DNA from: Ardenticatenia bacterium | GTDB taxonomy: Bacteria; Chloroflexota; Anaerolineae; 4572-78; NAK82 | DNA length: 64,000 bases | NCBI GenBank assembly: GCA_003130875.1 | Contig: QEXY01000005.1 | Span: forward strand, 14,799-78,798 | Direction of reading: 5' to 3' | In this document: positions 1 to 64,000 of the stretch, piece after piece | Position numbering within the stretch: position 1 is the stretch's first letter | Layout: every line of letters begins with the position of its first letter | Notes under the pieces: generated by a model | The model's input: only the letters and a program-made list of their open reading frames with translations | Databases searched by the model: none | Told to the model about the DNA's origin: nothing | Made by a program: the position numbers and the translations under genes

Positions 1-1
1 C

Positions 2-1045
2 ATTTCCACCTTGTTGGCAATCGGGTGGTTGACAATCGTGCCATGCCGTCTGCGCACCGCTGCGTCCGTCGTGGTTGGTGGAGGATTGTGCATGTTGGCC
101 GTGCTCAGCCCGTTTACCTACATCGCCCCAGCTTATGCACGTCCTCCCTTGCTGCGCGCAGCCCATCTGCCGAACGACGTCAGCCGCGTGAACTGGACAA
201 TCGGTGACGTGATGCGCCTGGTGGGCTACCGAATTGAGTCCACGGCCGCCACGAGGGCATGGCCTACGCTGCGCCCTTTCGAGTCCTTGCCACTGACAGT
301 ATACTGGGAAGCCTTAAAGCCGATGGATACCCATTACAGTGTGTTCGTGCATCTGTTAGGACGCGGAAGGCATGTCATCGGGCAGGTTAATACCTATCCA
401 GGTCTGGGATTGTGGCCGACAACCCATCTGCAACCGGGCGATGTGGTCGCTGACACTTATTGGGTGCCAGTGGCTGCCGAGGCGGCTGCGCCGACGCTGG
501 TGCGCGTGCACGTTGGGTTGTATCGTTACGAAGAGGCAGGGCGTCCGGGACTTGAGACGCGTGATGCAAGCGGTGAAAGAATTGAACCATGGCTGACAAC
601 GGTGAAGCTGATCCCGTGGGAGTGGCCGCAGGTCACACCAATCCATCCTCTCAACGTGCAGCTGGGTGAATCGATCCGCCTGCTGGGTTATGACCTGGCT
701 CAAGATCAAGTTGACATAAATTTACGCTATGTTTTGACCTTGTATTGGGAAGCACTCGGACGGCCGGCAGCCGATTACACTGTCTTCATCCAGGTATGGG
801 ATGAAACGCATCAGGTGGCCGGGTTCGACAGCCGTCCTCTGGGCGGCGATTATCCCACCGATTGGTGGGAAGAAGGTGAGCGCATCGTGGATCCGCATAT
901 GCTGGACCTAAGTAGTGTGCCCGCCGGGCATTATGAGCTGCGGGTGGGGATGTATCGCCTGGACACGGGCGAACGCCTGCCCGCGTATGACGCAGCCGGG
1001 CCACTGCCCGACTATGCGGTGAGATTGGAACTGCTCATCAGATAG
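2..1045 (+). CDS. 3' part of an ORF that runs off the left edge. It has a terminal TM helix and two tandem extracytoplasmic repeat domains. Hypothetical; the layout resembles C-termini of large GT39/ArnT-like membrane proteins.
   Basis: The frame is open from position 2. An internal duplication is visible in the translation: LTVYWEALKPMDTHYSVFVHLLG vs LTLYWEALGRPAADYTVFIQVWD, and VGLYRYE vs VGMYRLD. Confidence 0.5.
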   Translation: MSTLLAIGWLTIVPCRLRTAASVVVGGGLCMLAVLSPFTYIAPAYARPPLLRAAHLPNDVSRVNWTIGDVMRLVGYRIESTAATRAWPTLRPFESLPLTVYWEALKPMDTHYSVFVHLLGRGRHVIGQVNTYPGLGLWPTTHLQPGDVVADTYWVPVAAEAAAPTLVRVHVGLYRYEEAGRPGLETRDASGERIEPWLTTVKLIPWEWPQVTPIHPLNVQLGESIRLLGYDLAQDQVDINLRYVLTLYWEALGRPAADYTVFIQVWDETHQVAGFDSRPLGGDYPTDWWEEGERIVDPHMLDLSSVPAGHYELRVGMYRLDTGERLPAYDAAGPLPDYAVRLELLIR

Positions 1046-1126
1046 GGTATTCCTGCACAATACTTCCTGGAGACGAACGGAAGCAGTGGCTTGGGGTTGC
1101 GATGACCCGGTCAACGTCTCGAGCGC

Positions 1127-1789
1127 TCAAGGAAGGCCGGTGATCTTGATGCCGGCGCCGTCCGCGCGGTAGCGCTTATTGATGCCGATCAGGATGGCAG
1201 TCAGTCCCTCGACCACTACCGCATTTTGCAACGGACCGGCGTCCAGCCCACGTATGCCGGCCGCCTCGGCCAGCGCGATCGCTTCCGCTTTGGCCCCTTG
1301 GTCGTCGCCGCACACCAACACATCACATTCAAGCGCTTCATCCAGATCGTTCAAGTGAGTAGCGCTGACATTTTGAAAGGCGCACACGACGCGCACCTCT
1401 TCGCCTAGCAGTGCTTGGGCTTCGGCAGTGGCACTGCCACCAGGTGGGATATACACATGGCTCACCCGTGGCGGCTGTAAGGGCACGGTGACGTCCACCA
1501 ATACTTTGCCTTTCAATTGAGTCCGGATGCTTTCCAGCACCTCGGTATGGGCACTGTAGGGCACCGTGAGCACCACAATCTCGGCTGCCTCGGCTGCCGC
1601 GGTGTTGTGCATTCCTTCTATCCGCTGCTCACCCAATCGCAGATTAAGCGACGTGGCAACACTTTGTGCCTTTGCCGTGTCGCGTGAGCCAATGATGACC
1701 CGATAGCGACTCGACTTAGCCCAACGTAGCGCCAGGCCAGGGCCTTGGTGTCCTGTCCCACCGATAATCGCAACTGTTTTCTCAGTCAA
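1127..1789 (-). CDS. npdG: NADPH-dependent F420 reductase (Fno/NpdG)
   Basis: 220 aa. The N-terminal Rossmann segment VAIIGGTGHQGPGLALRWAKSSRYRVIIGSRD is typical of the F420:NADP oxidoreductase family. It is the last gene of a tight 4-gene minus-strand cluster. Confidence 0.85.
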   Translation of the reverse strand: MTEKTVAIIGGTGHQGPGLALRWAKSSRYRVIIGSRDTAKAQSVATSLNLRLGEQRIEGMHNTAAAEAAEIVVLTVPYSAHTEVLESIRTQLKGKVLVDVTVPLQPPRVSHVYIPPGGSATAEAQALLGEEVRVVCAFQNVSATHLNDLDEALECDVLVCGDDQGAKAEAIALAEAAGIRGLDAGPLQNAVVVEGLTAILIGINKRYRADGAGIKITGLP

Positions 1790-1828
1790 TAGGGTGATCC
1801 TTTCTTGAGCGTCTGGTTTATCAGGAGC

Positions 1829-3169
1829 TTATCCCATTTCCATAACACGTCGCCACACATCTCTTGCCAGCTCACGCGCGCGTGTCACAACAGCTGTTTC
1901 ATCTAGCGTGAGGAGCTGGCGGTCGCGCATGAGCAGCTGCCCGTGGCAAATGGTGTGTGTCACCTGACTGCCATCCATGCCAAAGATGATGTGCCATGGG
2001 AAGTTGCCGTCCGTCAACGGTGTAAAGGGTTGATAATCCAGCAATATGATATCTGCCAGGGCTCCTGACTCGAGCGCGCCCAGCGGTCTATCCCAGAAGA
2101 TGCGTGCCAGCCGGGCATTATTGGTGAAAGCCATGCGCATCACGTGATCCGCTGGCATAGCGCGCGGGTCACGTGCATGCAACTTATGTAGCAAATAAGC
2201 GACATGCATTTCGACAAACATATTGTTGGAAAAACCGTCATTTCCCAGGGCCACGTTGATGCCGCGATGGAGCATATCCGGCACATCGGCGACGCCCACT
2301 GCGTTGTTCATATTGCTACGCGGCTGGTGCGTGACATGGGTACGCGTGGCACGCAACGTCTCGCGCTCATAGCCGTCTACATGAACGCAATGCACCGCGA
2401 TGGTCTGTGGTCCTAGCACACCAAATTTTTCCAGACGCTCGACAACTCGCATGTCGTGTTGCTTGAGACAGTCTCGCTGATCCGCCAAGTCCTCGGCGAC
2501 GTGCAGGTGAAATCCAACTCCTAGGGCGCGGGCTTCGGCGACACAGGCCGCAAGAGTCTCATCCGACAGGGTCAAGCTGGCATGCAGACCAAACGAAGCA
2601 CCCAGTCGTGGATGAGAATCTCGGCGCAGCCGATGAATAAAGCGCACATTTTCGGCGATGCCGGCACGCGCACCCGTCTTACCATTACGATCGGTTACCT
2701 CATAGCACAGGCTGGTGCGCACGCCGGCCTGTTCGACTGCCTCAGCAATCACGTCCAGGGATCCCTCGATCGCGTTGGGGCTGGAATGGTGGTCGATCAG
2801 CGTTGTGGTGCCATGGCGTATCGCATCAATGAGGCATACCAAGGCGCTGTATCGGCAGTCTTCGAGCGTCAGTGCCTGGTCGATTTTCCACCACAGACGT
2901 TCGAGTATCTCTGGAAAGTTCGAGGGCGCCTCACCTGGGATGGCCATCCCGCGCGCGAAGGCGCCATAGAAATGGGTGTGTCCGCAGATGAGGCCGGGCA
3001 TCACTACTTTGCCCGCTGCATCCAGCTGTTCCGCCTGGGGGTAACGACGGGTCAGTTCAGCGGTCGATCCGACATCCAAAATGGTGTCGCCTTGGTAATA
3101 CACAGCGCCACCTGGGATGACGCGCGGTGTAGTACCGAGGGTGATCACGGTGCCGTTGGTGATAAGCAT
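1829..3169 (-). CDS. ssnA: SsnA-family putative aminohydrolase
   Basis: 446 aa with full-length resemblance to E. coli SsnA as I recall it (VMPGLICGHTHFYGAFARG, LWWKID, HLHVAEDL, RSNMNNAVG). It carries the amidohydrolase HxH metal motif. Confidence 0.85.
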   Translation of the reverse strand: MLITNGTVITLGTTPRVIPGGAVYYQGDTILDVGSTAELTRRYPQAEQLDAAGKVVMPGLICGHTHFYGAFARGMAIPGEAPSNFPEILERLWWKIDQALTLEDCRYSALVCLIDAIRHGTTTLIDHHSSPNAIEGSLDVIAEAVEQAGVRTSLCYEVTDRNGKTGARAGIAENVRFIHRLRRDSHPRLGASFGLHASLTLSDETLAACVAEARALGVGFHLHVAEDLADQRDCLKQHDMRVVERLEKFGVLGPQTIAVHCVHVDGYERETLRATRTHVTHQPRSNMNNAVGVADVPDMLHRGINVALGNDGFSNNMFVEMHVAYLLHKLHARDPRAMPADHVMRMAFTNNARLARIFWDRPLGALESGALADIILLDYQPFTPLTDGNFPWHIIFGMDGSQVTHTICHGQLLMRDRQLLTLDETAVVTRARELARDVWRRVMEMG

Positions 3170-3282
3170 AACTGGCTAACTCCAAATGCAAAATGCCTTG
3201 CTCAAGCAAAAGCCGTTTGTCATAGCGGCCTTGGGCCATAGCAAGGCCTAGGTGTCGTTGCCCATCTCATATGCACATATCT

Positions 3283-4281
3283 TCACGCTTGTGAGAACAC
3301 CTCGATCATCAGGTAGGGGTCGCCGAGCGGATAAAGCACTGGACAGGTGCATCCATGGGCGACGTACTCGTTTACCTTGGCTTGCACCTCTTCCGGCGTG
3401 CCACTGGCAGTGATGCGCTGTACCAGCTCATCCGGAACAAATCTCATCGCCTCTTTAATCTGTTCTTTCGTCGCGGGCCATCCCAGAATGCTCTGAATCT
3501 GTTTCACCACCTCGTCGCTGACTCCACTGGCTTGGGCGATGTGCGGCTGTTGCGCCAGGTACTGGGTCAGCAGTGCTCGCGCACCGTCCAATGCCACTGC
3601 CTTTTCGGGATGCACCGAACAGACGATTAACTGCGGCCGATCGATCTCATCAAACTTGCGACCAGCACGCTCGGCACCAATGCGCAGATGTTCCAATGCC
3701 GAATCGTTATACTCCGGCGGAACGCAGTAATTGAGCAACACGCCATCGGCGATTTCACCGGCCAGCTCCATCATTTTCATTCCCGTGGCACCGATCATAA
3801 GAGGCACATGACGCGGCTCGCGCCGCCCGTGCACGACGTCCAGTTCGATACCCGTCACATGGACGAATTCGCCGTGGAAAGTCACATTTTCCATACGCAA
3901 CAACCGGCGCACCACCTCGATTGTCTCACGCATGGCCACTAAAGGTTTCTTTCGCTCGATGCCCACATTCTTTGCCAGCGGATCCCACCACGCGCCGATG
4001 CCACAGATGATGCGATTCGGGGCCAAATCATCCAGTGTCAGCAGCGTGGCGGCCAAGAGGCCCACATTGCGCGTCCAATTGTTGATCACTCCTGAGGCCA
4101 CCTTGATGCGCTCTGTCACCGCAGCGTAAGCAGCCATCGGCACGATCGCATCACGCACCAGTCGGCTTTCTGCCTGCCAGACCGCTTCAAAACCGTGCTT
4201 TTCGGCGAACTGGGCAAGTTTCATTCCCTCGCGGATGGGATGAGCGTCCTGCAAATAGAGTGCTACGCGCTGTACGGCCAT
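3283..4281 (-). CDS. LLM-class (luciferase-like) oxidoreductase, probably F420-dependent (Mer-like)
   Basis: 332 aa with a luciferase-like TIM-barrel pattern ([23 protein letters not shown]). F420 dependence is inferred only from the adjacent Fno gene. Confidence 0.75.
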
Positions 4282-4326
4282 GTCTTTCCTCCCTAGGCCT
4301 ATAGGATTTCACTATTGCTCGTTTTT

Positions 4327-5685
4327 TCAGAGCTGCTGTGCCATCCGGATTGCCAGCTCGTTGTGCCGTGCGATGACCCGTTCCATATCGAGATGAGGGA
4401 TCACACCGTTCTCGACGACGACACGTCCGTTGACCACAGCCAGATCCACATTGGGGGGTGTACAGAGTATCAAGCTGCCGACCGGATCGTGGCATGCAGC
4501 TCCAGCAAACGAGAGGCGATTCAGGTTGATACCGATGAAGTCGGCTGCCCGGCCTGGTGCCAAAACGCCGATATCGTCGCGCCCCAGGACGCGCGCGCCG
4601 CCCCGCGTGGCCATCTCCAGCGCCTCATCTACTGTAAGCGCGCGAGCGCCCTTGGTGACCCGTTGCAGCAGGAGAGCCATACGCGCCTCTGCCAGCATAT
4701 GCGACGAATCATTGGAGGCGCTGCCGTCCACTGCTAGGCTCACCTTTACACCGGCGTCCAACATTTCACGGATGGGTGCGATGCCAGAGCCCAGGCGCAT
4801 GTTCGAGCTAGGACAGTGTGCCACACCGGTGCCGGTCTCAGCCAGCAGACGAATTTCATTCGGATCGAGATGGACGGCATGGGCGTACCATACATCTGGC
4901 CCCACCCAATCCAGCCGCCGCATGTATTCCACCGGACGGCAGCCGAATTTTTCTATGCAATAACGTTCCTCGTCCTGTGTCTCCGCTACGTGCGTATGGA
5001 GCATAAGACAGTGTGCACGCGCCCATGCGGCTGTGTGGCGCATCGTCTCGGCGGTGACCGAAAAAGGCGAACAGGGCGCTACTACGACACGGAGCATCGA
5101 ATAGGGATTAGGATCATGAAACATCGTGACTAGACGTTCACAATCGGCCAGAATTTGCTCCTCTGTTTCCACAATTTCGTCTGGTGGCAGGCCTCCGTGC
5201 GAACGCCCCAGCGACATACCGCCTCGGCAAGGATGGAATCGCACACCGAGTTCCTGGGCAGCGCGGATTTCGTGCTCGTGAGCAACATCATTCGGCACTA
5301 GATACAGGTGGTCGCTCACCGTGGTACAACCGGAGAGGAGTAGCTCGGCCAAGCCCACCAAGGCGCTGTAATAGACCGCATCGGCGGTCAGGCGTGCCCA
5401 GATGGGATACAGATAGGTCAGCCAGTCGAACAGCTTAGCATTCTGCACCGCCGGCATAGCACGTGTGAGCGTTTGATAGAGGTGGTGATGCGTGTTGATC
5501 AGACCAGGCAACACCACCATATCGGAGGCGTCCAGAATACGATCTGCTTGAGCAGGGAGCTCGTTGGTAGGACCAAGCGCTTCGATGATATTATCCCGCA
5601 CGAATATACCGCCGTCAGGAATTTTGCGGCGTGCGTCATCCATCGTCACCAGAAGTCGAGCGTGTCTTAGCAATAAAGTGCTCAT
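4327..5685 (-). CDS. Amidohydrolase of the 8-oxoguanine deaminase / AtzB-like branch
   Basis: 452 aa. Motifs LPGLINTHHHLYQTLTRA, LLLSGCTTVSDHLY and HTHVAET are present. It is the first gene of the 5685->1127 cluster. Confidence 0.8.
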   Translation of the reverse strand: MSTLLLRHARLLVTMDDARRKIPDGGIFVRDNIIEALGPTNELPAQADRILDASDMVVLPGLINTHHHLYQTLTRAMPAVQNAKLFDWLTYLYPIWARLTADAVYYSALVGLAELLLSGCTTVSDHLYLVPNDVAHEHEIRAAQELGVRFHPCRGGMSLGRSHGGLPPDEIVETEEQILADCERLVTMFHDPNPYSMLRVVVAPCSPFSVTAETMRHTAAWARAHCLMLHTHVAETQDEERYCIEKFGCRPVEYMRRLDWVGPDVWYAHAVHLDPNEIRLLAETGTGVAHCPSSNMRLGSGIAPIREMLDAGVKVSLAVDGSASNDSSHMLAEARMALLLQRVTKGARALTVDEALEMATRGGARVLGRDDIGVLAPGRAADFIGINLNRLSFAGAACHDPVGSLILCTPPNVDLAVVNGRVVVENGVIPHLDMERVIARHNELAIRMAQQL

Positions 5686-5889
5686 CGTGACCGTCTCTGC
5701 GTAATGAACTCAGCAAATGCAAAATGTGCTTGACTACCCTGTGTCGCCATTATAACACATGGAGAGTGCATGGACAACGGTTTTTTTATTGTGCCTGCTT
5801 GTGACGTTTTCGAAGGTTAGGCACGACTGCTTAATTTACCACGTACGATCACTGTCGCACGCATTCCCTTCAATCTGATTTTTAGCCAC

Positions 5890-5918
5890 TTGTGCTCTGT
5901 GCTAATTTATGGTAAAAT
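5890..5918 (+). promoter_or_regulatory. Sigma70-like promoter: TTGTGC, 17-nt spacer, extended -10 TGGTAAAAT
   Basis: TTGTGC lies at 5890-5895 and TGGTAAAAT at 5910-5918. An AGGAGA Shine-Dalgarno sequence at 5955-5960 precedes the ATG at 5968. Confidence 0.45.
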
Positions 5919-5967
5919 ACTTTACGTAAAGATTACCGGTGAGCTTTGTCTGACAGGAGAGCAGACC

Positions 5968-7254
5968 ATGAGCGCACAGCCAAGTGATAAGATGTCTGAT
6001 AGCACCACCCAGAGTGGTAAAGCCTCAAGCAGTTTCCCTCGCACGACACTGATAGTCGGTGTCGGTATCGGTGGATTGATCATCGGGATTGTCATCGGTT
6101 GGCTGGCAATCGGCTGGTTGCTTTGGCCGGTGGAATACGTCGGAGAGGCGTATACCTATGAGCTGAGCTTGCCGGACAAGGTCAACTACGTAGCGGCGCT
6201 GACCGATTCCTACAGTTTGCGCCGTCAAATTGACCTGATACACCGCCAGCTTCTTAACTGGCCACTTGAGGACAAGGTGATGGCATTCGCCGAGCTGTAC
6301 GCGCAGTACGAACGTGATGGCATGGCGGTGGAAGCCCGTCAGGTCGTGGAGTTGGCGGGGCAGCTCAAGCAAGTGGAAGGTTGGGATGCCAGCCTTGTCA
6401 ATACAGCGCTCAGCAACTTGGTGGCACGTTATTTTGAGAAGGGTGACCGAGAGCACGCTAAGTTTATCAGTCTGTTCGGCGATGAGCTCGGATTGATACC
6501 TGTCTCGTCAGGTGAAGAGGTGGTAATTCCGACATCTCAGTCACCGGCGGCGGTGAGTGCGGTGATTGCAACACAGTGGCCTATCATCCTGGTCGTGATG
6601 ATCGTCTTTGTTGTTCTTGCAGCGTTTGGGGTGTATTGGTTGAAGATCCGCCGTGTTCGTGGCGTGCCCGGCCTCATGCGCGGTGGCACCGAGTCGTCTT
6701 GGGTCGCACCATCGGAACCAGGAACTTTGCTTTCTGCACGCAGTGTTTATGAGCTGGGCATGGACAATTTTGACGAATCCTTTTCGATCGAAGAAGGGGG
6801 AGTCTTCAAGGGCGAGTGTGGTATGGGTATTTCCGAGACCATCGGACAGGATAGACCACGCAAGGTGACAGCTCTTGAGATATGGCTGTTCGACAAAGGT
6901 GACATCCGCACGATCACCAAAGTTCTGGCAAGCGAATATGCTTACCAAGAGGATGTCCTACGCAATCGGCTGTCGGCACGTGGCGAGACTTTTCTTGTTC
7001 AACCTGGCATGACATTTGCGCTGGAGACCGCCAAACTCGCCCTCAAAGCTACCGTCCTGGATGTGGAGTACGGTGAAAGCACAGACGTACCACCCCGAAG
7101 CTTCTTCAAGAAGGTGAGTGTCGCGCTCTCGGTGCGCCCAAGAGCAACGATTATGGAAGAAGAAGTGTCACCAGAGGAGGGTGTATCTCCTCTGGACGAG
7201 TCAGCTGAGCAAGAAACAAACGCGCGTGAACAAGAACTAGAAGATCGAACTTAG
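5968..7254 (+). CDS. Hypothetical two-TM membrane protein
   Basis: I shortened the 5890 ORF to the in-frame ATG at 5968, which has a good SD. TM helices are LIVGVGIGGLIIGIVIGWLAIGWLLW and WPIILVVMIVFVVLAAFGVYWL. I recognise no family. Confidence 0.6.
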   Translation: MSAQPSDKMSDSTTQSGKASSSFPRTTLIVGVGIGGLIIGIVIGWLAIGWLLWPVEYVGEAYTYELSLPDKVNYVAALTDSYSLRRQIDLIHRQLLNWPLEDKVMAFAELYAQYERDGMAVEARQVVELAGQLKQVEGWDASLVNTALSNLVARYFEKGDREHAKFISLFGDELGLIPVSSGEEVVIPTSQSPAAVSAVIATQWPIILVVMIVFVVLAAFGVYWLKIRRVRGVPGLMRGGTESSWVAPSEPGTLLSARSVYELGMDNFDESFSIEEGGVFKGECGMGISETIGQDRPRKVTALEIWLFDKGDIRTITKVLASEYAYQEDVLRNRLSARGETFLVQPGMTFALETAKLALKATVLDVEYGESTDVPPRSFFKKVSVALSVRPRATIMEEEVSPEEGVSPLDESAEQETNAREQELEDRT

Positions 7255-7278
7255 GTTGGAATCGAAACAACGGTCGCC

Positions 7279-8457
7279 CTATACGCGTTCCAAAGGGTCG
7301 AACAGCTTTTGGTATTCCTGTTGGGCGAAACGATCCGTCATACCAGCCAAATAGTCGCAGATGATACGCTCTGGACTTTCACAGGTATCGTGACCGTGAC
7401 GCGCTCGGATCACCCGTTCTTGCACCTGTTCGGGTAGCAACCACGGCTCTGCCAAGTAGAGACGGAAGAGACGCGAAAGCAGACGCTGTGCTTTGCTTGC
7501 CATGCGCATGACGCGCCAGTGACGGTAAAGGTTGTGATACAAAAAGTCCTTTATCTCGCGATTGTGACGTTGCATAGCCTGACTGTGAGCCACAACGTTT
7601 TCAGGCAGGGCGCGAATATCATCAGGAGAGCATGTGTGACAATCCTGCAATCGTTCGTCGGTTGCGGCGATTAAATCGGTCACTTCTTGGCCGATCATAC
7701 GGCGAATGATGCGGTGGCGGTCCAGTTCAGAAAGACCTGTGGCCACATCGATGTCCAGCGCATGGACGATCTCGCCCCATAGGGTCACTTCCCTCAGTTG
7801 ACGGGGCAGAAGCAAACCGGAGCGCAACCCATCATCCAAGTCTGATGTGATGTAAGCGATCTCGTCAGCAGCATTAACAATTTGACATTCCAATGTGCCG
7901 CGATGGCACGGTTCCTCGGAGGTGGCAGGGGGGCAATCGTATTCCGTCTCGTGTTTCATGATACCCTCACGCACTTCCCAGGAGAGGTTGAGCCCATCGA
8001 ACTCAGGGAAGCGTTTTTCTAGCCTTTCAACGATGCGTAAGCTTTGTATATTGTGGTCGAATCCACCGTGGTCTTTCATAAGCGTGTTGAGGGTGGCTTC
8101 CCCGCTGTGGCCAAAAGGACCGTGCCCCAGATCGTGTGCCAGACAGATGGCTTCTGTCAGGTCCTCGTTGGCGCGCAGCGCCCGCGCAATGGTGCGCCCA
8201 ATTTGGGCAACCTCCAAAGTGTGGGTGAGGCGTGTGCGGTAGTAATCACCCTCGCTGGTGATGAACACTTGTGTTTTGTATTCTAATCTTCGGAAGGCGG
8301 TGGTATGCAGGATGCGATCACGGTCGCGTTGATAAACAGTACGGTAAGCATGCTCGTCTTCGGGGTATTCGCGTCCTCGCGTGTAGCGACTTTTCATCGC
8401 ATAAGGTGCCAGGTGTTCGATCTCGTATTGTTCCAGCTCTTCACGTGACACAATCAT
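7279..8457 (-). CDS. dgt: dGTP triphosphohydrolase-like HD-domain protein
   Basis: 392 aa. It has the HD motif LAHDLGHGPFGH, RTRLTHTLEV and the C-terminal DYLAGMTD pattern of dGTPase-like proteins. Confidence 0.85.
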   Translation of the reverse strand: MIVSREELEQYEIEHLAPYAMKSRYTRGREYPEDEHAYRTVYQRDRDRILHTTAFRRLEYKTQVFITSEGDYYRTRLTHTLEVAQIGRTIARALRANEDLTEAICLAHDLGHGPFGHSGEATLNTLMKDHGGFDHNIQSLRIVERLEKRFPEFDGLNLSWEVREGIMKHETEYDCPPATSEEPCHRGTLECQIVNAADEIAYITSDLDDGLRSGLLLPRQLREVTLWGEIVHALDIDVATGLSELDRHRIIRRMIGQEVTDLIAATDERLQDCHTCSPDDIRALPENVVAHSQAMQRHNREIKDFLYHNLYRHWRVMRMASKAQRLLSRLFRLYLAEPWLLPEQVQERVIRARHGHDTCESPERIICDYLAGMTDRFAQQEYQKLFDPLERV

Positions 8458-8566
8458 AAGTAATTCCTCCGGACAAAAATCTCAGGCCGCGTGCCGTGCA
8501 ATGGTTATGCTTTATGATATCCAATAATATCGTATTATGTAAGTTCATCGCAGCTAATGGGAGGAG

Positions 8567-9430
8567 GTGACGTCAATGAAGTCTTGTGCAAACAGAGGAA
8601 CGGGGCTTCTCGGAAGGACATGGAAAGGGCTGGCGGTGCTCCTGTGTGCAGTTATCTTAGTATGGGCGTCTCTGCCGATGGCAACCGCTCATGCCCAGGA
8701 TGGTGTTGTCTATGTCGTGCAGCCCGGCGACACATTAACTGGCATTGCAGCACGCTATGGCATTTCGCTGGCCCGGCTGGCCGCTGCGAACGGGCTGCGT
8801 TGGAATGCGTGGGTGTATGTCGGACAACGACTCATCATCCCAGGTGCAGCGCCAATACCCGGTGCACCCTCTGTTCCGAGCGGGAGCACCTATGTAGTAC
8901 AGCGTGGAGATACGCTCTCCTCGATTGCATTGCGTTATGGCACGACAGTGGCCGCTTTAATGGCGGCGAACCGGCTGGCAAACCCTAACTTCATTTACGT
9001 CGGTCAGCGGCTGGTGATACCCAGCAGTGTCGCAGCACCGACTCCAGTACCTCCCACTCCACCTGTGGCGGACTATGGTGGTAAGTGGATTGATGTAGAT
9101 CTGACCCATCAGGTCTTACGTGCTTATGCCGGGCAAACGTTGGTGTTTCAGACACTCGTCTCCACAGGTCTGCCAGCGACACCCACTGTTATGGGCACCT
9201 ATCGCATTTATGCGAAATATGTCTCGGCGCCTATGTCGGGGCCAGGGTACTATCTGCCGAATGTGCCCTATATTATGTATTTCTACCGCGGATATGCCCT
9301 CCACGGCACCTATTGGCATAGCAACTTTGGCCGGCCGATGAGTCACGGCTGTGTTAATCTTTCGGTTGCAGATGCGGAGTGGCTGTTTAACTGGGCAGAG
9401 GTGGGAACACCTGTGGTGGTACATTACTGA
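8567..9430 (+). CDS. Secreted L,D-transpeptidase (YkuD) with two LysM domains
   Basis: It has a signal peptide and two LysM repeats (YVVQPGDTLTGIAARYG, YVVQRGDTLSSIALRYG). The YkuD catalytic segment is YALHGTYWHSNFGRPMSHGCVNL. Confidence 0.85.
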   Translation: MTSMKSCANRGTGLLGRTWKGLAVLLCAVILVWASLPMATAHAQDGVVYVVQPGDTLTGIAARYGISLARLAAANGLRWNAWVYVGQRLIIPGAAPIPGAPSVPSGSTYVVQRGDTLSSIALRYGTTVAALMAANRLANPNFIYVGQRLVIPSSVAAPTPVPPTPPVADYGGKWIDVDLTHQVLRAYAGQTLVFQTLVSTGLPATPTVMGTYRIYAKYVSAPMSGPGYYLPNVPYIMYFYRGYALHGTYWHSNFGRPMSHGCVNLSVADAEWLFNWAEVGTPVVVHY

Positions 9431-10429
9431 TCAGGGAAGCCATTGAGTCAATAGCTGTTGCTCGATCACGTCTACTGGAACGCGTGACAAACGCCGTATC
9501 GCGTGTCGTTTCTTCAGCCAATGGGGTAATCCCAGCAATCCTGCCAGCTGGCCGAGTAACCGGGCACGTGCCGCTTCACCTTTCCAGGCTCTGAGCGCTT
9601 CGTGGGCAATACGCCATTGCGCATAGACCACCTTCCGCCAGTGCCGTCGCCACAATGCCTCGGGATAATTCTTCGCCAGCACCCAGATGGTGTTACGTCC
9701 GGTGAAATAGCTGGCGATCTTGCCTCCGCCTGTGGCACTCAACTTGTGGTAAACCACTGCCTGAGGCACGAAGATGCATCGGTAGCCGGCCAACTGGGCA
9801 CGCCAATTTAGATCGACATCTTCGCAATACATGAACAGCTCTTCATCGAAAAAACCGATGTCCTCGAGCATTTCGCGGCGGTAGAGCGCTGCTCCACCGC
9901 ACGCGCCCCACACATACTCCTCTCGATCGAATTGTCCCTCATCTCGTTGCCACACACCACGGTTGACCGGAATACCGTCGATGCTGTACATATCCCCAGC
10001 TGAGTGGAGCACATCCCGTCGATCGAACAACAGGATTTTGCTGGCGGCCATCCCTGCTTCAGGGTGCTTCTGCAAAGCATGGACCAGTTGGTTCGCCCAT
10101 GTGGGTGTCACTTGAGTGTCGTTGTTAAGCGAAGCGATGAGCTCGCCGCGAGCCAGTTGGAAACCTCGATTCATGGCGCCTGTGAGCCCCACATTTCGTT
10201 CCAACACCAATGTGCGCACTTCTGGGTAGCGCGTTCTCAGCAACTCCTGTGACTCATCTGCAGAGGCATTGTCTACGACGATAACCTCCATCCGTAGGTA
10301 AGACTGTTCGCGCAACGCGTCGAGACAGGTCGGCAGGTGACGAGCCCCGTTCCAATTTGGAATAATCACCGAGAGCAAGGGAGTATCAGTACTGGATTGC
10401 ATAACGCGGATGGGCCTCATAGGAGGCAA
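9431..10429 (-). CDS. Family 2 glycosyltransferase
   Basis: The N-terminus LSVIIPNWNGARHLPTCLDAL...VIVVDNASAD is typical of GT2. Confidence 0.8.
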   Translation of the reverse strand: MPPMRPIRVMQSSTDTPLLSVIIPNWNGARHLPTCLDALREQSYLRMEVIVVDNASADESQELLRTRYPEVRTLVLERNVGLTGAMNRGFQLARGELIASLNNDTQVTPTWANQLVHALQKHPEAGMAASKILLFDRRDVLHSAGDMYSIDGIPVNRGVWQRDEGQFDREEYVWGACGGAALYRREMLEDIGFFDEELFMYCEDVDLNWRAQLAGYRCIFVPQAVVYHKLSATGGGKIASYFTGRNTIWVLAKNYPEALWRRHWRKVVYAQWRIAHEALRAWKGEAARARLLGQLAGLLGLPHWLKKRHAIRRLSRVPVDVIEQQLLTQWLP

Positions 10430-10452
10430 AAGGATGCAGCAAGGTCATGGGC

Positions 10453-11691
10453 TCACCCAATATTACCCAGCAAGCGTCGCAGCGACCCCCACCAATTTTC
10501 CGTGTCAGCCTCTTCCAGCTGGGTGGGTATGGGACGCATAGCGCGCTGATAGGCACCCAACACATCACCGCGTCCACTGCCTTGTGCGGTGGGCATCTCG
10601 TTGAGATCAAGAGCGCCTCCTAACAATGCGCGCTTCACATCTTCTGGTTTCAGGTTGGGATTCGCCTGCAAAAGCAGCGCCACAGCGCCGGTGGCGTGAG
10701 GGGTTGCCATGCTAGTGCCGGATAGCTCGGCATAATGGGGCTGTATTGGCCGTCCTACCCGGGCATTGGCGGCACGTGCTGAGACGATGCCTGTACCCGG
10801 AAAAACAATGTCCGGCTTCAGGCGGCCATCTAAAGTGGGACCGCGCGAGGAGAATTGGGCCACATGATCGGTGTCGTCTGCAGCGCCAACGGTGATCACG
10901 CGACGCGCGACGCCTGGAGCACCAATGGTGGAATTGGCAGGTCCATTGTTACCAGCCGCGACGCATATCACGATGCCGAGTTGACGCACCACCTGGTCAC
11001 ACAAGGTGGAAAGCGCATCGGAACCATCACCTGGTGTATCACCGCCCAACGACAGATTGATTACATGCACTTCTTGAGTCACCGCCCACTCGATTCCCGC
11101 CATTACATTGCTCATCAGACCATCACCGTTGGCATCCAGGACCTTGGCGACGTACAGGCTGGCTTCCGGCGCCACGCCGCGGAAGCGACCGTTGGAGACG
11201 GCGCCGCTTCCGGCGGCGATCCCTGCCACATGAGTGCCATGTCCATTGTCGTCACTGCCGTCACCACCCACAAAGCTGGTTATCGCTGCAATGCGTCCGG
11301 CGAAATCGGGGTGCTGAGGATCAATCCCGGTGTCCAAGATTGCGATGCGGATCCCTTCACCGCGCAATCCCAAGTTCCACACTTGAGGCGCACGGATGCG
11401 CGGCACAGACACATCTAAGCAAGTGTGCACCGGAAGATCAGGCCAGATGTACTCCACTGTATCGTCTTGGACCAATGTATCAAGATGCGCAGCTGGGATC
11501 TCCAAAGCGGTCGCCGAGACCAGACGGTATTGACGACGGATAGCGATCTCACCCGCCCTGAGGGCATGAGCGGCTGCGCTCATAAAGGCAGTGGGTTGCC
11601 GATGACGTACAATGATCCGGAGAGGTTGTGTTGTCGCAGCTGAGCGCATGCGCAGCTGCAGATCGGGTGAGATTTTATAGGTCATCATCAT
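10453..11691 (-). CDS. S8 (subtilisin-family) serine peptidase with an N-terminal I9-like propeptide
   Basis: The catalytic triad contexts are ILDTGID, HGTHVAG and GTSMATPH. I see no obvious signal peptide. Confidence 0.85.
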   Translation of the reverse strand: MMMTYKISPDLQLRMRSAATTQPLRIIVRHRQPTAFMSAAAHALRAGEIAIRRQYRLVSATALEIPAAHLDTLVQDDTVEYIWPDLPVHTCLDVSVPRIRAPQVWNLGLRGEGIRIAILDTGIDPQHPDFAGRIAAITSFVGGDGSDDNGHGTHVAGIAAGSGAVSNGRFRGVAPEASLYVAKVLDANGDGLMSNVMAGIEWAVTQEVHVINLSLGGDTPGDGSDALSTLCDQVVRQLGIVICVAAGNNGPANSTIGAPGVARRVITVGAADDTDHVAQFSSRGPTLDGRLKPDIVFPGTGIVSARAANARVGRPIQPHYAELSGTSMATPHATGAVALLLQANPNLKPEDVKRALLGGALDLNEMPTAQGSGRGDVLGAYQRAMRPIPTQLEEADTENWWGSLRRLLGNIG

Positions 11692-11703
11692 TTCTCCTGC
11701 GCT

Positions 11704-12009
11704 TTACATCGCGGCGACAGGGTGGTCTTCTTCAATGCGAAGGACCCATGCTTCGTCCAGTAGAGACAAAGCGGCACGTGCACGCCCCCGCACAGATACT
11801 CCTGGCAGGAGACGGAACTGATGTCCCACGGCAAAGCCTAACTCGGCAAGCCGGGGTAGATAACGTGCCGGGTCCCCATCGGTACGCACGATCAACGCCA
11901 CGATACTGTCAGGAGACGCTCCCAACTTCTGATGTAATGCCGGCGCCATTTTTTCCATAATAACCTCTCCGTCGCACATCTGTGCCAAATACTCTTCAAA
12001 TCTAATCAT
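11704..12009 (-). CDS. Small stand-alone I9-propeptide-like protein (possible protease chaperone or inhibitor)
   Basis: 101 aa, located 12 nt upstream of the S8 gene. The segment IVALIVRTDG...LLPGVSVRGRARAALSLLDEAWVLRIEEDHPV resembles the inhibitor_I9 pattern. Confidence 0.5.
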   Translation of the reverse strand: MIRFEEYLAQMCDGEVIMEKMAPALHQKLGASPDSIVALIVRTDGDPARYLPRLAELGFAVGHQFRLLPGVSVRGRARAALSLLDEAWVLRIEEDHPVAAM

Positions 12010-12273
12010 ACTATAGTAACTCTAGCTATGTCAATGAATGTAGTGCTTGTGTCCAGAGATCGTTACCAGGTGATGGACGCAAACCCTGCCTCAATGGGGA
12101 AGGCATCATCCATAGCTGAACCAGCTCGACAGGAAGGTGTACACAATAAACGCCATGCAAATGAGAAAACTATTAATGGGATGTCGAGAACATTCACTCC
12201 ACATTTATTCATCACACCATTTTCCTACCAAAATATGAGTGGACGAAAGATTTTTAACGCCTCAGGTCAGCTC

Positions 12274-12301
12274 TTGACAATTAGAACGAATGTGCTATGA
12301 T
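12274..12301 (+). promoter_or_regulatory. Sigma70-like promoter (TTGACA, 16-nt spacer, TATGAT) with an embedded Cheo/LexA-box-like AGAACGAATGTGCT
   Basis: TTGACA is at 12274-12279 and TATGAT at 12296-12301. GAAC-N4-GTGC at 12283-12296 is one mismatch from GAAC-N4-GTTC. Confidence 0.4.
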
Positions 12302-13477
12302 AGAGATGTGCAGATCGTACGTGTACCTGACGCCCGGGAAAAGATTGAGCTCCTCAGCCGACTGGCCGTGCTGGAGTGTGATGGTGATCAGTGCGCAAAG
12401 GTGGTGACGCGTGCCAAAGTAGACTTTCTGCACACTGGCATCGTGCAGGTGCAACGACCCGAAGGCCCAATCCCTGTGCTACGCACGATGCAGAGCAGCG
12501 TTTGCGAACGCAATTGTCACTATTGTGCATTTCGCGCCGGGCACGACGGGGTGCCGCGTCTCAAACTAACACCGGAAGAGCTGGCACGCGCCTTCGACGC
12601 AATGCAACGAGCGGGTATTGTTCGTGGCCTTTTCCTCAGCAGTGGACTGGTCGGCGGAGGCACCCGTACAATGGAACCGATGCTGACGACAGTGGAATTG
12701 CTACGCCGCAAGTATATGTATCGCGGTTACGTCCACTTGAAAATCATGCCAGGTGCTGAGGAAGCTCAAATCGAACAGGCAGTGCACTTGGCCGACCGTG
12801 TCTCAGTCAACTTGGAAGGACCTGATCCCGTACACCTGGCCACCATTGCTCCACAAAAGAATTTTGAGATGGAGCTACTAGCCGCACTGCAACGGGTACA
12901 TCGGTTGGTGCAGGTGACACCACCCGGCCGACGTTCACCAAGCTTGGTGACCCAGTTTGTGGTAGGTCCTGCAGGAGAGAGTGACCGTGATCTGCTGAGC
13001 ACAGCCAGCCGCCTCTATCGAGAGGTAGGGTTGTCACGGGCTTACTATTCCGCTTTCAGCCCGGTGCCAGGGACGCCACTCGACCACTTACCTCCCACAC
13101 CATTGCGACGTGAGCACCGTTTATATCAGGCCGATTGGTTGATACGCTTCTATGGATTTGCTGTGGAGGAGCTCCCTTTCGATCCCGAGGGCAAATTGCC
13201 TATGGATGTGGATCCCAAGCTGGCATGGGCACGCGCTCATCTCGCGCAGCAACCGGTGGAGGTCAATCGCTGCAGTCGCCCACAGCTATTGCGCGTGCCG
13301 GGCATCGGTCCGCGCACCGCGGATGCTATTTTGGAAGCACGTCGTCGTGGCAGGCTGCGCGATCTATCTGACTTGCGTGCGTTGGGCGTATCGATCAGTC
13401 GTGCAGCACCGTTTATTCTGCTTGATGGGCATCGGCCACCCTATCAGCTGCGCTTGTGGAATGTTGATAAACCTTGA
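12290..13477 (+). CDS. Putative DNA modification/repair radical SAM protein (TIGR03916-like) with a C-terminal helix-hairpin-helix
   Basis: It has the CX3CX2C cluster CERNCHYC, then REHRLYQADWLIRFYGF and LLRVPGIGPRTADAILEARRRGRL. The start is ambiguous between ATG 12290 and GTG 12308. Confidence 0.8.
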   Translation: MCYDRDVQIVRVPDAREKIELLSRLAVLECDGDQCAKVVTRAKVDFLHTGIVQVQRPEGPIPVLRTMQSSVCERNCHYCAFRAGHDGVPRLKLTPEELARAFDAMQRAGIVRGLFLSSGLVGGGTRTMEPMLTTVELLRRKYMYRGYVHLKIMPGAEEAQIEQAVHLADRVSVNLEGPDPVHLATIAPQKNFEMELLAALQRVHRLVQVTPPGRRSPSLVTQFVVGPAGESDRDLLSTASRLYREVGLSRAYYSAFSPVPGTPLDHLPPTPLRREHRLYQADWLIRFYGFAVEELPFDPEGKLPMDVDPKLAWARAHLAQQPVEVNRCSRPQLLRVPGIGPRTADAILEARRRGRLRDLSDLRALGVSISRAAPFILLDGHRPPYQLRLWNVDKP

Positions 13478-13514
13478 TGCGGCTACCACGGACCGAGAAA
13501 CTGGTAACACGTAG

Positions 13515-15996
<2,482 letters not shown>

Positions 15997-16097
15997 GAGA
16001 CAACCCCCTCCTTCTTCAGCCGACCTACCACCTCAATACTTCTCCCGCCCCCTTGCTATCCATCTCCGTGAGGCTGTACGTCTGGATCGGAGTGATC

Positions 16098-16139
16098 TAT
16101 CCCAAAGGGATATCCCAAACTATCCCAAATTATCCCAAA
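16098..16139 (+). repeat. Four direct copies of TATCCCAAA; the last three are exactly 10 bp apart
   Basis: Copies lie at 16098-16106, 16111-16119, 16121-16129 and 16131-16139. TTAACTG (16143-16149) and TATAAT (16159-16164) follow, upstream of pcm. Confidence 0.7.
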
Positions 16140-16220
16140 CACTTAACTGATAGGTGGATATAATGCTGACTAGCCAGCACAGCTTGCTGGGTTAGGGATT
16201 ATATGGTTACATGAAATTTA

Positions 16221-16916
16221 ATGACCCCCTGGAGATTGCCAGCCGTGGCGGATAGTTTCAGTTTTGAAGAAGCGCGCAAGCGCATGGTTGAGCAACAGCT
16301 GGTACGACGCGGCATTAAAGATGAGCGTGTGCTACAGGTGATGCGTGAAGTCCCTCGTCACCGTTTCGTGCCTCCCAATATATGGAGCATGGCATATCAG
16401 GATCACCCCCTGCCTATCGGGCTTGGACAGACGATTTCTCAGCCCTATATCGTAGCTTATATGACCGAACAGCTGGAGCTCGAACCGCATGATCGGGTAC
16501 TTGAGATAGGCACGGGGTCGGGTTATCAGGCGGCGATCCTCAGCCGTCTAGCAGAACGCGTGTACACGATCGAGCGCTTGCCTGAGCTATCCGAGCGGGC
16601 GCAACGCATATTACAAGAGCTGGGCTATGACAACATCGAATATCGTGTGGGAGATGGCAGTCAAGGCTGGCCTGAGGAAGCACCCTTTGACGCGATCATC
16701 GTGACCGCAGCGGCACCTGAGCCACCACCCCCGCTTATTGAACAGCTGGCCGACGGTGCCCATCTTGTGATCCCCATCGGACCAACCGGCTATCAGGATT
16801 TAATGCGTATCACGCGTCACGGTTCTCATCTGCGCACTGAGTATCTCACACCGGTGGCTTTTGTCCCTCTGATCGGCGCATATGGCTACGCCGATTCGGA
16901 CGAGAATCATGGGTGA
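16221..16916 (+). CDS. pcm: Protein-L-isoaspartate O-methyltransferase
   Basis: It has QTISQPYIVAYM, the SAM motif VLEIGTGSGYQAA and the typical length. Confidence 0.9.
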   Translation: MTPWRLPAVADSFSFEEARKRMVEQQLVRRGIKDERVLQVMREVPRHRFVPPNIWSMAYQDHPLPIGLGQTISQPYIVAYMTEQLELEPHDRVLEIGTGSGYQAAILSRLAERVYTIERLPELSERAQRILQELGYDNIEYRVGDGSQGWPEEAPFDAIIVTAAAPEPPPPLIEQLADGAHLVIPIGPTGYQDLMRITRHGSHLRTEYLTPVAFVPLIGAYGYADSDENHG

Positions 16917-16931
16917 CGACAGCGTTACCTG

Positions 16932-18017
16932 TTATCGGCGCTGTTCGTGTGTCCACCAACGTCCTGGAATAGCTGTTTGACACTTCGGGCAGCGTCCATC
17001 AGAGGTGATGTTGTAAGACTCGATCCAATAGCCATAACGTACCACCAGCGCAGTGCGGCATTGCGGGCACCAAGTGGTCTCCCATTGGGGCAGGTGTCCG
17101 GGAATGTTGCCTACATAGACAAAATGTAGTCCGGCTTGTACCCCGATCTCTGCAGCGCGCAATAGCGTACGGGGTGGTGTGTTATCTGTATCACGCATTT
17201 TATAGTCACGATGAAACGCGGTGACGTGCCACGGAATATCGGGCGAGACGCTGGCGATGAAATTGGCAGTCTCACGCAACTCGGCATCTGAGTCGTTGAA
17301 ACCGGGGATCACCAACGTCACCACTTCCACCCAAAAGCCGCGTTGATGTAGCCCCTCAATTGTCGCCAACACGTGACGCAGCTGACCGCCCATACGACGA
17401 TAGTTCTCCTGGCGCATGCTCTTCAAATCCACTTTGTAACAGTCTGTCACCGAGCGCAGGTAGTCGAGCACCTCGGGGGTAGCATGACCATTGGAGACAA
17501 AACCGGTGAGCAATCCTGCCTGCTTGGCCAGCTTGAAAATAGCTGCCGCCCATTCCGCCGTGATCAGCGGTTCATTATAAGAGCTGATCACCGCGCGCGA
17601 ACCGCTCTGAAGCGCCAGATCGATCACCTGCTCAGCAGTTATGGGACGTGGTGGCACCCCGGCCGCTTCATCGCGCAATGCTTGGGTGGTCAGCCAGTTT
17701 TGGCAGAAAGGACAGTGAAAATCACAGCCTAGCATGCCAAATGTCAAAGCTGTCGCGCCGGGCAGCACATGATAGAGGGGTTTCTTCTCAATCGGATCTG
17801 GATTGAGCCCCACCGTATAGCCGTAAGGGACATACAGTGTACCCGCGCGATTGAAGCGTACCTGACAGATGCCGCGTTGTCCGTCCCGGATCAGACAACG
17901 ATGCGCGCACGCAAAGCAGCGCACTTTATCCCCTTCCAGCTTTTCATACAGCTCACCAGGTGCCGTCAGGCGATCAATCTGCTCAGCCAAATTTGCTACG
18001 CGCATAACTAGCTCCAT
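16932..18017 (-). CDS. amrS: AmmeMemoRadiSam system radical SAM enzyme
   Basis: It has VRCFACAHRCLIRDGQRGIC, EKKPLYHVLPG and the cluster CDFHCPFCQNW. A C-terminal Cys-rich tail is present. Confidence 0.85.
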   Translation of the reverse strand: MELVMRVANLAEQIDRLTAPGELYEKLEGDKVRCFACAHRCLIRDGQRGICQVRFNRAGTLYVPYGYTVGLNPDPIEKKPLYHVLPGATALTFGMLGCDFHCPFCQNWLTTQALRDEAAGVPPRPITAEQVIDLALQSGSRAVISSYNEPLITAEWAAAIFKLAKQAGLLTGFVSNGHATPEVLDYLRSVTDCYKVDLKSMRQENYRRMGGQLRHVLATIEGLHQRGFWVEVVTLVIPGFNDSDAELRETANFIASVSPDIPWHVTAFHRDYKMRDTDNTPPRTLLRAAEIGVQAGLHFVYVGNIPGHLPQWETTWCPQCRTALVVRYGYWIESYNITSDGRCPKCQTAIPGRWWTHEQRR

Positions 18018-18166
18018 TTTTTGTAGAACAACAACTCCGAATTTTCTATCAGAAATGCATTATACTAGGAGCGATAGAGAGAAAAAATTCACCCCTCGTG
18101 TCCTGGTCTTTCGATGGTCAGCGGCGAAGCTCTACCGCGAAGGATACACCTTTCGCATTGGCTGGT

Positions 18167-18195
18167 TTGACATGCCACATTAGAGCATCTATACT
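18167..18195 (+). promoter_or_regulatory. Near-consensus sigma70-like promoter: TTGACA, 17-nt spacer, TATACT
   Basis: TTGACA is at 18167-18172 and TATACT at 18190-18195. This predicts a leader of about 90 nt before the 18289 ORF. Confidence 0.5.
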
Positions 18196-18288
18196 CTTCT
18201 CATTCATAATGAGGTCATCTTGTGACGGTCTGAAACCCGTGGCTGTGAAGGCACACCACCAAGGGGAACAGGGTTTCGCGACCGGGGG

Positions 18289-19245
18289 ATGAAGGAGATG
18301 CTTATGGTGTCCCTCTTGCTTGCGATTGTGGCAGTGGGATGTCTGCTGCTCATGTTTCTCCTCCTCGGTATGGCATCCCGTTCTATAAGCGAAGCGCGTT
18401 CCAGCATCTTTCCAATTGTTCGAGAGGAAGGCCTGGCGCGAGCGCGACGTGCCCGTTTCGGCGCAGCGATTGCGGCGTTGATTGCAGTTGGCACGGCACT
18501 GAGCTTCTTCGGATATGCTCAGCCTGTCCTGCCCGAGCTTCACGTCGACCTCTCCCAGGAAGTGGCGTGGCTAGCAGAAGCGCTAACCATCAAAGCACCC
18601 GTTGTGCAAACGGCACCTTCTGAAACTTCGGCATCGGTAGGAGGAGCGAATCTGGATACTGCCGTTCCGACGCCCACCCAGATTGCCTCTGTAGCAATGC
18701 GCACGGCCACGCCCATGCCGACGCAGCCATCTCAACCATCTCCGACTGCGACACATTCGCCCACACCGACGTTCTCGCCTACCGCGATGCCTGAGCCTCC
18801 AACGCCTACACCGACTTCGTCAGCCACTCCTACGCCGACGCCTGAGGCCACCCCGACGTCGACCCCCGTGCGGTCGCCTGTGCCGCCTCCGCCCAGTGTT
18901 GCCCTAGGGCCCATCACCTTTGCTGCCGAGATTGATGACCGTCGGATGCCCATCAGCCCCACGCAAGTTTTTTCCAACACGGTGAGGCGAATCTATGCCG
19001 TGTTCCCATTCCAGGGTATGCGCAAGGGGGTGCCGTGGACACAGGTTTGGTACTATAACGGGATGGAATTCCTGCGTGAAGAGGGTGTCTGGGAATGGGG
19101 GTCGCAGGACCGTTCCTATGTATTTATCAAACCGGTGGGCGCCGGTACATACCGGCTTGAACTGTATGTCAGCACCCAGCTCCTGGCCAGCGGCGAGTTC
19201 ACTGTGCTCGGACCGGCCGCCATCGGTGGCCCCTATAATCCGTAA
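18289..19245 (+). CDS. Hypothetical membrane-anchored protein with a Pro/Thr-rich linker and a C-terminal globular domain
   Basis: It has an N-terminal TM helix, a long PT-rich tract (PTPTFSPTAMPEPPTPTPTSSATPTPTPEATPTSTP) and a conserved-looking C-terminus. The true start may be ATG 18304, which has a better SD spacing. Confidence 0.55.
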   Translation: MKEMLMVSLLLAIVAVGCLLLMFLLLGMASRSISEARSSIFPIVREEGLARARRARFGAAIAALIAVGTALSFFGYAQPVLPELHVDLSQEVAWLAEALTIKAPVVQTAPSETSASVGGANLDTAVPTPTQIASVAMRTATPMPTQPSQPSPTATHSPTPTFSPTAMPEPPTPTPTSSATPTPTPEATPTSTPVRSPVPPPPSVALGPITFAAEIDDRRMPISPTQVFSNTVRRIYAVFPFQGMRKGVPWTQVWYYNGMEFLREEGVWEWGSQDRSYVFIKPVGAGTYRLELYVSTQLLASGEFTVLGPAAIGGPYNP

Positions 19246-19267
19246 GTCACTTCAGCAAGCAAAGATC

Positions 19268-20359
19268 GTGCTCGTCCACGACTGGCTCAACCAGCTCGGG
19301 GGCGCTGAACTGGTCCTGGAAACCTTGGTCGAGATGTTTCCAGGTGCTCCTGTCTTTACCACGATGTACTGGCGCGAAGGAATGCCAGAACGTTATCGGT
19401 CTTGGGACATCCGTCCTACATGGTTGAATCGAGCACCTGGCATCTACCGCTATCATCAAGCGTATCTCCTGCTCTATCCATTTGCTGTGCGCAGTATGGA
19501 CGTGCGGGGATATGATCTGGTGATTTCCAACAAAAGTGGATTCTGTCACGGTGTGCGTACCGAGCGGGATCAGCTCCACATCGACTATTGCCTGACCCCG
19601 ACCCGCTATGTGTGGGATTATGACGCCTATATCAGCCGCGAGGAAATCAGTGTCGTAGCGCGTGTTGCACTGCGACCTCTGATCCGGTGGCTGCGCGAAT
19701 GGGACAGGCGTGCGGCAGATGGGGTGAACCACTTCGTGGCAATTTCTCGGGAAGTTCAGCAGCGCATTGCACGCTATTATGCGCGCGACTCGGTCATTAT
19801 TTATCCGCCTGTGCGTACGGAGCGTTACCACCCTTCCGAGGCGCCACCAGGTGATTACTACTTGATTGTGTCTCGTCTCGTGCCCTACAAGCGAATCGAT
19901 CTGGCAGTGCAAGCCTTTACCCGGTTGCGTCGTCGGCTCATCGTGGTGGGAGACGGCCGTGATCGGGCAACACTGCAGCGCCTCGCCGGTCCCACTATTC
20001 AGTTCACCGGACGCCTATCCGAGCGGGAGGTTGCACATTTGCTGGCCCACTGTAAGGCATTTGTCTTCCCGGGCTGCGAGGATTTCGGCATCGCACCGGT
20101 GGAAGCTCAGGCAGCTGGACGGCCCGTCATCGCCTACGCTGGTGGCGGGGCTCTGGACACCGTCATCGATGGGGAGACAGGTGTGCTGTTTCCTGAGCAG
20201 ACGGTCGAATCCCTGGTCGAGGCAGTGCACCGACTGGACGCGATGCGGTTTGATCCAGTGCATCTGCACCTCCATGCCCAACGCTTCGGTGTCGAACGCT
20301 TCAAACAGGAGTTGCTGGCTTTCGTCGCGCGGTGCTGGGAAGAGTTCCATATACGCTAG
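19268..20359 (+). CDS. GT4-family (GT-B) glycosyltransferase
   Basis: I trimmed the 18995 ORF to the in-frame GTG at 19268, just after the upstream stop. It has KIVLVHDWLNQLGGAE and the E-x7-E region EDFGIAPVEAQAAGRPVIA. Confidence 0.8.
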   Translation: MLVHDWLNQLGGAELVLETLVEMFPGAPVFTTMYWREGMPERYRSWDIRPTWLNRAPGIYRYHQAYLLLYPFAVRSMDVRGYDLVISNKSGFCHGVRTERDQLHIDYCLTPTRYVWDYDAYISREEISVVARVALRPLIRWLREWDRRAADGVNHFVAISREVQQRIARYYARDSVIIYPPVRTERYHPSEAPPGDYYLIVSRLVPYKRIDLAVQAFTRLRRRLIVVGDGRDRATLQRLAGPTIQFTGRLSEREVAHLLAHCKAFVFPGCEDFGIAPVEAQAAGRPVIAYAGGGALDTVIDGETGVLFPEQTVESLVEAVHRLDAMRFDPVHLHLHAQRFGVERFKQELLAFVARCWEEFHIR

Positions 20360-20405
20360 TTTGACGGAATGCACGAAATTATCTACACTCCCGTATGAGC
20401 ATCCT

Positions 20406-21089
20406 ATGGAACTTCGGCAATACGCAGCCATCATCCGGAAACGTTTCTGGTTGCCTTTAGGGCTGTCGGCGGTGGTTTTGCTTATCAGCCTTGTGCTGCG
20501 CCAACCCGGGATACCCCAATTTGCAGCATCAGCACGGGTGTTAGTGGATGTGCCGCCGCTACAGCAAGTGGAAGGGATGGGGTTTGATCCAAGGCTCACT
20601 GCTCCGCAGGCGACCGAATACCTGGTGGATGACTTCAGCGCTTTTGTGACCGGGGATGTGGTGGCACGTATGATCAGTGAGCGGCTGGCTGCACAGGGTG
20701 TCGCGGTGCCGCCTGGCATCATTCAGAGCTCCACATCCTCACAACAAGTCCACCGCGTAGTGGAAATTCAGGTTACGTGGAGCGATCCAGATCAAGCGCG
20801 TGCTATCCTCCAGGCGGCGATCGAGGTGTTACAGCAAGAATCTCCTGCCTATTTTGGCCGCCTGGGGACTCTGCAACCTGTGGTTCGCCTCTTTGACGGA
20901 CCACGCGTCGCGCCACTGCCACCCAGCCTTACGCAACGGCTCGACCTGCCAGTGCGTTTGCTTCTGGCTGTGTTGGTAGGCGTGGCGCTGTGCTTCTTGC
21001 TGGACTATCTGGACGACAGCGTGAGGAACAAGTCGGAATTAGAGGCGATGGGGATCAGTGTGTTGGCCGAGGTGCCCGGCCGGTGGTGA
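20406..21089 (+). CDS. Wzz/PCP-like polysaccharide co-polymerase (transmembrane modulator), copy 1
   Basis: I trimmed the 19866 ORF to ATG 20406 (MELRQYAAIIRKRFWLPLGL...). It has N- and C-terminal TM helices flanking a soluble domain. Confidence 0.65.
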   Translation: MELRQYAAIIRKRFWLPLGLSAVVLLISLVLRQPGIPQFAASARVLVDVPPLQQVEGMGFDPRLTAPQATEYLVDDFSAFVTGDVVARMISERLAAQGVAVPPGIIQSSTSSQQVHRVVEIQVTWSDPDQARAILQAAIEVLQQESPAYFGRLGTLQPVVRLFDGPRVAPLPPSLTQRLDLPVRLLLAVLVGVALCFLLDYLDDSVRNKSELEAMGISVLAEVPGRW

Positions 21090-21123
21090 TGTTATTATTT
21101 CGTAGCAGGAGTGTATTTTCATT

Positions 21124-21843
21124 ATGGAGCTGGTGGACTACCTGCGGATTTTGACCAAACGGGGTTGGATTGCCATCCTGGTCGCAATTGTGGCCGCGGT
21201 CACAGCTTTTGCTGTCAGCAAAATGCAAACACCCGTTTACAGCGCCAGTGTCAAGCTGAGTGTCAATCCGGCACGCGCCGATTGGGGACTCAGCAACACC
21301 ACCAAGGACTTGCTGCGCAATTACGCCGAGAACATTCGTACCCACAAGATGGCCCAAGAAGTGATCGACCGTGCCCAACTGGATATGGATACCACCACTC
21401 TGTTGGGCAAATTGTTCGTCAGCCCAGCAGCGGATACGTTCACCCTCCAGATTGAAGCACGTGACACCGATCCACAGGTTGCGATGACCATCGCCCAGAC
21501 TATGGCCGAAGTTTTCGTGGAAGATCGGGACGCATGGAACCAGCGCCAGGACAAGCGCGACCGCATTGAGGTGAGCATCTTGGATTCGGTGTGGAATCTG
21601 GGCTATCAGCAGTACTCCCCTAACACACGGATCAATACCCTGGCGGGGGGGCTAGTGGGGTTGCTGGTCGGCCTGCTGGTGGTGTTCTTCCTGGAATGGT
21701 TGGAACAGGATGTCATTCGCACTGATGCAGACATCGAACGAACTGTCCAGGTGACGGTGCTGGGTGTGATTCCGCCTGTTACTTCCGAGGGTGGGGGTCG
21801 GACAGCAGAGCGCAAGCTGGCGACTGTCAGGCGCAGCGCATAG
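21124..21843 (+). CDS. Wzz/PCP-like polysaccharide co-polymerase, copy 2
   Basis: It starts MELVDYLRILTKRGWIAILVAIVAAV...TPVYSASVKLSVNP and has a C-terminal TM helix GGLVGLLVGLLVVFFLEWL. Confidence 0.7.
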   Translation: MELVDYLRILTKRGWIAILVAIVAAVTAFAVSKMQTPVYSASVKLSVNPARADWGLSNTTKDLLRNYAENIRTHKMAQEVIDRAQLDMDTTTLLGKLFVSPAADTFTLQIEARDTDPQVAMTIAQTMAEVFVEDRDAWNQRQDKRDRIEVSILDSVWNLGYQQYSPNTRINTLAGGLVGLLVGLLVVFFLEWLEQDVIRTDADIERTVQVTVLGVIPPVTSEGGGRTAERKLATVRRSA

Positions 21844-21889
21844 TGCCTGTGCGTGGGCTATTAAACACGAGGAAGGGTGCTCGCAAACG

Positions 21890-22555
21890 ATGGATCAGAT
21901 TATCACCTTAACTGCTCCGACGTCGCCAGCAGCAGAGGCGTATCGTGCGTTGTGCGTCAACCTTGAATTCGCCGCTGTTGACCGAACATTGCGTACCTTG
22001 TTGGTGACGTCACCCAGTCCCAAAGAGGACAAGAGCCTGGCACTTGCCAATCTGGCAGTGGCATTGGCGGACGGCGAACGCTCAGTTATCGTCGTGGATG
22101 CAGACCTGCGACGGCCGCGTCTGCACACCATATTCGGCTTGCCCAATGAGCGCGGGCTGACCGATTTATTTCGGGGTGCCCTGTCTGCTTCTGATCTTCC
22201 TCTGCAATCCATTCCTAACACGACCTTGAAGGTGTTGACCAGCGGGCCTTTGCCGTCCATTCCTAGCCAGCTGTTGGCGACGCGTCGTATGGAAGAGGTC
22301 ATCGCTCTTCTACGCGAACAGGCGGACATGGTGCTCTTCGACGCTCCGCCGTTGATAGCGGTGACCGATGCTTCTCTATTGGCAAGCAAGATGGATGGGG
22401 TACTTCTGGTTGTGGAAGCAGGCAACACACGACGTGACCACGTGCGCGCTGCCAAAGATCGGTTGGACAAGGTGAATGCCTGGCTGGTGGGCTCGGTGTT
22501 GCTCAACGCACCTTTTGATCGCAGTTTCGGTGGTTATTATCCCAACTATCGCTGA
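21890..22555 (+). CDS. CapB/PtkA-type BY-kinase homolog with an atypical Walker A
   Basis: I trimmed the 21791 ORF to ATG 21890. Walker A' VVDADLRRP, Walker B VLFDAPP and a C-terminal Tyr cluster GGYYPNYR are present. Walker A reads SPSPKEDKS, where PtkA has ACPGEGKS. Confidence 0.8.
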   Translation: MDQIITLTAPTSPAAEAYRALCVNLEFAAVDRTLRTLLVTSPSPKEDKSLALANLAVALADGERSVIVVDADLRRPRLHTIFGLPNERGLTDLFRGALSASDLPLQSIPNTTLKVLTSGPLPSIPSQLLATRRMEEVIALLREQADMVLFDAPPLIAVTDASLLASKMDGVLLVVEAGNTRRDHVRAAKDRLDKVNAWLVGSVLLNAPFDRSFGGYYPNYR

Positions 22556-22569
22556 AGGAGAGCACGAAC

Positions 22570-23646
22570 GTGAAAGGACTCGTTCTCAGCGGGGGCAAGG
22601 GTACTCGTTTGTATCCATTGACTTACACCAGTGCCAAACAGCTGATCCCGGTAGCGAATAAACCGATCCTGTTTCGTGTTATCGAGTGCATCCGCGATGC
22701 CGGGATCACAGAGATCGGCATCGTGGTGGGCGATACAGAAGAGGAAATCCGCCGTGCAGTCGGTCGCGGAGATCGGTGGGGTGTGCGGGTCACATATATT
22801 CGCCAAGAGGCGCCTCTGGGGCTTGCGCACGCGGTCAAGATCTCACGTGATTTCTTGGGGGAGGAGCGGTTCGTGATGTTCCTGGGGGATAACGTCATTC
22901 AAGGAGGCATCAGTGGGCTCATCGCCGAGTTTGCCAACAGCGATTATGATTGCCAGATCGTGCTCACCCACGTCGATATGCCCGAGCAATATGGTGTGGC
23001 TGAGCTGGACGAGCAAGGGCGTGTCATTCGGCTGGTTGAAAAGCCCAAAGACCCCCCCAGCGACCTGGCCTTGGTGGGCATTTACATGTTCAATCATCAC
23101 ATCTTTGAAGCGGTGGAACACATCACACCATCCTGGCGCGGTGAGCTGGAGATCACAGACGCAATTCAATGGCTTATTGAGCATAACTACACAGTGCATC
23201 CCTATATTCACCGTGGATGGTGGATCGACACGGGCCGGCCTGGCGATATGTTGGAAGCAAACAGCTTGGTGCTTGAGGAGCTCACTCCGTGTATTGAAGG
23301 GTATGTGGATCGCGCTTCTCAGGTGGACAGCCGGGTGATCATTGAAAAGGGAGCCGAAGTGATCAATAGCGTGATTCGCGGTCCGGCAATCATCGGAGAA
23401 CACAGTCGCATTATCAACGCCTATATTGGCCCGTTTACTTCTATTTATCACCATGTGGTGATCGAAAACGCCGAGGTGAGCCGTTCTATAGTGTTAGAAT
23501 ACAGCCAGATACGCGATCTCGATCAGCGCATTGAGGATAGCTTGATCGGACGCCACGTGGTGATCCAACGGTCTCCTATCCGACCACGTGCATACAAATT
23601 CACTCTGGGCGATCATTCGCAGCTGGGTCTGCTGGGCAACGGCTGA
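22570..23646 (+). CDS. Glucose-1-phosphate thymidylyltransferase (long form with a C-terminal left-handed beta-helix)
   Basis: It has GLVLSGGKGTRLYPLT and a nucleotidyltransferase core. The C-terminus has hexapeptide-like repeats. Confidence 0.8.
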   Translation: MKGLVLSGGKGTRLYPLTYTSAKQLIPVANKPILFRVIECIRDAGITEIGIVVGDTEEEIRRAVGRGDRWGVRVTYIRQEAPLGLAHAVKISRDFLGEERFVMFLGDNVIQGGISGLIAEFANSDYDCQIVLTHVDMPEQYGVAELDEQGRVIRLVEKPKDPPSDLALVGIYMFNHHIFEAVEHITPSWRGELEITDAIQWLIEHNYTVHPYIHRGWWIDTGRPGDMLEANSLVLEELTPCIEGYVDRASQVDSRVIIEKGAEVINSVIRGPAIIGEHSRIINAYIGPFTSIYHHVVIENAEVSRSIVLEYSQIRDLDQRIEDSLIGRHVVIQRSPIRPRAYKFTLGDHSQLGLLGNG

Positions 23647-23671
23647 GGGGGCTTCTGCAGTCCTGACCTGC

Positions 23672-24604
23672 CTAAGGGCGCGGCTTCGCCACTACGATTA
23701 CCCGATGCGTATTGTTGGTATAAGGCCAACAGGTGATGAGCGTTAGCCTGATATCATCTGTCGGGCCAATCCAGCGAGCATTCTGCTGACGGACTTCGAG
23801 CGGTTCGCCTTTCTCTTTGACAATCATCTTTTGCTCTACATAATAACGATACAGCGTGCTGCCCACGTAAATGTCAATCTCGGCGCCCTCTTCAATGTCA
23901 GCCAGATAGCGGAATACCTCTCCTTTGATGTTGTGATGTCCAGAGATAACCGTGTTTCCCGGTTGGCCAGGCAGAGCACTGGTGACATGCCAGCCTGCGG
24001 CGTAGTCTGCTACCTGCCAGACACTATATGTCTGGCCCCCTTCATTGACGATCTTCCACGTCACTGGCACCACAGGCGTGTCAATGCCTAACGACGGGAT
24101 CACCAGACGCTCCGGTGCCCCTTCTCGTGCGATAGGAGGTGCAGGTGATAGCGTGGTGGGTGTTGCAGTGGGAGGTGGCGTCGGCGTGGAGGACGGAGTG
24201 GAAGTAGCGATAAGGATAAAGGGTGAAGGCGTTGGTGATGCGGTGGGGCTGGGTGTCCTTGAAGACGTAGGTGACGGTCTCGGTGTTGGGGTAGGCTGAA
24301 CTGTTGGCACGACGTTTTGATCTGACGTTCCTCCTTGCCGGATTTCCGGTGATCTCCATGCTGGAGGTGCGTCGAGGTACGAGTAAAATACTGCGGTAGG
24401 CATCTTCGCCAGACTCTTACCTCTGCGTTCCAGGAGCTCCCGGCGTGCCTGAACGTCTTGAAATCCCCACACAACGATCAAAATCAGCAGAACAACACCT
24501 GTCCAGGTGAAGCTACTGATGATCAACATCAGATGTTCCACCGAGGTAAGGTCATGGGAATTTCCTGACGGTCTTCGACGTCTCAATAGAGTCCCCTTTG
24601 GCAT
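23672..24604 (-). CDS. Membrane-anchored sortase with a Pro/Thr-rich linker
   Basis: It has a TM helix and a PT-rich tract. Catalytic elements are VISGHHN, the Cys in LTLITCWPY and the Arg in NTHRVIVVA. Confidence 0.8.
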   Translation of the reverse strand: MPKGTLLRRRRPSGNSHDLTSVEHLMLIISSFTWTGVVLLILIVVWGFQDVQARRELLERRGKSLAKMPTAVFYSYLDAPPAWRSPEIRQGGTSDQNVVPTVQPTPTPRPSPTSSRTPSPTASPTPSPFILIATSTPSSTPTPPPTATPTTLSPAPPIAREGAPERLVIPSLGIDTPVVPVTWKIVNEGGQTYSVWQVADYAAGWHVTSALPGQPGNTVISGHHNIKGEVFRYLADIEEGAEIDIYVGSTLYRYYVEQKMIVKEKGEPLEVRQQNARWIGPTDDIRLTLITCWPYTNNTHRVIVVAKPRP

Positions 24605-24703
24605 TGTAGTTTACACCTAATCTACCGATTCCGAGCCACTTGTCAAGAGATATGACCATGCCGTAAGATTCTCCTGGATTGTGAGGAGAGGGCAAAAAGC
24701 CAG

Positions 24704-26035
24704 ATGGATGATGCGCAGCTCCCCCTGAGCGAACGGGAACGCGAGGTTCTAGTCCTGGTTGCGACCGGGCTCAGCAATCAAGAGATCGCCCGTGAACTGG
24801 TCATCAGCGTCAACACTGTCAAGGTGCACATGCGCAGCATCTTCGAGAAATTAGGGGTGCAATCGCGCACTGAGGCGACCTTGATGGCCATTCGGATGGG
24901 GCTGGTGACCGTCCCCAGCGCTGACATCGCACCGTCGCAACCGTCGGCATTCGTTGAGGAACGCCTGCGTGAGCAAGTTGCTGTGCTTCCTGTGGTGAGG
25001 CCAGTAGCGATGTGGCAGCGCCTGTTCGCATTAGGAGCTATGCTGCTGATGATCGTCCTGGTGGTGTTGCCAGCAACCGAGGCCGGCCAACCGGAGGCGG
25101 AGATAGCCAGTCCGATCTCGGATCGTCCTGAAACAAACGCTTCTCTTCTCTCTACATTCACTTCCCGGTGGGTTGAGCATGCTGATTTGCCGCTGGCGCG
25201 CACGCGATTGGGATTGGCTGCATACGGCGGTGCCTTGTATGCCATCGGAGGCAATTATGAAGGAGGGGTCACCGGACAGGTGGATATGTACATCCCGGGC
25301 AGGAATACCTGGGTAGCGCGTGCCAACAAGAGCACACCTGTTTCGAATATAGGGGCGATGGCAATCGGTGATCTGATCTACGTGCCGGGTGGGTGTGATG
25401 CTTCCGACACAGCGGTTGACAAGCTAGAGGTGTACAATCCGAAGGTCGATACGTGGACTGAAGCGGCGCCGTTGCCATTCGCAGTGTGTGGTTACGCCCT
25501 CACCGTGTCAGGCGGACGCCTCTATGTCATCGGTGGTTGGGATGGAACCCGATTTGTCCCGGCTGTGCAGGAATATGATCCAGCACATGATACCTGGGTG
25601 TTACGCGCGGAGCTGCCCTATCCGTTTGGTTTCGCTGTAGCCGGCACGATCGGAGAGACGATCTATGTCGTCGGCGGTTATGACGGGACGCGCGAGATGG
25701 TTGAGACCCTGGCATATGATCTGCAGCGTGACACATGGTCGCCGCGAGCACCGATGAAGGTGGGGCGCGCTGGAGCGGGGGGTGCTGTCCTCGGGGGCGA
25801 ATTGTATGTGATCGGCGGCGGATGGTTGGGCCCTGTTCTGACCAACGAGAAGTACAATCCTGAGACGGACACGTGGAGCCTCTTCGAGACCCCCGTCCTA
25901 GGTCAGTGGCGCAATCTGGGGGTGACAGCGCTAGATGCCGAAGTGTACGCCGTGGGCGGCTGGAACGGCACCTACATGCGTATCAACCGTTCCTATCGCG
26001 CACTATTTCGCATCATCCTGCCAGTCATTCAGTGA
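24704..26035 (+). CDS. Membrane-tethered LuxR/GerE-type HTH protein with an extracytoplasmic Kelch beta-propeller
   Basis: The N-terminus LSEREREVLVLVATGLSNQEIARELVISVNTVKVHMRSIFEKLGV is followed by one TM helix. Repeated Kelch blades follow (LYAIGG, LYVIGGWDG, IYVVGGYDG, LYVIGGG, VYAVGGWNG). Confidence 0.75.
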   Translation: MDDAQLPLSEREREVLVLVATGLSNQEIARELVISVNTVKVHMRSIFEKLGVQSRTEATLMAIRMGLVTVPSADIAPSQPSAFVEERLREQVAVLPVVRPVAMWQRLFALGAMLLMIVLVVLPATEAGQPEAEIASPISDRPETNASLLSTFTSRWVEHADLPLARTRLGLAAYGGALYAIGGNYEGGVTGQVDMYIPGRNTWVARANKSTPVSNIGAMAIGDLIYVPGGCDASDTAVDKLEVYNPKVDTWTEAAPLPFAVCGYALTVSGGRLYVIGGWDGTRFVPAVQEYDPAHDTWVLRAELPYPFGFAVAGTIGETIYVVGGYDGTREMVETLAYDLQRDTWSPRAPMKVGRAGAGGAVLGGELYVIGGGWLGPVLTNEKYNPETDTWSLFETPVLGQWRNLGVTALDAEVYAVGGWNGTYMRINRSYRALFRIILPVIQ

Positions 26036-26055
26036 GGGCGAACCGGCCGGTTAGA

Positions 26056-26571
26056 TCAGCGTTTCGGCACAGATGGCCACGTCCATCGGGATGCATCCGC
26101 CACTTCGACCACATAGGCCATCGGCCATAACCGCTGTGCCACTGTCAACAGCTCGCGACGCACCACTACCCATGCCTGGCGATAACGCTTCGTGCTGACT
26201 GCCGTGATGCCAGCTGTCCATCCTTGGCTGCGTTCCAGCTCTAGCGGCCCCAACTCATCCAAGATGAGTAGATCGCAAGGCGTGGCATGTGTCAGCACTT
26301 GATTGCCCCAAGCGATCGTCGCTGTGTCGAAACACCAAGCTGGTGTGCACAATCCCTCTGCCACTGTCGTGGCGGTGCGCATCCGCGCCAGACGGCGGCG
26401 TTCCCCGCTGCGCAGGTCCAATGCGTCAATGGCGAGCTTGAGACCCCTGTCAAACACAGCCAGTGAGAGAAGACCGGCAACATCCCAGCCTGCTGCGCGT
26501 GCCTGGTATGCCCAGCGTTGGCACACAGTCGTTTTGCCACTGCCGCGATCACCGGTGAGAAGGATGATCAT
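26056..26571 (-). CDS. Small P-loop NTPase (THEP1/DUF2478-like)
   Basis: Walker A is LLTGDRGSGKTT and Walker B is LLILDELGPLE. Confidence 0.6.
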   Translation of the reverse strand: MIILLTGDRGSGKTTVCQRWAYQARAAGWDVAGLLSLAVFDRGLKLAIDALDLRSGERRRLARMRTATTVAEGLCTPAWCFDTATIAWGNQVLTHATPCDLLILDELGPLELERSQGWTAGITAVSTKRYRQAWVVVRRELLTVAQRLWPMAYVVEVADASRWTWPSVPKR

Positions 26572-26838
26572 CTCCGCACTTTCTCTCTGGATAGTCTTTT
26601 GGCAAATTAATCTCTAAAATCATACACCATATGGAGCGCCAGTGGTAACGATCTCCTGGCGCAAGTACTCCGTTGACTTGTCTAGATAGCAAGGGCATGA
26701 TAGATTCATCCTCTGACATAATCGATCGCGGGCACCTCAGCGGCGAAGACTGCAATGTCTTTTCTGACCTTCCGTGTACTTGCAGTAGCACGTGAACACC
26801 GACCATATCGACAGACCAAATGACAAGGGTAACACACA

Positions 26839-27642
26839 ATGAACGTTGGAAAATTGGTACGTCTCAATCGCGTCTTTTCCCACCCCTCAGGACGGCTGTG
26901 TTCGATTGCGGTAGACCACTTCATCGGATATGGTGACGGGTTGCCTCGCGGGCTGCGTCGTATGAAAGATACCCTGGCGGCCATTGCAGCAGGCCAACCG
27001 GACGCCATTACGCTGCATAAGGGCATCGCCGCGACGATGTGGGCGCCGTATGCCGGTCGCATCCCCTTGATTCTTCAGGCAATTGTTGGTCGCCCTGACG
27101 ATACGGCTTATGAGTTGGTAGTCACCCCAGAAGAAGCTGTTCGCCTGGGGGCGGATGCCATCGCTATTGCTGCCTTCGTGCATGGTAAGACCGAGGGATA
27201 TCAGCTCAAAGTGGTGGCTGACTTGGTGCGTGATGCAGCGCGTTTTGAGCTGCCAGTCATATTGCATATTTACCCGCGCAATCCTCAGACGCTGGAGATC
27301 GTCCATACGCCGGAGGACATTGCCTGGGCGGTACACTGTGGCCTGGAGCTGGGCGTGGATGTCATCAAAGTGCCCTACTGTGGCGATGTGCGTGCCCACG
27401 CTGAAATCGTCGCCGAAAGTTCCGTGCCGGTTGTCGCGGCAGGCGGTCCACGTACTGATACACTTGAAGCCGCGCTGCAAATGATGGCAGAAGTGGTCGC
27501 CAGCGGAGCACGTGGAGCGACTATTGGGCGCAACGTCTGGGGCTTCGACGGCCAGGATATCACCGCGGCGGTTCGTGCGTTCAAAGCGGTCATCCACGAT
27601 GGCAAGAGCGCCCGAGAGGCACTCGCTAGTGTAGGACTATGA
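26839..27642 (+). CDS. Class I aldolase of the DhnA/LsrF (DeoC/LacD-like) family
   Basis: 267 aa. It has the TIM-barrel aldolase pattern, a Schiff-base Lys context GVDVIKVPY and GATIGRNVW. Confidence 0.75.
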   Translation: MNVGKLVRLNRVFSHPSGRLCSIAVDHFIGYGDGLPRGLRRMKDTLAAIAAGQPDAITLHKGIAATMWAPYAGRIPLILQAIVGRPDDTAYELVVTPEEAVRLGADAIAIAAFVHGKTEGYQLKVVADLVRDAARFELPVILHIYPRNPQTLEIVHTPEDIAWAVHCGLELGVDVIKVPYCGDVRAHAEIVAESSVPVVAAGGPRTDTLEAALQMMAEVVASGARGATIGRNVWGFDGQDITAAVRAFKAVIHDGKSAREALASVGL

Positions 27643-28568
27643 ACACACGATGGGATATCTTGGGACTGGGGGTCGCCGCTGTCGACGACCTGTTTTACGT
27701 AGAACGTTTTCCGCGCCCCAATACCAAAACCCCGATCCAGGCTCAAGAACGCCAAGGGGGCGGCCTGACCGGCACCGCTTTGGTAGCAGCGGCACGTCTG
27801 GGCGTACGCACTGCCTACCTTGCTATTTTAGGAAACGAAGCGCTCTCGCATTTTGTACTGGAAGGGCTGGAGCGTGAGGGGGTGGATTGTTCCCCTGTGT
27901 TGCACCATCCTGACGCGCGTCCTGTGTATGCGGTAGTGATTGTTGACCGTTCCAGCGGCGAGCGCACCATCTTTTATACCACCGAGGGTTATATGCCAGT
28001 GCCGCCGGAGCGAATTGACGAGCGGCTGATCGAGCAATGTCGTGTGCTCTTCGTAGACTATACTGCAGGCGAGGGAGGGCTGTATGCCACGATGCTAGCG
28101 CACCGCCATGGCATCCCGGTGGTGGCGGATATTGAGCGCGAGCAGGCACCCGCTATGGCCGAACTGATCCCGCAGGTAGACCATCTGATTGTGGACATGG
28201 AAACAGCGGCACGGATAACTGGAGAGACACAGCCCCCATCCATGGTGCGTGCCTTGGCCCGACGGGAGCGCGCCTGTTGCGTAGTGACAGCCGGCGAGAA
28301 AGGATGTTGGTATGCCGAATGGGGCGGTGAGGTCCATTATTTTCCAGCCTATCGCGTCGAAGTTGTAGACACCACCGGTTGTGGTGATGTCTTCCACGGC
28401 GCGTATGCGGCGTGCATCGCCCTTGGTGAACCAGTGGTTCGAGCAATCCAGATCGCTTCGGCGACTGCAGCTCTAAAAGCAACGCGACCCGGAGGGCGCA
28501 GCGGGATACCCAATTGGCCCACGGTCGAGGCGTTCCTCAGCACTGCTACCCACGTATCGCCAGGGTGA
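27639..28568 (+). CDS. PfkB-family carbohydrate kinase
   Basis: It has GGGLTGTALVAAARLG and the C-terminal anion-hole motif DTTGCGDVFHGAY. The ATGA overlap with the aldolase stop suggests translational coupling. Confidence 0.8.
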   Translation: MNTRWDILGLGVAAVDDLFYVERFPRPNTKTPIQAQERQGGGLTGTALVAAARLGVRTAYLAILGNEALSHFVLEGLEREGVDCSPVLHHPDARPVYAVVIVDRSSGERTIFYTTEGYMPVPPERIDERLIEQCRVLFVDYTAGEGGLYATMLAHRHGIPVVADIEREQAPAMAELIPQVDHLIVDMETAARITGETQPPSMVRALARRERACCVVTAGEKGCWYAEWGGEVHYFPAYRVEVVDTTGCGDVFHGAYAACIALGEPVVRAIQIASATAALKATRPGGRSGIPNWPTVEAFLSTATHVSPG

Positions 28569-28571
28569 CGC

Positions 28572-29585
28572 ATGAACGATTCGGATCACATCACGCGCGT
28601 GTTTCGAGCAGTCCAACATCACGAGCCGGATCGAGTACCCTACTATATCAGCTTTACGAGCGAGGCGGCGCGTCAGCTGGGAGCTTTCTATGGCACCACC
28701 AATCTGGACGAACTGATCGACAATGATATGGTTCGTTATTCGATCCGTCGCCCTTCGCTCTATACCGAGGTGCGTCCCGGTTTCTTCCGTGAAGATTTCG
28801 GTGTAGTATGGAATCGCACTGTCGATCGCGACATTGGCATTCCGGAAAGCTACCCGCTGAAGGATCGCTCGTTGCAAGGTTACACTTTTCCTGACCCGCG
28901 CGATCCCCGTCGCTTTGCCGAGCTACCCGACTTCATCGCCGCACATTCGAGACGATTTCGTTTCGTCAACATCGGCTTCTCCTTGTTCGAGCGCGCTTGG
29001 AGCCTGCGCGGCATGGCCGAGTTGTTGGTGGACATGATTGAAGCACCGGAGTGGGTGGAGGAGCTCTTCGATGCCATCCTGGCGTATAACTTGGAATTGC
29101 TCGACGAACTGTTGCGCTACGACATCCACGGAGTGCTCTTCGGCGACGACTGGGGTCAACAGCAAGGGTTGCTCTTTAGCCCAGCCTTGTGGCGGCGCTT
29201 TATCAAACCACGTCTTGCCCAGATGATCGCGGTAGTTCGAAGAGCTGGCAAAGTGGCGATGCTGCACTCATGCGGCAAGGTGCAATCCCTATTTCCAGAG
29301 CTGATCGAGATCGGCCTGCAAGTATTTAACCCGTTCCAGCCGGATGTTATGGATGTATACGAGATAAAGCGCCAATATGGTGATCGCCTCACTTTCTACG
29401 GCGGGATGAGTGTGCAGAGCTTGCTACCACGTGGCACCCCTCAGCAAATCCGCGACGAAGCACGACGCTTGATGGACGAGGTCGGGCGAGGCGGGGGGTT
29501 CATCATTGCACCTTCGCATCACATCCCTGCCGATGTTCCGGTGGAGAACATGGTGGCTTTCATTGAAGCGGTGCGTTCGGGTTAA
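28572..29585 (+). CDS. Uroporphyrinogen-decarboxylase (URO-D) family protein of unknown substrate
   Basis: 337 aa. It has a URO-D-like C-terminus (GGFIIAPSHHIPADVPVENMVAF) and DDWGQQQGLLFSP. It begins 3 nt after the kinase stop. Confidence 0.7.
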   Translation: MNDSDHITRVFRAVQHHEPDRVPYYISFTSEAARQLGAFYGTTNLDELIDNDMVRYSIRRPSLYTEVRPGFFREDFGVVWNRTVDRDIGIPESYPLKDRSLQGYTFPDPRDPRRFAELPDFIAAHSRRFRFVNIGFSLFERAWSLRGMAELLVDMIEAPEWVEELFDAILAYNLELLDELLRYDIHGVLFGDDWGQQQGLLFSPALWRRFIKPRLAQMIAVVRRAGKVAMLHSCGKVQSLFPELIEIGLQVFNPFQPDVMDVYEIKRQYGDRLTFYGGMSVQSLLPRGTPQQIRDEARRLMDEVGRGGGFIIAPSHHIPADVPVENMVAFIEAVRSG

Positions 29586-29676
29586 AATCGTTTTGATCCA
29601 GCGATCTGTGAATATATAGACGTGCTTTCTGAATCGATGATCCATTCCATTCCAATCGAAAAAGGGTGATAAAACC

Positions 29677-30318
29677 GTGCTCGAACAATTACGTGAAGAG
29701 ATCTGGCGTTTGCATTTGGAGCTGCCAAAATACCACCTGGTGACCTGGACAAGTGGCAATGTGAGCGGTCGTGACCCAGAGACCGGGTACGTCGTGATCA
29801 AGCCCAGCGGCGTGCGTTACGAGGACTTACGCCCAGAACATATGGTCATCGTGAACTTGGATGGAGAGATTGTCGAAGGTAACTTGAAGTACTCCTCTGA
29901 CACGGCATCCCACCTCTATATCTACCGCCACCGGCCGGATGTGTTCGGCATTGTACACACCCACTCTCCCTATGCCACAGCCTTCGCTGCCGTAGGGCAA
30001 CCGATTCCGGTCTATCTGACTGCCATCGCGGACGAGTTCGGTGGCACCATCCCGTGTGGCGGTTTTGCCCTCATCGGCGGTGAGGAGATCGGCCGCGTTG
30101 TGGTAGAAAACATCGGCTCATCGCCCGCCATCCTGCTCAAAAACCACGGTGTCTTCACGGTGGGGCCGACTCCCGAGGCAGCGGTCAAGGCTGCCGTGAT
30201 GGTGGAAGATGTCGCCCACACGGTATGGATCGCCAAGCAGTTAGGTGAGCCGGATATCATTCCTGACGAGCTGGTGCACAAACTGCGCCAGCGCTATGCC
30301 ACCGAATATGGGCAATAA
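29677..30318 (+). CDS. araD: L-ribulose-5-phosphate 4-epimerase (class II aldolase/adducin family)
   Basis: It is colinear with E. coli AraD as I recall it (LVTWTSGNVSGRD, VIKPSGV, SSDT, IVHTHSPYAT, GGTIPC, KNHGVFTVG). Confidence 0.85.
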   Translation: MLEQLREEIWRLHLELPKYHLVTWTSGNVSGRDPETGYVVIKPSGVRYEDLRPEHMVIVNLDGEIVEGNLKYSSDTASHLYIYRHRPDVFGIVHTHSPYATAFAAVGQPIPVYLTAIADEFGGTIPCGGFALIGGEEIGRVVVENIGSSPAILLKNHGVFTVGPTPEAAVKAAVMVEDVAHTVWIAKQLGEPDIIPDELVHKLRQRYATEYGQ

Positions 30319-30396
30319 CCCTCTGCTCCTCTAAGATTGGGCGGGAGCGCAGTGATAAAGCCCTGCGTCGCTGGGCGTAGATGTCCATAGGGGCGT

Positions 30397-31050
30397 TTGT
30401 GGCTGGTCATGAGCAAGTGCTTCGTGGCAATTGCCGGCAATATCGGAGTGGGTAAAAGCAGTTTGACCACTTTGCTGGCGCAGCGTTTGAGTTGGCAGCC
30501 TCTCTACGAGGCAGTGGCAGAGAATCCCTATCTGGCTGATTTCTACGAGGATATGCGCCGTTGGAGCTTCCATTCGCAGGTGTTCTTCCTGACACGCCGC
30601 GTACGTCATCACCAGAAGATTGTGTGCAGTCCCTATCCCGTTGTGCAAGATCGCACCGTGTACGAAGATGCTGAAATTTTCGCACGCAATTTATATGAAC
30701 AGGGCCATATGGACGCGCGCGACTATGCTACCTATGTCGCTCTGTATGAGGTGTTCCGCCAGATGCTGCCGCCGCCACACCTGCTCGTCTATCTGAAAGC
30801 GTCTGTGCCCGTGTTATTACAACGAATTGCATTGCGCGGGCGTGATTTCGAACGACACATCTCACCTGGCTATCTGGAACGTCTGAATATACTGTATGAG
30901 AACTGGATCGCAACCTTTACGCTATGCCCGGTGCTCACCATCGATACCGACCTGCTCGATTTTGTCCACTTCACCGCGGATACGGAGGAGGTTGTGGCGC
31001 GCATCCAAGATCGCTGTGCAGGATTCCTTACAGCTGGAGGTGGTTCATGA
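30397..31050 (+). CDS. Deoxynucleoside kinase
   Basis: It has the P-loop IAGNIGVGKSS, DRTVYED and the Arg-rich lid RIALRGRDFER. The start may be ATG 30409. Confidence 0.8.
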   Translation: MWLVMSKCFVAIAGNIGVGKSSLTTLLAQRLSWQPLYEAVAENPYLADFYEDMRRWSFHSQVFFLTRRVRHHQKIVCSPYPVVQDRTVYEDAEIFARNLYEQGHMDARDYATYVALYEVFRQMLPPPHLLVYLKASVPVLLQRIALRGRDFERHISPGYLERLNILYENWIATFTLCPVLTIDTDLLDFVHFTADTEEVVARIQDRCAGFLTAGGGS

Positions 31051-31769
31051 GTGACCTTGACTATGTCGAATCCGCGCTTGGTCTGAAGTTCCATGATCGT
31101 ACCTTGCTGATTCGCGCCCTGACCCACCGTTCTTATATCAACGAGAACCCGGACTTTGTGCTGGAAGATAACCAGCGCCTGGAATTCCTCGGTGATGCCG
31201 TGCTGGACTATGTCACAGCGGAGTATCTGTACCATCACTTCCCTGAGATGCGTGAGGGAGAGCTGACTCGCCTGCGCGCCGCGCTGGTGCGCACAGAGAC
31301 GCTGGCACGTCTGGCACAACAAATTGGCCTGTCCCGTTTCATCCGTCTGGGGCGCGGCGAGGAAGAATCAGGTGGGCGAGAGCGCCCAGCCGTCCTCTGC
31401 GATTGTTTCGAAGCGTTGATCGGTGCCCTATGTCTGGACCAAGGGCTGGAAGCGGCGCGTGACTATGTGGCACGTCTGATCGCACCCGCTTTGGAGCAGA
31501 TTATCAGCAGCGAAGCAGACAAGGATGCCAAGAGCCATCTCCAGGAAATCAGTCAGCGTTACCTGCAGATCACCCCGACTTATCGCACTCTGGCAGAGGA
31601 GGGGCCCGATCATGCGCGGGTGTTCACCGTTGCCGCACTTATCGGGGAGTGCATGTATGGCGTGGGTAAGGGGAGCAGCAAACAACGCGCTGCACAGGCT
31701 GCAGCGCGTGCTGCATTGGAACGGCTGGAACAAGAGCTCGCTCAACGCGTTGAAACTGAGGAGCGCTGA
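31047..31769 (+). CDS. rnc: Ribonuclease III
   Basis: I trimmed the 30924 ORF to ATG 31047, which overlaps the dNK stop as ATGA. It has the signature NQRLEFLGDAVLD, CFEALIGAL and a C-terminal dsRBD. Confidence 0.9.
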   Translation: MSDLDYVESALGLKFHDRTLLIRALTHRSYINENPDFVLEDNQRLEFLGDAVLDYVTAEYLYHHFPEMREGELTRLRAALVRTETLARLAQQIGLSRFIRLGRGEEESGGRERPAVLCDCFEALIGALCLDQGLEAARDYVARLIAPALEQIISSEADKDAKSHLQEISQRYLQITPTYRTLAEEGPDHARVFTVAALIGECMYGVGKGSSKQRAAQAAARAALERLEQELAQRVETEER

Positions 31770-31836
31770 ATAAGAGTGGTTGAAAGGAGACAAGCGCTCC
31801 TTGCAATCTTGCGAACCGTGTTGATGCACCGAAGAA

Positions 31837-32346
31837 TCACGCGCGTTTGAACCATTCCGACTCGTGGCGCAGCAGCGCCGCTTTGCGCTCTATCCCCCAG
31901 CGATATCCGCCCAGCGCACCATCTCCGCGCACTACACGATGACAAGGGATAAGGAGAGCGACCGGATTGGTTGCACATGCGCGTGCCACGGCGCGCGCGG
32001 CACTGGTCCTTCCGATTGCGGCAGCCACTTGCGCATAGGTGCGCGTTTGACCACAGGGGATGCGTTGCAATACCTGCCACACCTCCTTCTGAAACGGGGT
32101 GGCGCGGACATCCAAAGGCAACACAGGAAGTATATGACGGCCCTCAAGATAAGCCAGAATCGGTGTGATGAGATCGCGTAGAGCGACTTCGTCACGTTCT
32201 AAAGCTGCTGTGGTAAATTCGCAACGTAGCAGCGCTTCCAGCTCAGTCGCCTCATCCCCCAGATTGAGGGAGCAAACACCACGCTCGGTAGCGGCAAGCA
32301 ATAACCATCCCAGCGAACAGGGTATACATGCGTAGCGAATAGGCAT
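31837..32346 (-). CDS. ogt: Methylated-DNA--protein-cysteine methyltransferase
   Basis: The active site is LLIPCHRVVRGDGALGGY. It also has TPFQKEVWQVLQRIPCGQTRTY. Confidence 0.85.
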   Translation of the reverse strand: MPIRYACIPCSLGWLLLAATERGVCSLNLGDEATELEALLRCEFTTAALERDEVALRDLITPILAYLEGRHILPVLPLDVRATPFQKEVWQVLQRIPCGQTRTYAQVAAAIGRTSAARAVARACATNPVALLIPCHRVVRGDGALGGYRWGIERKAALLRHESEWFKRA

Positions 32347-32352
32347 ATTATC

Positions 32353-32850
32353 TCAGCTGATTGTGATCAGGATCTGATTCTGCTCCACTCGGTCGCCCAC
32401 TTTGACGCGCACACTGCGTACAGTGCCACTCCGTGGCGATTTGAATTCGTTCTGCATCTTCATCGATTCGAGCACGATGACGCGTTCACCGGCAGTCACC
32501 TCCTGGCCAGCGACGACAGACACATCCACCACCACGCCTGGCATTGGCGCTTTAATGAGAACCTCGCCTGCCGGCGTCACTGGCATTCGTTGCAGACCAG
32601 CCAGCCGGCGCGTGCGTTCATCCTCGACTTTGACTTCGAAAATGCCTTCCTGCATCACAAGCAAGTAGCGCTCTTCTTGCTCGTCAATGTAGACATCATA
32701 GGAACGGCCATCCACCAGGAGGGAGAACAGGCGCGATCGGCCAATGCTTTGCATATCGGTGACATGTGGCACACCGTTGACCGTCACCTCACCAGCGCGA
32801 TTAATCTCGATGACGTACTCCTTGTCCTCAATGGTAGCGATGTATTTCAT
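32353..32850 (-). CDS. Biotin carboxyl carrier protein subunit
   Basis: I trimmed to ATG 32850, which has a GGGAGA SD. The biotinyl-Lys motif is LESMKMQNE. Confidence 0.8.
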   Translation of the reverse strand: MKYIATIEDKEYVIEINRAGEVTVNGVPHVTDMQSIGRSRLFSLLVDGRSYDVYIDEQEERYLLVMQEGIFEVKVEDERTRRLAGLQRMPVTPAGEVLIKAPMPGVVVDVSVVAGQEVTAGERVIVLESMKMQNEFKSPRSGTVRSVRVKVGDRVEQNQILITIS

Positions 32851-32867
32851 AGCTTTCTCCCACTCGC

Positions 32868-34364
32868 TCAGCGCAGAGGCTGACGCAGCGCGGCGCGACG
32901 CGCCGCCATTTTCCAAGGACTGAGACGATCCTGGTGAAGCAACACAGCTTGCTGGGTGCGCTGATGAGCGAACAGGGTGGCAGCAATGGCAGCCACTTCG
33001 GGTATATGGGGTTGTACAGTTTGTTCGATAGTGAAATGGTTCTCCAGGAAGCGTGTATCCAATTGACCTCCCTGATAACGTGTGCTGTTCATTACCTGAA
33101 TATGGAATGGGATGGTTGTCTTCACACCCATAATCTGGTATTCCACCAACGCGCGGCGCATACGCAAGATGGCCTCAGCGCGCGTCTCGCCCCAGACGAT
33201 CAACTTGGCAATCAGGGAATCGTAATATGGAGTGATTTGCATCCCTTGATAAATCCCACTTTCCAGACGCACCCCAGGACCGGTCGGTTCCCACAGACCC
33301 ACGATTTCACCCGTGGATGGAATAAAGTTATGGTAAGGGTCTTCAGCCAGTATGCGACATTCGATCGACCATCCGTTAATGCGAATATCTTCTTGAGTAT
33401 AGCGTAATTTGCGGCCGGCAGCGATGCGCAACATCTCTTTGACGATGTCGACTCCGGTGACCATTTCAGTCACGGCGTGTTCCACTTGCAGACGTGTGTT
33501 CATCTCCAGGAAGTAGAAGTTGTTGTCCTGGTCCAAGAGGAATTCAACGGTGCCAGCGCTGACATAGCCTGCCTGTTTGGCTACTTTCACCGCCGTCTCT
33601 CCCATGCGCCTTCGTAGATCCTCGTTCAAGGCGAGAGAAGGTGCTTCTTCGATCAGCTTCTGATGTCGTCGCTGGATGGAACACTCGCGTTCGCCGAGAT
33701 GGATGATGTTGCCATGTTGATCGGCCAAGATTTGGAACTCGATGTGCCGGATGGTGTCCAGCATTTTCTCCAAGTACACACGATCGTCTCCGAAGGCAGC
33801 TCGGGCTTCGTTGCGCGCAATGCGAAGTGCTTCAGGTAGTTCCTCCGGTGTGTTCACGCGACGCATTCCCTTGCCACCGCCCCCTGCGGCTGCCTTCACG
33901 AGCAAAGGAAAGCCGATAGCCGCACATTTTGCCGCCAAATCGTCATCGTGCAGGGTTTCCTGGACTCCAGGGATAATTGGGACGCCGGCTGCTGCCATCG
34001 TGTCTCGGGCCACCGTTTTGTCACCCATCATACGCATTGCCGCAGGGGGTGGCCCAATCCAGATAAGACCGGCATCCAGGACCGCCTGGGCGAATTCGGG
34101 ATTTTCGGCCAGAAAACCATAACCTGGATGGATGCCATCAACCTGGGCTTTCTTGGCCACATCAATGATACGATCGATGCGCAGATAACTTTCGATGGCA
34201 GGTGCTGGGCCGATACAATATGCCTCTTGCGCGTGGCGCACATGAGGTGCGGTACGATCCGCCTCCGAGTAGACCGCCACCGTGGCCAGGCCCATTTCCT
34301 GACAGGCGCGCATAATGCGCACTGCAATTTCACCGCGATTGGCGACCAACACCTTTCTGAGCAT
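32868..34364 (-). CDS. accC: Biotin carboxylase subunit of an acyl-CoA carboxylase
   Basis: It has [20 protein letters not shown]-grasp motifs and [13 protein letters not shown] 34364 is the preferred start. Confidence 0.9.
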
Positions 34365-34378
34365 AGTGCACGACAACC

Positions 34379-35929
34379 CTATAGCGGGATGTTACCATGT
34401 TTCTTGGGAGGATTCTGATCGCGCTTGTTTTGGAGCATCTCCAATGCGTTGATCAAGCGGGGACGGGTATGGCTGGGCTCGATGATGTCGTCCAGATAAC
34501 CCCAGCTGGCTGCGACATAAGGATTGGCAAAAGTGGCACGATACTCTTCGATGAGTCGGGCACGTAGACCCTCTGGATCATCCGCCTCGGCCAGCTCCTT
34601 TCGATACAGGACGTTGATGGCGCCTTCTGCACCCATCACGGCGATCTCGGCACTGGGCCAGGCCAGGTTAACATCACCCCGAATATGCTTACTGGAGATC
34701 ACAATATAAGCACCTCCGTAGGCTTTACGGGTGATCACTGTGATCTTGGGTACGGTAGCCTCACAGTAAGCATATAACAACTTGGCGCCGTTGCGGATAA
34801 TCCCTCCCCGTTCCTGATCCAGGCCGGGCAGGAAGCCAGGTACGTCTTCGAAAGTGATAATGGGAATATTAAAGGCGTCACAAAAACGTACAAAACGCGC
34901 CCCTTTGATTGAAGCGTTATTGTCCAAAGCCCCTGCCAACACACTAGGCTGGGATGCGACGATGCCCACCGATCTGCCGTTGAGGCGTGCAAATCCCACA
35001 ATCATATTAGGAGCAAAATTTTCCATTACTTCTAGAAAATCCCCGTTATCCACTACAGTATGGATCACTTTTTTCATATCGTAGGGCTGGGTAGGGTCGT
35101 CCGGCACAATGGTATTCAAGCTGTCATCCGTGCGCAAAGGGTCATCACGACAGGGTACGATGGGTGGATCTTCCATATTATTCTGGGGCAAGAAGCTCAT
35201 CAGCCGTCGCAGAATGTAGATCGCATCTTCTTCGTTCTCAGCGATGAAGTGCGCCACACCACTCTCTGTGTTGTGCATCCATGCCCCACCCAGGTCTTCA
35301 AATGAGACCTCTTGTCCAGTGACCGCCTTTACAACATCAGGACCAGTGACGAACATATAACTAGTGTTCTTCACCATGATGACAAAGTCCATTACCGCTG
35401 GGGAGTAGACGGCACCTCCTGCGCAGGGTCCCATAATGCAGGAGATTTGAGGGATCACACCGCTAGCCATGACATTGCGCAGAAAGATATCCCCATATCC
35501 TCCGAGTGCTACCACTCCCTCTTGGATACGGGCACCGCCTGAATCGTTCAGGCCAACCACAGGCGCGCCGTTTTTCATAGCTAAATCCAGTACCTTGCAG
35601 ATTTTATCGGCATGGGCACGCCCCAAGCTGCCGCCCATAACAGTGAAGTCCTGGGCAAACACAAACGTGAGACGTCCATCGATAGTGCCATATCCGGTCA
35701 CGACACCGTCACCCAGGGGCTTGTGCTTTTCCATGCCGAAACCGGTGGCGCGGTGGGTTACGAAACAATCGATCTCACGAAAGGATCCCTCGTCCAGAAG
35801 GAGCTCCAGCCGTTCATGAGCGGTGAGCTTTCCCGCCTTGTGCTGTCGCTCGATCCGCTCCGGCCCGCCTCCTTGCCTGCTCAGGGCTTTCATCTCGCGC
35901 AAGCGCTTGATTGAAGGGGTTAGGCTCAT
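34379..35929 (-). CDS. Acyl-CoA carboxylase carboxyltransferase (PccB / methylmalonyl-CoA carboxyltransferase 12S-like)
   Basis: I trimmed to ATG 35929, which has an AAGGA SD. It has [27 protein letters not shown] and the two-domain crotonase-fold pattern. Confidence 0.9.
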
Positions 35930-36332
35930 AGTCCTTATCCTTCCCGACCTTTCTTGAGTGCTAGACAATCTCGAGGGAATAGCAAAGGTGACCTCAACAG
36001 CGCTGCTAGGCAGATGGGCTCTCGTCGCTTCGGTCACCTTTGCATCTGCCAAATATACAAAACACTTGACCAGCCGCTTCGTTGTGCAGATGGTTCTGTT
36101 CCGCGAACTATCATACCATATGTGGCAAGAGCGAATCAAAAGAGAGTGTTGAAAAATCATTTTTGACAAACTGAAACTTTGACATTAAAATATTAGTGAT
36201 TTTGTATGCGCCGCGCTGATGCGTTGCCCCTGCGCGATGTCTCTGCGCTCTCTGTACCATCCATTGCTGATGTCTTGATCTCAGAAATCATCTTCATCCT
36301 GATTAAAAAGGAGACAGTAAGGAGTCAGAAAG

Positions 36333-37490
36333 ATGAGAATCGGAGTACTTACTGGCGGTGGTGATGTTCCTGGGCTTAACCCGACCATCAAGGCGCTGGT
36401 ATATCGCGCTCAGGAAGAGGGACATGAGGTTATCGGCTTTCGGCGCGGATGGTGGGGACCCTTGCACTACAACTTAGAAGATAATATGTACAACTGGAAG
36501 TGCGCTGTCCGCCTCGACAAGAACGCCGTGCGCACAGTAGACCGCACGGGCGGCACATTCTTGCACACATCGCGTACACGCCCTTCACATGTTCCTAGCA
36601 AGGATTTGCCAGAATTCTTGCGTCAGGCAGACTGGGACCCCAATGATGGCAAAATCCACGACTGCACACCCCATGTGCTTAAGGTGCTCGAGCATCTGGG
36701 CATCGACGTGTTGGTGCCCATCGGGGGCGATGATACGCTCAGCTATGGCCTGCGCTTGCACGAGGAAGGAGTGCCTATTGTCGCTATTCCCAAGACAATG
36801 GATAACGATGTGTTCGGCACCGATTACTGCATCGGTTTCTCCACTGCTGTGACGCGCAGTGTCAATTTTATTCATAATCTACGTACCTCGGCTGGCTCTC
36901 ACGAGCGCATCGGGGTCATCGAACTTTTCGGACGCAACTCAGGAGAGACTTCATTAATCGCCGCCTACTTGAGTGGTGTCGACCGCGCCATCATCTCGGA
37001 GGTGCCATTTGACCCTGAGAAGTTGGCCCGGCTCGTCATGGAGGACAAGCGTAATAATCCGAGCAATTACGCGATGATTACTATCTCGGAAGGCGCTCAA
37101 ATGATCGGCGACAAAGTGATTGAGTACGGTGAACCGGATGCTTACGGACATCGCAAGCTGGGCGGCATTGGCATTGTAACCGGTGATGTGCTGAAGAAGC
37201 TCACTGGTGAGCATATCCTTTATCAGCAAGTCGCGTACTTGATGCGTTCCGGCGCACCCGACTCGGTCGATTTGATGGTGGGCTTCAACTTCGCCAACAT
37301 GGCAATGGATCTGATTGTCGAACGCCAGTTCGGCCGTATGGTGGCCATTCAAAAAGGCGTCTACACCAATGTACCCATTGAGATAGTCTCCCAAGGTGTC
37401 AAGCGCGTTGACGTAGACGAGTTGTACGACGTGGATCAGTACCGTCCCAAGGTACGCCACGTGAACGGTAAGCCGATGTTCTTGTACTAG
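36333..37490 (+). CDS. pfp: 6-phosphofructokinase, predicted PPi-dependent
   Basis: It has [21 protein letters not shown] (Asp where ATP-PFKs have Gly) and PKTMDND (Lys where ATP-PFKs have Gly) fit the established residue-104/124 discriminator rule. Confidence 0.8.
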
Positions 37491-37519
37491 CTCAGGTACT
37501 GAAGATATAATTGGTGAGC

Positions 37520-37557
37520 GCCTCGCCCTTCTTTCTCGAGAAGGGCGAGGCATTTTT
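37520..37557 (+). terminator. Rho-independent terminator after pfp
   Basis: A perfect 13-bp stem GCCTCGCCCTTCT / AGAAGGGCGAGGC encloses a 6-nt loop. ATTTTT follows. Confidence 0.8.
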
Positions 37558-37662
37558 CCCTCTTAGGGGACTCTCGGCCCGGGGTAGGTTGTTCATCTGC
37601 GTTGGTTTCGTGGTACACTTATACCAGATCACTTCCCTAATAGGGTTTCAAGGAGGTTTATT

Positions 37663-38640
37663 ATGGAGACGCGTCAGCTGGGCTTCACCGATCTGCATTT
37701 CAGCACTATCGGCTTGGGCGCTTGGGCAATGGGCGGTGGAGGCTATGTCTTCGGCTGGGGACCTCAGGATGACACCGAATCAATTGCCACCATCCACCGT
37801 GCGTTAGATGAGGGCATCAACTGGATCGATACCGCACCAGGATATGGCCGCGGTCATTCCGAAGAAGTGGTGGGCAAAGCATTGGTAGGGCGACGTCACC
37901 AGGTGTACATCGCTACCAAATGTGGCATTCATGTGCTGCCCAATGGCGAGCTCACCTTCCGGCTCAAACGCGATTCCGTGCGTCAGGAAATTGAGGATAG
38001 TTTGCGCCGTCTGCAAACCGACGTGATCGATTTGTACCAGATCCACTGGCCGCGTCCTGATGAGGACATCGAGGAGGCATGGGGTGTCATCGCTGATGCC
38101 ATCCGTGCGGGCAAGATTCGCTACGGCGGCGTCTCCAACTTTAACATCAGCCAGATGGAACGACTGCAGGCCATTCATCCTATCGCTTCCTTGCAACCAC
38201 CCTATAGTATGCTGAACCGCGAAATCGAGTCCGAGATCTTGTCTTATTGTGCAGCCCACAAGATCGGGGTCATCGTCTACAGCCCGATGGAGCGTGGTCT
38301 GCTCACCGGCAAAATAACCCGGGAGCGCATTCAAGCGATGCCGGAGGATGACCATCGCAAGCGTTATGCACCCTTCCAGGAACCTCAGTTGAGCGTCAAT
38401 TTGCGTTTGGTGGAGCAGCTGCGCCCAATTGCTCAACGCAACGGCAAGACGTTGGCCCAGCTGGCACTAGCATGGGTACTGCGTCGCCCCGAAGTGACCG
38501 GTGCGATTGCCGGTGCACGACATCCCGACCAAGTATCCGAGCTGGTGGGCGCCAGTGGATGGAAGCTCTCGGATGCTGACTTGCAGGAAATAGAAACTCT
38601 TTTGATGCAACGCCAGCAGACACTTGCTGAAATGGCATGA
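37663..38640 (+). CDS. Aldo/keto reductase
   Basis: It has GLGAWAMGG, IDTAPGYGRGHSEEVVG and YQIHWP, at a typical length of about 325 aa. Confidence 0.85.
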   Translation: METRQLGFTDLHFSTIGLGAWAMGGGGYVFGWGPQDDTESIATIHRALDEGINWIDTAPGYGRGHSEEVVGKALVGRRHQVYIATKCGIHVLPNGELTFRLKRDSVRQEIEDSLRRLQTDVIDLYQIHWPRPDEDIEEAWGVIADAIRAGKIRYGGVSNFNISQMERLQAIHPIASLQPPYSMLNREIESEILSYCAAHKIGVIVYSPMERGLLTGKITRERIQAMPEDDHRKRYAPFQEPQLSVNLRLVEQLRPIAQRNGKTLAQLALAWVLRRPEVTGAIAGARHPDQVSELVGASGWKLSDADLQEIETLLMQRQQTLAEMA

Positions 38641-38688
38641 TAGATAAAGGTATATCCGCTTTAAACTTCTCCTTTAGAATTATAAAAA

Positions 38689-38735
38689 AGCTGCGTCCTA
38701 AAATCTTCTATTAAATAGGCGTAGCTCTTTTTGTT
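38689..38735 (+). terminator. Possible terminator (imperfect stem plus T-run) in an AT-rich spacer
   Basis: AGCTGCGTCCTA pairs with TAGGCGTAGCT through 11 pairs that include one G-U wobble, plus one bulged base. CTTTTTGTT follows. Confidence 0.4.
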
Positions 38736-38906
38736 CGTCGGATGCGACGACGTTTCTCTCATTCATCCGCTTGATTCCACCTCGATTTGCATTCCAACAA
38801 GATCTCCAGTAGAAAATAGCCTATCCCAATCGATTAACTGTTAAAGACCGGCATAGTTTTGTGTGAGCTGAGATGGATTCTAGTTTTGACGGCGGAGAGA
38901 TATGTG

Positions 38907-41180
38907 ATGAGAAAGGCGAGGATCGTGCGACGTGATTACAGTTTGATTGGCAAGGATGCAGCTCTGGCGGTCGAGAAAGGCTTGGCCAATGCTCCGTGGT
39001 ATACGCCCCCCGTCCCCAAAGAAAAGATGCGTGAGCTGCTCGAGCGACGAGATGGTCCGGCTATCCGTGACACAGTTCTCTGGTTCGTCCTGCTCTTTGC
39101 GTTTGGTCTAGCCGGCTATCTGCTTTGGGGCAGCTATTGGGCCATCATCCCCTTTCTGATATATGGTGTACTCTATGCATCGGTATCCGACTCGCGCTGG
39201 CACGAAACCAGCCACGGCACTGCTTTCAAGACGGACTGGCTGAACAATGTGCTATACGAAATCGCCTCTTTTATGGTGCTGCGTGAGTCAGTGCCATGGC
39301 GCTGGAGTCACACACGGCATCATAGCGACACCATCATTGTGGGCCGTGACCCCGAGATCGCCGTGCCACGTCCGGCGAATCTTTTGGAAATCTTTTCGAA
39401 GTTTTTCAACGGCCAGGCCTGGATCAAATATGTCCGGACGGTCTTCTGGCACTGCCTCGGCAAGATGACACCCGAAGAAAAGACCTACATACCGGAAACG
39501 GAGTATCCTAAGGTGTTCCTCCGCGCATGGATATACGCCTTGATCTATCTCGGGGTTATCGCCCTGGCAGCCTATACCGGCAGCATTTTGCCACTTATGT
39601 ACATCGGTCTGCCCAATTTTTACGGAGCCTGGTTGATGGTTGTATACGGCCTTACACAGCACGCTGGGTTGGCCGAGGACGTCTTGGATCATCGTCTCAA
39701 CACGCGCACCTTCTACATGAATCGGGTGCATCGCTATCTCTACTGGAACATGGGATATCACATCGAGCACCATATGTTCCCGTTAGTGCCATACCATGCA
39801 CTGGATAAGCTCCATGAGGTGGTCAAGCCACACATGCCCAAACCCTATAAAGGGGTTATCGAAGTGTATCGCGAGCTCATCCCAGCGCTGTGGCGTCAAT
39901 CTACGGATCCCACTTACTATGTGAAGCGGGAAGTGCCAATTGTGGAAGAATTGTCAGAGACACAAGTGTCGGCAGCGGTGGCAGTCGAAACAGAGGCCAC
40001 AATCGATGGTTGGGTCAAGGTCTGTCCGTGCCACCAGTTGCAAAACGAAGAAGTGATGCGTTTTGACTATCGCAACAAGGTCTATGCTATCTACCGTACG
40101 GCCGACGGCAACGTCTATGCCACTGATGGTGTCTGTACCCATGGCAACGCCCTGTTGACCGATGGATTTCTGAGAGGCCATCTCATCGAGTGTCCGAAGC
40201 ACAACGGGCGCTTTGACATTCGCGATGGATCTCCTCAACGGCCTCCTGTTTCCATTCCGCTCAAGGCTTATGAAGTGCGCGAGAACGAGGGGCAGGTATG
40301 GCTCAACGTTGCAGTAGCTCGCGGCTCCGGTCTCGCGGAGGCAGCGCCCACGTACACATTCCGGGTCATCCGCAACGAGAATGTCACCCCCGTGATCAAA
40401 GAATTGATCCTCGAGGTGGAGGAGCCTATGTCCGTGCTGACCTACCAGCCCGGCGATTATCTGCAATTCGAGATCCCTGCCTATGCGGAGCGCACGCTAC
40501 ACGACGTCGAGATTAATCCGCCCTATGATAAAGTTTGGAAAGAGCTTCATCTTCATGATCTCAAGGTAGCCAATCCCATCCCATGTCGCCGCAGCTATTC
40601 GTTCGCCAGCAACCCGGCTACGGAACGATATTTGCGTTTTAACGTTCGCCTGGCCACACCTCCGCCGGGGCAAGACGTCTATGCCGGGGTTGGCTCGGCC
40701 TATCTATTTGCCCTGAAACCTGGGGACAAGGTCACGGCAATAGGCCCGTTCGGCGCGTTTCACATCAGGCCGACCGGGCGCGAAATGGTGTATCTGGGCG
40801 GAGGGTCAGGGATGGCGCCACTCCACTCTCATATTGCGTATCTCTTCGAGACTGAGAAGACCTCGCGTCGGGTGAGTTACTGGTTTGGAGCACGTGCGCG
40901 CCGTGATCTATTCTACCAGGATTATTTCGAGCGGCTGGCGGCGCAGCATGCCAATTTCAGCTTCCACGTTGCCCTTTCTGAACCTTTGCCCGAAGATGGA
41001 TGGACCGGACATACCGGCTTCATCCATGAAGTGCTGCGGCGCGAGTACCTGAATACCCATCCCGACCCAACACAGGTCGAATACTATCTGTGCGGTCCGC
41101 TGCCAATGATCCGGGCGGCGGTCGCAATGCTCACCGAACTAGGTGTGGATCAAGACCAGATCATCAGCGATGAGTTTTAG
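38907..41180 (+). CDS. Triple fusion: membrane fatty-acid-desaturase/hydroxylase domain, Rieske [2Fe-2S] domain and NqrF-type FAD/NAD(P)H reductase domain
   Basis: His boxes are HETSHG, HTRHH and HIEHH. The Rieske motif is CTH-x16-CPKH. The FNR domain has RSYSFAS, GGGSGMAP and YYLCGP. The start is ATG 38907 (or GTG 38904) after a GGAGAGA SD. Confidence 0.8.
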   Translation: MRKARIVRRDYSLIGKDAALAVEKGLANAPWYTPPVPKEKMRELLERRDGPAIRDTVLWFVLLFAFGLAGYLLWGSYWAIIPFLIYGVLYASVSDSRWHETSHGTAFKTDWLNNVLYEIASFMVLRESVPWRWSHTRHHSDTIIVGRDPEIAVPRPANLLEIFSKFFNGQAWIKYVRTVFWHCLGKMTPEEKTYIPETEYPKVFLRAWIYALIYLGVIALAAYTGSILPLMYIGLPNFYGAWLMVVYGLTQHAGLAEDVLDHRLNTRTFYMNRVHRYLYWNMGYHIEHHMFPLVPYHALDKLHEVVKPHMPKPYKGVIEVYRELIPALWRQSTDPTYYVKREVPIVEELSETQVSAAVAVETEATIDGWVKVCPCHQLQNEEVMRFDYRNKVYAIYRTADGNVYATDGVCTHGNALLTDGFLRGHLIECPKHNGRFDIRDGSPQRPPVSIPLKAYEVRENEGQVWLNVAVARGSGLAEAAPTYTFRVIRNENVTPVIKELILEVEEPMSVLTYQPGDYLQFEIPAYAERTLHDVEINPPYDKVWKELHLHDLKVANPIPCRRSYSFASNPATERYLRFNVRLATPPPGQDVYAGVGSAYLFALKPGDKVTAIGPFGAFHIRPTGREMVYLGGGSGMAPLHSHIAYLFETEKTSRRVSYWFGARARRDLFYQDYFERLAAQHANFSFHVALSEPLPEDGWTGHTGFIHEVLRREYLNTHPDPTQVEYYLCGPLPMIRAAVAMLTELGVDQDQIISDEF

Positions 41181-42127
41181 CGGTTCAAGCGCAGGATTTC
41201 GGCGGCGGTGCGCGCGTCGGTGATCAGCACGTTGATGAATTTACCGCGCAGCGCGCCTAAGATAGCTGATGCTTTGGCCAGGCCGCCGGCCACACCGACC
41301 ACCTTGGGGATCTGGGCCAACATCTGCTGATTGGCTGCAATCAACCGCCGATTTAGGGAGATGTCGAGCACGCGTCCCTGAAGGTCGAATTGATAACCCA
41401 GGACGTCACCCACAGCACCTGCCCTGGCGAGTTCACGGAGGTCCGCACCGGTGAGAAAGCCGGCGCGGTATAGGCTGGATAATTCGGGGTCGATCGTGCC
41501 GATGCCGGTGATGGCGATCTCGACATGGCGAACCAGCTCCATAGTGCTGACGATTGTGGGTTCCTGTAGGAGGGCAAGTGCAGTCGCCTCGCTCTCTACT
41601 AGCGCGGGAGCATGCAGGAAGCGGATGGTGGCGCCCAATTTTTGGGCCAACAGGCGGGCACACTCCGGCCCATCTACGGTGGAATGACCCCGCGCCACGG
41701 CGCCAAGCAGCTGGATGACCATGGCATCGCGCAGAGGGATATTGACCACATTGCGCGCCGTCTCATAAACGGCAGTCCCCCACCCGATGCCGACCTTGAT
41801 CCCATCATGCAGCTGTCGCTGCAGGAAGCGTGCACACAGCTCGCCCAAATGCTGGATCAGGGTGGTATACTGGATGGGAGCTTCGGCCAGGACCCATGCA
41901 TCCACCAACCCGAAGGTCTTGATCAGGGTCGCTCCCAGCTCAGCATCCACGTTGATCAGCTTATTAACGCGGATGACAACAATCCCTTCTTCTCGCGCCT
42001 CTTGGAGAAGTCGTGATATCGTGGAACGCGACAGGCCAAGGCGGCGTGCGATCTCCTCTTGAGTTCGGTTCTCCTCGTAATACCATGCGGCGACTTGTTC
42101 TAGCAGCTCGTGACGGGTTTGATACAT
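41177..42127 (-). CDS. SorC/DeoR-type sugar-binding transcriptional regulator
   Basis: The N-terminal HTH is RTQEEIARRLGLSRSTISRLLQEAREEG. A sugar-phosphate-binding domain follows (GIGWGTAV...). ATG 42127 is the preferred start. Confidence 0.8.
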   Translation of the reverse strand: MYQTRHELLEQVAAWYYEENRTQEEIARRLGLSRSTISRLLQEAREEGIVVIRVNKLINVDAELGATLIKTFGLVDAWVLAEAPIQYTTLIQHLGELCARFLQRQLHDGIKVGIGWGTAVYETARNVVNIPLRDAMVIQLLGAVARGHSTVDGPECARLLAQKLGATIRFLHAPALVESEATALALLQEPTIVSTMELVRHVEIAITGIGTIDPELSSLYRAGFLTGADLRELARAGAVGDVLGYQFDLQGRVLDISLNRRLIAANQQMLAQIPKVVGVAGGLAKASAILGALRGKFINVLITDARTAAEILRLNR

Positions 42128-42177
42128 ATGCGCCGTATGCTCTCGCCGATATAGTGCATCCCCAACAGAAAAAACGT

Positions 42178-42921
42178 TCAAACCCGTTCCGGCCACACTT
42201 GGAGCGTGGATTTCAGCAATTGTGCATCTTCGAGTGTCCGACGCAAATCTGCCATGAAGCGCGCAGCGTGGGCGCCATCTGCAATGCGGTGGTCACACGA
42301 GAGCGTGGCAATCATCGTCGGGGCGGCAATAAGCTGATCATCCCGCACGATGGGACGTTTTGCCACCCGCCCCACCGCCAAGATCGCCGCATCTGGTGGA
42401 CTGATAACTGCTTGGAAGGCATCGATGTCCAGCATTCCCATGTTGGAGAGGGTGAATGTACGGCCGGTCAAGTCACCTGCCTGGAGGCGGCGTGCCCGTG
42501 CACCCGCCTCCAGCTCTGCTGCGCGATGGGCGAGCTCCAGTAGGGACATGCGTTCGGCATGATGCAGCACAGGGATGATCATCCCATCCTCCAGGCCGAC
42601 CACAAAGCCGAGATGCACCGATGCGTACTCCTCAATCCCCTCTTCTGTCAGACGTGCGTTGAGCCGTGGATGTTGCATCAACAGGGCAGCGACAACTTTT
42701 AATAGAAGGTGGGTGAGTGTCAGGCGTTGTTGGGTGTGAGTCGCTCTGAGCTCGTCCAACAACTCTTGGGCAGATTGCATGGCTATTTCCTGTGCGATAT
42801 AGAAATGGGGGATGTCGCGTTTGCTGCGCACAACGCGCTCGATAATGGCACGGCGCATAGAGTTTAACGGGACCCGCTGTGCGATCACAGGTTGGGTTAT
42901 GGGTTCTTCCGTCGCATTCAT
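42178..42921 (-). CDS. 2-oxoacid dehydrogenase E2 catalytic (acyltransferase) domain only
   Basis: 247 aa. It begins directly at the catalytic domain, with active site SCDHRIADGAHAARF. It has no lipoyl or peripheral-subunit-binding domain. Confidence 0.8.
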   Translation of the reverse strand: MNATEEPITQPVIAQRVPLNSMRRAIIERVVRSKRDIPHFYIAQEIAMQSAQELLDELRATHTQQRLTLTHLLLKVVAALLMQHPRLNARLTEEGIEEYASVHLGFVVGLEDGMIIPVLHHAERMSLLELAHRAAELEAGARARRLQAGDLTGRTFTLSNMGMLDIDAFQAVISPPDAAILAVGRVAKRPIVRDDQLIAAPTMIATLSCDHRIADGAHAARFMADLRRTLEDAQLLKSTLQVWPERV

Positions 42922-42976
42922 CGTATGCCTTCCGAGTCAAACGACCACGCTTCTACTGTTCTTTTGAACACTTGGC

Positions 42977-43234
42977 TTATTCGGGCAATGGTTCGTCAGG
43001 GTCGGCGATATAGGCTAGAACGTCTCCCACTTTAGCGGTCTCGCCTGCTGGCACCTTGATGCGACGCAACACCCCGCTGCCGAGTGCTTCGACTTGCAAC
43101 ACCGCTTTGTCGGTTTCCACTTCGAACAGCATCTCTCCCCGTTCGACGTGGTCACCTTCCTGCTTTAACCACTGGAGTATTTTGTAAGAGTCAGCTGTTT
43201 CGGTGAGAGGAGGCATTACCACGGAGGTGATCAT
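42977..43234 (-). CDS. Stand-alone lipoyl-domain protein
   Basis: 85 aa. The lipoyl-Lys motif is FEVETDKAVLQVEA. Confidence 0.8.
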   Translation of the reverse strand: MITSVVMPPLTETADSYKILQWLKQEGDHVERGEMLFEVETDKAVLQVEALGSGVLRRIKVPAGETAKVGDVLAYIADPDEPLPE

Positions 43235-43291
43235 TGTTGGTTACCTTTCTCCTGTTATGTGATCGAATTGTTCGCAAAAGACCCCAAGCAT

Positions 43292-44299
43292 CTATGCCGA
43301 GGCCGCACGAATGGCCACCTCAGTGCTCACCATCTCTTTCACCACTTGAACAATCTGGGCAACACTGGGGACAACCTGTTTCTCCAATTGTGAGTGTGCC
43401 GGCAGAGGCACGTGCAATCCACCCAAACGACGCACCGGTGCTGCCAAGATGTCGAACAGCCTTTCCTGCAGACTGGCGGCGATCTCTGCCCCGAATCCGC
43501 CGAACACGCTGGCTTCGTGGACCACCACCGCCCGACGCGTCTTGGTCACAGAGGTGATCACAGTATCCATATCAAGTGGCGCCAGAGTTCGCAGGTCAAT
43601 AACCTCGGCGCTGATGCCGATTTGGCTGAGCTCCTGCGCCGCAGCCAGTGCAGTGTGCACCATATTGGAATAGGCGATCAGTGTGACATTGTTGCCCGGC
43701 CGCTTGATGTCAGCCACTCCCAGAGGAATCGTATATTCCTCTTCGGGTACTTCGCCCTCTAGTGCGTATAAGCCCTTATGTTCGATGAACATCACTGGGT
43801 TGTCATCGCGGATGGCGCTTTTGAGTAGTCCTTTGGCGTCGTAGGGCGTCGCCGGCATTACCACCTTTAAGCCAGGCACGTGGGCAAACCATGCTTCAAG
43901 GCTTTGGGAGTGCTGAGGCCCTGCGCCACGGCCAGTGCCCTGTTGCGTGCGAATGACTAGAGGAGCTTTCAACTGACCGCCGAACATACAGTGCAGCTTA
44001 GCGGCTTGATTGACGATCTGGTCCATAGCCAGCGTAGCAAAGTCGATATACATAATCTCGGCCACTGGACGACCTCCTACAACGGCAGCGCCCAGGGCCG
44101 CACCGACAATGATCGCCTCGGACATCGGCGCATCGATGATGCGCTTAGGACCAAATTCCTGTAGCAGCCCTTGTGTGACCGCATAAGCGCCACCATAACG
44201 TCCCACGTCCTCGCCAATCACAAACACGCGCGGATCGCGTTGCATTTCCTCGCGCAGTGCTTCTCGAAGTGCCTCACGGTAACGAATCTTGCGCACCAT
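43292..44299 (-). CDS. TPP-dependent dehydrogenase E1 beta subunit (acetoin/pyruvate dehydrogenase-like)
   Basis: It has IGEDVGRYGGAY and the transketolase pyrimidine-binding and C-terminal domain pattern. Confidence 0.9.
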   Translation of the reverse strand: MVRKIRYREALREALREEMQRDPRVFVIGEDVGRYGGAYAVTQGLLQEFGPKRIIDAPMSEAIIVGAALGAAVVGGRPVAEIMYIDFATLAMDQIVNQAAKLHCMFGGQLKAPLVIRTQQGTGRGAGPQHSQSLEAWFAHVPGLKVVMPATPYDAKGLLKSAIRDDNPVMFIEHKGLYALEGEVPEEEYTIPLGVADIKRPGNNVTLIAYSNMVHTALAAAQELSQIGISAEVIDLRTLAPLDMDTVITSVTKTRRAVVVHEASVFGGFGAEIAASLQERLFDILAAPVRRLGGLHVPLPAHSQLEKQVVPSVAQIVQVVKEMVSTEVAIRAASA

Positions 44300-44326
44300 G
44301 CTCTCACCCTGTCTGGTATGATCTCT

Positions 44327-45286
44327 TTATGCAAACACATCTTCTAAGACGCTGTCCAAAGTAGCCGATGGGCTCTCTTCGGCGAAACGCACGGCATCAG
44401 CGATGACTTCTGCCACTTTCGCTTCGATCGTTTCTACATCGGTTTGTGTCAGAACCCCTTCTCGGAACAGATACTCCTGATAGATACGGATCGGATCGCG
44501 GGCGCGTTGTCTCGTCTCTTCTTCCTTATCCCGGTATGGGCTTGGGTCGCCGCGCGAATGTCCCAGGAAGCGATAGGTTTGGGCACCGATGAGGGTGGGG
44601 CCTTCGCCGCACCGGGCGCGCTCAATCGCTTGTAAGGCCACCTGACGCACGGCCAGTACATCTTGCCCATCCACCTCGATGCCGGGCATGCCATAGGCTT
44701 CGCCCTTGCGTGCAAACGAGTGTTCAGCCGTCGCATGCGTCCAGGGCAGTGACATGGCATACTGGTTGTTCTCACATACAAAGACGATCGGCAAGCGCCA
44801 CAACGCGGCCATATTGGCCGCTTCATGGAATATTCCCTCCGTCATTGCCCCTTCGCCGAAGAACGCGACGGTGACCCGGCCGTCATTTTGCAAGCTAGAC
44901 CACAATGCTGCGCCAGTCGCGATGCCAATATGCCCGCCGACAATCCCGTTCGAGCCAAGGTGGCCCAAGCTGACATCCACCAAATGCATCGAGCCGCCGC
45001 GCCCTTTACAGTAGCCTGTCTCCCGACCCAATAGCTCCGCGATGATCCGCCGCAAATCCCCGCCACGGGCGATGATGTGGCCATGCCCACGATGGGTGCT
45101 GGTGAGGTAGTCATGAGGCTGCATCGCGGAGCAAACGCCAGTGGCAACCGCCTCCTGACCGATACTGACATGACACATACTGCTGGCCAGCTTTCCCTGG
45201 AGCAATAACTCGAGAATCTTTTCTTCCGTGCGACGGATCAGCAACATCGTGTGATACAAGTTGGTCAACGTTTCTCGATCTTCCAT
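44327..45286 (-). CDS. TPP-dependent dehydrogenase E1 alpha subunit
   Basis: I trimmed to ATG 45286 (MEDRETL...). The TPP motif is FFGEGAMTEG...VCENNQYA. It also has YRFLGHS. Confidence 0.9.
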   Translation of the reverse strand: MEDRETLTNLYHTMLLIRRTEEKILELLLQGKLASSMCHVSIGQEAVATGVCSAMQPHDYLTSTHRGHGHIIARGGDLRRIIAELLGRETGYCKGRGGSMHLVDVSLGHLGSNGIVGGHIGIATGAALWSSLQNDGRVTVAFFGEGAMTEGIFHEAANMAALWRLPIVFVCENNQYAMSLPWTHATAEHSFARKGEAYGMPGIEVDGQDVLAVRQVALQAIERARCGEGPTLIGAQTYRFLGHSRGDPSPYRDKEEETRQRARDPIRIYQEYLFREGVLTQTDVETIEAKVAEVIADAVRFAEESPSATLDSVLEDVFA

Positions 45287-45314
45287 AACACTACGCCCTC
45301 TTCTCTCATACATT

Positions 45315-46874
45315 TTATCGATGGGTTTGTCGCGCGATATGTCGGGCCATCTCATGCATCAGGTCGCGCATCTGGGGATAGGTGTTAATGTACTTGTCCA
45401 CAAAAAACTGATATGCTTCATGAGTCGTGGGGTCCGGTACAATGCGATCGGTCACACGCACCATAGCTTTGGAAGCAGCCGCCAGGCTGGGATAAGCGCC
45501 ACAGCCCACAGCGGCACAGATGGCGGATCCCAAGACCGCTGCAGATGCACCTGCCTCGGTTAACGATATCGGTACATTGCTCACATCGGCGTGAATTTGC
45601 ATCCACAACTTGCTCTTTGTGGGCCCGCCCGATGCCACCAGCTCCTGAGCGACGTAGCCATATTGGCGCATCGTGCGCAAGATGTGCTCGGTGCCATAGG
45701 CAATGCCCTCCATAATCGCGCGGAACACATGCGCGGGTGTGTGGGATAAGCTCAATCCCCAGATCATCCCGCGCGCTTCTGGATCGACGTAGGGAGTGCG
45801 ATTGCCCTGCCAGTAATCCAATACGATCAATCCATCCGAGCCAGGAGGAAGTTGAGCGGCTTCCTCTGTGAGCAGGTCGTAGGCGCTGACCCCCAAAGCT
45901 TGCGCCCTTTGTACGTGATTGCCGGCAAAGTTGTCCCGGAACCAGCGCACAACCGAGCCTGTTGAAATCTGGCCGCCCTCAACGGTGTATTGGCCGGGGA
46001 TCAAGCAATCTGTATAAGCACCAAAGATGCCTTTGCCGTGGAATTGATGGGCGGATTGTCCCAAGAGAAGGTGCGAAGAACCCACAATGAAGGCCATTTT
46101 ACCTGGTTCGACCACGTCCAGGCCGAGCATTGCGATGTAGGCATCGGCGCCACCTTGGGCAACGGGAATGCCGGCTCGAAGTCCCAGCTCCTCGGCTACC
46201 TCGGGGCGTAGTGTACCCACCACTTCACCCAGGTTGAGGATACGCTGTGGGAATCGGGCCAGTAGATCGCCCAGTCCGATGCCCTCGTAGAAGTCTGTTG
46301 GGAAGCCGCCTGTGTTGCGATCGTAATACCAGCGAATACTGGTGTTGTTAATGCTGCCCACCCATTCACGGGTCAAGCGATGCATGAACCAATCCACATA
46401 TTCGCCTACATAGCGTGCCTTTGCCCAGATCCCCGGTTGATTCTCCTTAACCCAGAGGGCCTTGCATGGCATCCACTCAGCCGACACATTGCCGTAACCG
46501 TTGTATTTGAGGGCATCATACCCGCTGGCGGCGATGCGCCTGGCCTGGTCGGCGGCACGCACATCCATCCAGATGATGGCCGGACGCAGTGGGTGAAATT
46601 GTTCGTCCATGAAAACAACTGTGCAGCTGGTGAAATCACCGCTGATGCCCGCGATCGAATGCGGATGCAACCCTGATTGCTCGACCGTTTTTCTCACAGC
46701 AGCGACGATGGCCGCCCACCATTCCTCTGGGTCTTGTTCTGCCCATCCCGGATGTGGGTGATATACCGGATAAGGGATCGCCTCGGAGGCGATCATCTTC
46801 CCTTGGGGATCAAAGATGGCGGCACGCACGCTCTCCGTGCCACAGTCGATGCCGAGAAAGTGCTGATCTGCCAC
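45315..46874 (-). CDS. FGGY-family pentulose (ribulokinase-like) kinase
   Basis: It has FLGIDCGTESVRAAIFD, GWAEQDP and GGQISTGS, with a length of 519 aa. Confidence 0.85.
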   Translation of the reverse strand: MADQHFLGIDCGTESVRAAIFDPQGKMIASEAIPYPVYHPHPGWAEQDPEEWWAAIVAAVRKTVEQSGLHPHSIAGISGDFTSCTVVFMDEQFHPLRPAIIWMDVRAADQARRIAASGYDALKYNGYGNVSAEWMPCKALWVKENQPGIWAKARYVGEYVDWFMHRLTREWVGSINNTSIRWYYDRNTGGFPTDFYEGIGLGDLLARFPQRILNLGEVVGTLRPEVAEELGLRAGIPVAQGGADAYIAMLGLDVVEPGKMAFIVGSSHLLLGQSAHQFHGKGIFGAYTDCLIPGQYTVEGGQISTGSVVRWFRDNFAGNHVQRAQALGVSAYDLLTEEAAQLPPGSDGLIVLDYWQGNRTPYVDPEARGMIWGLSLSHTPAHVFRAIMEGIAYGTEHILRTMRQYGYVAQELVASGGPTKSKLWMQIHADVSNVPISLTEAGASAAVLGSAICAAVGCGAYPSLAAASKAMVRVTDRIVPDPTTHEAYQFFVDKYINTYPQMRDLMHEMARHIARQTHR

Positions 46875-46925
46875 GTGATCCTCCTTGGCTTGTAGAATGT
46901 GAAATACTTCGGAAGCCTACTTGCT

Positions 46926-47921
46926 CTAGAAGAAGCGGATTTCCTCGCGTCGCACGGCGAGCAAGACCGCGAAGATCAAAATGCCTCCACGCACCATATT
47001 TTGCAGGTAGAAAGGAGCACCTACCATATTGAGACCGTTGTTAATAATGCCCAACGTCAGCACACCGACCAGGGTGCCGAGGATGTTGGCTTGGCCGCGC
47101 TTGATCGTGGTCATGCCCAAGAACACGGCTGCCAGTGCATCCATTGTGTAGGGATCTGCCCCTTGAGGTTGGGCCGAGCCCAGGTAAGAAGTCAGCATGA
47201 CACCTGCCAGGGCAGCGAAGAACCCGCTGCACACTAAGCCCAAGAAGCGATACCGTTCCGTGTTGATACCGCTGAGCTTGGCTGCTTTGGGATTGGCACC
47301 GGTGGCGATCACATAACGCCCGGCGCGTGTCTTATTGAGGAAGAGGTACTGAACTAGCAATACTGCCAGGGCGAGGATGACGGCAAAGGGCACAACTCCC
47401 ACGAATCCCTGGCCGATGAACTTGAAGGTGGCCGGCATCTGTCCGTAGATGGAGTCGCCACCCGCATAAGCGAAGTTCACCCCCAATGCGATAGACGAGC
47501 CGCCGATCGTGGCGATCAACGAAGGCACGCGAAACACAGTGACGATGAAGCCGAACAATGTCCCAAAAGCTGCTCCAGACAGCAGCGCGACGACAAGTGC
47601 CACTTCGAACGGTTGCTCCTGGCGCACCATCAAGCCGGCCACCAGAATACCGGCCAAGCTGGCAACGGTTCCGACGGAGAGATCAAATTCACCCGCCGCG
47701 ACACAAATGGTCAAACCACCCGCCACGACGGCCAATGTGGAAACCTGGCGCAGAATGTTGAGCAGATTACGTCCGCTCACAAAGCGGCCTTCCAGGATCC
47801 AAAAGGCCACGAAGACAGCCACCAGAGCTAACACCGTGCCGTAGCGCGCGATGAAATCCTCCCAATCGACTGCAGGCGATTTAAGCCTCCCTGCCGTTGG
47901 GGCTTGCTCCACTTTCATCAC
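46926..47921 (-). CDS. Sugar ABC transporter permease (RbsC-like)
   Basis: A multi-TM protein with the RbsC-family pattern (FDLSVGTVASLAG, NTERY). Confidence 0.85.
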   Translation of the reverse strand: MMKVEQAPTAGRLKSPAVDWEDFIARYGTVLALVAVFVAFWILEGRFVSGRNLLNILRQVSTLAVVAGGLTICVAAGEFDLSVGTVASLAGILVAGLMVRQEQPFEVALVVALLSGAAFGTLFGFIVTVFRVPSLIATIGGSSIALGVNFAYAGGDSIYGQMPATFKFIGQGFVGVVPFAVILALAVLLVQYLFLNKTRAGRYVIATGANPKAAKLSGINTERYRFLGLVCSGFFAALAGVMLTSYLGSAQPQGADPYTMDALAAVFLGMTTIKRGQANILGTLVGVLTLGIINNGLNMVGAPFYLQNMVRGGILIFAVLLAVRREEIRFF

Positions 47922-47946
47922 ATTTTCCTCCTAGTGCATCCAGAAA

Positions 47947-49473
47947 TCATTGAGATGTGTGTTGAACAACAGTTGCCTCTGTCGCTCCCAACATATGTTG
48001 CAAGACAGTCTCTTGAGTAAAGTCCGGACGCCTGCCTGAACCGACCACCTTGCCGGCGCGCATAATATAAATGCGGTCCGCCAACACCATCAACTCTTCC
48101 AGGTCGGACGTTGCGACCACGACTCCGGCACCTTGTGCCGCGAGACCGCGGATGATGTTCCACATCTCAGCACGCGCGCCCACGTCGATCCCTTCGGTCG
48201 GCTCGTCAAGCAGGAAAACCTTTCCTTGCACATCTTCACCGACGGCCAACCATTTGCCGAACACGATTTTCTGCTTGTTACCACCGCTTAAGTTGCCCAC
48301 GTTGGTACGCAGACTAGGAGTGACAATGCCCAGCCGTTTGACCACGTTGCTGGCCACCTGTCGCAGGCTTTGTTCCGAAACGACCCCGGCCGGAGAGTGA
48401 TCGGGCAGACAGGCCACCGTGAGATTTTCCAGCACATCTAAACGCATCATCAGGCCCTTTTCCATGCGCTTCTCCGGCACCAGAATGAGCCCGTGGCGAA
48501 TGGCTTGTTGCGGCGTGCGGATGCGTTTGGATTCGCCTTTGATCAGAATCTCACCACTGCGCACATCCCGATAGCCGACTAGGCTCTCCAACAATTCCGT
48601 GCGACCGGCGCCGACAACCCCGGCCAGGCCGACCACTTCCCCGGCGTGGACTTTCAGGGATATATCATCAAATCCTTCGCCGCATAGATTGCGCACTTCC
48701 AGCAGCACGGGTCTCCCTGTGGCATCCACATAATCCGAAGTGGTCTCGGCAATCTCGCGCCCCACGATCAACCGTGGCACGTCTTCCGGCTTATAGGCGG
48801 TGATAGGGCCGGTGCTGACCACCTTGCCGTCCCGCAGAATGGTGATATGGTCCGCTATCTCGAACACTTCATCCAAGTGATGGGAGACGAAGATGATCCC
48901 CACCCCGCGCTCCTTGAAACGGCGCAGTGTGTCAAACAAGTGCTCTGTTTCGGCTGCCGAAAGAGAGGCGGTGGGTTCGTCTAAGACGATCACTTTGGGA
49001 GAGGTGCGCAGAGCGCGTGCAATGTCCACCAACTGTTGCTTGCCCGCGCCCAGCTTTTCAACGTCCGCATCGATGTCCAGGTCGCCGATGCCCAAATTTT
49101 CCAGGAGTTCTCGGGCACGCTGACGCAACAATTGGTTATTGATGACTCCCAGCTGCGAGGGCTCGATGCCCAATAAGATGTTTTCGGCGACTGTCAGGTG
49201 ACGAATTAGAGTGCGTTCCTGGTGGACGACTACGATGCCGTGTTGGGCGGCATCGCGCGCATGGTTCAGATGCAAGAGCTGACCATCGAGAAAGATAGAG
49301 CCATGATCAGGTTTTTCGGCGCCGGCGATCACTTTGACCAAGGTGGATTTGCCAGCGCCGTTCATTCCCACCAAAGCGTGGATTTGGGCGCGCTCCAGGA
49401 TGAAGTCCACATGGTCAAGCGCCCGCACCCCTGGATAGGTTTTGACGATGTCACGTGCTTCGAGAAGTGCCAT
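47947..49473 (-). CDS. Sugar ABC transporter ATP-binding protein (duplicated ATPase, RbsA-like)
   Basis: Walker A is GMNGAGKST in the first half and GVVGAGRTEL in the second. The signatures are LGAGKQQLV and LSGGNKQK. Confidence 0.9.
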   Translation of the reverse strand: MALLEARDIVKTYPGVRALDHVDFILERAQIHALVGMNGAGKSTLVKVIAGAEKPDHGSIFLDGQLLHLNHARDAAQHGIVVVHQERTLIRHLTVAENILLGIEPSQLGVINNQLLRQRARELLENLGIGDLDIDADVEKLGAGKQQLVDIARALRTSPKVIVLDEPTASLSAAETEHLFDTLRRFKERGVGIIFVSHHLDEVFEIADHITILRDGKVVSTGPITAYKPEDVPRLIVGREIAETTSDYVDATGRPVLLEVRNLCGEGFDDISLKVHAGEVVGLAGVVGAGRTELLESLVGYRDVRSGEILIKGESKRIRTPQQAIRHGLILVPEKRMEKGLMMRLDVLENLTVACLPDHSPAGVVSEQSLRQVASNVVKRLGIVTPSLRTNVGNLSGGNKQKIVFGKWLAVGEDVQGKVFLLDEPTEGIDVGARAEMWNIIRGLAAQGAGVVVATSDLEELMVLADRIYIMRAGKVVGSGRRPDFTQETVLQHMLGATEATVVQHTSQ

Positions 49474-49593
49474 TTTCTGGGTCGATCTCCCAAGCGTGTG
49501 AAACGGCCGCCGCCAACGCGAAGTTGGCAGGCGACCGTTTGCGGATCAGTGACTGAACATAACCATCTGCAGCGTGAGAGACAGGTGCCAGTT

Positions 49594-50688
49594 TTACTCT
49601 TTGATCATCGCTTGCTCGAAGAAGAGCTGATAGAAGTCCACCGTCTCCCACGGCATCTTGCCTTCAGGCGGCATATTGACACCTTTCACAATGAAAGGAG
49701 CGGGGAAGTCCACCTGAGGCACGGGCACAACCTCCTTGGCCGGCCGCCCTTTGCCCACAATCTCGTCCACAAAGGAGCCAGCTAAGGCCCCCCACAGCTC
49801 AAAGGCCTGAGCCGGCGTGGCCACCAGCGGATAATCTGGGTTACGCATCTCTTCTACGGCAGGAGGATGGCCGTCTGCTCCGACTACAAACGCATCCTTG
49901 ACCGTCATGCCCTGGCTGACCAGTGCCTGCGCGGCCGCTTGAGCCGGCTCGTCCCACGGGCACCAGATGGCATCGATGTCCTCGCCATAGCGGTTGATCC
50001 AGTCGTTCACTGTGTTGAGCGTGGTCTCGAAGAAACCTTCGTACTGAATGACTTGGTCGGCCAGCACCTTGATATTCTCATTCTCCGAGAGGACCGCATC
50101 CCGCACCTTGCCGCGCTTGCGCGTTCCATGGTGGAAGTTGGCGGTGATGGTGCAGATATTCGCCTCAGTCTTGCCCTCACCCAGCAAGCGCTGTACCAGG
50201 TAGGAGGTCATATGAGAACCCATCACATAGTTGTTGGAAGCGATGTCACAGATGGCGGGCGGATAATAGCCCGAGTCCACCGACAACATGGGAATGCCTG
50301 CCTTGGCGACCGCCTGCAAAGCCCCCTGGGCAGCGGTCAGCGTGCCAAAGGTGACGATGATGGCATCCACACCACGCGAAACAGCATCTTCGATCGTGGC
50401 CGAGAGCTGACCGGGATCTCCTTTGGCATCAGTCACGGTGACGTCCCAGGGAAGGCCGGATGCCTTTAACCAGTTCTCAAAACCGGCCTTGACGCGCTGG
50501 TTGCTCTGAGCGGAGAGCTGCTGACACAGATAAGCGATTTTGAGCTCTTTCTTCTGGCGCGGCACATCAGGTCGTACGTGAGAGAAGAGAGTTTTTGCAA
50601 ATGCCGATGTCACCGAGCTGGTGAGTGCCAGTCCGGCAGCGCCTAGGGCACTGGCCAGCAGAAATTCACGCCGTGTTACTTTCGACAT
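49594..50688 (-). CDS. Sugar ABC transporter substrate-binding protein (RbsB/LsrB-type periplasmic binding fold)
   Basis: It has a Tat-like signal (TRREFLLASALGAAGLAL) and a type I PBP pattern. It is the first gene of the operon. Confidence 0.85.
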   Translation of the reverse strand: MSKVTRREFLLASALGAAGLALTSSVTSAFAKTLFSHVRPDVPRQKKELKIAYLCQQLSAQSNQRVKAGFENWLKASGLPWDVTVTDAKGDPGQLSATIEDAVSRGVDAIIVTFGTLTAAQGALQAVAKAGIPMLSVDSGYYPPAICDIASNNYVMGSHMTSYLVQRLLGEGKTEANICTITANFHHGTRKRGKVRDAVLSENENIKVLADQVIQYEGFFETTLNTVNDWINRYGEDIDAIWCPWDEPAQAAAQALVSQGMTVKDAFVVGADGHPPAVEEMRNPDYPLVATPAQAFELWGALAGSFVDEIVGKGRPAKEVVPVPQVDFPAPFIVKGVNMPPEGKMPWETVDFYQLFFEQAMIKE

Positions 50689-50903
50689 AAGAATGTCCCC
50701 CTTTCTGTTCTTCCTTGAATTGAATGATCGTCATTGGCAGGTTTTCTTCTGCGGTTTTATGGAAACATAGGAACCACTAATCCAGGCGGATCACCAAAGC
50801 ATGTACGCGTACCGCTACACATCACCCCCTTTCGGAAGGAACCGTGTGACGATGTTCCCCATGCACCTTTTCCCTATCACGGAAAGGCACTTTAAGGCCC
50901 GTG

Positions 50904-50915
50904 ATGATTAATCAT
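50904..50915. promoter_or_regulatory. Perfect 12-bp palindrome ATGATTAATCAT at the predicted transcription start
   Basis: The palindrome is read directly from the sequence. It lies 6-17 nt downstream of the -10. Confidence 0.4.
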
Positions 50916-50920
50916 AAACC

Positions 50921-50949
50921 AGTATAGCATCCGTTTGCACACATGTCAA
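50921..50949 (-). promoter_or_regulatory. Consensus-like promoter on the minus strand (TTGACA, 17-nt spacer, TATACT) for the sugar/E1-E2 operon
   Basis: The -35 is the reverse complement of 50944-50949 and the -10 the reverse complement of 50921-50926. This implies a leader of about 225 nt before ATG 50688. Confidence 0.55.
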
Positions 50950-50954
50950 TCATA

Positions 50955-50968
50955 TGCACAATTGTGCA
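50955..50968. promoter_or_regulatory. Perfect 14-bp palindrome TGCACAATTGTGCA abutting the -35 (candidate operator)
   Basis: The palindrome is read directly from the sequence. An extra TGCACA half-site lies at 50936-50941 inside the spacer. Confidence 0.5.
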
Positions 50969-51083
50969 AATATAACAGAAAGTTTATGGAATAGAGGGTT
51001 GATCTAGGGTGGATGCTGGCGCAATTGATCGGGAGAATGGTGACTCAGGTAAGAGATTGTAGAGAGATACAGGAGGATAAATT

Positions 51084-51911
51084 CTATGGCATGTTAGAAG
51101 GTGTCGGGGTGGGCGTAAGGAGCAACGGGGAACCCTCGTCGACTTTTTCCCATATCTGATCGACCACCTGTCCCCTTTGTCCCATGCGTCCCATCGATTC
51201 TCCATTGACGATAGCTTCGACGCCGCCGGCGTTGCCAACCCGCACGGCCACCTGTTTCTGGCCATTCCAGTGCTTCGCCTCGCCTGGGCGCAAAATGCCC
51301 TCGAACTCTTTCACGCCATCTACAAACACCTGTACCCAGGACTCATCGGTGATGCGCAATTCCACCGTCACACCGGTGTAGTAGACCGGAGTCGACGTGT
51401 TCGTGGGAGTCGGCGTTAACGTGGGCAGCGGAGTAGGAGTGGGCAGGATAAACACCGCGTCCTCAGTGGGCAGCATCGATCCTCTTGCCTCTTCTAGCAG
51501 CGGCAACAGCCGTCCCTGAAAAACGTAGAAGGCGCCCACTAAGCCACCGACCACCACCAAAACCGCCAAAATGGCGACCAGGAAGTCGCTCGGGGTACGT
51601 CCTGAGGCGCCGATAGGGATGTCTTTGTATAAGATACCCTTCTCCGATAACATGGCGCCGTCGTCTGGGACATCGGGCGGGCGTGTGAGCCCTTCGAACA
51701 TGCCCACCAAAACTTCCGGATCCAGTTTGAGCACCGAAGCGTAGCTGCGCAGGAAACCACGCCCGACCACCGAGTCGGGCAGCTCTTCGAACCGCTCCTG
51801 CTCCAGCGCTTCTAAGTAGCGGCGTTGAATACACGTGATGGTTTGGACGTCCTCCAGGGTCAGGCCCAGCTCCTCACGTGAACGGCGCAACAGATCACCC
51901 AGCTCTTTCAC
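51084..51911 (-). CDS. rodZ: RodZ-like cytoskeleton protein (HTH, TM helix, PT-rich linker, DUF4115-like C-terminus)
   Basis: It has LGDLLRRSREELGLTLEDVQTITCIQRRYLEALE and one TM helix. The C-terminus ELRITDESWVQVFVDG...VRVGNAGGVEAIVNG fits DUF4115. The start codon is GTG. Confidence 0.75.
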   Translation of the reverse strand: MKELGDLLRRSREELGLTLEDVQTITCIQRRYLEALEQERFEELPDSVVGRGFLRSYASVLKLDPEVLVGMFEGLTRPPDVPDDGAMLSEKGILYKDIPIGASGRTPSDFLVAILAVLVVVGGLVGAFYVFQGRLLPLLEEARGSMLPTEDAVFILPTPTPLPTLTPTPTNTSTPVYYTGVTVELRITDESWVQVFVDGVKEFEGILRPGEAKHWNGQKQVAVRVGNAGGVEAIVNGESMGRMGQRGQVVDQIWEKVDEGSPLLLTPTPTPSNMP

Positions 51912-51961
51912 CCATCACCTCTGATTTGCACAGTACGGCATTTTTAGCATAAATGAGCCGG

Positions 51962-52006
51962 AAACAAAAGTCAAGGCTGACGAGGGTATTGAAAAAGTCC
52001 CTTGAC
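51962..52006 (-). terminator. Possible terminator-like hairpin on the minus strand between the proS-like gene and rodZ
   Basis: A 7-bp stem GTCAAGG/CCTTGAC (52006-52000 / 51976-51970) encloses a 23-nt loop. TTTTGTTT follows on the minus strand. Confidence 0.35.
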
Positions 52007-52173
52007 CGCTCAGATTTGCATAGGAAAATGGGCCAATAAAGCGGGTAACTAAAGAGTTTTTCAACACCCTCGGCTGACTCGTCGGGTAAACCCGAAAAGC
52101 TCTTCTAACGATCCAGTTCGGTCTATGTTTTGACGGCGCACAACAAGGTTGTACGGTCCGACAAACGCTGCGT

Positions 52174-53940
52174 TCACTGTCGGCTTCCCTTGTGAGAATT
52201 CTTTGGATTCAGGTGCATTTGAAGCGCTTCCCTGATCCATGGGACAACATTGGGCATAGCCACCTTGATCACCTCACCGCTGTGTCGCCACTTCACCTCG
52301 ACCGTGCCTTCTGAGATGCCGCGTTCTCCAACGGCAAGGCGCAGTGGTAGTCCGATCAGGTCGGCATCGTGAAATTTCACCCCCGCCCTTTCATCCCGGT
52401 CGTCGTACAATACACGCACCCCTGCCTTGTGGAGCTCGGTGTGTAACCTGTCCGCCACCTCGCTCACCTCGGGACTGTGCCGGCCCAATGTCATCAGATA
52501 GACGTCGTACGGAGCCATAAAAGCAGGCCATATCAGACCCATTGCGTCGTGATGGATTTCAGCCACTGCCGCAATCAAACGATCTATATAGAAACGGTAG
52601 CGAGCCAGCAAAACCGGCCGTGTCGTGCCGGATGGATCGAGATAAGCCACGTGGTATGCCTGGGCGGCTGCATGATCCAAACCGCCTACGACCCCCAGCT
52701 CGACCCCATGTTCCAGCTGCAGCGATGTGGTACAGGAGGGACAGAGATCACCCGCTTGTGCCATAGCGATGTCTGCGGTATAGCTCGCCTGATAATCACG
52801 ACCGTAGTTAACATTTAACAGGTGATAGCCCGACCGGTTGGCACCCGCAACCAGGTTGGGAGAATGTACAACCAGGTGATCCACCACCACTTGGGCTCCC
52901 GTGATGCCAAGTGGTGAACCGTATCCCGGCTCTGCACCGAGTGCTCTGATTTCTTCCTCTGTGGCTGGCCGTAAGTTGGGTACACCGAGCAGGCGCTTCA
53001 GCTTGAGTGGGCTGAGCTCGGTGTCGCCCCGCACCACTGCGATGACAGGACGCTTGACGGTCTCCCTTTCTTCTGCTACTAGAAACAAGGACTTTGCCGT
53101 GCGGGATGGTGAAATCTGCAGCCAGGTGCACAACGCGGCGATCGTTTTGCAATCCGGCGTGGCCACTTCCTGCAATGGCTGCGGTGACTCGGCGGATAAA
53201 GCAGGTTTCCTGACCGGTGCAATGGTCTGATCACATGTCCAACCGCATCCGCTGCAGATGAGAAGCGCGTATTCGCCACGCTCCCATGGCCAGATCAACC
53301 GGTACGCGGTCGGATGTCCTGCTGCATTAACATCAACTATGACACGACGGACCGATATCTCCGCACGTTCGATCAAGTCCACCCAGCCATCCAGGACGTT
53401 GCGCAACCATCCATCCAAGTCCTCTTCGTCTGAGTGGAAGCTGTAGGCGTCCAACACCATCGCCTCGCGGCTGGCAAGCAAACCCCATGTGGTTCGTATT
53501 TCAGGCTCAGGCGCCTGCCAGAATAGGTACAACAGAACAGGCAGCTGGCGATAGGATTGGACGAGGTTTCTCGAAAGGGTCAGTATCAGCGGCTCATGAC
53601 CGGGTAGGAGTGCCCAGGTGCGATATTCTTCTGCACCACAAGTCACCGCGTGCTGTAACGGAGCGGCCCAGCCCGGGAATGTCCCTGTGGCCTGTCCTTC
53701 CATCACTTCGAGTGGCTGCAACACCGGTAAGCCGACCTCCTGGCTACCCCATTCTTCCATAAGGTGCGCTAAGGTACGTTGCAGTTGCTGGCGCACCTGG
53801 ACTCCCAACGGCAGAAAAACATGCGCGCCCGACGAAATGGAGCGCACGAAGCCGCCGCGCAGCAGAAACTGATAGCCCGGCAACGCGATATCGGTTGAGG
53901 CTTGGCGCATGGTCTGGAAGAGTAGTTGGCTGATCCGCAT
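52174..53940 (-). CDS. Bacterial-type prolyl-tRNA synthetase homolog with degenerate catalytic motifs (predicted non-aminoacylating). The INS editing and anticodon-binding domains are retained.
   Basis: It is colinear with E. coli ProRS as I recall that sequence (MRISQLLFQT..., INS with TAKSLFLV and GANRSGYHLLNVNYGRD, C-terminal YDDRDERAGVKFHDADLIGLP). Motif 2 FRDEVRPRFG..REF reads PEPEIRTTWG..REA. GHIFQLGTKYS reads GVVGGLDHAAA. Motif 3 CYGIGVTR reads RYRFYIDR. Confidence 0.75.
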   Translation of the reverse strand: MRISQLLFQTMRQASTDIALPGYQFLLRGGFVRSISSGAHVFLPLGVQVRQQLQRTLAHLMEEWGSQEVGLPVLQPLEVMEGQATGTFPGWAAPLQHAVTCGAEEYRTWALLPGHEPLILTLSRNLVQSYRQLPVLLYLFWQAPEPEIRTTWGLLASREAMVLDAYSFHSDEEDLDGWLRNVLDGWVDLIERAEISVRRVIVDVNAAGHPTAYRLIWPWERGEYALLICSGCGWTCDQTIAPVRKPALSAESPQPLQEVATPDCKTIAALCTWLQISPSRTAKSLFLVAEERETVKRPVIAVVRGDTELSPLKLKRLLGVPNLRPATEEEIRALGAEPGYGSPLGITGAQVVVDHLVVHSPNLVAGANRSGYHLLNVNYGRDYQASYTADIAMAQAGDLCPSCTTSLQLEHGVELGVVGGLDHAAAQAYHVAYLDPSGTTRPVLLARYRFYIDRLIAAVAEIHHDAMGLIWPAFMAPYDVYLMTLGRHSPEVSEVADRLHTELHKAGVRVLYDDRDERAGVKFHDADLIGLPLRLAVGERGISEGTVEVKWRHSGEVIKVAMPNVVPWIREALQMHLNPKNSHKGSRQ

Positions 53941-54011
53941 AGAATATTACTCCTGATCTAGGGTATCCTTCGCGCCTTGACGGATGGCAACATCACGCTT
54001 ATAAAGGAATT

Positions 54012-54497
54012 ATGACCGCTGCCAAGGATAAAACTAACGCATTGCGTCTCCTGGAAGCGCACCATGTTTCACATCAGATCTTCACTTTCTCGCCTGAGAT
54101 CCACTCCGCCGTAGAAGTGGCTCAGGTGCTCGGCTTACCGCCCCACGAGGTGTACAAAACGCTCGTGGTGCTGCGCTCACAAGGCCGGCCTCTGTTGGTG
54201 ATGATCGCCGGCGACTGTGAACTCGATCTCAAGCGCGTTGCCGCTGCCCTGGGTGAGAAAAAAGTGCGCATGGCAACCCAACGCGAGGCGGAAAATTTGA
54301 CCGGTCTCCAAGTGGGTGGCATCTCCGCCTTGGCCTTGTTGGGCCGCCCCTTTGACGTGTTCATCGACCGTTCGGCACTGGCACTCCAGCACATTGTGGT
54401 GAGCGCCGGGAAACGCGGTATGAACGTGCGCCTAGCCGTGGATGATTTGTTGCGTGTGACACGTGCCCGTGTCATCGAAGCAACCACAACCGGATGA
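54012..54497 (+). CDS. ybaK: Cys-tRNA(Pro)/Cys-tRNA(Cys) deacylase YbaK
   Basis: 161 aa. The key contexts are conserved: YKTLVV (catalytic Lys), GGISAL and SAGKRG. Confidence 0.85.
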   Translation: MTAAKDKTNALRLLEAHHVSHQIFTFSPEIHSAVEVAQVLGLPPHEVYKTLVVLRSQGRPLLVMIAGDCELDLKRVAAALGEKKVRMATQREAENLTGLQVGGISALALLGRPFDVFIDRSALALQHIVVSAGKRGMNVRLAVDDLLRVTRARVIEATTTG

Positions 54498-54501
54498 GCG
54501 C

Positions 54502-55689
54502 TCATGGCAAGAGCGCCGCCATAGTGCGGCGCGCAATGGACATCGCTGCCGAGCGATTTTCTTCATCCTCAAGCACCAAGGCAAAAGCCACCTGGGGATG
54601 GGTGGCCGGCGCGTAGCCCACCAACCAAGTAAGAGAAGCACGGCCTGTTTCCACTGGCAATGCTACGCCGATCCAGCTCGCTATCCCGTCGTAAGCCGGT
54701 GTGAGAGCTCGCAGGGTGTGCGCGACATTCTCAGAGAAGACACGCTCCATCCCAGCCAGCTCTGTGGAATGTTGTAGCACAGGTACAGGCATCTGCCCAT
54801 CTCCGGCCACAGCTGCGGCAAAACGGGCCATGTGCAGCGGGGTGACGGCCAGGTCGCGCTCGGTTGTACGTCCGTCGAAGCTGGGCAACCGACCCGAACT
54901 GGCCGGCAAAGCGATAGGGGGCGTCTGGGTGAAACCAAGCTGGTGTGCCGTGGCCACATAGCCCATCCGGCTCAGTGGCGCCAGCAAAACGGCAAGCGAA
55001 ACTTCCGATGGACGGGAAGGGGTGGTGATCCCTGCGCTGAGCAGTCCGGCCAGGCCAATCCAGCGTGCCAGATCGCCCACCGGATAGATTCCCTGGGTGG
55101 CGCGGTTTAGCAATGGAGCGGACGGGTCGGCTATCAGATCTTCCCACGTCTCATCCAGGCGGTTTGGTTCGTAAGAAGGATGACTCACCATAGCAAGCAA
55201 CGCCCCACTGGCGATGTCAAGCGCGATGAATGTGCCGATGTGGTCGCCCAACTCCGTGTCGGCGATGCGCATAGCTGTCAGGTCAGCACTCAACATGACA
55301 TCCTCACCCCGTTGGGGACGGTGGAGCAGCTCTTCCAGACGGTTGCGCTTGCCGCGCAGGATAGAATCAAACACTGCCTCGCAACCGCCGGTGCCATAGC
55401 GCAGGCTATAGTAACCCACCAGATGCGCTGTTGCTGTTTCCGGGTAATGGCGATGAAACACAGGAACGTTGCCCGGACCGTGCTCTGGCGCCGAATAGGC
55501 GAGCACCATTCCGGAACGGTCTAAGAGTCGCCCCCTTTGGATCTGTCGTTCTGCCTGGACGAGGCGCGGATTGTCCGCACGTACCACCAACTGGGGGGCC
55601 TGGATCACCTGCCAGTAAGCAAGGGCCCCTGCCACGACAAAGAAGCTCAGCAGCAATGCACGCATCAGACGGATGACGGCAACCGTCAC
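54502..55689 (-). CDS. Class B penicillin-binding-protein homolog lacking all three catalytic motifs (predicted pseudo-transpeptidase)
   Basis: It has an N-terminal TM helix and a pedestal-like region, then LLAMVSHPSYEPN and NRATQGIYPVGDLARW, where E. coli PBP2 has NRATQGVYPPASTVKP. SxN/D reads SRM and KTG/KSG reads SWIG. The C-terminal APATHPQVAFALVLE is conserved. Confidence 0.8.
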   Translation of the reverse strand: MTVAVIRLMRALLLSFFVVAGALAYWQVIQAPQLVVRADNPRLVQAERQIQRGRLLDRSGMVLAYSAPEHGPGNVPVFHRHYPETATAHLVGYYSLRYGTGGCEAVFDSILRGKRNRLEELLHRPQRGEDVMLSADLTAMRIADTELGDHIGTFIALDIASGALLAMVSHPSYEPNRLDETWEDLIADPSAPLLNRATQGIYPVGDLARWIGLAGLLSAGITTPSRPSEVSLAVLLAPLSRMGYVATAHQLGFTQTPPIALPASSGRLPSFDGRTTERDLAVTPLHMARFAAAVAGDGQMPVPVLQHSTELAGMERVFSENVAHTLRALTPAYDGIASWIGVALPVETGRASLTWLVGYAPATHPQVAFALVLEDEENRSAAMSIARRTMAALLP

Positions 55690-57026
55690 ATCTTCTCCCC
55701 TCTTGAATGCTGCAGAGCAATCGCGTGACTGGAGAGGCGGAGCAACAACCCCACCATTGTCATGCTGACCAACAGCGAGCTTCCTCCATAGCTGATAAAC
55801 GGGAGGGTCACACCGGTCAAGGGGATCATTTTCAGGGTACCCGCCATAATCACCAGCGACTGCAGACCGAACAGCGCGCCAATGCCGACGGCCAACAACC
55901 GTTCGAACATGCGCTGGCAGGATAACGCGATCCGAAACGCGCGGGAGACCAGCAGCATAAAAGCTACTACCAGACCCAAAGTGCCGATCAATCCATACTC
56001 TTCGCCCACCGCTGCGAAGACAAAATCAGTGTGTACCACTGGGATGGCACCGGGCAATCCTTGGCCAAGCCCTTGCCCGAAAACACCACCGCTGGCAAAC
56101 GCCAACAACGCCTGCACGATCTGAAACGAGCGTCCGGAGGCTTCCTCCCATGGATTCAGCCAGGCATCCACCCGAAGCGCCACAACGTCGAATATGTGGT
56201 AACCCACCGCTCCTGCCCCGATCAGCAGTATGCAGCTGGCTAATACATAGATCCCTTGCCCCGTTGCGGCATAGAACATTGCCAGGAACACCCCAAAGAA
56301 TAACACAGCTGCTCCCAGGTCACGCTGCCAGAGCAAAAGCACTATGCTGAATCCCCACATAAATAGCAGGGGGCTGACATAGGCTGGATGGGGAATACGC
56401 CAGCGATGCAACTGCACATTGACCTCGACCAATGCAGCTTGTCTTTGGGATAGGTAGCTGGCCAGGAACACGATCATCAACAGTTTGAGCAGTTCGGAGG
56501 GTTGGAAGTAAAACCCCGCAGCTCCCAACCACAGGCGTGCACCAGCTCCACTGGGATTGACACCCAGGAAAAAGGTCATCCCCAAGAGGAACAGACCTAG
56601 CAGGAGCCATGTGTAACGAAAGCGCTCTAACCAACGTAATCCTTGCGGAAGGAGAGCGGCCCCTAGCAGCGCACCACTGCCCAGCACCATCCAGAGGGTC
56701 TGACGCAGGAGAAACACAGGTGGCGCCAGACGAGCCACCTCCGCCAGACCCCAGCCGATCAGCAGGGTGATCAGAGGCAATAGCACGCGGTCATAATAAG
56801 GCAATTGCCGTTGCAGCAGCCAAGTAGCAGCCAGTGCACAGACTGCCAAGAGTGCCGGCGCCATAAAGCGTGCCGGTGTCAGCTGGGCATCCTCCACAAG
56901 GGAGAGCTGCACGAATGCTACAAAAGTAAAAATCAAAGGAAGCCCGCTGACCAGCACTGACCATCCCATCCACTCTCGGGTGAGCAATATCCCTTGTGAA
57001 CGTATATCAAGATGAACGCTCATCAC
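55686..57026 (-). CDS. ftsW: SEDS-family peptidoglycan polymerase (FtsW/RodA)
   Basis: It has about 10 TM helices and the conserved PVVHTDFVFAAVGEEYG segment. It overlaps the PBP-like gene by 4 nt. Confidence 0.85.
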   Translation of the reverse strand: MMSVHLDIRSQGILLTREWMGWSVLVSGLPLIFTFVAFVQLSLVEDAQLTPARFMAPALLAVCALAATWLLQRQLPYYDRVLLPLITLLIGWGLAEVARLAPPVFLLRQTLWMVLGSGALLGAALLPQGLRWLERFRYTWLLLGLFLLGMTFFLGVNPSGAGARLWLGAAGFYFQPSELLKLLMIVFLASYLSQRQAALVEVNVQLHRWRIPHPAYVSPLLFMWGFSIVLLLWQRDLGAAVLFFGVFLAMFYAATGQGIYVLASCILLIGAGAVGYHIFDVVALRVDAWLNPWEEASGRSFQIVQALLAFASGGVFGQGLGQGLPGAIPVVHTDFVFAAVGEEYGLIGTLGLVVAFMLLVSRAFRIALSCQRMFERLLAVGIGALFGLQSLVIMAGTLKMIPLTGVTLPFISYGGSSLLVSMTMVGLLLRLSSHAIALQHSRGEKM

Positions 57027-57098
57027 TCACCTGGATGGCTGGTCATCTGTCACCGGCTTCCGTGGGAAAAGTCGGACAAACGCCTGGAGCAACACACG

Positions 57099-57971
57099 TC
57101 ACGGGTGTGCTTTGAGATACTTGCCAATTAAAAGGTCCAGATTCTTCTTTAGATGCTCTGGGATGCACTCAGACCGGGTGATGATAGCATCGCGCAGGGC
57201 ATGCTGACATGGGCAATCGAACTCGGATGGAAGCAGCTCCACCAAGTTTTTGATCGCCTGTTTCGCGATGGCTGCGTTCGCCATCAAGTTTTGGATAATG
57301 GCTTCGACAGTCACCGGCTCCTCTGCCTCGTGCCACACGTCATAATCGGTGACGTGGGCCATCGTGGCATAGCACATCTCCGCTTCGCGTGCCAGTTGTG
57401 CCTCGGGTATCGCGGTCATTCCGATGATGTCCATTCCCCACTGACGATAGACGCGGCTTTCTGCCTTGGTGCTGAAACGTGGTCCCTCGATGGTGATGAA
57501 CGCTCCTCCGTTGTGTACCCTGGCCCCGGTTGCTTTCACCGCTTGGTACAACAAAGCGGACAATCGGCTACAGAACGGCTCGGCGAAGCTGATATGTACC
57601 ACCAACCCGTTGCCGAAGAAGCTGAGCGGGCGTCCGCGCGTACGGTCAAACAGCTGGTCAGGAATGACCACGTCGCGGGGAGCAAAGTCCTCGCGCAAGC
57701 TGCCACAGGCGCTTACTGAGATGATCTGGGTCGCTCCCAGCTTTTTCAGGGCATAGATGTTGGCTCGACTGTTCAGCTCGCCAGGGCTGATGCGGTGACC
57801 GCGTCCATGGCGGGGCAAGAAGGCCAATCGCCGGCCGCCCAAGGTGCCAACGATGATGGCATCGGAAGGCTCTCCAAACGGCGTGTGCAGCTTGACCTCT
57901 TCAACGTCGGTCAGCTCCTCTATCTCATAAATACCCGAACCACCGATGACCGCGAGTGTGACCGGTTCCAT
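57099..57971 (-). CDS. mtnP: S-methyl-5'-thioadenosine phosphorylase
   Basis: It has AVIGGSG, FLPRHGRGH and TMAHVTDYDVW, with a length of 290 aa. Confidence 0.9.
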   Translation of the reverse strand: MEPVTLAVIGGSGIYEIEELTDVEEVKLHTPFGEPSDAIIVGTLGGRRLAFLPRHGRGHRISPGELNSRANIYALKKLGATQIISVSACGSLREDFAPRDVVIPDQLFDRTRGRPLSFFGNGLVVHISFAEPFCSRLSALLYQAVKATGARVHNGGAFITIEGPRFSTKAESRVYRQWGMDIIGMTAIPEAQLAREAEMCYATMAHVTDYDVWHEAEEPVTVEAIIQNLMANAAIAKQAIKNLVELLPSEFDCPCQHALRDAIITRSECIPEHLKKNLDLLIGKYLKAHP

Positions 57972-57984
57972 AAAGAAGTGCCTC

Positions 57985-58482
57985 CTATTTTGGGGTTGTA
58001 TTAAGATCTAGATGGGCTGTCCCATCACCTGTCTCAAACCGCAGCTTCAATCGGCCGAGGCCGATGACATCTCCTTTTGTCAAGGGGGTTGTCTCCGTGA
58101 CCAGTGCGTCGTTCAGACGTGTGCCATTGCGGCTGCCCAAGTCGGTCAACCACCACTGACCTGCGCGGTTATCGATACGCGCGTGGTATGCCGAAACCCA
58201 CTCATCGCGGAGCACGATCTGATTGTCCTCTGCGCGGCCCAACATAGCCGGCGGAAGCACCACAAAGACCGTCTCAGATTGCGACGGCATGTCTGCGTCG
58301 GGCACCATCCGCAACCAGGCGATCGGTTTTTCACCCGCACCTACTGTGTTACGTCTCCCCTGCGGATCACTTGTCACCGTCTGGATATCGCGCCAGATCA
58401 GATATGCGACGAGCAGCAGAAAAGCGTACAGGATGAGCACTGCCAATACGCGCAGAATCAACAGCACCCATTCCATGTCCAC
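57985..58482 (-). CDS. FhaB/FipA-like protein: N-terminal TM helix plus C-terminal FHA domain
   Basis: The FHA signature is LGRAEDNQIVL...VSAYHARI...LTDLGSRNGTRLN. Confidence 0.8.
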   Translation of the reverse strand: MDMEWVLLILRVLAVLILYAFLLLVAYLIWRDIQTVTSDPQGRRNTVGAGEKPIAWLRMVPDADMPSQSETVFVVLPPAMLGRAEDNQIVLRDEWVSAYHARIDNRAGQWWLTDLGSRNGTRLNDALVTETTPLTKGDVIGLGRLKLRFETGDGTAHLDLNTTPK

Positions 58483-58488
58483 AGAGCA

Positions 58489-58935
58489 TTACCTCGTTGG
58501 GTCAGCCGGCCGCGTCTCGTCTAGCCATCTCCCTGTCGCACGCATTGCAAAACCGGACGCACCTGCGTCGTCGCTCCAAAAGGCGTGCACCTCAGCGCGG
58601 CCAGGTGACACGCGGGGTTCCAGCTGCAGCAAAATTGATGGCGGGACGACAAAACGTCCTCCGGCCTCCCGAGCGATGCGGTGCAAACACTGGTATAAAC
58701 CGCTCAACAGCTCTTCCTGGTTGCCCTCAAGCGCTTTCCAATCAGCAGGGTGCAACACGACCCGATAGCGGTCCGGAAAGACAAGTTGTGAGCCTATGGT
58801 AAGGCACTTGTCCTCCATCGCTTGGGCGATGTCACGGATCAGATCGCTCCAATGGATCGGCACAGGAAAGAGCGAACCGAAGGCACGCTCGATGAGCTGT
58901 TCCACCAACGCTTCAAGTTGTTCGATGCCTGCCAT
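58489..58935 (-). CDS. DUF3662 (FhaA N-terminal domain-like) protein without an FHA domain
   Basis: 148 aa. The pattern LEALVEQLIERAFGSLF...FPDRYRVVLHPADW resembles the N-terminal domain of mycobacterial FhaA as I recall it. Confidence 0.6.
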   Translation of the reverse strand: MAGIEQLEALVEQLIERAFGSLFPVPIHWSDLIRDIAQAMEDKCLTIGSQLVFPDRYRVVLHPADWKALEGNQEELLSGLYQCLHRIAREAGGRFVVPPSILLQLEPRVSPGRAEVHAFWSDDAGASGFAMRATGRWLDETRPADPTR

Positions 58936-58958
58936 ATTTTAGATTATAACACGTCGGT

Positions 58959-60206
58959 TCATTCGTAGCGCAACGCATCAATCGGATTCAAGCTTGCAGC
59001 ACGGGTGGCTGGGTAAATCCCGAAAAACAGACCGACCGCCGCCGAGAAGATGGTTGCCAGTAAGATCGCCTCCAGACGCACGATAGTGTTGATCCCGGCC
59101 AGCTGGGTCACCAGTACGGAGCAAGCATACCCGAAGACGACCCCCTGTGCCCCACCGATTAAGGCAAGCACCACCGCTTCGACCAAAAATTGCAACAAAA
59201 TGTCGCGCCGTCGGGCACCCACTGCCTTGCGAATACCGATCTCGCGCGTGCGCTCGGTGACCGAGACCAGCATGATATTCATAATACCGATGCCCCCTAC
59301 AACCAGCGAGATGCCAGCGATCGCCCCCAGAACAATGGTAAACACAGCTGTGAAATCGCCGAATACTTTGATCAAATCGGACTGGCTGATAATTGAAAAG
59401 TCGTCGTCATCGCGAAAGCTGATGCGGTGGCGCTCTCGTAAGATCTCTGTCACCTGATCCGCTACTACATCCATGACATCCTGGCTGACCGTCTGAATGA
59501 AAATAAGCGAAACAGCCAGTTCACCGCGCACAACGGGCGCTCGGAACAATCGTGTCTGGGCCGTGCTGATCGGGATAATCACAATGTTATCCTGATTGCC
59601 GAATGGACCGCCACCCTTCTCCTCCAACACCCCGATAACGCGAAAAGGAATATCATTCAGCTTGACCGTCTGGCCGATGGGATACTCACCTTCGTCGAAC
59701 AGGCGCTCGGCCGGCTGTGCCCCCAAGACAGCGACGCGCGAACGTGCATTGACGTGTTCTTGGTTAATGAATTCGCCCAGCGTCAGGTTGAAATTGCGCA
59801 CTGATTGGTACTGAGGTGGTGCGCCGATAATATAAGTGGAAAGCTCTCGACTGCCACGCACGATCGTTCCATTGCGCGAATACTCCGCTGCAACAGCGAC
59901 CACACCGGACACCTGGAATGGATCTGCGATTGCCTCGGCATCTCCGAGGGTGAGCGGTTGTACCCGTTGCCCTGTGCGCCGTATTGGGGAGCTACCTGGC
60001 TCTAACTGGCCGGGGAAGACGAACAAAAGATTAGAGCCCAACCCGCTGAACTGTTGGGCGATGTATTCCTCAAAGCCATACCCCACTGAAAGCAGAGCAA
60101 TCACGGCCCCTACGCCGATGATAATGCCTAACATCGTGAGCGCAGCGCGTAGCTTGTTGACCGCCAGGGCGTTCAATGCGATGCGGATGCTTTCCAGCAA
60201 AGGCAT
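58959..60206 (-). CDS. MacB/FtsX-type ABC transporter permease
   Basis: It has the four-TM FtsX topology with a large extracytoplasmic loop. ERTREIGIRKAVGARRRDIL is present. Confidence 0.85.
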   Translation of the reverse strand: MPLLESIRIALNALAVNKLRAALTMLGIIIGVGAVIALLSVGYGFEEYIAQQFSGLGSNLLFVFPGQLEPGSSPIRRTGQRVQPLTLGDAEAIADPFQVSGVVAVAAEYSRNGTIVRGSRELSTYIIGAPPQYQSVRNFNLTLGEFINQEHVNARSRVAVLGAQPAERLFDEGEYPIGQTVKLNDIPFRVIGVLEEKGGGPFGNQDNIVIIPISTAQTRLFRAPVVRGELAVSLIFIQTVSQDVMDVVADQVTEILRERHRISFRDDDDFSIISQSDLIKVFGDFTAVFTIVLGAIAGISLVVGGIGIMNIMLVSVTERTREIGIRKAVGARRRDILLQFLVEAVVLALIGGAQGVVFGYACSVLVTQLAGINTIVRLEAILLATIFSAAVGLFFGIYPATRAASLNPIDALRYE

Positions 60207-60212
60207 AGGTGT

Positions 60213-60944
60213 TCAGGTCGCTGCGGTGGCATATGCCAGAGATGTAACTGGGCGATCGTCGACAATGCGTCCATCGGCGATGCGCACGATGCGCTGCGCG
60301 TGGCGCGCAATGTCGTGTTCGTGGGTGACCAAGATAATGGTGATGCCGCGCTCGGCGTTTAATCGCTGGAAGATGGCCATAATCTCCTCACCCGAACGCG
60401 AATCCAGGTTGCCGGTTGGCTCGTCGGCCAGGATGATGGCCGGCTGATTGACGATGGCACGTGCAATGGCGACACGCTGCTGTTGACCACCAGAGAGTTC
60501 ATTGGGGCGGTGGCGCATGCGGTCAGCCAGCCCCACCGCCTCCAGCGCCGCCAAAGCCAGTTCCCGCCGTTTGTGCGGTGCCACGCCGCTATAGATGAGG
60601 GGCAGTTCCACGTTCTCTAGTGCTGTAGCGCGTGGCAACAAGTTGAAATTCTGGAAAACAAAACCGATTTTGCGCCCTCGGACGTAGGCTAGCTGATCAT
60701 CGTTCATCTCTGCGACCGAGATGCCGTCCAGATAGTATCGTCCGCGGGTGGGTGTGTCCAGACAACCCAGGATGTTCAGTAAAGTCGACTTCCCAGAGCC
60801 GGATGCTCCCATAATTGCCAGCATCTCTCCGCGCTGCACTTGTAACGAAACGCCACATAATGCACATACCTGCACCGATCCCATCTGGTAGATCTTGACC
60901 AAGTCGCGCGCGTCAATCAATGCCTGAGCCGGTTGCTCTTCCAT
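60213..60944 (-). CDS. MacB/LolD-type ABC transporter ATP-binding protein
   Basis: It has [23 protein letters not shown] and [11 protein letters not shown]. Confidence 0.9.
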
Positions 60945-60950
60945 TGCCTG

Positions 60951-62549
60951 TCAATCACCTGAGCGGAAAAGACGTTGCAGCTGTTCACGACGTGAGATCT
61001 TGCGCACGACCACACGATCGCCTTCTGCTAGACCCTGCACCACCTGACTGTAGGTCTCACTGCGCAGTCCCAATTGGATCTCTACCGGAGTGGATAGACC
61101 GTCCGACGTCACTTTCTCGACAAAGTAATGCGTCTCTCCGCGACTGCGGTCCACGCTGACGGCGCGGTTGGGGACGAGGAGCACGTCTTCCAGCCGCTCG
61201 ACTTCGATGGTGGCATCAGCACTCAGCCCTAGTAACAACACGGTACCAGGATCTTTCAGGGCAATGGTCACCTGATAGGAAACCACACCACCGGAACCGG
61301 CGGATGTCGCGCGCGGGGCAATCTCGGCGACGTATCCCTCTAATCGGGTATCAGGGAAGGCATCAACCGAGATGGAGACCTTCTGACCGAGGCGGACGCG
61401 CCCGACATCCACTTCGTCCACTTCCACGGTGAGCTGGTAAGCGGAGAGATCGCTGACCACAACTCCCTGTGCGCGGCCGGGCGTAGAGTTTTCACCCACT
61501 TTGAGGTTACTTTCGGTCACAATGCCATCTATCGGTGCCACCAGTAAGGCGCTTGCCAGATTAACCCGCGCCTGTTCCACGGCGATCTGCGCGGCATCCA
61601 CAGCTGCTTGAGCAATGGCAATCTCGATGGGGGATGGTTCCCTTAGCAAACGGCTTAGCGCTGCTTCGGCTTGCGCCAGCTGAGCTTCAGCAGCTTTTTG
61701 CTCGGCTTCTGAAGGCCCGCGCACCAGCCTGTCTAGGGCAGCTTCCGCCTGGGCCACCTGAGCTTCCGCCGCCGCTATGTCCGCTTCGTCAGCTCCCTTA
61801 GTCGCTAACAGATAGTTGGCCTTCGCTGCCTCGTAGTCAATGGTGGCTTGCTCCAGCTGAGCTGCTTGCGGCGAGGCTCCCACATCACCGCGGTAGGAGA
61901 TCTGATCGTAGGCCCACTGAGCTTGTTTGAGAGCGATCTCAGCGCGCCGCAGTTGAGCAGCTCGCACTGTGATCTCATTTTCGTCCAGCCCTTTAAGCAC
62001 GCGTCGCAAGTTGGCACGGGCGCTGGTCACTGCCGCTTGTGCCGAATCAAGTTCTTTTGGATTTGGGGGCGCTCGCAGCTCTTCCAGCTGCGCTTTGGCC
62101 TTTGCCACCTCTGCGCGTGCTGCTGCGACATCGGCCTCATCAGGTGGTTCATAGAGCTGCTCAAGCTGAGATCGGGCACGTGCCAGCTCAACTTCGGCGC
62201 GTCGGATTGCCAGCTCCAGATCATCGGTGCGCAACCGCGCCATCAGCGTTCCCTTTGTGACGTGCTGCCCACGTTCAACGAACACCTCTGCGACCACACC
62301 GCTGATGCCAAACTCCACACGAACCTCATTCCGAGGTTCAATGCGACCGGAGGCATTGATCGTGCTAAGGAGCGTGCCGCGGCCAATTGTGATCACCTCT
62401 TCCACTTCTGGATCGCGCGCGATGTCATAGGGTGCCGGATTGAGCAACGTCCAGCTTCCCACACTGATGCCAACAATCAGAAGCAGAATAGCGCTTATTC
62501 TAATGAAACGTGCCATGTTTCTTCTTCGCCATTCCCGATACCAATGCAC
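60951..62549 (-). CDS. HlyD/MacA-type membrane-fusion (periplasmic adaptor) protein with a greatly extended alpha-helical region
   Basis: It has an N-terminal TM helix and biotinyl-lipoyl and beta-barrel segments. About 8 Ala/Gln/Glu-rich helical modules lie between them. The start may be ATG 62516. Confidence 0.8.
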   Translation of the reverse strand: MHWYREWRRRNMARFIRISAILLLIVGISVGSWTLLNPAPYDIARDPEVEEVITIGRGTLLSTINASGRIEPRNEVRVEFGISGVVAEVFVERGQHVTKGTLMARLRTDDLELAIRRAEVELARARSQLEQLYEPPDEADVAAARAEVAKAKAQLEELRAPPNPKELDSAQAAVTSARANLRRVLKGLDENEITVRAAQLRRAEIALKQAQWAYDQISYRGDVGASPQAAQLEQATIDYEAAKANYLLATKGADEADIAAAEAQVAQAEAALDRLVRGPSEAEQKAAEAQLAQAEAALSRLLREPSPIEIAIAQAAVDAAQIAVEQARVNLASALLVAPIDGIVTESNLKVGENSTPGRAQGVVVSDLSAYQLTVEVDEVDVGRVRLGQKVSISVDAFPDTRLEGYVAEIAPRATSAGSGGVVSYQVTIALKDPGTVLLLGLSADATIEVERLEDVLLVPNRAVSVDRSRGETHYFVEKVTSDGLSTPVEIQLGLRSETYSQVVQGLAEGDRVVVRKISRREQLQRLFRSGD

Positions 62550-62634
62550 AAAGTATCTCGCATGTCGGGGGTAGCACGAGATCTTTCGGACTGCGATTGT
62601 GCTGGTTCTAGATTTCTATACACCGGCTGTCGGA

Positions 62635-63369
62635 TTATCCGCCGCTAAAGAGCATCGCTGGCACAGTTTGCACTGCCAACCCAAGGACAACATAGCTCAG
62701 TGTCAACAAAACAACTATCCCGCGACGCAGCTGCGCAGCGGAAAGGCCAAACGCTATTAATGCAATATGCCATAACCAAAACAGATCGAGGTTGCCTAAC
62801 GGAGCGAAGAGGGGATTACGGGTGTCTTGTACTAGGGTGCCTGTCGCCACCAGTATGGAGAGACCAGGGTAGCGCACAACTCGCCCGGCTGCCATTGTGA
62901 ACACGGCCTGCGCTAACCAATTGACGACATAAGGCAAGCGACTCCACACACTAAGCCGCCACATCCGCCCAAAACCGACGTCTCCACCCACAATGAGCGC
63001 CGCTAGATATAACCATAGTGTCTGGCCCGCCAAACCAACCAGCAAACCGAAGGAACTCCCGAGCAACGCGCCTGCTATCAGGACAGGTGTCGAAGTAAGA
63101 GTTTCCATTTGAGCAGCTACCTCTTTGCGCTGTTCGTCCGGCAGCTGCTGGAGTTGTCTCTGCAGCTGTTGCTGTGCCAGCTCTTTGTTGTATGGCACTT
63201 GTACAATGGCCAACGGAACAGAGGAAAGCAGCATAAGCAACAGAGGTATCAGCCAAACCGCTGCGCCGTGCCATTCGAGTGCTGCTCGTAACGCTCGCTT
63301 GGGCTGATCGACAATCGCTACCAACATGGTAATGAGCGATGGGTGTGAATCTACAACGGTGCTGCTCAT
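62635..63369 (-). CDS. Yip1-domain multi-TM membrane protein
   Basis: 244 aa with about 5 TM helices. The assignment rests on overall pattern only. Confidence 0.55.
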   Translation of the reverse strand: MSSTVVDSHPSLITMLVAIVDQPKRALRAALEWHGAAVWLIPLLLMLLSSVPLAIVQVPYNKELAQQQLQRQLQQLPDEQRKEVAAQMETLTSTPVLIAGALLGSSFGLLVGLAGQTLWLYLAALIVGGDVGFGRMWRLSVWSRLPYVVNWLAQAVFTMAAGRVVRYPGLSILVATGTLVQDTRNPLFAPLGNLDLFWLWHIALIAFGLSAAQLRRGIVVLLTLSYVVLGLAVQTVPAMLFSGG

Positions 63370-63547
63370 CGCATTCCTTCACTTCTGTCCACACTCCGTT
63401 CGTTAGACCTCACATCCTCATTCTTCGTTTTTCATTCTACATTGCTGCAGTCGTAATCACAAGAACGAGACAGGTATATCTATACAGTGGATATGGGCGG
63501 TTGTGGGGTAACGTGCTAGACTCCTAAGGTGAAAGTTCGTACTGGCT

Positions 63548-63575
63548 TTGACCATCTCAATGGATTTGATACAAT
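63548..63575 (+). promoter_or_regulatory. Sigma70-like promoter: TTGACC, 16-nt spacer, extended -10 TGATACAAT
   Basis: TTGACC is at 63548-63553 and TACAAT at 63570-63575, with TG at 63567-63568. Confidence 0.5.
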
Positions 63576-63638
63576 CTCTTTCGAGCTGAAAAGTAGAAGA
63601 ACTGCTTGTTGAACGAGAGCGAAAGGGAAAGAAATATT

Positions 63639-64000
63639 ATGAGCGACTGGTATCACTTGCGTGTGTCCGACGTGTTGGCCCATTTCCAAACCGATTCTGA
63701 TAATGGGTTGACTCAGGCAGAAGCTGAGCAGCGTTTGCAGGAATATGGTCCAAACGAACTTATCGAGCGTGGACTGAAAAGTCCTTGGCTAATCCTGTGG
63801 GAACAAATGACGGCTTTGATGGTGCTCATCCTGATCGTCTCGGCGGTCGTTTCTGCTGCACTGGGCGACTACAAGGATGCGGTGGCCATTGGGGCGATCA
63901 TTGTGCTGAACGCTGCCCTGGGGTTCATCCAGGAATATCGCGCTGAAAAAGCGATCTTGGCTTTGAAGAAGATGGCAGTGCCGCGCGTGCGGGTACGTCG
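63639..64000 (+). CDS. 5' part of a P-type cation-transporting ATPase (type IIA Ca2+-ATPase-like); it runs off the right edge
   Basis: It is not in the ORF track because no stop falls within the window. The translation MSDWYHLRVSDVLAHFQTDSDNGLTQAEAEQRLQEYGPNEL...LILIVSAVVSAALGDYKDAVAI is the classic N-terminal cation-ATPase domain. An AAAGGGAAAG SD lies upstream. Confidence 0.85.
   Translation, partial: MSDWYHLRVSDVLAHFQTDSDNGLTQAEAEQRLQEYGPNELIERGLKSPWLILWEQMTALMVLILIVSAVVSAALGDYKDAVAIGAIIVLNAALGFIQEYRAEKAILALKKMAVPRVRVR

What the first reader, a model, noticed from the sequence alone, without database searches (positions are those of the whole stretch)
41177..50688. Sugar ABC importer + pentulose kinase operon wired to an acetoin-dehydrogenase-like E1/E2 system
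**What the sequence shows.**
- Nine co-directional, closely spaced genes lie on the minus strand. In order they are the RbsB/LsrB-type binding protein, RbsA-like ATPase, one permease, FGGY pentulose-kinase-like enzyme, TPP-dependent E1 alpha and beta, a lipoyl-domain protein, an E2 catalytic domain and a SorC regulator.
- The front half resembles polyol/AI-2 type loci. Established examples are lsr (ABC, FGGY LsrK, SorC LsrR) and ery (FGGY EryA, SorC EryD).
- There is no isomerase, aldolase or dehydrogenase for onward metabolism.
- An LsrF/DhnA-family aldolase is encoded about 14 kb away (26839).

**Inference.** The phosphorylated ketose, an alpha-hydroxyketone or diketone chemically analogous to acetoin or phospho-DPD, may be cleaved oxidatively by the E1/E2 system. 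A C2 unit would pass via lipoamide to CoA. I do not know this route as a described sugar pathway.
Basis: inference. Interest (0 to 1): 0.6.

Follow-up and report, generated by a model that had tools for sequence, protein, structure and literature searches.

The report
Sugar-kinase operon with acetoin-type lipoyl dehydrogenase
A conserved, uncharacterised nine-gene operon joins a sugar/polyol importer and a sugar kinase to an acetoin-dehydrogenase-type enzyme set, and most likely splits a phosphorylated keto-sugar (best guess 1-deoxy-D-xylulose 5-phosphate) into glyceraldehyde 3-phosphate and acetyl-CoA, a route I could not find described in the literature searched.

Summary
Nine tightly packed minus-strand genes (41177-50688) encode a CUT2 ABC importer, an unassigned FGGY kinase, E1 alpha/beta, a free 85-aa lipoyl protein, a stand-alone E2 catalytic domain and a SorC regulator.

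**Single unit.** One strong promoter with an overlapping palindrome lies upstream. No internal promoter or terminator was found.

**Conservation.** The wiring is not chance:
- The same nine-gene order recurs in diverged Chloroflexota (37-73% protein identity).
- The FGGY-E1ab-lipoyl-SorC core recurs in Actinomycetota.
- A window-type cluster occurs in Sinorhizobium meliloti and Shinella.

**Enzyme type.** The E1 is acetoin-type (STHRGHGH), not PDH-type. It belongs to a sub-family (GHS-K/R after the catalytic His) that sits in sugar-phosphate contexts and is distinct from true acetoin clusters. In the only studied relative (C. difficile acoRABCL), wild type and an acoA mutant showed no difference in acetoin level, and acetoin did not support growth.

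**Substrate clue.** In the wider sub-family the commonest neighbour is DRL/DXR-II, the alternative DXP reductoisomerase.

**Best model.** Imported 1-deoxy-xylulose or methylerythritol (or a related polyol) is phosphorylated, and DXP is cleaved to G3P plus acetyl-CoA. The substrate identity is inferred and untested. I found no published description in the searched library.

The parts
50921..50949 (-). Promoter-like site: TTGACA, 17 nt spacer, TATACT, with TG extension
   Evidence: 11 of 12 matches. It is the only strong sigma-70-type site in 40900-51300 and lies about 230 nt upstream of the SBP start.
50955..50968 (.). Candidate operator: perfect palindrome TGCACAATTGTGCA next to the -35 hexamer, with a further half-site TGTGCA at 50936
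   Evidence: The same palindrome (at most 1 mismatch per half-site) lies within 400 nt upstream of the first operon gene in 8 of 15 non-redundant orthologous loci, against 0.06 expected. A related ACA-N2-TGT core occurs in the S. meliloti and Shinella intergenic regions.
49594..50688 (-). Substrate-binding protein of a CUT2 (ribose-type) ABC importer, with a Tat-type signal peptide
   Evidence: Peripla_BP_4 scores 102 bits. No NCBIfam equivalog is reached (RbsB 58 vs cut-off 337). It is 72-73% identical in the orthologous Anaerolineae clusters.
47947..49473 (-). Two-domain ABC ATPase
   Evidence: ABC_tran x2. It is below all equivalog cut-offs (AraG 483 vs 689).
46926..47921 (-). Single ABC permease (BPD_transp_2)
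45315..46874 (-). FGGY-family sugar/polyol kinase of unassigned specificity
   Evidence: FGGY_N and FGGY_C are both present, and it is below all equivalog cut-offs. Orthologues sit directly upstream of E1 alpha in 16 of 19 orthologous loci. Orthologues also occur stand-alone, and one lies next to a DRL-like gene in Priestia.
44327..45286 (-). TPP-dependent E1 alpha, acetoin-dehydrogenase type, sugar-linked sub-family (T64-HRGHGH, G144-E-G, H243-S-R245)
   Evidence: The ORF extends to 45355, but homologues and an RBS-like GAGG favour ATG 45286.
43292..44299 (-). E1 beta
   Evidence: Transket_pyr + Transketolase_C. The best solved relative is Thermus 2-oxo acid dehydrogenase beta (E 2e-95).
42977..43234 (-). 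Free-standing lipoyl carrier protein (85 aa, lipoyl-Lys43 in ETDKA)
   Evidence: The best NCBIfam match is the lipoyl domain of acetoin-dehydrogenase AcoC. A stand-alone 81-88 aa form is conserved in all orthologous loci.
42178..42921 (-). Stand-alone E2 acyltransferase catalytic domain (247 aa; DHR His211, LSNMG Ser) without lipoyl or subunit-binding domains
   Evidence: It is present as a separate gene only in the Chloroflexota nine-gene version. It is absent from the Actinomycetota and Oscillospiraceae versions. S. meliloti has an alpha/beta-hydrolase instead.
41177..42127 (-). SorC-family (sugar-phosphate-sensing type) transcriptional regulator, last gene of the operon
   Evidence: Sugar-bind 215 bits + HTH. 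It is below the DeoR (205 vs 420) and LsrR (158 vs 486) cut-offs. The ORF extends to 42196, and homologues of 314-325 aa favour ATG 42127.

Best explanation
This is a SorC-repressed catabolic operon read from one promoter. The steps are given below, and the shown/inferred status of each is listed after them.

**Proposed pathway**
1. A CUT2 ABC system imports a small neutral sugar or polyol.
2. The FGGY kinase phosphorylates it, directly or after oxidation by polyol dehydrogenases that many relatives carry.
3. The resulting phosphorylated alpha-hydroxy-ketone is attacked at its carbonyl by the TPP of an acetoin-type E1 alpha2-beta2. The C2-C3 bond breaks as in acetoin cleavage and releases an aldose phosphate.
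4. The C2 unit is transferred reductively to a free lipoyl protein.
5. The stand-alone E2 catalytic domain passes the C2 unit to CoA.
6. The dihydrolipoyl protein is re-oxidised by a lipoamide dehydrogenase encoded elsewhere.

**Most likely substrate**
- The imported compound would be 1-deoxy-D-xylulose, with the kinase making DXP directly.
- Alternatively it is 2-C-methyl-D-erythritol or a related polyol, with the kinase making MEP and a DXP reductoisomerase running backwards.
- The sugar phosphate is also the probable inducer of SorC.

**Shown:** gene content, operon structure, conservation, and E1 sub-family identity and its contexts.

**Inferred:** every catalytic step, the substrate, and the direction of flux.
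For: **Gene identities and tight packing.**

**Single promoter plus conserved operator.**

**Conserved synteny**
- The nine-gene order is conserved at 37-73% protein identity.
- The FGGY-E1ab-lipoyl-SorC core occurs in Actinomycetota.
- S. meliloti and Shinella carry SorC, SBP-ATPase-permease-E1a-E1b-lipoyl-acyltransferase-FGGY-SDR-SDR.

**E1 type**
- The E1 shares STHRGHGH with genuine acetoin E1 alpha from E. faecium and Acinetobacter clusters that carry butanediol dehydrogenase. Human PDH has TAYRAHGF at this position.
- After the catalytic His, this E1 has GHS-K/R where genuine Aco enzymes have GHFEGD.
- That sub-type is enriched in sugar/SorC contexts: 70 of 120 versus 2 of 35.
- It forms its own clade.

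**Experimental data on a relative.** C. difficile acoRABCL is a SorC-linked member. [quoted passage not shown]

**Link to DXP**
- A DRL-like oxidoreductase is adjacent to E1 alpha in at least 24 wider-family loci and in five alpha-proteobacterial plasmids.
- The Rhizobium protein is 74% identical to Brucella DRL, a proven DXP reductoisomerase (PDB 3UPL, E 6e-216; PMC3847144).
- Distant copies keep Thr229 and Arg320.
- Other neighbours fit a DXP/pentulose-phosphate hub: true XylB, ribulose-phosphate 3-epimerase, a RuBisCO-like protein, and transketolase.
- Priestia has DRL-like and FGGY (48%) genes side by side next to E1-E2-E3-SorC.

**Chemical precedent (titles in the reference list of PMC3424233)**
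- Wungsintaweekul 2001, E. coli xylulokinase phosphorylates 1-deoxy-D-xylulose.

**Self-sufficiency.** Both proposed products are central metabolites, which explains why the cluster needs no further enzymes.
Against: - There is no biochemical or genetic test of any step.
- The window's own E1 clade never has DRL next to it, and it is a sister of the DRL-rich clade rather than nested in it (an NJ tree without support values). Its substrate could therefore be a different ketose phosphate.
- FGGY orthologues (56-75% identity) also occur alone, or in tetritol-like clusters with transketolase, aldolase, RpiB and DAK but no E1.
- The role of the paired polyol-type SDRs in relatives is not explained cleanly by 1-deoxy-xylulose as the substrate.
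- Two orthologous E1ab-lipoyl loci have no sugar genes nearby (L009, L102).
- Several relatives lack an E2 catalytic gene.
- Some DRL-family members (DLO1/2) lack DXR activity (PMC3847144).
- The loci were retrieved with patterns derived from the query, so the sample is biased and phylogenetically non-independent.
Confidence: 0.5

Rival explanations
1. The architecture is the same, but the E1 substrate is an ordinary 2-ketose phosphate such as xylulose 5-phosphate (or ribulose-5-P or fructose-6-P). E1 would form dihydroxyethyl-TPP as transketolase does. Oxidation by the lipoyl group would then give glycolyl-CoA plus G3P. Alternatively, after a phosphoketolase-like dehydration, it would give acetyl-CoA without net redox. 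The imported compound would be a pentitol or pentulose.
For: - The FGGY scores highest against the ribulokinase, xylulokinase and pentulose-kinase models.
- The neighbouring SDRs resemble polyol dehydrogenases: GolD/DthD and L-iditol 2-dehydrogenase.
- RPE, XylB and transketolase neighbours all make or use Xu5P.
- The SBP's closest solved relatives include polyol binders (the ligand identities are from my memory).
- No E3 in the cluster would fit a redox-neutral variant.
Against: - It does not explain why DRL/DXR-II is the commonest neighbour of the sub-family.
- Glycolyl-CoA needs further enzymes, and none is conserved in the clusters.
- Xu5P already enters the pentose-phosphate pathway, so the selective benefit is unclear.
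- The E1 is of the acetoin (methyl-ketone) type.
- I found no described natural enzyme that does this.
Confidence: 0.17
2. The E1/lipoyl/E2 genes are a genuine acetoin (2,3-butanediol) dehydrogenase system. They merely share an operon or regulator with an unrelated sugar importer and kinase. The SDRs in relatives would be butanediol dehydrogenases.
For: - The E1 alpha carries the acetoin-type STHRGHGH motif.
- The lipoyl protein matches the AcoC lipoyl domain best.
- The SDRs give sub-threshold hits to acetoin reductase and meso-butanediol dehydrogenase.
- S. meliloti has an AcoC-type alpha/beta-hydrolase.
- JGI annotates relatives as acetoin:DCPIP oxidoreductase.
Against: - The kinase-E1 adjacency is conserved across three phyla at low sequence identity, with a shared operator.
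- The E1 differs from genuine Aco clusters at GHFEGD, shares only 38-44% identity with them, and falls in a separate clade.
- There is no sigma-54 AcoR, no AcoL and no butanediol dehydrogenase in the window.
- The regulator is of a sugar-phosphate-sensing type.
- For the SorC-linked C. difficile operon, no acetoin consumption difference or growth benefit was seen.
- A ribose-type ABC importer and a kinase have no role in acetoin use.
Confidence: 0.1
3. The E1/lipoyl module oxidises a hydroxy-aldehyde released from the sugar (L-lactaldehyde, glycolaldehyde or glyceraldehyde) to the acyl-CoA. Rodionov et al. guessed this for the three-subunit acetoin-dehydrogenase-like genes Athe_0702-4 in the rhamnose locus of Caldicellulosiruptor.
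For: - PMC8579813 makes this suggestion.
- The Oscillospiraceae relative lies next to a rhamnosidase.
- One relative has DhaK/DhaL after the lipoyl gene.
Against: - The window cluster encodes no aldolase or other enzyme that could release an aldehyde.
- Aldehyde oxidation is normally done by CoA-acylating aldehyde dehydrogenases.
- It does not explain the DRL, RPE or XylB neighbours.
- The published suggestion was never tested.
Confidence: 0.07
4. It is an AI-2 (DPD) uptake and processing system analogous to lsr. Phospho-DPD (or its hydrate) would be cleaved by E1/E2 instead of by LsrG/LsrF.
For: - The layout is lsr-like: ribose-type ABC, FGGY kinase and SorC regulator.
- Phospho-DPD is a methyl diketone from which an acetyl unit could be taken.
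Against: - All lsr equivalogs are far below cut-off: LsrK 219 vs 528, LsrR 158 vs 486, LsrA 398 vs 586.
- There is no LsrB hit, and there is one permease instead of two.
- The kinase scores higher against the pentulose-kinase models.
- Polyol SDRs, DRL, RPE and TK in relatives have no place in AI-2 processing.
Confidence: 0.04
5. It is simply the organism's pyruvate dehydrogenase, placed under a sugar-phosphate-sensing SorC regulator as CggR controls glycolytic genes.
For: - E1 beta passes the PDH E1-beta sub-family model (416 vs 321).
- E1 alpha is near the PDH_E1_alph_y model (361.5 vs 393.85).
- Many Chloroflexota have SorC-E1-E2 clusters.
Against: - E1 alpha is below the PDH cut-off and carries acetoin-type motifs rather than PDH-type ones.
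- The E2 is split and lacks a subunit-binding domain, and there is no E3.
- One MAG carries both this system and a second E1-E2 cluster (L010 and L062).
- The placement inside a transporter-kinase operon is conserved.
Confidence: 0.04

Closest known systems
Acetoin dehydrogenase enzyme system (AcoABCL; e.g. Bacillus subtilis, Pelobacter carbinolicus, Acinetobacter, Enterococcus plasmids)
   Same: - It has a TPP-dependent heteromeric E1 alpha/beta with the STHRGHGH motif.
- A lipoyl group acts as acyl acceptor and an acyltransferase passes the acyl group to CoA.
- The chemistry expected here is the same C-C cleavage of an alpha-hydroxy-ketone.
   Different: - E1 alpha is only 38-44% identical, falls in a separate clade, and has GHS-R/K instead of GHFEGD.
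- The E2 is split into a free lipoyl protein and a free catalytic domain with no subunit-binding domain.
- There is no E3, no sigma-54 AcoR and no butanediol dehydrogenase.
- The genes are embedded between a sugar importer/kinase and a SorC regulator.
Clostridioides difficile acoRABCL (CD0035-CD0039), 'predicted acetoin dehydrogenase' (Wetzel et al., bioRxiv 10.1101/2023.07.28.551048)
   Same: - It is an acetoin-type E1/E2 of the same GHS-K sub-family, co-transcribed with a SorC/DeoR-type regulator and next to sugar PTS genes.
- It is the only member with experimental data. [quoted passage not shown]
   Different: - It has a fused E2 and its own LpdA.
- The regulator is the first gene rather than the last.
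- It has a PTS instead of ABC + FGGY.
- E1 alpha is 42% identical, and the substrate is still unknown.
DRL / DXR-II (Brucella abortus DXP reductoisomerase-like enzyme, PDB 3UPL) and its gene neighbourhood in Rhizobiaceae plasmids
   Same: - DRL sits directly upstream of E1a-E1b-E2 of the same sub-family, together with SorC and a polyol PTS or an ABC + kinase.
- It supplies the chemical link to DXP/MEP.
   Different: - The window and its orthologous clade have no DRL gene.
- DRL is described only as a biosynthetic MEP-pathway enzyme.
- The one DRL-family paper I could read (PMC3847144) does not mention this neighbourhood. The other DRL papers were not available.
lsr (AI-2) and ery (erythritol) loci
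   Same: The general logic is shared: a ribose-type ABC importer (lsr), an FGGY kinase acting on the imported compound, and a SorC regulator that senses the phosphorylated product.
   Different: - No lsr component reaches its family cut-off.
- The downstream enzymes are entirely different: LsrG/LsrF in lsr, or EryBCHI isomerases in ery, versus E1/lipoyl/E2 here.
Phosphoketolase and the transketolase-based catabolic routes (e.g. apulose-4-phosphate transketolase pathway; from my own knowledge)
   Same: A TPP enzyme removes a C2 unit from a ketose phosphate and leaves a triose phosphate. The net logic is 'pentose phosphate -> G3P + activated C2'.
   Different: Here the C2 acceptor would be a lipoyl protein and then CoA, with NAD+ reduction, rather than phosphate or an aldose. 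The enzyme family is also different (E1 alpha/beta).
Athe_0702-4 of Caldicellulosiruptor bescii (PMC8579813)
   Same: It is an acetoin-dehydrogenase-like three-subunit set inside a sugar (rhamnose) regulon, noted as unassigned.
   Different: It lies in a different sugar context. Its proposed lactaldehyde oxidation role is a guess, and I could not retrieve the sequences to place them.

Membership tests
Acetoin dehydrogenase enzyme system (AcoABCL) | E1 alpha of the acetoin type (sequence signature shared with E1 alpha of clusters that carry butanediol dehydrogenase / acetoin reductase) | tested here: inconclusive
   The STHRGHGH motif is shared with the E. faecium and Acinetobacter Aco E1 alpha. 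However, GHFEGD and ENN-S/G-F are replaced by GHSRGD and ENNQYAMS. Identity is 38-44%, and the protein falls in a separate clade.
Acetoin dehydrogenase enzyme system (AcoABCL) | E2 (AcoC) with a lipoyl domain fused to the acyltransferase domain, and E3 (AcoL) in the operon | tested here: not met
   The lipoyl protein and the catalytic domain are separate genes, there is no subunit-binding domain, and no E3 is present in the window.
Acetoin dehydrogenase enzyme system (AcoABCL) | Acetoin-responsive sigma-54 activator AcoR and/or adjacent butanediol dehydrogenase | tested here: not met
   The regulator is SorC-type, and no BDH or AcoR lies in or next to the cluster.
Acetoin dehydrogenase enzyme system (AcoABCL) | Cleaves acetoin to acetaldehyde + acetyl-CoA | not testable with these tools
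   This needs an enzyme assay. [quoted passage not shown]
Pyruvate dehydrogenase complex (alpha/beta E1 type) | E1 alpha reaches the curated PDH equivalog score | tested here: not met
   TIGR03182 scores 361.5 against a cut-off of 393.85, and TIGR03181 scores 267.6 against 411.35.
Pyruvate dehydrogenase complex (alpha/beta E1 type) | Multidomain E2 (lipoyl - subunit-binding - catalytic) that forms the core binding E1 and E3 | tested here: not met
   The 247-aa protein is covered at residues 15-236 by the catalytic domain alone, and the lipoyl domain is on a separate 85-aa protein.
lsr AI-2 uptake/processing system | LsrK, LsrR, LsrA, LsrC/D equivalogs; LsrB-type binding protein; two permeases; LsrF/LsrG | tested here: not met
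   LsrK 218.9 vs 528, LsrR 158.3 vs 486, LsrA 397.8 vs 586, LsrC/D about 110 vs 388-500. There is no LsrB hit and only one permease. The distant aldolase scores 105.5 vs 297 for LsrF.
CUT2 (ribose-type) sugar ABC importer | Peripla_BP_4 binding protein, fused two-domain ATPase, BPD_transp_2 permease | tested here: met
   Substrate specificity is not assignable, because all equivalogs are below cut-off.
FGGY carbohydrate kinases | FGGY_N + FGGY_C domains | tested here: met
   160 and 140 bits.
FGGY carbohydrate kinases | Membership of a characterised specificity group (ribulokinase, xylulokinase, glycerol kinase, LsrK, etc.) | tested here: not met
   the best is ribulokinase at 321 vs 428. A genuine AraB (732 bits) coexists with the orthologue in L010.
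SorC/DeoR-type sugar-phosphate-responsive regulators | N-terminal HTH + C-terminal PF04198 sugar-binding domain | tested here: met
   215 bits. The effector is unknown.
DRL-linked E1/E2 clusters (putative DXP-cleaving dehydrogenase; not a described family) | DRL/DXR-II gene adjacent to E1 alpha | tested here: not met
   there is no DRL-like hit in the window or in any locus of its orthologous clade. The link is indirect, through the shared E1 sub-family signature and shared FGGY orthologues.

The most novel reading that the evidence does not exclude
This operon and its relatives encode an undescribed catabolic route for MEP-pathway-type C5 compounds (1-deoxy-D-xylulose and 2-C-methyl-D-erythritol). 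An acetoin-dehydrogenase-derived 'DXP dehydrogenase' (E1ab + lipoyl carrier + acyltransferase) would split DXP into G3P and acetyl-CoA. On this reading, the DRL/DXR-II enzyme, known only as an alternative isoprenoid-biosynthesis enzyme, originally works in reverse (MEP -> DXP) to feed this cleavage. The puzzling 'aco' operon of C. difficile and the cluster in Sinorhizobium meliloti would belong to the same pathway family.
Probability: 0.35. Interest if true: 0.85.

Novelty: new variant of a known kind. Interest (0 to 1): 0.72.

Why it matters
If the model is right, several things follow.
- A large and widespread set of genes now annotated as 'pyruvate/acetoin dehydrogenase E1/E2' would belong to sugar or polyol catabolism. 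They occur in Chloroflexota, Actinomycetota, Firmicutes including C. difficile, and Rhizobiaceae including S. meliloti.
- It would define a new way of breaking a phosphosugar, by lipoyl-dependent oxidative C2 removal. This is an NAD-linked counterpart of phosphoketolase.
- It would give a first catabolic fate for DXP/MEP-type metabolites.
- The dissociated architecture is unusual for this enzyme class and would be convenient for reconstitution. It has a free lipoyl protein and a free catalytic domain, and in some lineages no dedicated acyltransferase or E3.
- The hypothesis is directly testable in cultured bacteria that carry the same cluster.

Tried and rejected
**Literature**
- I used ten full-text searches: FGGY + acetoin dehydrogenase, apulose, glycolyl-CoA, SorC + xylulokinase, PDH-like ketose pathway, rhamnose/lactaldehyde, DRL, C. 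difficile aco, methylerythritol + acetoin dehydrogenase, and methylerythritol/deoxyxylulose catabolism.
- None found a described pathway.
- The Sangari 2010 and Perez-Gil 2012 DRL papers and Mauchline 2006 were not held. I therefore could not check whether the DRL neighbourhood or the S. meliloti transporter's inducer has been reported.

**Leads dropped**
- The aldehyde dehydrogenase upstream of FGGY in L011 looked like a pathway member. It is an L-piperidine-6-carboxylate dehydrogenase scoring above its cut-off, so it is unrelated.
- The lsr/AI-2 reading was rejected on family scores.
- The DhnA-type aldolase at 26839 was rejected as a partner.

**Checks with limited or negative results**
- A frameshifted E2 was excluded by the sequence and by conservation.
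It found E3 only in L057 at that stage. E3 genes are annotated in several plasmid relatives.
- One context look-up (P0160, Caldilinea) returned nothing.

**Not attempted**
- I did not run structure prediction. The tools return no coordinates or ligand positions, so I could not test whether Arg245 lines the substrate channel.
- I could not assign the FGGY or SBP specificity from sequence.

Full report
**1. What is in the sequence**

Nine ORFs lie head-to-tail on the minus strand between 50688 and 41177. Pfam and NCBIfam identify them as follows:
- a Peripla_BP_4 binding protein;
- a two-domain ABC ATPase;
- one BPD_transp_2 permease;
- an FGGY kinase;
- TPP-dependent E1 alpha and E1 beta;
- an 85-aa lipoyl-domain protein;
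- a 247-aa 2-oxoacid_dh catalytic domain;
- a SorC-type regulator.

No transporter component or kinase reaches any curated equivalog cut-off. The kinase scores ribulokinase 321 vs 428, XylB 294 vs 380 and LsrK 219 vs 528.

The lipoyl protein has the ETDKA lipoylation motif (Lys43). The E2 domain has the catalytic DHR histidine (His211) and the LSNMG serine. Each of the two genes has its own ribosome-binding site and start codon. The catalytic-domain protein has no room for a peripheral subunit-binding domain.

Homologue lengths and an RBS-like sequence suggest E1 alpha starts at ATG 45286 and SorC at ATG 42127. Gaps between genes are 25-120 nt. The flanking genes are unrelated.

**2. One transcription unit with a conserved operator**

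- The only strong sigma-70-type site in the region (11 of 12 matches, with a TG extension) lies about 230 nt upstream of the binding-protein gene. No convincing promoter or terminator lies between the kinase and the E1 genes.
- Next to the -35 hexamer is a perfect palindrome, TGCACAATTGTGCA.
- Allowing one mismatch per half-site, the palindrome occurs in the 400 nt upstream of the first operon gene in 8 of 15 non-redundant orthologous loci. About 0.06 are expected from its frequency elsewhere in those loci. The motif was derived from the window, so the independent count is 7 of 14.
- In Chloroflexota it precedes the binding-protein gene. In Actinomycetota it precedes the FGGY gene that heads an FGGY-E1a-E1b-lipoyl-SorC operon.
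- A related ACA-N2-TGT core is repeated in the SorC/SBP intergenic regions of S. meliloti and Shinella.
- This pattern is what a shared, autoregulated SorC repressor would give. The binding itself is inferred.

**3. The wiring is conserved**

E1 alpha homologues are mostly from Chloroflexota MAGs. The nearest genome is an uncultured Ardenticatenia MAG, with all nine proteins 82-97% identical.

| Lineage | Architecture |
|---|---|
| Four further Anaerolineae/Chloroflexi genomes | Identical nine-gene order; SBP 72-73%, FGGY 69-71%, E1a 64-68%, E1b 65-66%, lipoyl 51-53%, E2c 46-50%, SorC 37-39%; followed by two polyol-type SDRs |
| Other Chloroflexota | A different ABC system but the FGGY-E1a-E1b-lipoyl core kept; once followed by DhaK/DhaL |
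| Actinomycetota | FGGY-E1a-E1b-lipoyl-SorC without an E2 catalytic gene; next to a DeoR/FGGY/M42/BtpA/ABC cluster |
| Oscillospiraceae relative | SIS-E1a-E1b-lipoyl-split transketolase-SIS-SIS-HAD-HPr |
| Sinorhizobium meliloti and Shinella oryzae (cultured) | SorC, then SBP(42%)-ATPase-permease-E1a(45%)-E1b(50%)-lipoyl protein-alpha/beta hydrolase-AhpD-like protein-FGGY(44%)-SDR-SDR |

FGGY lies directly upstream of E1 alpha in 16 of 19 loci of the >=60% identity group that have enough upstream sequence. The exceptions are:
- one locus with an SDR in that position (L001);
- two loci without sugar genes nearby (L009, L102).

The kinase family is not exclusive to this context. Orthologues at 72-75% identity stand alone in other Chloroflexota. 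Orthologues at 56-59% identity sit in Rubrobacter polyol clusters with transketolase, aldolase, RpiB and DAK but no E1.

**4. What kind of E1 this is**

- Against solved structures the closest is human PDH E1 alpha (E 1e-62). The alignment shows differences at active-site motifs.
- I took two reference clusters as genuine acetoin systems because they carry butanediol dehydrogenase or acetoin reductase. One is an E. faecium plasmid cluster, which also has a sigma-54 regulator and lpdA. The other is an Acinetobacter plasmid cluster, which also has lipA.
- All acetoin-type sequences, including the window's, share STHRGHGH where human PDH has TAYRAHGF. The E1 therefore belongs to the family that cleaves alpha-hydroxy-ketones.
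- After the catalytic histidine, genuine Aco enzymes read GHFEGD. The window reads GHSRGD, and almost all sugar-linked relatives read GHS-K/R. S. meliloti reads GHARMD and human PDH reads GHSMSD.
- In the 155 distinct E1 alpha sequences collected, the GHS-K/R type has sugar or SorC genes within 7 kb in 70 of 120 cases. The other types do so in 2 of 35 (nominal Fisher P 6e-9). The sample is biased by the retrieval patterns and is not phylogenetically independent.
- From my memory of the human E1 structures, this position lies in the loop that forms a wall of the substrate channel. It is adjacent to phosphorylation site 1. A conserved basic residue there would suit an anionic substrate. This is an inference that I could not test.
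- A neighbour-joining tree (no support values) places genuine Aco E1 alpha in one clade and the sugar-linked sequences in another. The window's FGGY-linked group with the free lipoyl protein is a distinct basal sister clade of the sugar-linked one.

**5. Experimental data on a relative**

The C. difficile operon annotated acoRABCL is a member of the sugar-linked sub-family (GHSK). It is headed by a SorC-type regulator and followed by a sigma-54 regulator and a Gat-family PTS. Wetzel et al. (bioRxiv 10.1101/2023.07.28.551048) report four relevant results:
- acetoin does not support growth;
- acetoin represses rather than induces the promoter;
- regulation is unlike the known Aco systems;
- wild type and an acoA mutant show no difference in acetoin concentration.

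This fits a physiological substrate other than acetoin. The authors themselves do not exclude acetoin use under other conditions.

**6. What the wider sub-family points to**

A tblastn search of plasmids from cultured bacteria found E1a-E1b-E2 sets 47-52% identical to the window's, all in sugar-phosphate settings.

- **DRL in alpha-Proteobacteria.** In Rhizobium, Sinorhizobium americanum, Aminobacter, Nitratireductor and Pseudoroseomonas, the gene immediately upstream of E1 alpha is a 441-aa oxidoreductase. It sits together with SorC and either a glucitol-type PTS or an ABC system plus a sugar kinase.
- **Identity of that oxidoreductase.** The Rhizobium protein has the Pfam DRL catalytic domain. 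It is 74% identical over its full length to Brucella abortus DRL (PDB 3UPL, E 6e-216). DRL is the alternative DXP reductoisomerase, DXR-II (PMC3847144).
- **DRL in other phyla.** The same protein family lies next to E1 alpha, usually as DRL-SorC-E1a or DRL-E1a, in at least 24 of the metagenomic and MAG loci from Chloroflexota, Methylomirabilota, Actinomycetota and others. These copies keep Thr229 and Arg320, residues that PMC3847144 singles out as DXR-II-specific. That paper also shows that some DRL-family members (DLO1/2) lack DXR activity.
- **Other recurrent neighbours:**
  - a genuine XylB (572 bits against a cut-off of 380);
  - ribulose-phosphate 3-epimerase;
  - a RuBisCO-like protein;
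  - DhaK/DhaL;
  - SIS isomerases;
  - whole or split transketolase.
- **FGGY next to DRL.** In Priestia aryabhattai a DRL-like gene and an FGGY 48% identical to the window's lie side by side, next to E1-E2-LpdA-SorC and a glucitol-type PTS.
- **FGGY in the DRL-rich clade.** FGGY orthologues (63-64%) also neighbour E1 genes of that clade (L055, L071, L124).

MEP is not a ketone and DXP is an acetoin analogue (CH3-CO-CHOH-R). A TPP/lipoyl enzyme encoded next to DRL would therefore most simply act on DXP.

**7. Proposed mechanism**

- **Shown:** the operon encodes import, phosphorylation, an acetoin-type E1, a lipoyl carrier, an acyl-CoA-forming transferase and a sugar-phosphate-type regulator, under one promoter and operator.
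- **Inferred steps:**
  1. The imported compound is 1-deoxy-D-xylulose (the kinase makes DXP), or methylerythritol or a related polyol (the kinase makes MEP, which a DXP reductoisomerase converts back to DXP). In relatives, the SDRs would first oxidise a deoxy-polyol to the methyl ketone.
  2. E1-TPP adds to C2, the C2-C3 bond breaks and G3P leaves.
  3. The hydroxyethyl unit is transferred reductively to the free lipoyl protein.
  4. E2c forms acetyl-CoA.
  5. A lipoamide dehydrogenase encoded elsewhere regenerates the lipoyl group.
  6. The phosphorylated intermediate releases SorC from the operator.
- **Chemical precedent.** The reference list of PMC3424233 cites work on the formation of 1-deoxyketoses by pyruvate and acetoin dehydrogenases, and on phosphorylation of 1-deoxy-xylulose by E. 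coli xylulokinase. That paper itself shows that a mutated PDH E1 can replace DXP synthase. Reversibility of DXR is from my memory.
- **Self-sufficiency.** Both products are central metabolites, which would explain why the cluster needs nothing else.

I put the general mechanism (a phosphorylated alpha-hydroxy-ketone cleaved to an aldose phosphate plus acyl-CoA) at about 0.75. I put DXP specifically at about 0.4.

**8. Rivals**

- **A Xu5P-type substrate giving glycolyl-CoA, or acetyl-CoA after dehydration.** This fits the kinase scores, polyol SDRs, RPE, XylB and transketolase. It leaves DRL unexplained and requires downstream enzymes that are not conserved.
- **A genuine acetoin system that is merely co-located.** This is contradicted by the conserved adjacency, the distinct sub-family, the regulator type and the C. 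difficile data.
- **Hydroxy-aldehyde oxidation.** This follows the untested suggestion for Athe_0702-4 in PMC8579813. It lacks any aldehyde-releasing enzyme in the cluster.
- **AI-2 processing.** It fails the family tests.
- **A housekeeping PDH.** It also fails the family tests.

**9. Novelty and limits**

- The components are known enzyme kinds, but the assembly and the predicted reaction are not described in anything I could search.
- The closest published notes are two unassigned 'acetoin-dehydrogenase-like' systems, in Caldicellulosiruptor and in C. difficile.
- Everything about substrate and direction of flux rests on gene neighbourhoods, sequence signatures and chemical analogy.
- The window's own clade never carries DRL, so its substrate may differ from that of the DRL-linked clade.

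Noticed in passing
window 38859-41180 (+): A 773-aa three-domain fusion lies convergent to the SorC gene: a fatty-acid-desaturase/hydroxylase domain, a MocE-family Rieske ferredoxin, and an NqrF/FNR-type reductase. It looks like a fused MocD-MocE-MocF-type oxygenase. No match to it was seen in the same place in the closest relative, L005.
   Followed up: partly
window 26839-30318 (+): This is a separate sugar-phosphate neighbourhood. It holds a DhnA-type class I aldolase (ADH-synthase-like, 193 vs cut-off 241), a PfkB kinase, an MtaA/URO-D-family protein, and a class II aldolase-fold protein that passes the L-ribulose-5-P 4-epimerase sub-family model (336 vs 251). Its function is unknown.
   Followed up: partly
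window 24704-26035 (+): A LuxR/GerE-type HTH is fused to a Kelch beta-propeller (443 aa), which is an unusual regulator architecture.
   Followed up: no
window 57099-57971 (-); 32868-36169 (-): An MTA phosphorylase passes the TIGR01694 cut-off. A biotin carboxylase + carboxyltransferase pair, an acyl-CoA carboxylase, is also present.
   Followed up: no
L080 9956-12067 and L075 9890-12070 (Candidatus Roseilinea): E1 alpha and E1 beta are fused into one 703-726 aa ORF. The cluster reads SorC - fused E1 - fused E2 - genuine XylB - CUT1 ABC transporter.
   Followed up: partly
L184 8302-9952 (Sinorhizobium meliloti) and L182 (Shinella oryzae): In the alpha-proteobacterial version, the E2 role is split differently. 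There is a 145-aa lipoyl protein, a 248-aa alpha/beta-fold hydrolase (AcoC-type acyltransferase), and a 111-aa carboxymuconolactone-decarboxylase/AhpD-like protein with a CEEC motif. From memory, AhpD-type proteins exchange electrons with lipoyl groups, so this protein might stand in for E3.
   Followed up: partly
L087 13264-20987, L088, L091-L093 (Actinomycetota): Next to the FGGY-E1ab-lipoyl-SorC operon lies a conserved divergent set: a second FGGY + DeoR, then an M42 peptidase-like protein, a BtpA-family protein, and an ABC transporter. It resembles the uncharacterised E. coli sgc cluster. In L087 the M42 gene is preceded by the same type of palindrome (TGCACATACGTGCA).
   Followed up: partly
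L172 7598-8923, L176, L177, L178, L171 (Rhizobiaceae and relatives, plasmids): The DRL/DXR-II gene is known as an alternative isoprenoid-biosynthesis enzyme. Here it is embedded in what looks like a catabolic cluster: a polyol PTS or ABC + kinase, SorC, E1-E2(-E3) and HAD phosphatases. In Rhizobium sp. K1/93 the thiC-thiD thiamine genes lie 1-2 kb further on.
   Followed up: yes
L102 5990-6424: A XisH-family gene is inserted between E1 beta and the lipoyl gene in one orthologous locus. That locus has no sugar genes around it.
   Followed up: no
L010 16798-18357 (-): A protein combining an effector-associated domain (EAD7), a TIR domain and an FGE-sulfatase-like domain lies near the cluster in an Anaerolineae MAG. 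It is possibly defence-related.
   Followed up: no
window 44327-45286, residue 145 of E1 alpha: The TPP-Mg motif reads GEG instead of the usual GDG in the window and in several Anaerolineae orthologues. Other members of the same clade keep GDG.
   Followed up: no

Follow-up and report, generated by a model that had tools for sequence, protein, structure and literature searches.

The 64-kb stretch of DNA analyzed here (the window) encodes a full-length paralog of bacterial-type prolyl-tRNA synthetase (ProRS-B), named pseudo-ProRS, in which the INS editing domain and the anticodon-binding domain (ABD) are kept and the aminoacylation site is, as judged from its sequence, dead, ATP binding and proline activation having been lost. 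On the same kind of evidence, pseudo-ProRS is part of a conserved paralog family that is derived from ProRS-B and evolves under domain-specific purifying selection, and this family is widespread in Chloroflexota and apparently undescribed. We consider it somewhat more probable than the opposite that pseudo-ProRS is a trans-acting deacylase of Ala-tRNA(Pro), specific for tRNA(Pro), which accompanies another, functional ProRS.

Gene, locus and domain architecture of pseudo-ProRS

The pseudo-ProRS gene (52174..53940, minus strand) encodes a protein of 588 amino acids that is identical to PWH20852.1, the entry of the window's sequence at NCBI, from a metagenome-assembled genome (MAG) labelled Ardenticatenia bacterium; two more contigs, one of a JGI metagenome and one of a Logan run assembly, encode exactly the same protein. 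In the NCBI and JGI annotations the protein figures as proline--tRNA ligase. The original prediction of an intact ybaK at a distance of 71 bp on the opposite strand is confirmed by the ORF coordinates: a divergently oriented gene (54012..54497, plus strand) encodes a Cys-tRNA(Pro) deacylase homolog of 161 amino acids, which obtained 104 bits with Pfam tRNA_edit and, with 143.1 bits, narrowly missed the TIGR00011 cut-off of 153.25. Its nearest PDB matches are YbaK from E. coli (2dxa) and from H. influenzae (1dbu), with the Lys of VYKTL aligned. In the divergent intergenic region between both genes (71 bp; 53941..54011) a consensus promoter was looked for and none was seen, and neither an Rfam element nor a T-box was found.

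HMMER analyses revealed that residues 1-573 of pseudo-ProRS are colinear with the solved ProRS structures 5znj (E = 9.5e-90), 2j3l and 5ucm, in agreement with the colinearity with bacterial-type ProRS that had been claimed before. All domains are encoded on the minus strand. The N-terminal half of the class II catalytic core (aa 1-228; 53257..53940), in which Pro72 is kept and PTHEE and motif 2 are lost, is followed by the INS editing insertion (aa 229-403; 52732..53256) with an intact hydrolytic pocket, by the C-terminal part of the core (aa 404-468; 52537..52731) and by a fully conserved ABD (aa 469-573; 52222..52536). The INS is flanked by a CxxC...CxxC arrangement formed by C229, C232, C400 and C403. 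Pfam tRNA_edit (PF04073) recognized residues 261-378 with 85.4 bits (E = 4e-24), far above its cut-off of 25.5, and HGTP_anticodon recognized the ABD with 78 bits (E = 4.5e-22); the NCBIfam model for archaeal ThrRS-ed, NF011500, also aligns to the ABD. With 22.5 bits, the class II core domain tRNA-synt_2b stayed below the Pfam gathering cut-off of 29.3, and PRK09194 (400.8 bits) stayed below its cut-off of 558, whereas the older model TIGR00409 was passed with 337.3 bits (cut-off 306.7). Structure prediction, which had been suggested as a check, gave an AlphaFold2 model with a full ProRS fold (pLDDT 91.3), and a Foldseek comparison of this model with E. faecalis ProRS (2j3l) gave TM scores of 0.87-0.90.

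Loss of the aminoacylation site

Ungapped alignments with the E. coli enzyme confirm nearly all of the active-site changes that were originally listed. The proline-binding element PTHEE is replaced by PGHEP (aa 113-117; 53590..53604, minus strand); T109 (E. coli numbering) is a glycine in the window protein and neither T109 nor E112 is conserved across the family. In the motif 2 remnant QAPEPEIRTTWGLLASREA (aa 142-160; 53461..53517, minus strand), FRDE...REF of E. coli reads PEPE...REA, corresponding to the replacements of R140 by E145, of R151 by A156 and of F155 by A160, and R144, R153 and E154 are kept. In the C-terminal part of the core, E. coli EVGHIFQLGTKYS is aligned to ELGVVGGLDHAAA at window residues 414-426, and EVGHIF reads ELGVVG. 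The motif SHEF, like PTHEE and EVGHIF an element of the proline pocket, is lost too, although the assignment to TAYR was offset by one residue, as SHEF is aligned with AYRL (aa 212-215). The motif 3 remnant RYRFYIDR (aa 447-454; 52579..52602, minus strand) replaces CYGIGVTR, with G445 changed to R, G447 to Y and G449 to D, and of the class II motif 3 (G-x-G-x-G-x-x-R) the Arg (R450) alone remains (YGIGxGR to YRFYIDR). Across the family 63% of the members still have R140 and none has F155; an essential ligase could not tolerate such variation at active-site positions.

Editing and tRNA-recognition parts are retained

The reported conservation of motif 1, INS and ABD holds in the alignments and in the Pfam searches. 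The motif-1 Pro is kept as P72 together with its surrounding interface. Within the INS, the Lys of TAKSLFLV (aa 281-288; 53077..53100, minus strand), K283, corresponds to the catalytic Lys of E. coli, K279, and the His of GANRSGYH (aa 366-373; 52822..52845, minus strand), H373, is the equivalent of H369. The window protein has the equivalents of the INS pocket residues T257, I263, L266 and D350, those of K279 and H369, and the GAN segment, and all of them show 100% conservation among 118 family members; most canonical ABD invariants do so as well. In E. coli ProRS, K279A is the standard editing-dead mutant (PMC3973320; also a preprint), H369 is a gatekeeper against Pro-tRNA(Pro) hydrolysis according to a preprint, and a role of L266 in the INS has also been described (PMC3973320 and/or a preprint).

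Of the positions at which canonical Anaerolineae ProRS show an invariance of 97% or more, the window protein kept 53 of 130 (41%) in the core, 48 of 59 (81%) in the INS and 26 of 29 (90%) in the ABD, a domain bias with a Fisher p of 1.3e-10.

A conserved family with a remodelled catalytic core

A dead motif 3 (Y-R-x-Y/H-x-D-R) is common to 118 of the 120 closest database relatives of the window protein, and these 118, where named, are labelled Anaerolineae or Ardenticatenia; the pseudo-ProRS architecture recurs in more than 118 clusters defined at 90% identity. In a tree of sampled ProRS-B sequences, 100 of 100 bootstraps group the family as one clade, a result repeated with INS and ABD columns alone; the support concerns the clade itself and not its placement relative to the canonical clade. 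Mean identity in the catalytic core amounts to 0.49 for the pseudo-ProRS family versus 0.80 for canonical Anaerolineae ProRS, whereas the values are 0.70 for both in the INS and 0.62 versus 0.60 in the ABD. The core is therefore the least conserved domain of the family, the reverse of the pattern found in real ProRS. A DNA pattern for the motif-3 signature matched 8 pseudo-family loci (7 distinct sequences), missed L006 and gave no match in the remaining ProRS-B loci examined.

Residues of the remodelled pocket are strongly conserved within the family (R449 in 97%, D453 in 99% and W141 in 85%), which is more than passive decay would leave and may point to a site for a new ligand. Motif 3 changes of the G445R type are also present beyond the core clade, in the ProRS-B copies of L101, L103 and L109 (with G449D) and of L011 (without G449D), copies that were found by a pattern which itself selected for that motif.

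Gene neighborhoods

A survey of orthologs, proposed at the outset, showed that ybaK pairing is limited to the subclade of the window, which also includes L004, L006 and L114. In most family members the gene order is DUF5656 (a membrane-protein gene) immediately upstream, pseudo-ProRS, a phosphoesterase-like gene and an amino-acid permease, the downstream neighbors being the phosphoesterase-like gene, AA_permease_2 and NTP_transf_5. Outside the window's subclade, pseudo-ProRS is probably co-transcribed with DUF5656; DUF5656 and permease neighbors are lacking in the window's subclade. As ybaK is absent as a neighbor in most subclades, presenting tRNA(Pro) to YbaK cannot be the general function of the family, which weakens this part of the original prediction. 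In the window's subclade, the pseudo-ProRS gene sits among the cell-wall genes for RodA, a catalytically dead PBP2 and RodZ.

Which ProRS could be the partner?

The original prediction placed the real ProRS elsewhere in the genome, possibly as an archaeal-like type without INS. No second ProRS is encoded within the 64-kb window, and neither ProRS-A (the archaeal-type, INS-less form) nor canonical ProRS-B was found within the flanks seen of about 35 core-family loci. Chloroflexota often carry ProRS-A alongside ProRS-B, and an archaeal-type partner is plausible: an intact ProRS-A (TIGR00408, 548-619 bits versus a cut-off of 437) adjoins ProRS-B in six loci that are Chloroflexota-labelled according to GTDB (genome_contigs), namely L019, L029, L033, L052, L060 and L062. 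In L029 (THE changed to AYQ) and in L101 (AYD, R140H, YRMEIDR) the ProRS-B beside ProRS-A is decayed; such pairs on one contig were found in these two loci, both outside the core pseudo-ProRS family. Anaerolineae-labelled records also contain many canonical ProRS-B whose INS is fully intact, so that the partner could be either ProRS-A or ProRS-B. If a canonical ProRS-B coexists with pseudo-ProRS, a role in Ala-tRNA(Pro) editing would be redundant, at least in part.

Proposed role and alternative explanations

The best reading of a dead site combined with an intact INS and ABD throughout the family is an editing-only, tRNA(Pro)-directed pseudo-synthetase, as was initially suggested; service to YbaK may belong to this role in one subclade. 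Pseudo-ProRS is predicted to fold still like ProRS and would probably dimerize likewise. It would bind the anticodon of tRNA(Pro) by its ABD, and its INS would hydrolyze Ala-tRNA(Pro), the substrate being tRNA(Pro) to which another, functional ProRS has attached the wrong amino acid. ProRS-A, which lacks INS and is common in the class, would be the most plausible source. The specificity of the INS stems from recognition of G35/G36 by the ABD, and bacteria with an INS-less ProRS use the trans factor ProXp-ala (PMC3973320; PMC11295145). As the INS cannot recognize tRNA by itself and depends on an ABD about 70 Å away, the dead catalytic core would be needed as a scaffold joining the two. YbaK is not tRNA-specific and has to associate with ProRS in a complex (PMC3973320; PMC11295145); in the window's subclade pseudo-ProRS and YbaK might together clear Ala- and Cys-tRNA(Pro), and pseudo-ProRS could also supply the ProRS-tRNA platform that YbaK requires.

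A non-hydrolytic scaffold or regulator is a possible but unlikely alternative. Such a protein would bind tRNA(Pro) and either dock YbaK on it or form a heterodimer with a working ProRS-B by the motif-1 interface, and in a mixed dimer it would supply editing or regulation like apo-T1/T2 ThrRS in Anabaena. Retention of Pro72 and its interface, the divergent ybaK of the window's subclade, the ProRS-tRNA complex required for YbaK specificity, documented trans-editing ThrRS heterodimers (PMC4787780) and the presence of canonical ProRS-B in the same class are consistent with it. However, most subclades have no neighboring ybaK, and the 100% conservation of catalytic and specificity residues in the INS argues that hydrolysis itself is under selection.

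Less probable still is a new function, in which the remodelled pocket (W141, R449, Y/H451 and D453) would serve a new ligand or chemistry and tRNA(Pro) or proline status would be linked to a membrane or transport process, much as synthetase cores are reused in HisZ, AsnA and EpmA. We give equally little weight to its more specific form, a synthetase-derived sensor or adaptor of an undescribed kind that would couple tRNA(Pro)/proline status to a membrane process, a suggestion that derives from the proximity of DUF5656 and permease genes outside the window's subclade and from the RodA, dead PBP2 and RodZ surroundings within it. New residues at 85-99% conservation in the switched positions, the recurrence of G445R-type changes outside the core clade and the conserved neighbors (DUF5656, phosphoesterase-like gene, AA_permease_2 and NTP_transf_5) favor such a function, and a pure proofreading role leaves the DUF5656 and permease linkage of most members unexplained. 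On the other hand, the ATP-binding residues are gone, which makes adenylate chemistry unlikely, residues of the amino-acid pocket differ among members, the window's subclade lacks the DUF5656 and permease neighbors, and tRNA editing accounts more simply for the perfect conservation of INS and ABD.

That pseudo-ProRS is a still-active prolyl-tRNA synthetase with an unorthodox active site, possibly the only one of the genome, appears very improbable. Its full length, the confidently predicted ProRS fold, the TIGR00409 score, the proline--tRNA ligase label and the lack of a second ProRS in the window would be expected of such an enzyme, but the motif-2 Arg, the adenine-stacking Phe, the motif-3 glycines, T109 and the EVGHIF element are lost, the lost positions vary even inside the family, PRK09194 and Pfam core scores are below their cut-offs and the core is the domain with the lowest conservation. 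A decaying, functionless pseudogene or an assembly artefact, for which the many lost active-site residues might speak, is the least credible explanation and already contradicted by family-wide conservation, given an intact ORF of 588 codons' worth of protein found identically on two further contigs, the same architecture in more than 118 clusters, INS and ABD conservation equal to that of canonical enzymes and a confident AlphaFold2 model.

Comparison with known systems and significance

In our literature search no published ProRS counterpart of archaeal ThrRS-ed was found, in line with the earlier remark that no full-length ProRS keeping the editing half alone was known to its author. By analogy, the closest precedent is ThrRS-ed itself, which, like pseudo-ProRS as proposed here, is synthetase-derived, keeps an editing domain and an ABD, lacks aminoacylation and proofreads in trans for a separate synthetase (reviews, including PMC11295145). 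ThrRS-ed is a Ser-tRNA(Thr) hydrolase (NF011500) and partner of an editing-less ThrRS, so that Thr/Ser stands in place of Pro/Ala; its editing fold is DTD-like instead of INS/YbaK, it is shortened to about 390 residues whereas in pseudo-ProRS the class II core persists in full as an inactive scaffold, and it is archaeal whereas the pseudo-ProRS family is bacterial. Moreover, ThrRS-ed is established to occur together with an editing-less partner, whereas such a partner is presumed for pseudo-ProRS. Duplicated synthetases in which one subunit edits only, in trans, are also found in the ThrRS T1/T2 of Anabaena (PMC4787780), but T1 is conditionally inactive (zinc loss) and its heterodimer with T2 has been shown, whereas pseudo-ProRS would be genetically dead and its heterodimer is hypothetical.

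ProXp-ala would share with pseudo-ProRS the proposed activity and the cellular need, editing for an INS-less ProRS (PMC3973320), and both have a homologous hydrolytic fold with conserved Lys and His; it is a single domain that reads G72/A73 of the acceptor stem, whereas pseudo-ProRS is a multidomain protein of 588 residues and would use the anticodon. YbaK, encoded by the divergent neighbor here, belongs to the INS superfamily as does the pseudo-ProRS INS, but is a single-domain protein that lacks tRNA specificity and acts on Cys-tRNA(Pro) (PMC3973320), whereas the pseudo-ProRS INS keeps those pocket residues of ProRS that are Ala-specific. According to a 2024 review, all members of the INS superfamily except the ProRS INS are single-domain proteins (PMC11295145), and pseudo-ProRS departs from the free-standing factors ProXp-ala, YbaK and ProXp-x by the presence of a class II core and an ABD. 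With canonical ProRS-B (E. coli ProS, E. faecalis 2J3L) it shares domain order, fold, dimer motif and the INS and ABD residues, but not the ATP- and proline-binding residues, its core being under relaxed constraint and scoring below the PRK09194 and Pfam cut-offs. HisZ and other synthetase-like pseudo-enzymes are likewise class II paralogs without aminoacylation that were retained for another role; HisZ has no editing domain and acts in histidine biosynthesis, whereas pseudo-ProRS keeps translation-related modules.

When the completeness of a genome or its metabolism is inferred, the current annotation as proline--tRNA ligase can mask the lack of a ProRS. As a natural separation-of-function mutant, pseudo-ProRS could help with a question raised in the field, namely in which way an anticodon contact 70 Å away governs editing in the INS and whether delivery of the tRNA 3' end to the INS requires an aminoacylation site. 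Intact ProRS-A/ProRS-B pairs, ProRS-B copies with few lesions (L029, L011, L073 and L101) and the fully remodelled family form an evolutionary series that shows how the redundancy of two synthetase types can give way to subfunctionalization. If the proposed role is true, the INS superfamily would gain its first trans-editing factor that has several domains and reads the anticodon, and in these bacteria the charging and proofreading tasks of ProRS would have been divided between one enzyme and a separate full-length proofreader, a bacterial Pro/Ala counterpart of archaeal ThrRS/ThrRS-ed.

Catalytic motifs of the pseudo-ProRS

The pseudo-ProRS of the window (52174-53940, minus strand; 588 aa), a protein resembling prolyl-tRNA synthetase (ProRS) with a dead aminoacylation site, had been described as colinear with bacterial-type ProRS, and HMMER aligned it end to end with the enzymes from S. 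aureus (5znj; E = 9.5e-90), E. faecalis (2j3l) and P. aeruginosa (5ucm). Its catalytic motifs align to these solved structures without gaps. With E. coli ProS as the numbering reference, PTHEE is changed to PGHEP (pseudo-ProRS residues 113-117), in motif 2 R140, R151 and F155 are replaced by E145, A156 and A160, EVGHIFQLGTKYS is changed to ELGVVGGLDHAAA (residues 414-426), and motif 3 YGIGVTR reads YRFYIDR (residues 448-454), with the arginine as the sole residue kept. The alignment offers no substitute arginine near position 145 that could replace R140. The alterations of these four elements, with the loss of the motif-2 Arg and Phe, had been called in the original prediction and were reproduced; the loss of SHEF also stands, its counterpart being AYRL and not TAYR.

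Pfam matched tRNA_edit to residues 261-378 (E = 4e-24) and HGTP_anticodon to residues 479-571 (E = 4.5e-22), and the class II core model tRNA-synt_2b scored 22.5 bits, below its gathering score of 29.3. NCBIfam PRK09194 gave 401 bits, far under the cut-off of 558, and the older TIGR00409 model gave 337 bits, over its cut-off of 306.7. The catalytic features that define ProRS are missing from the pseudo-ProRS. As had been claimed, it retains the motif-1 proline, the GAN segment, the anticodon-binding domain (ABD) and the editing domain INS with the lysine equivalent to K279; counterparts of T257, I263, L266, D350 and H369 are kept in INS as well. Positions invariant in canonical enzymes, that is, bacterial-type ProRS with INS (ProRS-B) and intact catalytic motifs, are kept at 53/130 sites in the core, 48/59 in INS and 26/29 in the ABD (Fisher p = 1.3e-10).

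AlphaFold2 supplied with the family alignment gave a model with pLDDT 91.3 and pTM 0.90, in which confidence falls only at residues 80-110 and in the C-terminal tail, and Foldseek matched this model to E. faecalis ProRS over 573 columns (TM 0.87-0.90). On these grounds the dead core is predicted to be a still folded class II domain.

A CxxC...CxxC quartet (C229, C232, C400 and C403; window 52732-53256) brackets INS. It does not vary among the relatives of the pseudo-ProRS (the pseudo family) or among canonical Anaerolineae ProRS-B, and E. coli ProS lacks it; it may represent a zinc site particular to this lineage where INS meets the catalytic core.

Conservation within the pseudo family

An identical protein is recorded as NCBI PWH20852.1; the metagenome-assembled genome (MAG) from which it derives bears the label Ardenticatenia bacterium. 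It is also encoded on short contigs from a single JGI metagenome and a single Logan run. Among the best 120 relatives (42-75% identity; named ones labelled Anaerolineae, Ardenticatenia or Chloroflexi), 118 have the dead motif 3 (Y-R-[LVF]-[YH]-x-D-R) and carry GGLFGARE in place of GLIRVREF, and only P0114 and P0118 are canonical. A search with P0118 provided a canonical set, the best 120 ProRS-B sequences (69-77% identical to P0118; named sources labelled Anaerolineae or Chloroflexi), in which the listed catalytic positions are at least 97% conserved.

A column-by-column comparison covered 118 pseudo members and 123 canonical sequences. Every catalytic and specificity residue of INS, R299-G-D, the four cysteines flanking INS, the ABD signature DDR..G.KF.DADL.G.P.R with E545, K547 and R549, motif-1 P72, Y125/Q127/L128/P129, R153/E154 and R450 are kept at about 100% in the pseudo family. 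Lost or relaxed are T109, E112, E209, E410 (44%), G412, H413 and F415; R140 is retained in 63% of members and F155 in none, and R151 is now Gly. New conserved residues have appeared as well, namely G445 to R (97%), G449 to D (99%), G447 to Y or H and Q136 to W (85%). The pattern of domain identity is inverted between the two groups: mean pairwise identity in canonical sequences is 0.80 for the catalytic core, 0.70 for INS and 0.60 for the ABD, whereas the corresponding values in the pseudo family are 0.49, 0.70 and 0.62.

In neighbour-joining trees, which do not fix its position relative to the canonical clade, the pseudo family formed one clade in 100/100 bootstraps, L008 and L034 having been left out beforehand for absurd branch lengths that probably reflect wrong ORFs. 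This clade, which INS and ABD columns alone also gave, has longer branches than the canonical sequences.

Search for a partner ProRS

A phmmer search with canonical ProRS against all ORFs of the 64-kb window matched the pseudo-ProRS gene only. A scan of GTDB (genome_contigs) with a mixed pseudo and canonical alignment returned at least 80 loci from 80 different assemblies, and among the 80 loci listed, one per assembly, there were no same-genome pairs. Neither archaeal-type ProRS without INS (ProRS-A) nor canonical ProRS-B was seen beside core-family members in about 35 loci, the divergent locus L101 alone having one, and no ProRS partner on the same contig or in the same MAG was found for the core family. 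In NCBI accession blocks, pseudo and other ProRS records shared submission batches and came from different MAGs.

Chloroflexota often carry two kinds of ProRS. In L019, L029, L033, L052, L060 and L062, all Chloroflexota loci of the GTDB scan, an intact ProRS-A directly adjoins ProRS-B, so that two ProRS of distinct evolutionary type are encoded next to each other in these genomes. The four ProRS-A scanned with TIGR00408 (L019, L029, L033 and L060) scored 548-576 bits against a cut-off of 437. ProRS-A is about 480 aa long and lacks INS, and in Anaerolineales it is extremely conserved (84-96% identity).

Among ProRS-B copies in this kind of setting, several are partly decayed. In L029, beside the intact ProRS-A, THE of the proline-binding motif is changed to AYQ; ProRS-B of L011 (908-2701) has GAREA and YRIELGR, and that of L073 has three lesions. 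A signature DNA pattern (Y-R/S-x3-D-R/S-x2-AA-x2-E...WP) matched 8 pseudo-family loci, missed L006 and matched 0 of the remaining ProRS-B loci, and in metagenomes it found 28 loci. In L101, ProRS-B (6660-8360) has AYD, R140H and YRMEIDR, and overlaps by its stop codon with the beginning of an intact ProRS-A (8357-9835; TIGR00408 619 bits). As the decayed copies of L101, L103, L109 and L097, whose R/D motif the search pattern itself selects for, sit outside the core pseudo-ProRS clade in the tree, ProRS-B seems to have decayed beside ProRS-A more than once.

Intermediate active-site decay outside the core clade was observed in ProRS-B of L101, L011, L073, L103, L109 and L097, one example of such decay being YRLPLDR beside an otherwise intact motif 2. 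Two further ProRS-B, in L089 (3157-4848) and L115 (3985-5676), look otherwise canonical and keep THE and FRDE; they have YSIGLDR as motif 3 and REI for REF, were matched via the Ser codon of the pattern, and may be either active variants or cases of early decay.

Gene neighbourhoods

The window's subclade is made up of the window, P0005/L004 (481-kb contig), L114 and L006, the last being a MAG at 63% identity that the genome_contigs/GTDB collection labels Ardenticatenia. As far as the flanks can be seen, the subclade keeps the gene order PNP, RodA and a PBP2-like gene, then ybaK divergent from the pseudo-ProRS gene, then RodZ; rodZ was not detected in the L006 flank. The ybaK gene of the window (54012-54497, plus strand; 161 aa) lies 71 bp from the pseudo-ProRS gene on the opposite strand, as originally noted, and its product is a YbaK homolog (Pfam 104 bits; TIGR00011 143 against a cut-off of 153); among solved structures it comes closest to YbaK of E. 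coli and of H. influenzae, and the active-site lysine is aligned. The pairing holds in relatives within this subclade only; in other subclades no ybaK lies near the pseudo-ProRS gene. No T-box or other Rfam element and no tRNA gene was associated with the pseudo-ProRS gene, and no convincing consensus promoter was seen in the 71-bp gap.

The PBP2/PbpA-like protein encoded beside RodA (window 54502-55689, minus strand) carries GDLAR at the position aligned with the transpeptidase active-site motif GSTFK (S-x-x-K) of PDB 4mnr, and its orthologs in L004 (7780-9432), L006 (8255-9445) and L114 (7894-9546) share GDLAR. From its sequence it appears to be a conserved penicillin-binding protein of a RodA-PBP2-RodZ cluster that is no longer catalytically active.

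At 10 loci outside the window's subclade (L005, L007, L087, L088/L104, L094, L096, L098, L106, L110 and L111) a gene for a polytopic DUF5656 (PF18900) membrane protein lies directly upstream of the pseudo-ProRS gene, on the same strand and at 20-50 bp; the L11-L1-L10-L12 ribosomal cluster, VanW and Zincin_1 are found upstream of both. A fixed downstream set of a 313-aa metallophosphoesterase-like gene, an AA_permease_2 transporter gene and NTP_transf_5 occurs in 8 loci (L005, L086, L092, L094, L096, L102, L106 and L113).

Positional orthology with canonical ProRS-B was ruled out, as canonical loci share none of these neighbourhoods, so the pseudo gene is a paralog with its own genomic setting and not a positional replacement.

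Proposed function

INS, with K279 and H369 as key residues, hydrolyses Ala-tRNA(Pro); it does not itself recognise tRNA and relies on the ABD, which binds G35/G36 about 70 Å away (PMC3973320; PMC11295145; preprint). YbaK, likewise without tRNA specificity, depends on forming a ternary complex with ProRS, and bacteria with an INS-less ProRS use the trans factor ProXp-ala (PMC3973320; PMC11295145; preprint). Because INS needs the distant ABD, an editing-only descendant of ProRS-B must keep INS, ABD and the core scaffold, and binding of ATP and proline would be free to be lost. The observed conservation is exactly that expected of such a descendant, and we therefore propose, leaning towards this reading with modest confidence, that the pseudo-ProRS deacylates Ala-tRNA(Pro) in trans, with specificity for tRNA(Pro), alongside another ProRS that is still active. 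The most attractive candidate for this partner would be ProRS-A, given its lack of INS. YbaK from the divergent gene would, in the window's subclade, contribute clearance of Cys-tRNA(Pro), and the pseudo-ProRS may serve as its docking platform. The lesions, retained modules, selection pattern and predicted fold come from the data directly, and activity, specificity and partner are inferred from them.

A non-hydrolytic scaffold or heterodimer partner would agree with the preserved dimer motif and with the precedent of ThrRS T1/T2; this reading appears unlikely and leaves the perfect INS active site unexplained. The DUF5656/permease neighbourhood is in turn unexplained by proofreading, and it is conceivable, if rather improbable, that the re-conserved pocket has acquired a new ligand or function connected with DUF5656 and the permease. 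The variable catalytic positions in the family, together with strong constraint elsewhere, contradict both an active, unorthodox ProRS, which we regard as very improbable, and a dead pseudogene, to which we give next to no credence.

The closest precedent for the proposed trans deacylase is archaeal ThrRS-ed, a Ser-tRNA(Thr) hydrolase made of editing domain and ABD that proofreads for an editing-less ThrRS, and its NCBIfam model aligns to the ABD of the pseudo-ProRS. The pseudo-ProRS differs in amino acid system, editing fold, complete dead core and bacterial host, and its partner synthetase, unlike that of ThrRS-ed, is only inferred. Nor does it belong to the free-standing INS families, whose members have a single domain (PMC11295145). 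A full-text literature search found no published description of a full-length ProRS with lost aminoacylation. We rate the pseudo-ProRS as a trans-editing factor or pseudo-synthetase by kind, and it is a find of real interest for work on synthetase editing.

What the first reader, a model, noticed from the sequence alone, without database searches (positions are those of the whole stretch)
54502..57026. Catalytically dead class B PBP translationally coupled to an intact SEDS polymerase
**What the sequence shows.**
- The PBP-like ORF keeps the bPBP fold landmarks: membrane anchor, LLAMVSHPSYEPN, NRATQG, VTPLHMA and the C-terminal PQVAFALVLE.
- The nucleophile motif SxxK is DLAR: YPVGDLARW versus YPPASTVKP in E. 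coli PBP2 as I recall it.
- SxN/D is SRM, and KTG/KSG is (S)WIG.
- The region between the first two motifs is also shortened.
- The upstream FtsW/RodA gene overlaps it by 4 nt and retains the conserved HTDFVF segment.

**Inference.** SEDS glycosyltransferases are known to be activated by their cognate bPBP. This could be a pseudo-enzyme kept purely as an allosteric or scaffolding partner. Cross-linking would then come from other enzymes, such as the LysM-YkuD L,D-transpeptidase at 8567-9430 or other PBPs elsewhere.
Basis: partly seen in the sequence, partly recalled or inferred. Interest (0 to 1): 0.65.

Follow-up and report, generated by a model that had tools for sequence, protein, structure and literature searches.

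The report
Naturally inactive PbpA partner of SEDS polymerase
This uncultured Anaerolineae bacterium pairs an intact cell-wall glycan polymerase (SEDS) with a penicillin-binding-protein relative that has lost all three catalytic motifs yet is kept by selection, and the same dead partner, often fused to the polymerase, runs through a large clade of Chloroflexota.

Summary
ORF 54502-55689(-) is a 395-aa PbpA-type class B PBP homologue. It has a TM anchor, PF21922, PF00905, and an AF2 model at pLDDT 91 whose best PDB match is M. tuberculosis PbpA.

- **Motifs:** SxxK is D-L-A-R and KTG is W-I-G.
- **Correction:** SxN is not "SRM". It lies inside a ~36-45-residue deletion.
- **SEDS:** 55686-57026(-) overlaps the PBP by 4 nt (GTGA, with GGGGAG upstream). 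It keeps the equivalents of T. thermophilus RodA E108, K111 and D255.

This is not strain-specific decay:
- About 100 orthologues (35-83% identity) share the substitutions.
- dN/dS is 0.11-0.19, and 0.11-0.23 in the transpeptidase-like half.
- Of the 150 best 50%-identity cluster representatives, 121 lack the motifs, 10 of them as single-ORF SEDS-PBP fusions.
- In a rough NJ tree the dead forms make one clade nested among intact Chloroflexota PbpA.
- Constraint has shifted toward the N-terminal, SEDS-facing module.

Best reading: a pseudo-transpeptidase kept as the obligate partner or activator of its SEDS polymerase. Still untested are acylation, activation, the source of cross-links, and whether an intact bPBP co-occurs in the same genome.

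I found no prior description. I rate it a new variant of a known kind, interest about 0.66.

The parts
54502..55689 (-). Non-catalytic PbpA-type class B PBP homologue (pseudo-transpeptidase), 395 aa
   Evidence: ORF. Pfam PF21922 and PF00905. AF2 gives pLDDT 91.4 and pTM 0.85. The Foldseek top hits are M. tuberculosis PbpA 3un7/3upn with TMq 0.76-0.79. dN/dS is 0.11-0.19.
55585..55686 (-). N-terminal membrane-anchor helix (residues ~2-35)
   Evidence: AF2 helix 2-35; hydrophobic stretch ALLLSFFVVAGALAYW. Y25, W26, A31 and R37 are invariant across dead and intact relatives.
55336..55536 (-). PbpA-type dimerisation/pedestal module (residues 52-118)
   Evidence: PF21922 at 36 bits, above the cutoff of 27. 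This is the best-conserved half in dead lineages.
55063..55074 (-). Former SxxK motif, now D206-L-A-R209
   Evidence: Aligned to GSTFK of M. tuberculosis PbpA and to GSVFK of intact Chloroflexota homologues. It lies at the start of AF2 helix 205-218.
55002..55003 (-). Site of the ~36-45-residue deletion (between E229 and V230) that removes the SxN-bearing segment
   Evidence: Alignment gap against the intact YSCN-containing segment. There are 74 residues against ~120 between positions 210 and 283.
54667..54675 (-). Former KTG motif, now W339-I-G341 on strand beta3
   Evidence: Gap-free alignment of AGKTGTA to ASWIGVA; AF2 strand 336-343.
54643..54651 (-). E347-T348-G349 in the beta3-beta4 loop. 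T348 and G349 are invariant within the dead clade; the role is unexplained.
   Evidence: Invariant columns of alignment A4. The loop lies between strands 336-343 and 353-360.
55686..55700 (-). Coupling junction: SD-like GGGGAG (55695-55700), PBP start GTG (55689-55687) and SEDS stop TGA (55688-55686)
   Evidence: Sequence read. The same 4-nt overlap is seen in L083, L084, L086 and L087; the overlap is 8 nt in L085, there is a 6-nt gap in L081, and the genes are fused in L001-L004.
55686..57026 (-). Intact SEDS glycosyltransferase (FtsW/RodA family; by synteny the counterpart of actinobacterial RodA), 446 aa
   Evidence: PF01098 at 252 bits. TIGR02614 ftsW at 271 bits and RodA models, all below their equivalog cutoffs. 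PDB best hit is T. thermophilus RodA 6pl5/6bar.
56025..56027 (-). SEDS Asp334 (HTDF), equivalent of T. thermophilus RodA D255
   Evidence: Counted on the 6bar alignment. Conserved as H(T/S)DF or ISDF in all Chloroflexota loci.
56484..56495 (-). SEDS E178...K181 (QPSELLK), equivalents of T. thermophilus RodA E108/K111
   Evidence: alignment; conserved across loci.
57099..57971 (-). MTAP (S-methyl-5'-thioadenosine phosphorylase), a conserved member of the gene string
   Evidence: TIGR01694 at 308 bits, above the cutoff of 274.85. Present between FhaB and SEDS in most Chloroflexota loci.
57985..58482 (-). FhaB/FipA-like membrane FHA protein
   Evidence: PF00498. NF049868 FhaB_Rv0019c at 80 bits, below the cutoff of 125.
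58489..58935 (-). FhaA N-terminal-domain protein without an FHA domain
   Evidence: PF12401 at 56 bits. The orthologues in L081-L086 are also 148-158 aa.
51084..51911 (-). RodZ-like protein (context only)
   Evidence: HTH_25 and RodZ_C.
8567..9430 (+). 2xLysM-YkuD L,D-transpeptidase. It is a candidate alternative cross-linker with no demonstrated link to this system.
   Evidence: PF01476 and PF03734.

Best explanation
**What it is.** The 395-aa protein descends from a PbpA-type class B PBP and can no longer act as a serine D,D-transpeptidase.
- The nucleophile Ser is now Asp and its general-base Lys is now Arg.
- The SxN segment is deleted.
- The KTG Lys is now Trp.

**What it does.** It is kept as the dedicated membrane partner of the SEDS polymerase encoded immediately upstream.
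- Its TM helix and its juxtamembrane and pedestal module are proposed to hold and allosterically license the SEDS enzyme to polymerise lipid II.
- The shrunken transpeptidase-like domain survives as a folded structural or positioning module.

**Where cross-links come from.** Cross-linking of the strands would be done by other enzymes. Candidates are a canonical PBP2/FtsI-type bPBP, an aPBP, or YkuD L,D-transpeptidases.

**Shown versus inferred.**
- Shown: motif loss, retained fold, purifying selection, clade-wide conservation, coupling and fusion to SEDS, and an intact SEDS active site.
- Inferred: physical activation of SEDS, and the identity of the cross-linking enzymes.
For: **Motif loss**
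- Placement by sequence and structure.

**Fold retained**
- AF2 gives pLDDT 91.4 and pTM 0.85.
- Foldseek gives TMq 0.76-0.79 to M. tuberculosis PbpA.

**Selection**
- dN/dS is 0.11-0.19 for the whole gene, 0.11-0.15 for residues 1-150 and 0.11-0.23 for residues 151-395.
- The comparison genes give 0.05-0.13 (SEDS), 0.03-0.09 (MTAP) and 0.11-0.20 (FhaB).

**Breadth**
- About 100 orthologues share GDLAR and the deletion.
- In 80 GTDB loci, nearly all Chloroflexota copies lack SxxK and KTG, while actinobacterial copies are intact.
- 121 of the top 150 50%-identity representatives are dead.
- The dead forms make one clade nested among intact Chloroflexota PbpA in a rough NJ tree.

**Partnership with SEDS**
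- Adjacency and a 4-nt overlap are conserved.
- Single-ORF fusions occur in at least three separate dead lineages: L001-4, L016-34, and the ~880-940-aa full-length-dead fusions. See also the 807-aa ORF in L023 and more than 120 clusters of that fusion.
- The fusion order fits the topology: the cytoplasmic C-terminus of SEDS leads into the PBP TM helix.
- SEDS keeps its E, K and D residues in the dead-PBP loci (E->G in one, L021).
- The identity ratio of the TP domain to the N-terminal module is 1.0-1.24 among intact proteins and 0.66-0.89 in dead groups.

**Established knowledge**
- FtsW polymerase activity requires its cognate bPBP, and TP-inactive variants were used in those assays (bioRxiv 10.1101/358663).
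- Engineered catalytically inactive bPBPs remain functionally required in B. subtilis and C. difficile (as summarised in PMC12516126).
Against: - There is no biochemical evidence: no acylation assay, no polymerase assay and no interaction data.
- AF2 of a natural fusion gave only pTM 0.61, with the SEDS extracellular loop (277-313) below pLDDT 50. The pedestal-SEDS interface is therefore not confidently modelled.
- The TP-like half is still under clear purifying selection, and new residues are conserved around the former cleft. These are D206 and R209 in this clade, and invariant T348 and G349. This suggests it does more than act as an inert spacer.
- I could not show that the same genomes carry an intact bPBP or aPBP. 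The window has none, and contig-length matching failed.
- dS of 0.7-1.8 is partly saturated, so the ratios are approximate.
- The NJ tree may group fast-evolving sequences artificially.
Confidence: 0.66

Rival explanations
1. **Repurposed domain.** The transpeptidase-like domain is not merely structural. It has a remodelled pocket that binds a ligand, such as nascent glycan, a stem peptide or a partner enzyme, or that performs a different chemistry. Through this it senses or steers SEDS output. One version is recruitment of an active bPBP or L,D-transpeptidase.
For: - The TP-like half is under purifying selection, with dN/dS 0.11-0.23.
- Replacement residues are themselves conserved: GD/ELAR and invariant T348-G349 in this clade.
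- The full-length dead class has a distinct conserved set: QPGxxLQ, xCP and GHx(G/S/A).
- bPBP-bPBP cooperation with an inactive canonical bPBP is reported in B. subtilis and C. difficile (PMC12516126).
Against: - The residue at the nucleophile position varies across the dead clade (D, E, G, A, T, S, L, K), so no common catalytic residue exists.
- Different subclades delete 45-70 residues of the domain.
- The domain is less conserved than the N-terminal module.
- The conserved Cys of xCP is ancestral: it is the middle residue of SCN in intact relatives.
Confidence: 0.2
2. **Still an enzyme.** The protein remains a peptidoglycan transpeptidase or carboxypeptidase that uses a non-canonical active site.
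For: The overall penicilloyl-serine-transferase fold is retained with high model confidence, and the gene is under selection.
Against: - All three motifs are lost together.
- The SxN wall of the cleft is deleted.
- No alternative nucleophile is conserved across orthologous dead lineages.
Confidence: 0.05
3. **Decaying remnant.** This is a recently inactivated gene on its way to loss, with no function.
For: Pfam splits the transpeptidase match into three weak stretches, and the domain is shortened.
Against: - The reading frame is intact in every orthologue examined.
- dN/dS is 0.11-0.19 at dS of 0.7-1.8.
- The substitutions are conserved down to 35% identity, and there are more than 120 dead 50%-identity clusters.
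- Fusions to SEDS are maintained in many lineages.
Confidence: 0.02

Closest known systems
Mycobacterium tuberculosis PbpA (Rv0016c) with RodA, in the actinobacterial fhaA-fhaB-pstP-rodA-pbpA-pknA-pknB locus
   Same: - PbpA gives the best PDB match by sequence (E 1e-17 to 1e-20) and by fold (TMq 0.76-0.79).
- The architecture is the same: TM anchor, PF21922 and PF00905.
- The gene order FhaA_N, FhaB, then SEDS, then PbpA is shared. The locus is described in PMC6554272.
   Different: - M. tuberculosis PbpA has SxxK (STFK) and KTG and is acylated by beta-lactams (PDB 3upn/3upo/3upp titles).
- The window protein has DLAR, no SxN and WIG, and is about 70-90 residues shorter.
- The Chloroflexota locus has MTAP where Actinobacteria have PstP, and it has no PknA or PknB next to it.
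SEDS-bPBP synthase pairs (RodA-PBP2, FtsW-FtsI) in which the bPBP activates the polymerase
   Same: - The cognate genes are adjacent.
- The bPBP has a single TM helix and a membrane-proximal module next to SEDS.
- The SEDS catalytic Asp and the E/K pair are present.
- FtsW needs its cognate bPBP for polymerase activity (10.1101/358663).
   Different: In the studied pairs the bPBP is an active D,D-transpeptidase. Here the natural protein lacks the whole catalytic triad of motifs. The pedestal is the short PbpA type (PF21922), not the canonical PF03717.
Engineered catalytically inactive bPBPs (B. subtilis PBP2b*, C. difficile SpoVD/PBP variants)
   Same: These show that a bPBP can be needed for its presence rather than for its transpeptidase activity, with another bPBP supplying cross-linking (summarised in PMC12516126; PMC12713402).
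   Different: Those are laboratory point mutants of active enzymes. Here the inactive state is natural, ancient and clade-wide, and it comes with domain shrinkage.
Chimeric SEDS-bPBP 'bifunctional class B synthases' (PMC12516126)
   Same: The domain order is the same (FtsW/RodA/SpoVE, then PBP-A dimerisation, then TPase). Fusions occur in the relatives of this gene.
   Different: That survey used domain architecture only. It has no occurrences of 'active site' or 'SxxK'. The Chloroflexota fusions examined here are mostly motif-less, so they are not bifunctional in the proposed sense.

Membership tests
Class B penicillin-binding protein, PbpA subtype (homology) | N-terminal single TM anchor | tested here: met
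   AF2 helix 2-35 and a hydrophobic N-terminus.
Class B penicillin-binding protein, PbpA subtype (homology) | PbpA-type dimerisation/pedestal domain (PF21922) | tested here: met
   36.1 bits, above the cutoff of 27.
Class B penicillin-binding protein, PbpA subtype (homology) | Penicilloyl-serine-transferase (PF00905) fold | tested here: met
   63 bits, above the cutoff of 22.1. Foldseek gives E 1.7e-25 and TMq 0.76-0.79 to 3un7/3upn.
Functional D,D-transpeptidase / penicillin-binding protein | SxxK with nucleophilic Ser and Lys | tested here: not met
   D206-L-A-R209 at the aligned position.
Functional D,D-transpeptidase / penicillin-binding protein | SxN motif | tested here: not met
   The segment carrying YSCN in intact relatives is deleted.
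Functional D,D-transpeptidase / penicillin-binding protein | KTG/KSG on strand beta3 | tested here: not met
   W339-I-G341 on AF2 strand 336-343.
Functional D,D-transpeptidase / penicillin-binding protein | Covalent acylation by beta-lactams; cross-linking activity | not testable with these tools
   Needs Bocillin-FL labelling and an in vitro TPase assay.
SEDS peptidoglycan glycosyltransferase | FtsW/RodA/SpoVE domain | tested here: met
   PF01098 at 252 bits. Best PDB hits are RodA 6pl5/6bar and FtsW 8bh1.
SEDS peptidoglycan glycosyltransferase | Essential Asp (T. thermophilus RodA D255) and the E108/K111 pair | tested here: met
   D334 in HTDF, and E178/K181 in QPSELLK. Conserved in the orthologous loci, apart from E->G in L021.
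SEDS peptidoglycan glycosyltransferase | Assignment as the FtsW or RodA equivalog | tested here: inconclusive
   TIGR02614 ftsW scores 271 against a cutoff of 337.5, and TIGR02210 rodA scores 199 against 336.7. Synteny matches actinobacterial RodA.
Actinobacterial-type fhaA-fhaB-pstP-rodA-pbpA-pknA-pknB locus | FhaA and FhaB upstream of rodA-pbpA | tested here: met
   PF12401 FhaA_N and an FHA protein that hits FhaB_Rv0019c at 80 bits, below the cutoff of 125. The window's FhaA lacks the FHA domain.
Actinobacterial-type fhaA-fhaB-pstP-rodA-pbpA-pknA-pknB locus | PstP phosphatase and PknA/PknB kinases in the locus | tested here: not met
   MTAP occupies the slot between FhaB and SEDS. Downstream are YbaK and ProRS, with no kinase.
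Pseudoenzyme partner/activator of SEDS (proposed) | Maintained by purifying selection despite loss of catalytic residues | tested here: met
   dN/dS 0.11-0.19; conserved down to 35% identity.
Pseudoenzyme partner/activator of SEDS (proposed) | Dedicated genetic pairing with SEDS | tested here: met
   Overlap and fusion.
Pseudoenzyme partner/activator of SEDS (proposed) | Physical complex with SEDS and stimulation of its polymerase activity | not testable with these tools
   AF2 of a natural fusion gave pTM 0.61 with a low-confidence ECL4, which is inconclusive.

The most novel reading that the evidence does not exclude
The dead transpeptidase domain is not a passive scaffold. It is a repurposed module with a remodelled, newly conserved pocket.
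- In this clade the conserved residues are D206, R209, T348 and G349.
- In the full-length dead clade they are Q...Q, C-P and G-H.

The pocket would bind a peptidoglycan feature or a partner enzyme and gate the fused or coupled SEDS polymerase. That would make it a natural 'sensor-activator' class of bPBP-derived proteins that defines how most Anaerolineae-lineage Chloroflexota build their wall.
Probability: 0.18. Interest if true: 0.85.

Novelty: new variant of a known kind. Interest (0 to 1): 0.66.

Why it matters
**Two roles of a bPBP.** SEDS-bPBP pairs are the core cell-wall synthases and the main beta-lactam targets. The bPBP has two roles, cross-linking and switching on the polymerase, and so far these have been separated only with laboratory mutants.

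**A natural separation.** A large natural lineage has discarded the transpeptidase chemistry but kept the protein, and repeatedly welded it to the polymerase. This argues that the partner or activator role alone is worth keeping.

**What follows from it.**
- It points to cell walls whose SEDS-made strands are cross-linked by a separate enzyme.
- It predicts that this synthase is intrinsically insensitive to beta-lactams.
- It flags that thousands of database entries named 'penicillin-binding transpeptidase domain-containing protein', 'peptidoglycan glycosyltransferase' or putative bifunctional SEDS-bPBP chimeras are probably not transpeptidases.
- It gives minimal natural variants, with 45-70-residue deletions, for mapping what a bPBP needs in order to activate SEDS.

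Tried and rejected
1. **HMMER pairing of KTG with ETG.** Rejected in favour of WIG, because MAFFT gives a gap-free match and AF2 places 336-343 as beta3.
2. **SRM as the SxN equivalent.** Rejected, because SxN lies in the deleted segment.
3. **Strain-specific pseudogene.** Rejected.
4. **Another transpeptidase-domain gene in the window.** None was found with nine PBP queries against all ORFs of 100 aa or more.
5. **Same-genome co-occurrence of an intact bPBP.**
   - I searched with a canonical Anaerolineae PBP2 (L061) and compared 'longest contig' lengths with those of the dead and fused proteins. There was no match.
   - This shows only that canonical PBP2 (PF03717 + PF05223 + PF00905) is common in Chloroflexi MAGs. 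It does not show that the same cells have both.
   - L065 carries a canonical PBP followed directly by a SEDS hit-sized ORF, with two short upstream ORFs that I did not annotate.
6. **AF2 of a natural 807-aa fusion, to read the pedestal-SEDS interface.** It gave pLDDT 75.7 and pTM 0.61 with a disordered ECL4, so it was not usable.
7. **AFDB Foldseek, to find cultured species.** The library was unavailable.
8. **Literature searches for a prior description.** Eight searches found none (reading). The library is open-access only, so a subscription paper could have been missed.
9. **The GTDB scan.** The window's own species and many isolates were not retrieved.


Full report
**1. What is at the coordinates**

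Two ORFs on the minus strand match the finding.
- A 446-aa SEDS protein is at 55686-57026.
- A 395-aa PBP-like protein is at 54502-55689.
- The junction reads ...AGAGGGGAGAAGATGTGA. The PBP start GTG (55689-55687) overlaps the SEDS stop TGA (55688-55686), and an SD-like GGGGAG lies 5-10 nt upstream. This is the classic arrangement for translational coupling.

Family assignment:
- Pfam assigns PF01098 (252 bits) to the first protein. It assigns PF21922 (PbpA dimerisation domain, 36 bits) and PF00905 (transpeptidase, 63 bits, broken into three stretches) to the second.
- NCBIfam PBP2/FtsI equivalog models are hit far below their cutoffs.

Genes upstream on the same strand:
- MTAP. TIGR01694 scores above its cutoff.
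- A membrane FHA protein that hits FhaB_Rv0019c.
- An FhaA_N-only protein.

Genes downstream: YbaK, ProRS and a RodZ-like gene.

**2. The motif claims**

- **SxxK.** HMMER against PDB chains puts query yPvGDLARwi on M. tuberculosis PbpA yPpGSTFKvi. MAFFT against intact Chloroflexota relatives (PPGSVFKT) agrees.
- **KTG.** Intact AGKTGTA aligns without a gap to ASWIGVA, and both lie 16 residues before the conserved W of W(F/L)VGYAP.
- **Structure.** The AF2 model has pLDDT 91.4 and pTM 0.85. It has a helix starting at D206 (the SxxK helix), strand 336-343 (beta3, the KTG strand) and strand 353-360 (beta4). The ETG that HMMER matched sits in the beta3-beta4 loop.
- **SxN.** The YSCN of intact relatives lies inside a ~36-residue gap between E229 and V230. 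The stretch between positions 210 and 283 is 74 residues, against 118-121 in intact proteins.
- **Fold.** Foldseek's best PDB matches are M. tuberculosis PbpA and other PbpA-type structures, with TMq 0.71-0.79.
- **SEDS.** Counting along the 6bar alignment, HTDF D334 corresponds to T. thermophilus RodA D255, and QPSELLK corresponds to E108/K111.

All three catalytic motifs of the PBP are gone, and the partner polymerase looks catalytically competent.

**3. Not a decayed copy**

- The protein search returned 419 homologues. About 100 are ~395-aa proteins at 35-83% identity from Anaerolineae MAGs. They have the same G(D/E)LxR, the same deletion and W-x-G or equivalent.
- I obtained DNA for six orthologues (L081-L087). 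All show the string MacB-type ABC exporter, FhaA_N, FHA, MTAP, SEDS, PBP-like, then YbaK and ProRS, except the most distant, L087, which keeps only FhaA-FHA-MTAP-SEDS-PBP.
- Nei-Gojobori dN/dS values:

| Gene or region | dN/dS |
|---|---|
| PBP-like gene, whole (dS 0.7-1.8) | 0.11-0.19 |
| PBP-like, residues 1-150 | 0.11-0.15 |
| PBP-like, residues 151-395 | 0.11-0.23 |
| SEDS | 0.05-0.13 |
| MTAP | 0.03-0.09 |
| FhaB | 0.11-0.20 |

- Synonymous sites are partly saturated, so the values are approximate, but they are far from neutrality.

**4. The phenomenon is much larger than this gene**

A scan of GTDB species representatives with a mixed dead-plus-intact alignment returned 80 loci. My ORF and phmmer analysis of them shows FhaA-FhaB-MTAP-SEDS-PBP synteny across Chloroflexota. 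The PBP in that locus comes in four states.

| State | Loci | Features |
|---|---|---|
| (i) Fused, GDLAR type | L001-L004 | Single ~900-aa SEDS-PBP ORFs, 46-49% identical to the query |
| (ii) Separate, full length (~470 aa) | L005-9, L011, L013, L015, L018/19, L028 | SxxK -> QPGxxLQ/E; KTG -> GH(A/S/T)x |
| (iii) Fused, short (~810-920 aa) | L016-L034, including MAGs labelled Anaerolinea and Herpetosiphon | Only 46-51 residues (108-109 in L016, L025) where intact proteins have ~120, and no motifs |
| (iv) Intact (SxxK and KTG) | Three Chloroflexota loci (L010, L012, L014), all Actinomycetota loci and the other non-Chloroflexota loci | Canonical motifs |

- L023 carries one 807-aa ORF: SEDS, linker, TM helix and the dead PbpA module. 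More than 120 90%-identity clusters of that fusion exist, annotated only as FtsW/RodA/SpoVE proteins.
- A profile of the dead family searched against 1.84 billion 50%-identity representatives gave 1373 hits at E <= 1e-30. Of the best 150, 121 lack the motifs (10 are fusions) and 28 are intact (3 are fusions).
- In a rough NJ tree the dead forms make one clade nested among intact Chloroflexota PbpA. There is one separate loss, P0117, with PGATFN, GCN and KVG. Long-branch effects cannot be excluded.

**5. Evidence on function**

- SEDS partners in the dead-PBP loci retain the E, K and D residues, apart from an E->G in L021.
- Among intact proteins the transpeptidase domain is at least as conserved as the N-terminal module (identity ratio 1.0-1.24). 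In every dead group it is less conserved (0.66-0.89).
- Most invariant residues shared by dead and intact members lie in residues 25-200: YW, A31, R37, NPR, E47, RG and others.
- The fusion order is topologically sensible, running from the cytoplasmic C-terminus of SEDS into the PBP TM helix. Fusion has arisen in at least three separate dead lineages.
- It is established that FtsW needs its cognate bPBP to polymerise (10.1101/358663).
- It is also established that engineered inactive bPBPs remain required in B. subtilis and C. difficile (PMC12516126).
- The most economical reading is therefore a pseudo-transpeptidase retained as the structural or allosteric partner of its SEDS polymerase. I put this at about 0.66.

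**6. What is not shown**

- There are no biochemical data of any kind.
- AF2 of a natural fusion gave pTM 0.61 with the large extracellular loop disordered, so the interface is not resolved.
- The TP-like half is still constrained and has newly conserved residues near the old cleft. These are D206 and R209, plus invariant T348-G349 in this clade. The full-length dead clade has a distinct QPGxxLQ / xCP / GHx set. A repurposed binding or sensing role is therefore not excluded (about 0.2).
- The nucleophile position itself is variable across the clade, which argues against a surviving common catalytic mechanism.
- The source of cross-links is unknown:
  - The window contains a 2xLysM-YkuD L,D-transpeptidase (8567-9430) and a sortase, but no other PBP.
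  - Canonical intact PBP2 proteins are common in Chloroflexi MAGs. In L065 one sits directly upstream of a second SEDS gene.
  - I could not link any of them to a genome that carries the dead form.

**7. Comparison with the known**

- The locus is the Chloroflexota counterpart of the actinobacterial fhaA-fhaB-pstP-rodA-pbpA-pknA-pknB cluster (PMC6554272). MTAP stands in place of PstP, and there are no adjacent kinases.
- The protein is a homologue of PbpA by sequence, architecture and fold. It fails every tested defining feature of a functional penicillin-binding transpeptidase.
- A 2025 survey described PbpA-dimer bPBPs and SEDS-bPBP chimeras as putative bifunctional synthases, but it did not examine active-site motifs (PMC12516126).
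- Eight full-text searches found no description of a natural motif-less bPBP family. The library covers open-access literature only.

**8. Verdict**

- The finding is one member of a large, apparently undescribed clade of natural pseudo-bPBPs coupled or fused to SEDS polymerases.
- I classify it as a new variant of a known kind, with interest 0.66.

Noticed in passing
window 57099-57971 (-); L001-L034, L081-L087: A bona fide MTAP gene (TIGR01694 above its cutoff) sits between FhaB and the SEDS gene in nearly every Chloroflexota locus. This is the slot occupied by the PstP phosphatase in Actinobacteria. I have no explanation for why a methionine-salvage enzyme is locked into a cell-wall operon.
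   Followed up: partly
window 58489-58935 (-); L081-L086 versus L087, L023: The window's FhaA homologue is the N-terminal domain only (148 aa, no FHA domain), as in its close relatives. More distant Chloroflexota loci encode FhaA_N plus FHA (241-272 aa).
   Followed up: partly
L005-L009, L011, L013, L015, L028; P0371-P0505: The full-length (~470 aa) dead PbpA class has its own conserved replacement signature. SxxK becomes Q-P-G-x-x-L-Q, SxN becomes x-C-P and KTG becomes G-H-x-(G/S/A). The former nucleophile position is variable. This suggests a remodelled but constrained pocket.
   Followed up: partly
window 54643-54651 (E347-T348-G349) and 55063-55074 (D206-R209): Within the query's clade, T348 and G349 in the beta3-beta4 loop are invariant, and D/E206 and R209 are near-conserved. 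These newly fixed residues lie around the former active-site cleft and are unexplained.
   Followed up: no
P0117 (450 aa): A full-length relative that groups with intact proteins has lost the motifs independently (PGATFN, GCN, KVG). It looks like a second, more recent inactivation event.
   Followed up: no
L023 4793-7216; P0121-P0240; L001-L004; P0362, P0367, P0377 and others: Single-ORF SEDS-PbpA fusions of 800-940 aa are abundant in Anaerolineae. They arose in at least three separate dead lineages and also in intact ones. Databases name them only 'FtsW/RodA/SpoVE family' or 'FtsW (lipid II flippase)'.
   Followed up: yes
window 58959-62549 (-): A MacB-type tripartite ABC exporter lies directly upstream of the FhaA gene. 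It comprises a HlyD-like adaptor (60951-62549), an ATPase (60213-60944) and a MacB_PCD/FtsX permease (58959-60206). It is conserved there in L081-L086.
   Followed up: partly
window 8567-9430 (+), 23672-24604 (-), 21124-22555 (+): The window also encodes a 2xLysM-YkuD L,D-transpeptidase, a sortase and a Wzz-like chain-length determinant pair. These fit a monoderm-type envelope toolkit.
   Followed up: partly
L065 311-6204: In L065 (MAG labelled 'Chloroflexi bacterium'), a canonical 717-aa intact PBP gene is followed directly by a 372-aa ORF, and two short ORFs (262 and 164 aa) lie upstream. The layout resembles mreC-mreD-PBP2-RodA, but I did not annotate the flanking ORFs. If correct, a classical elongasome pair exists in the phylum alongside the FHA-locus pair.
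   Followed up: partly
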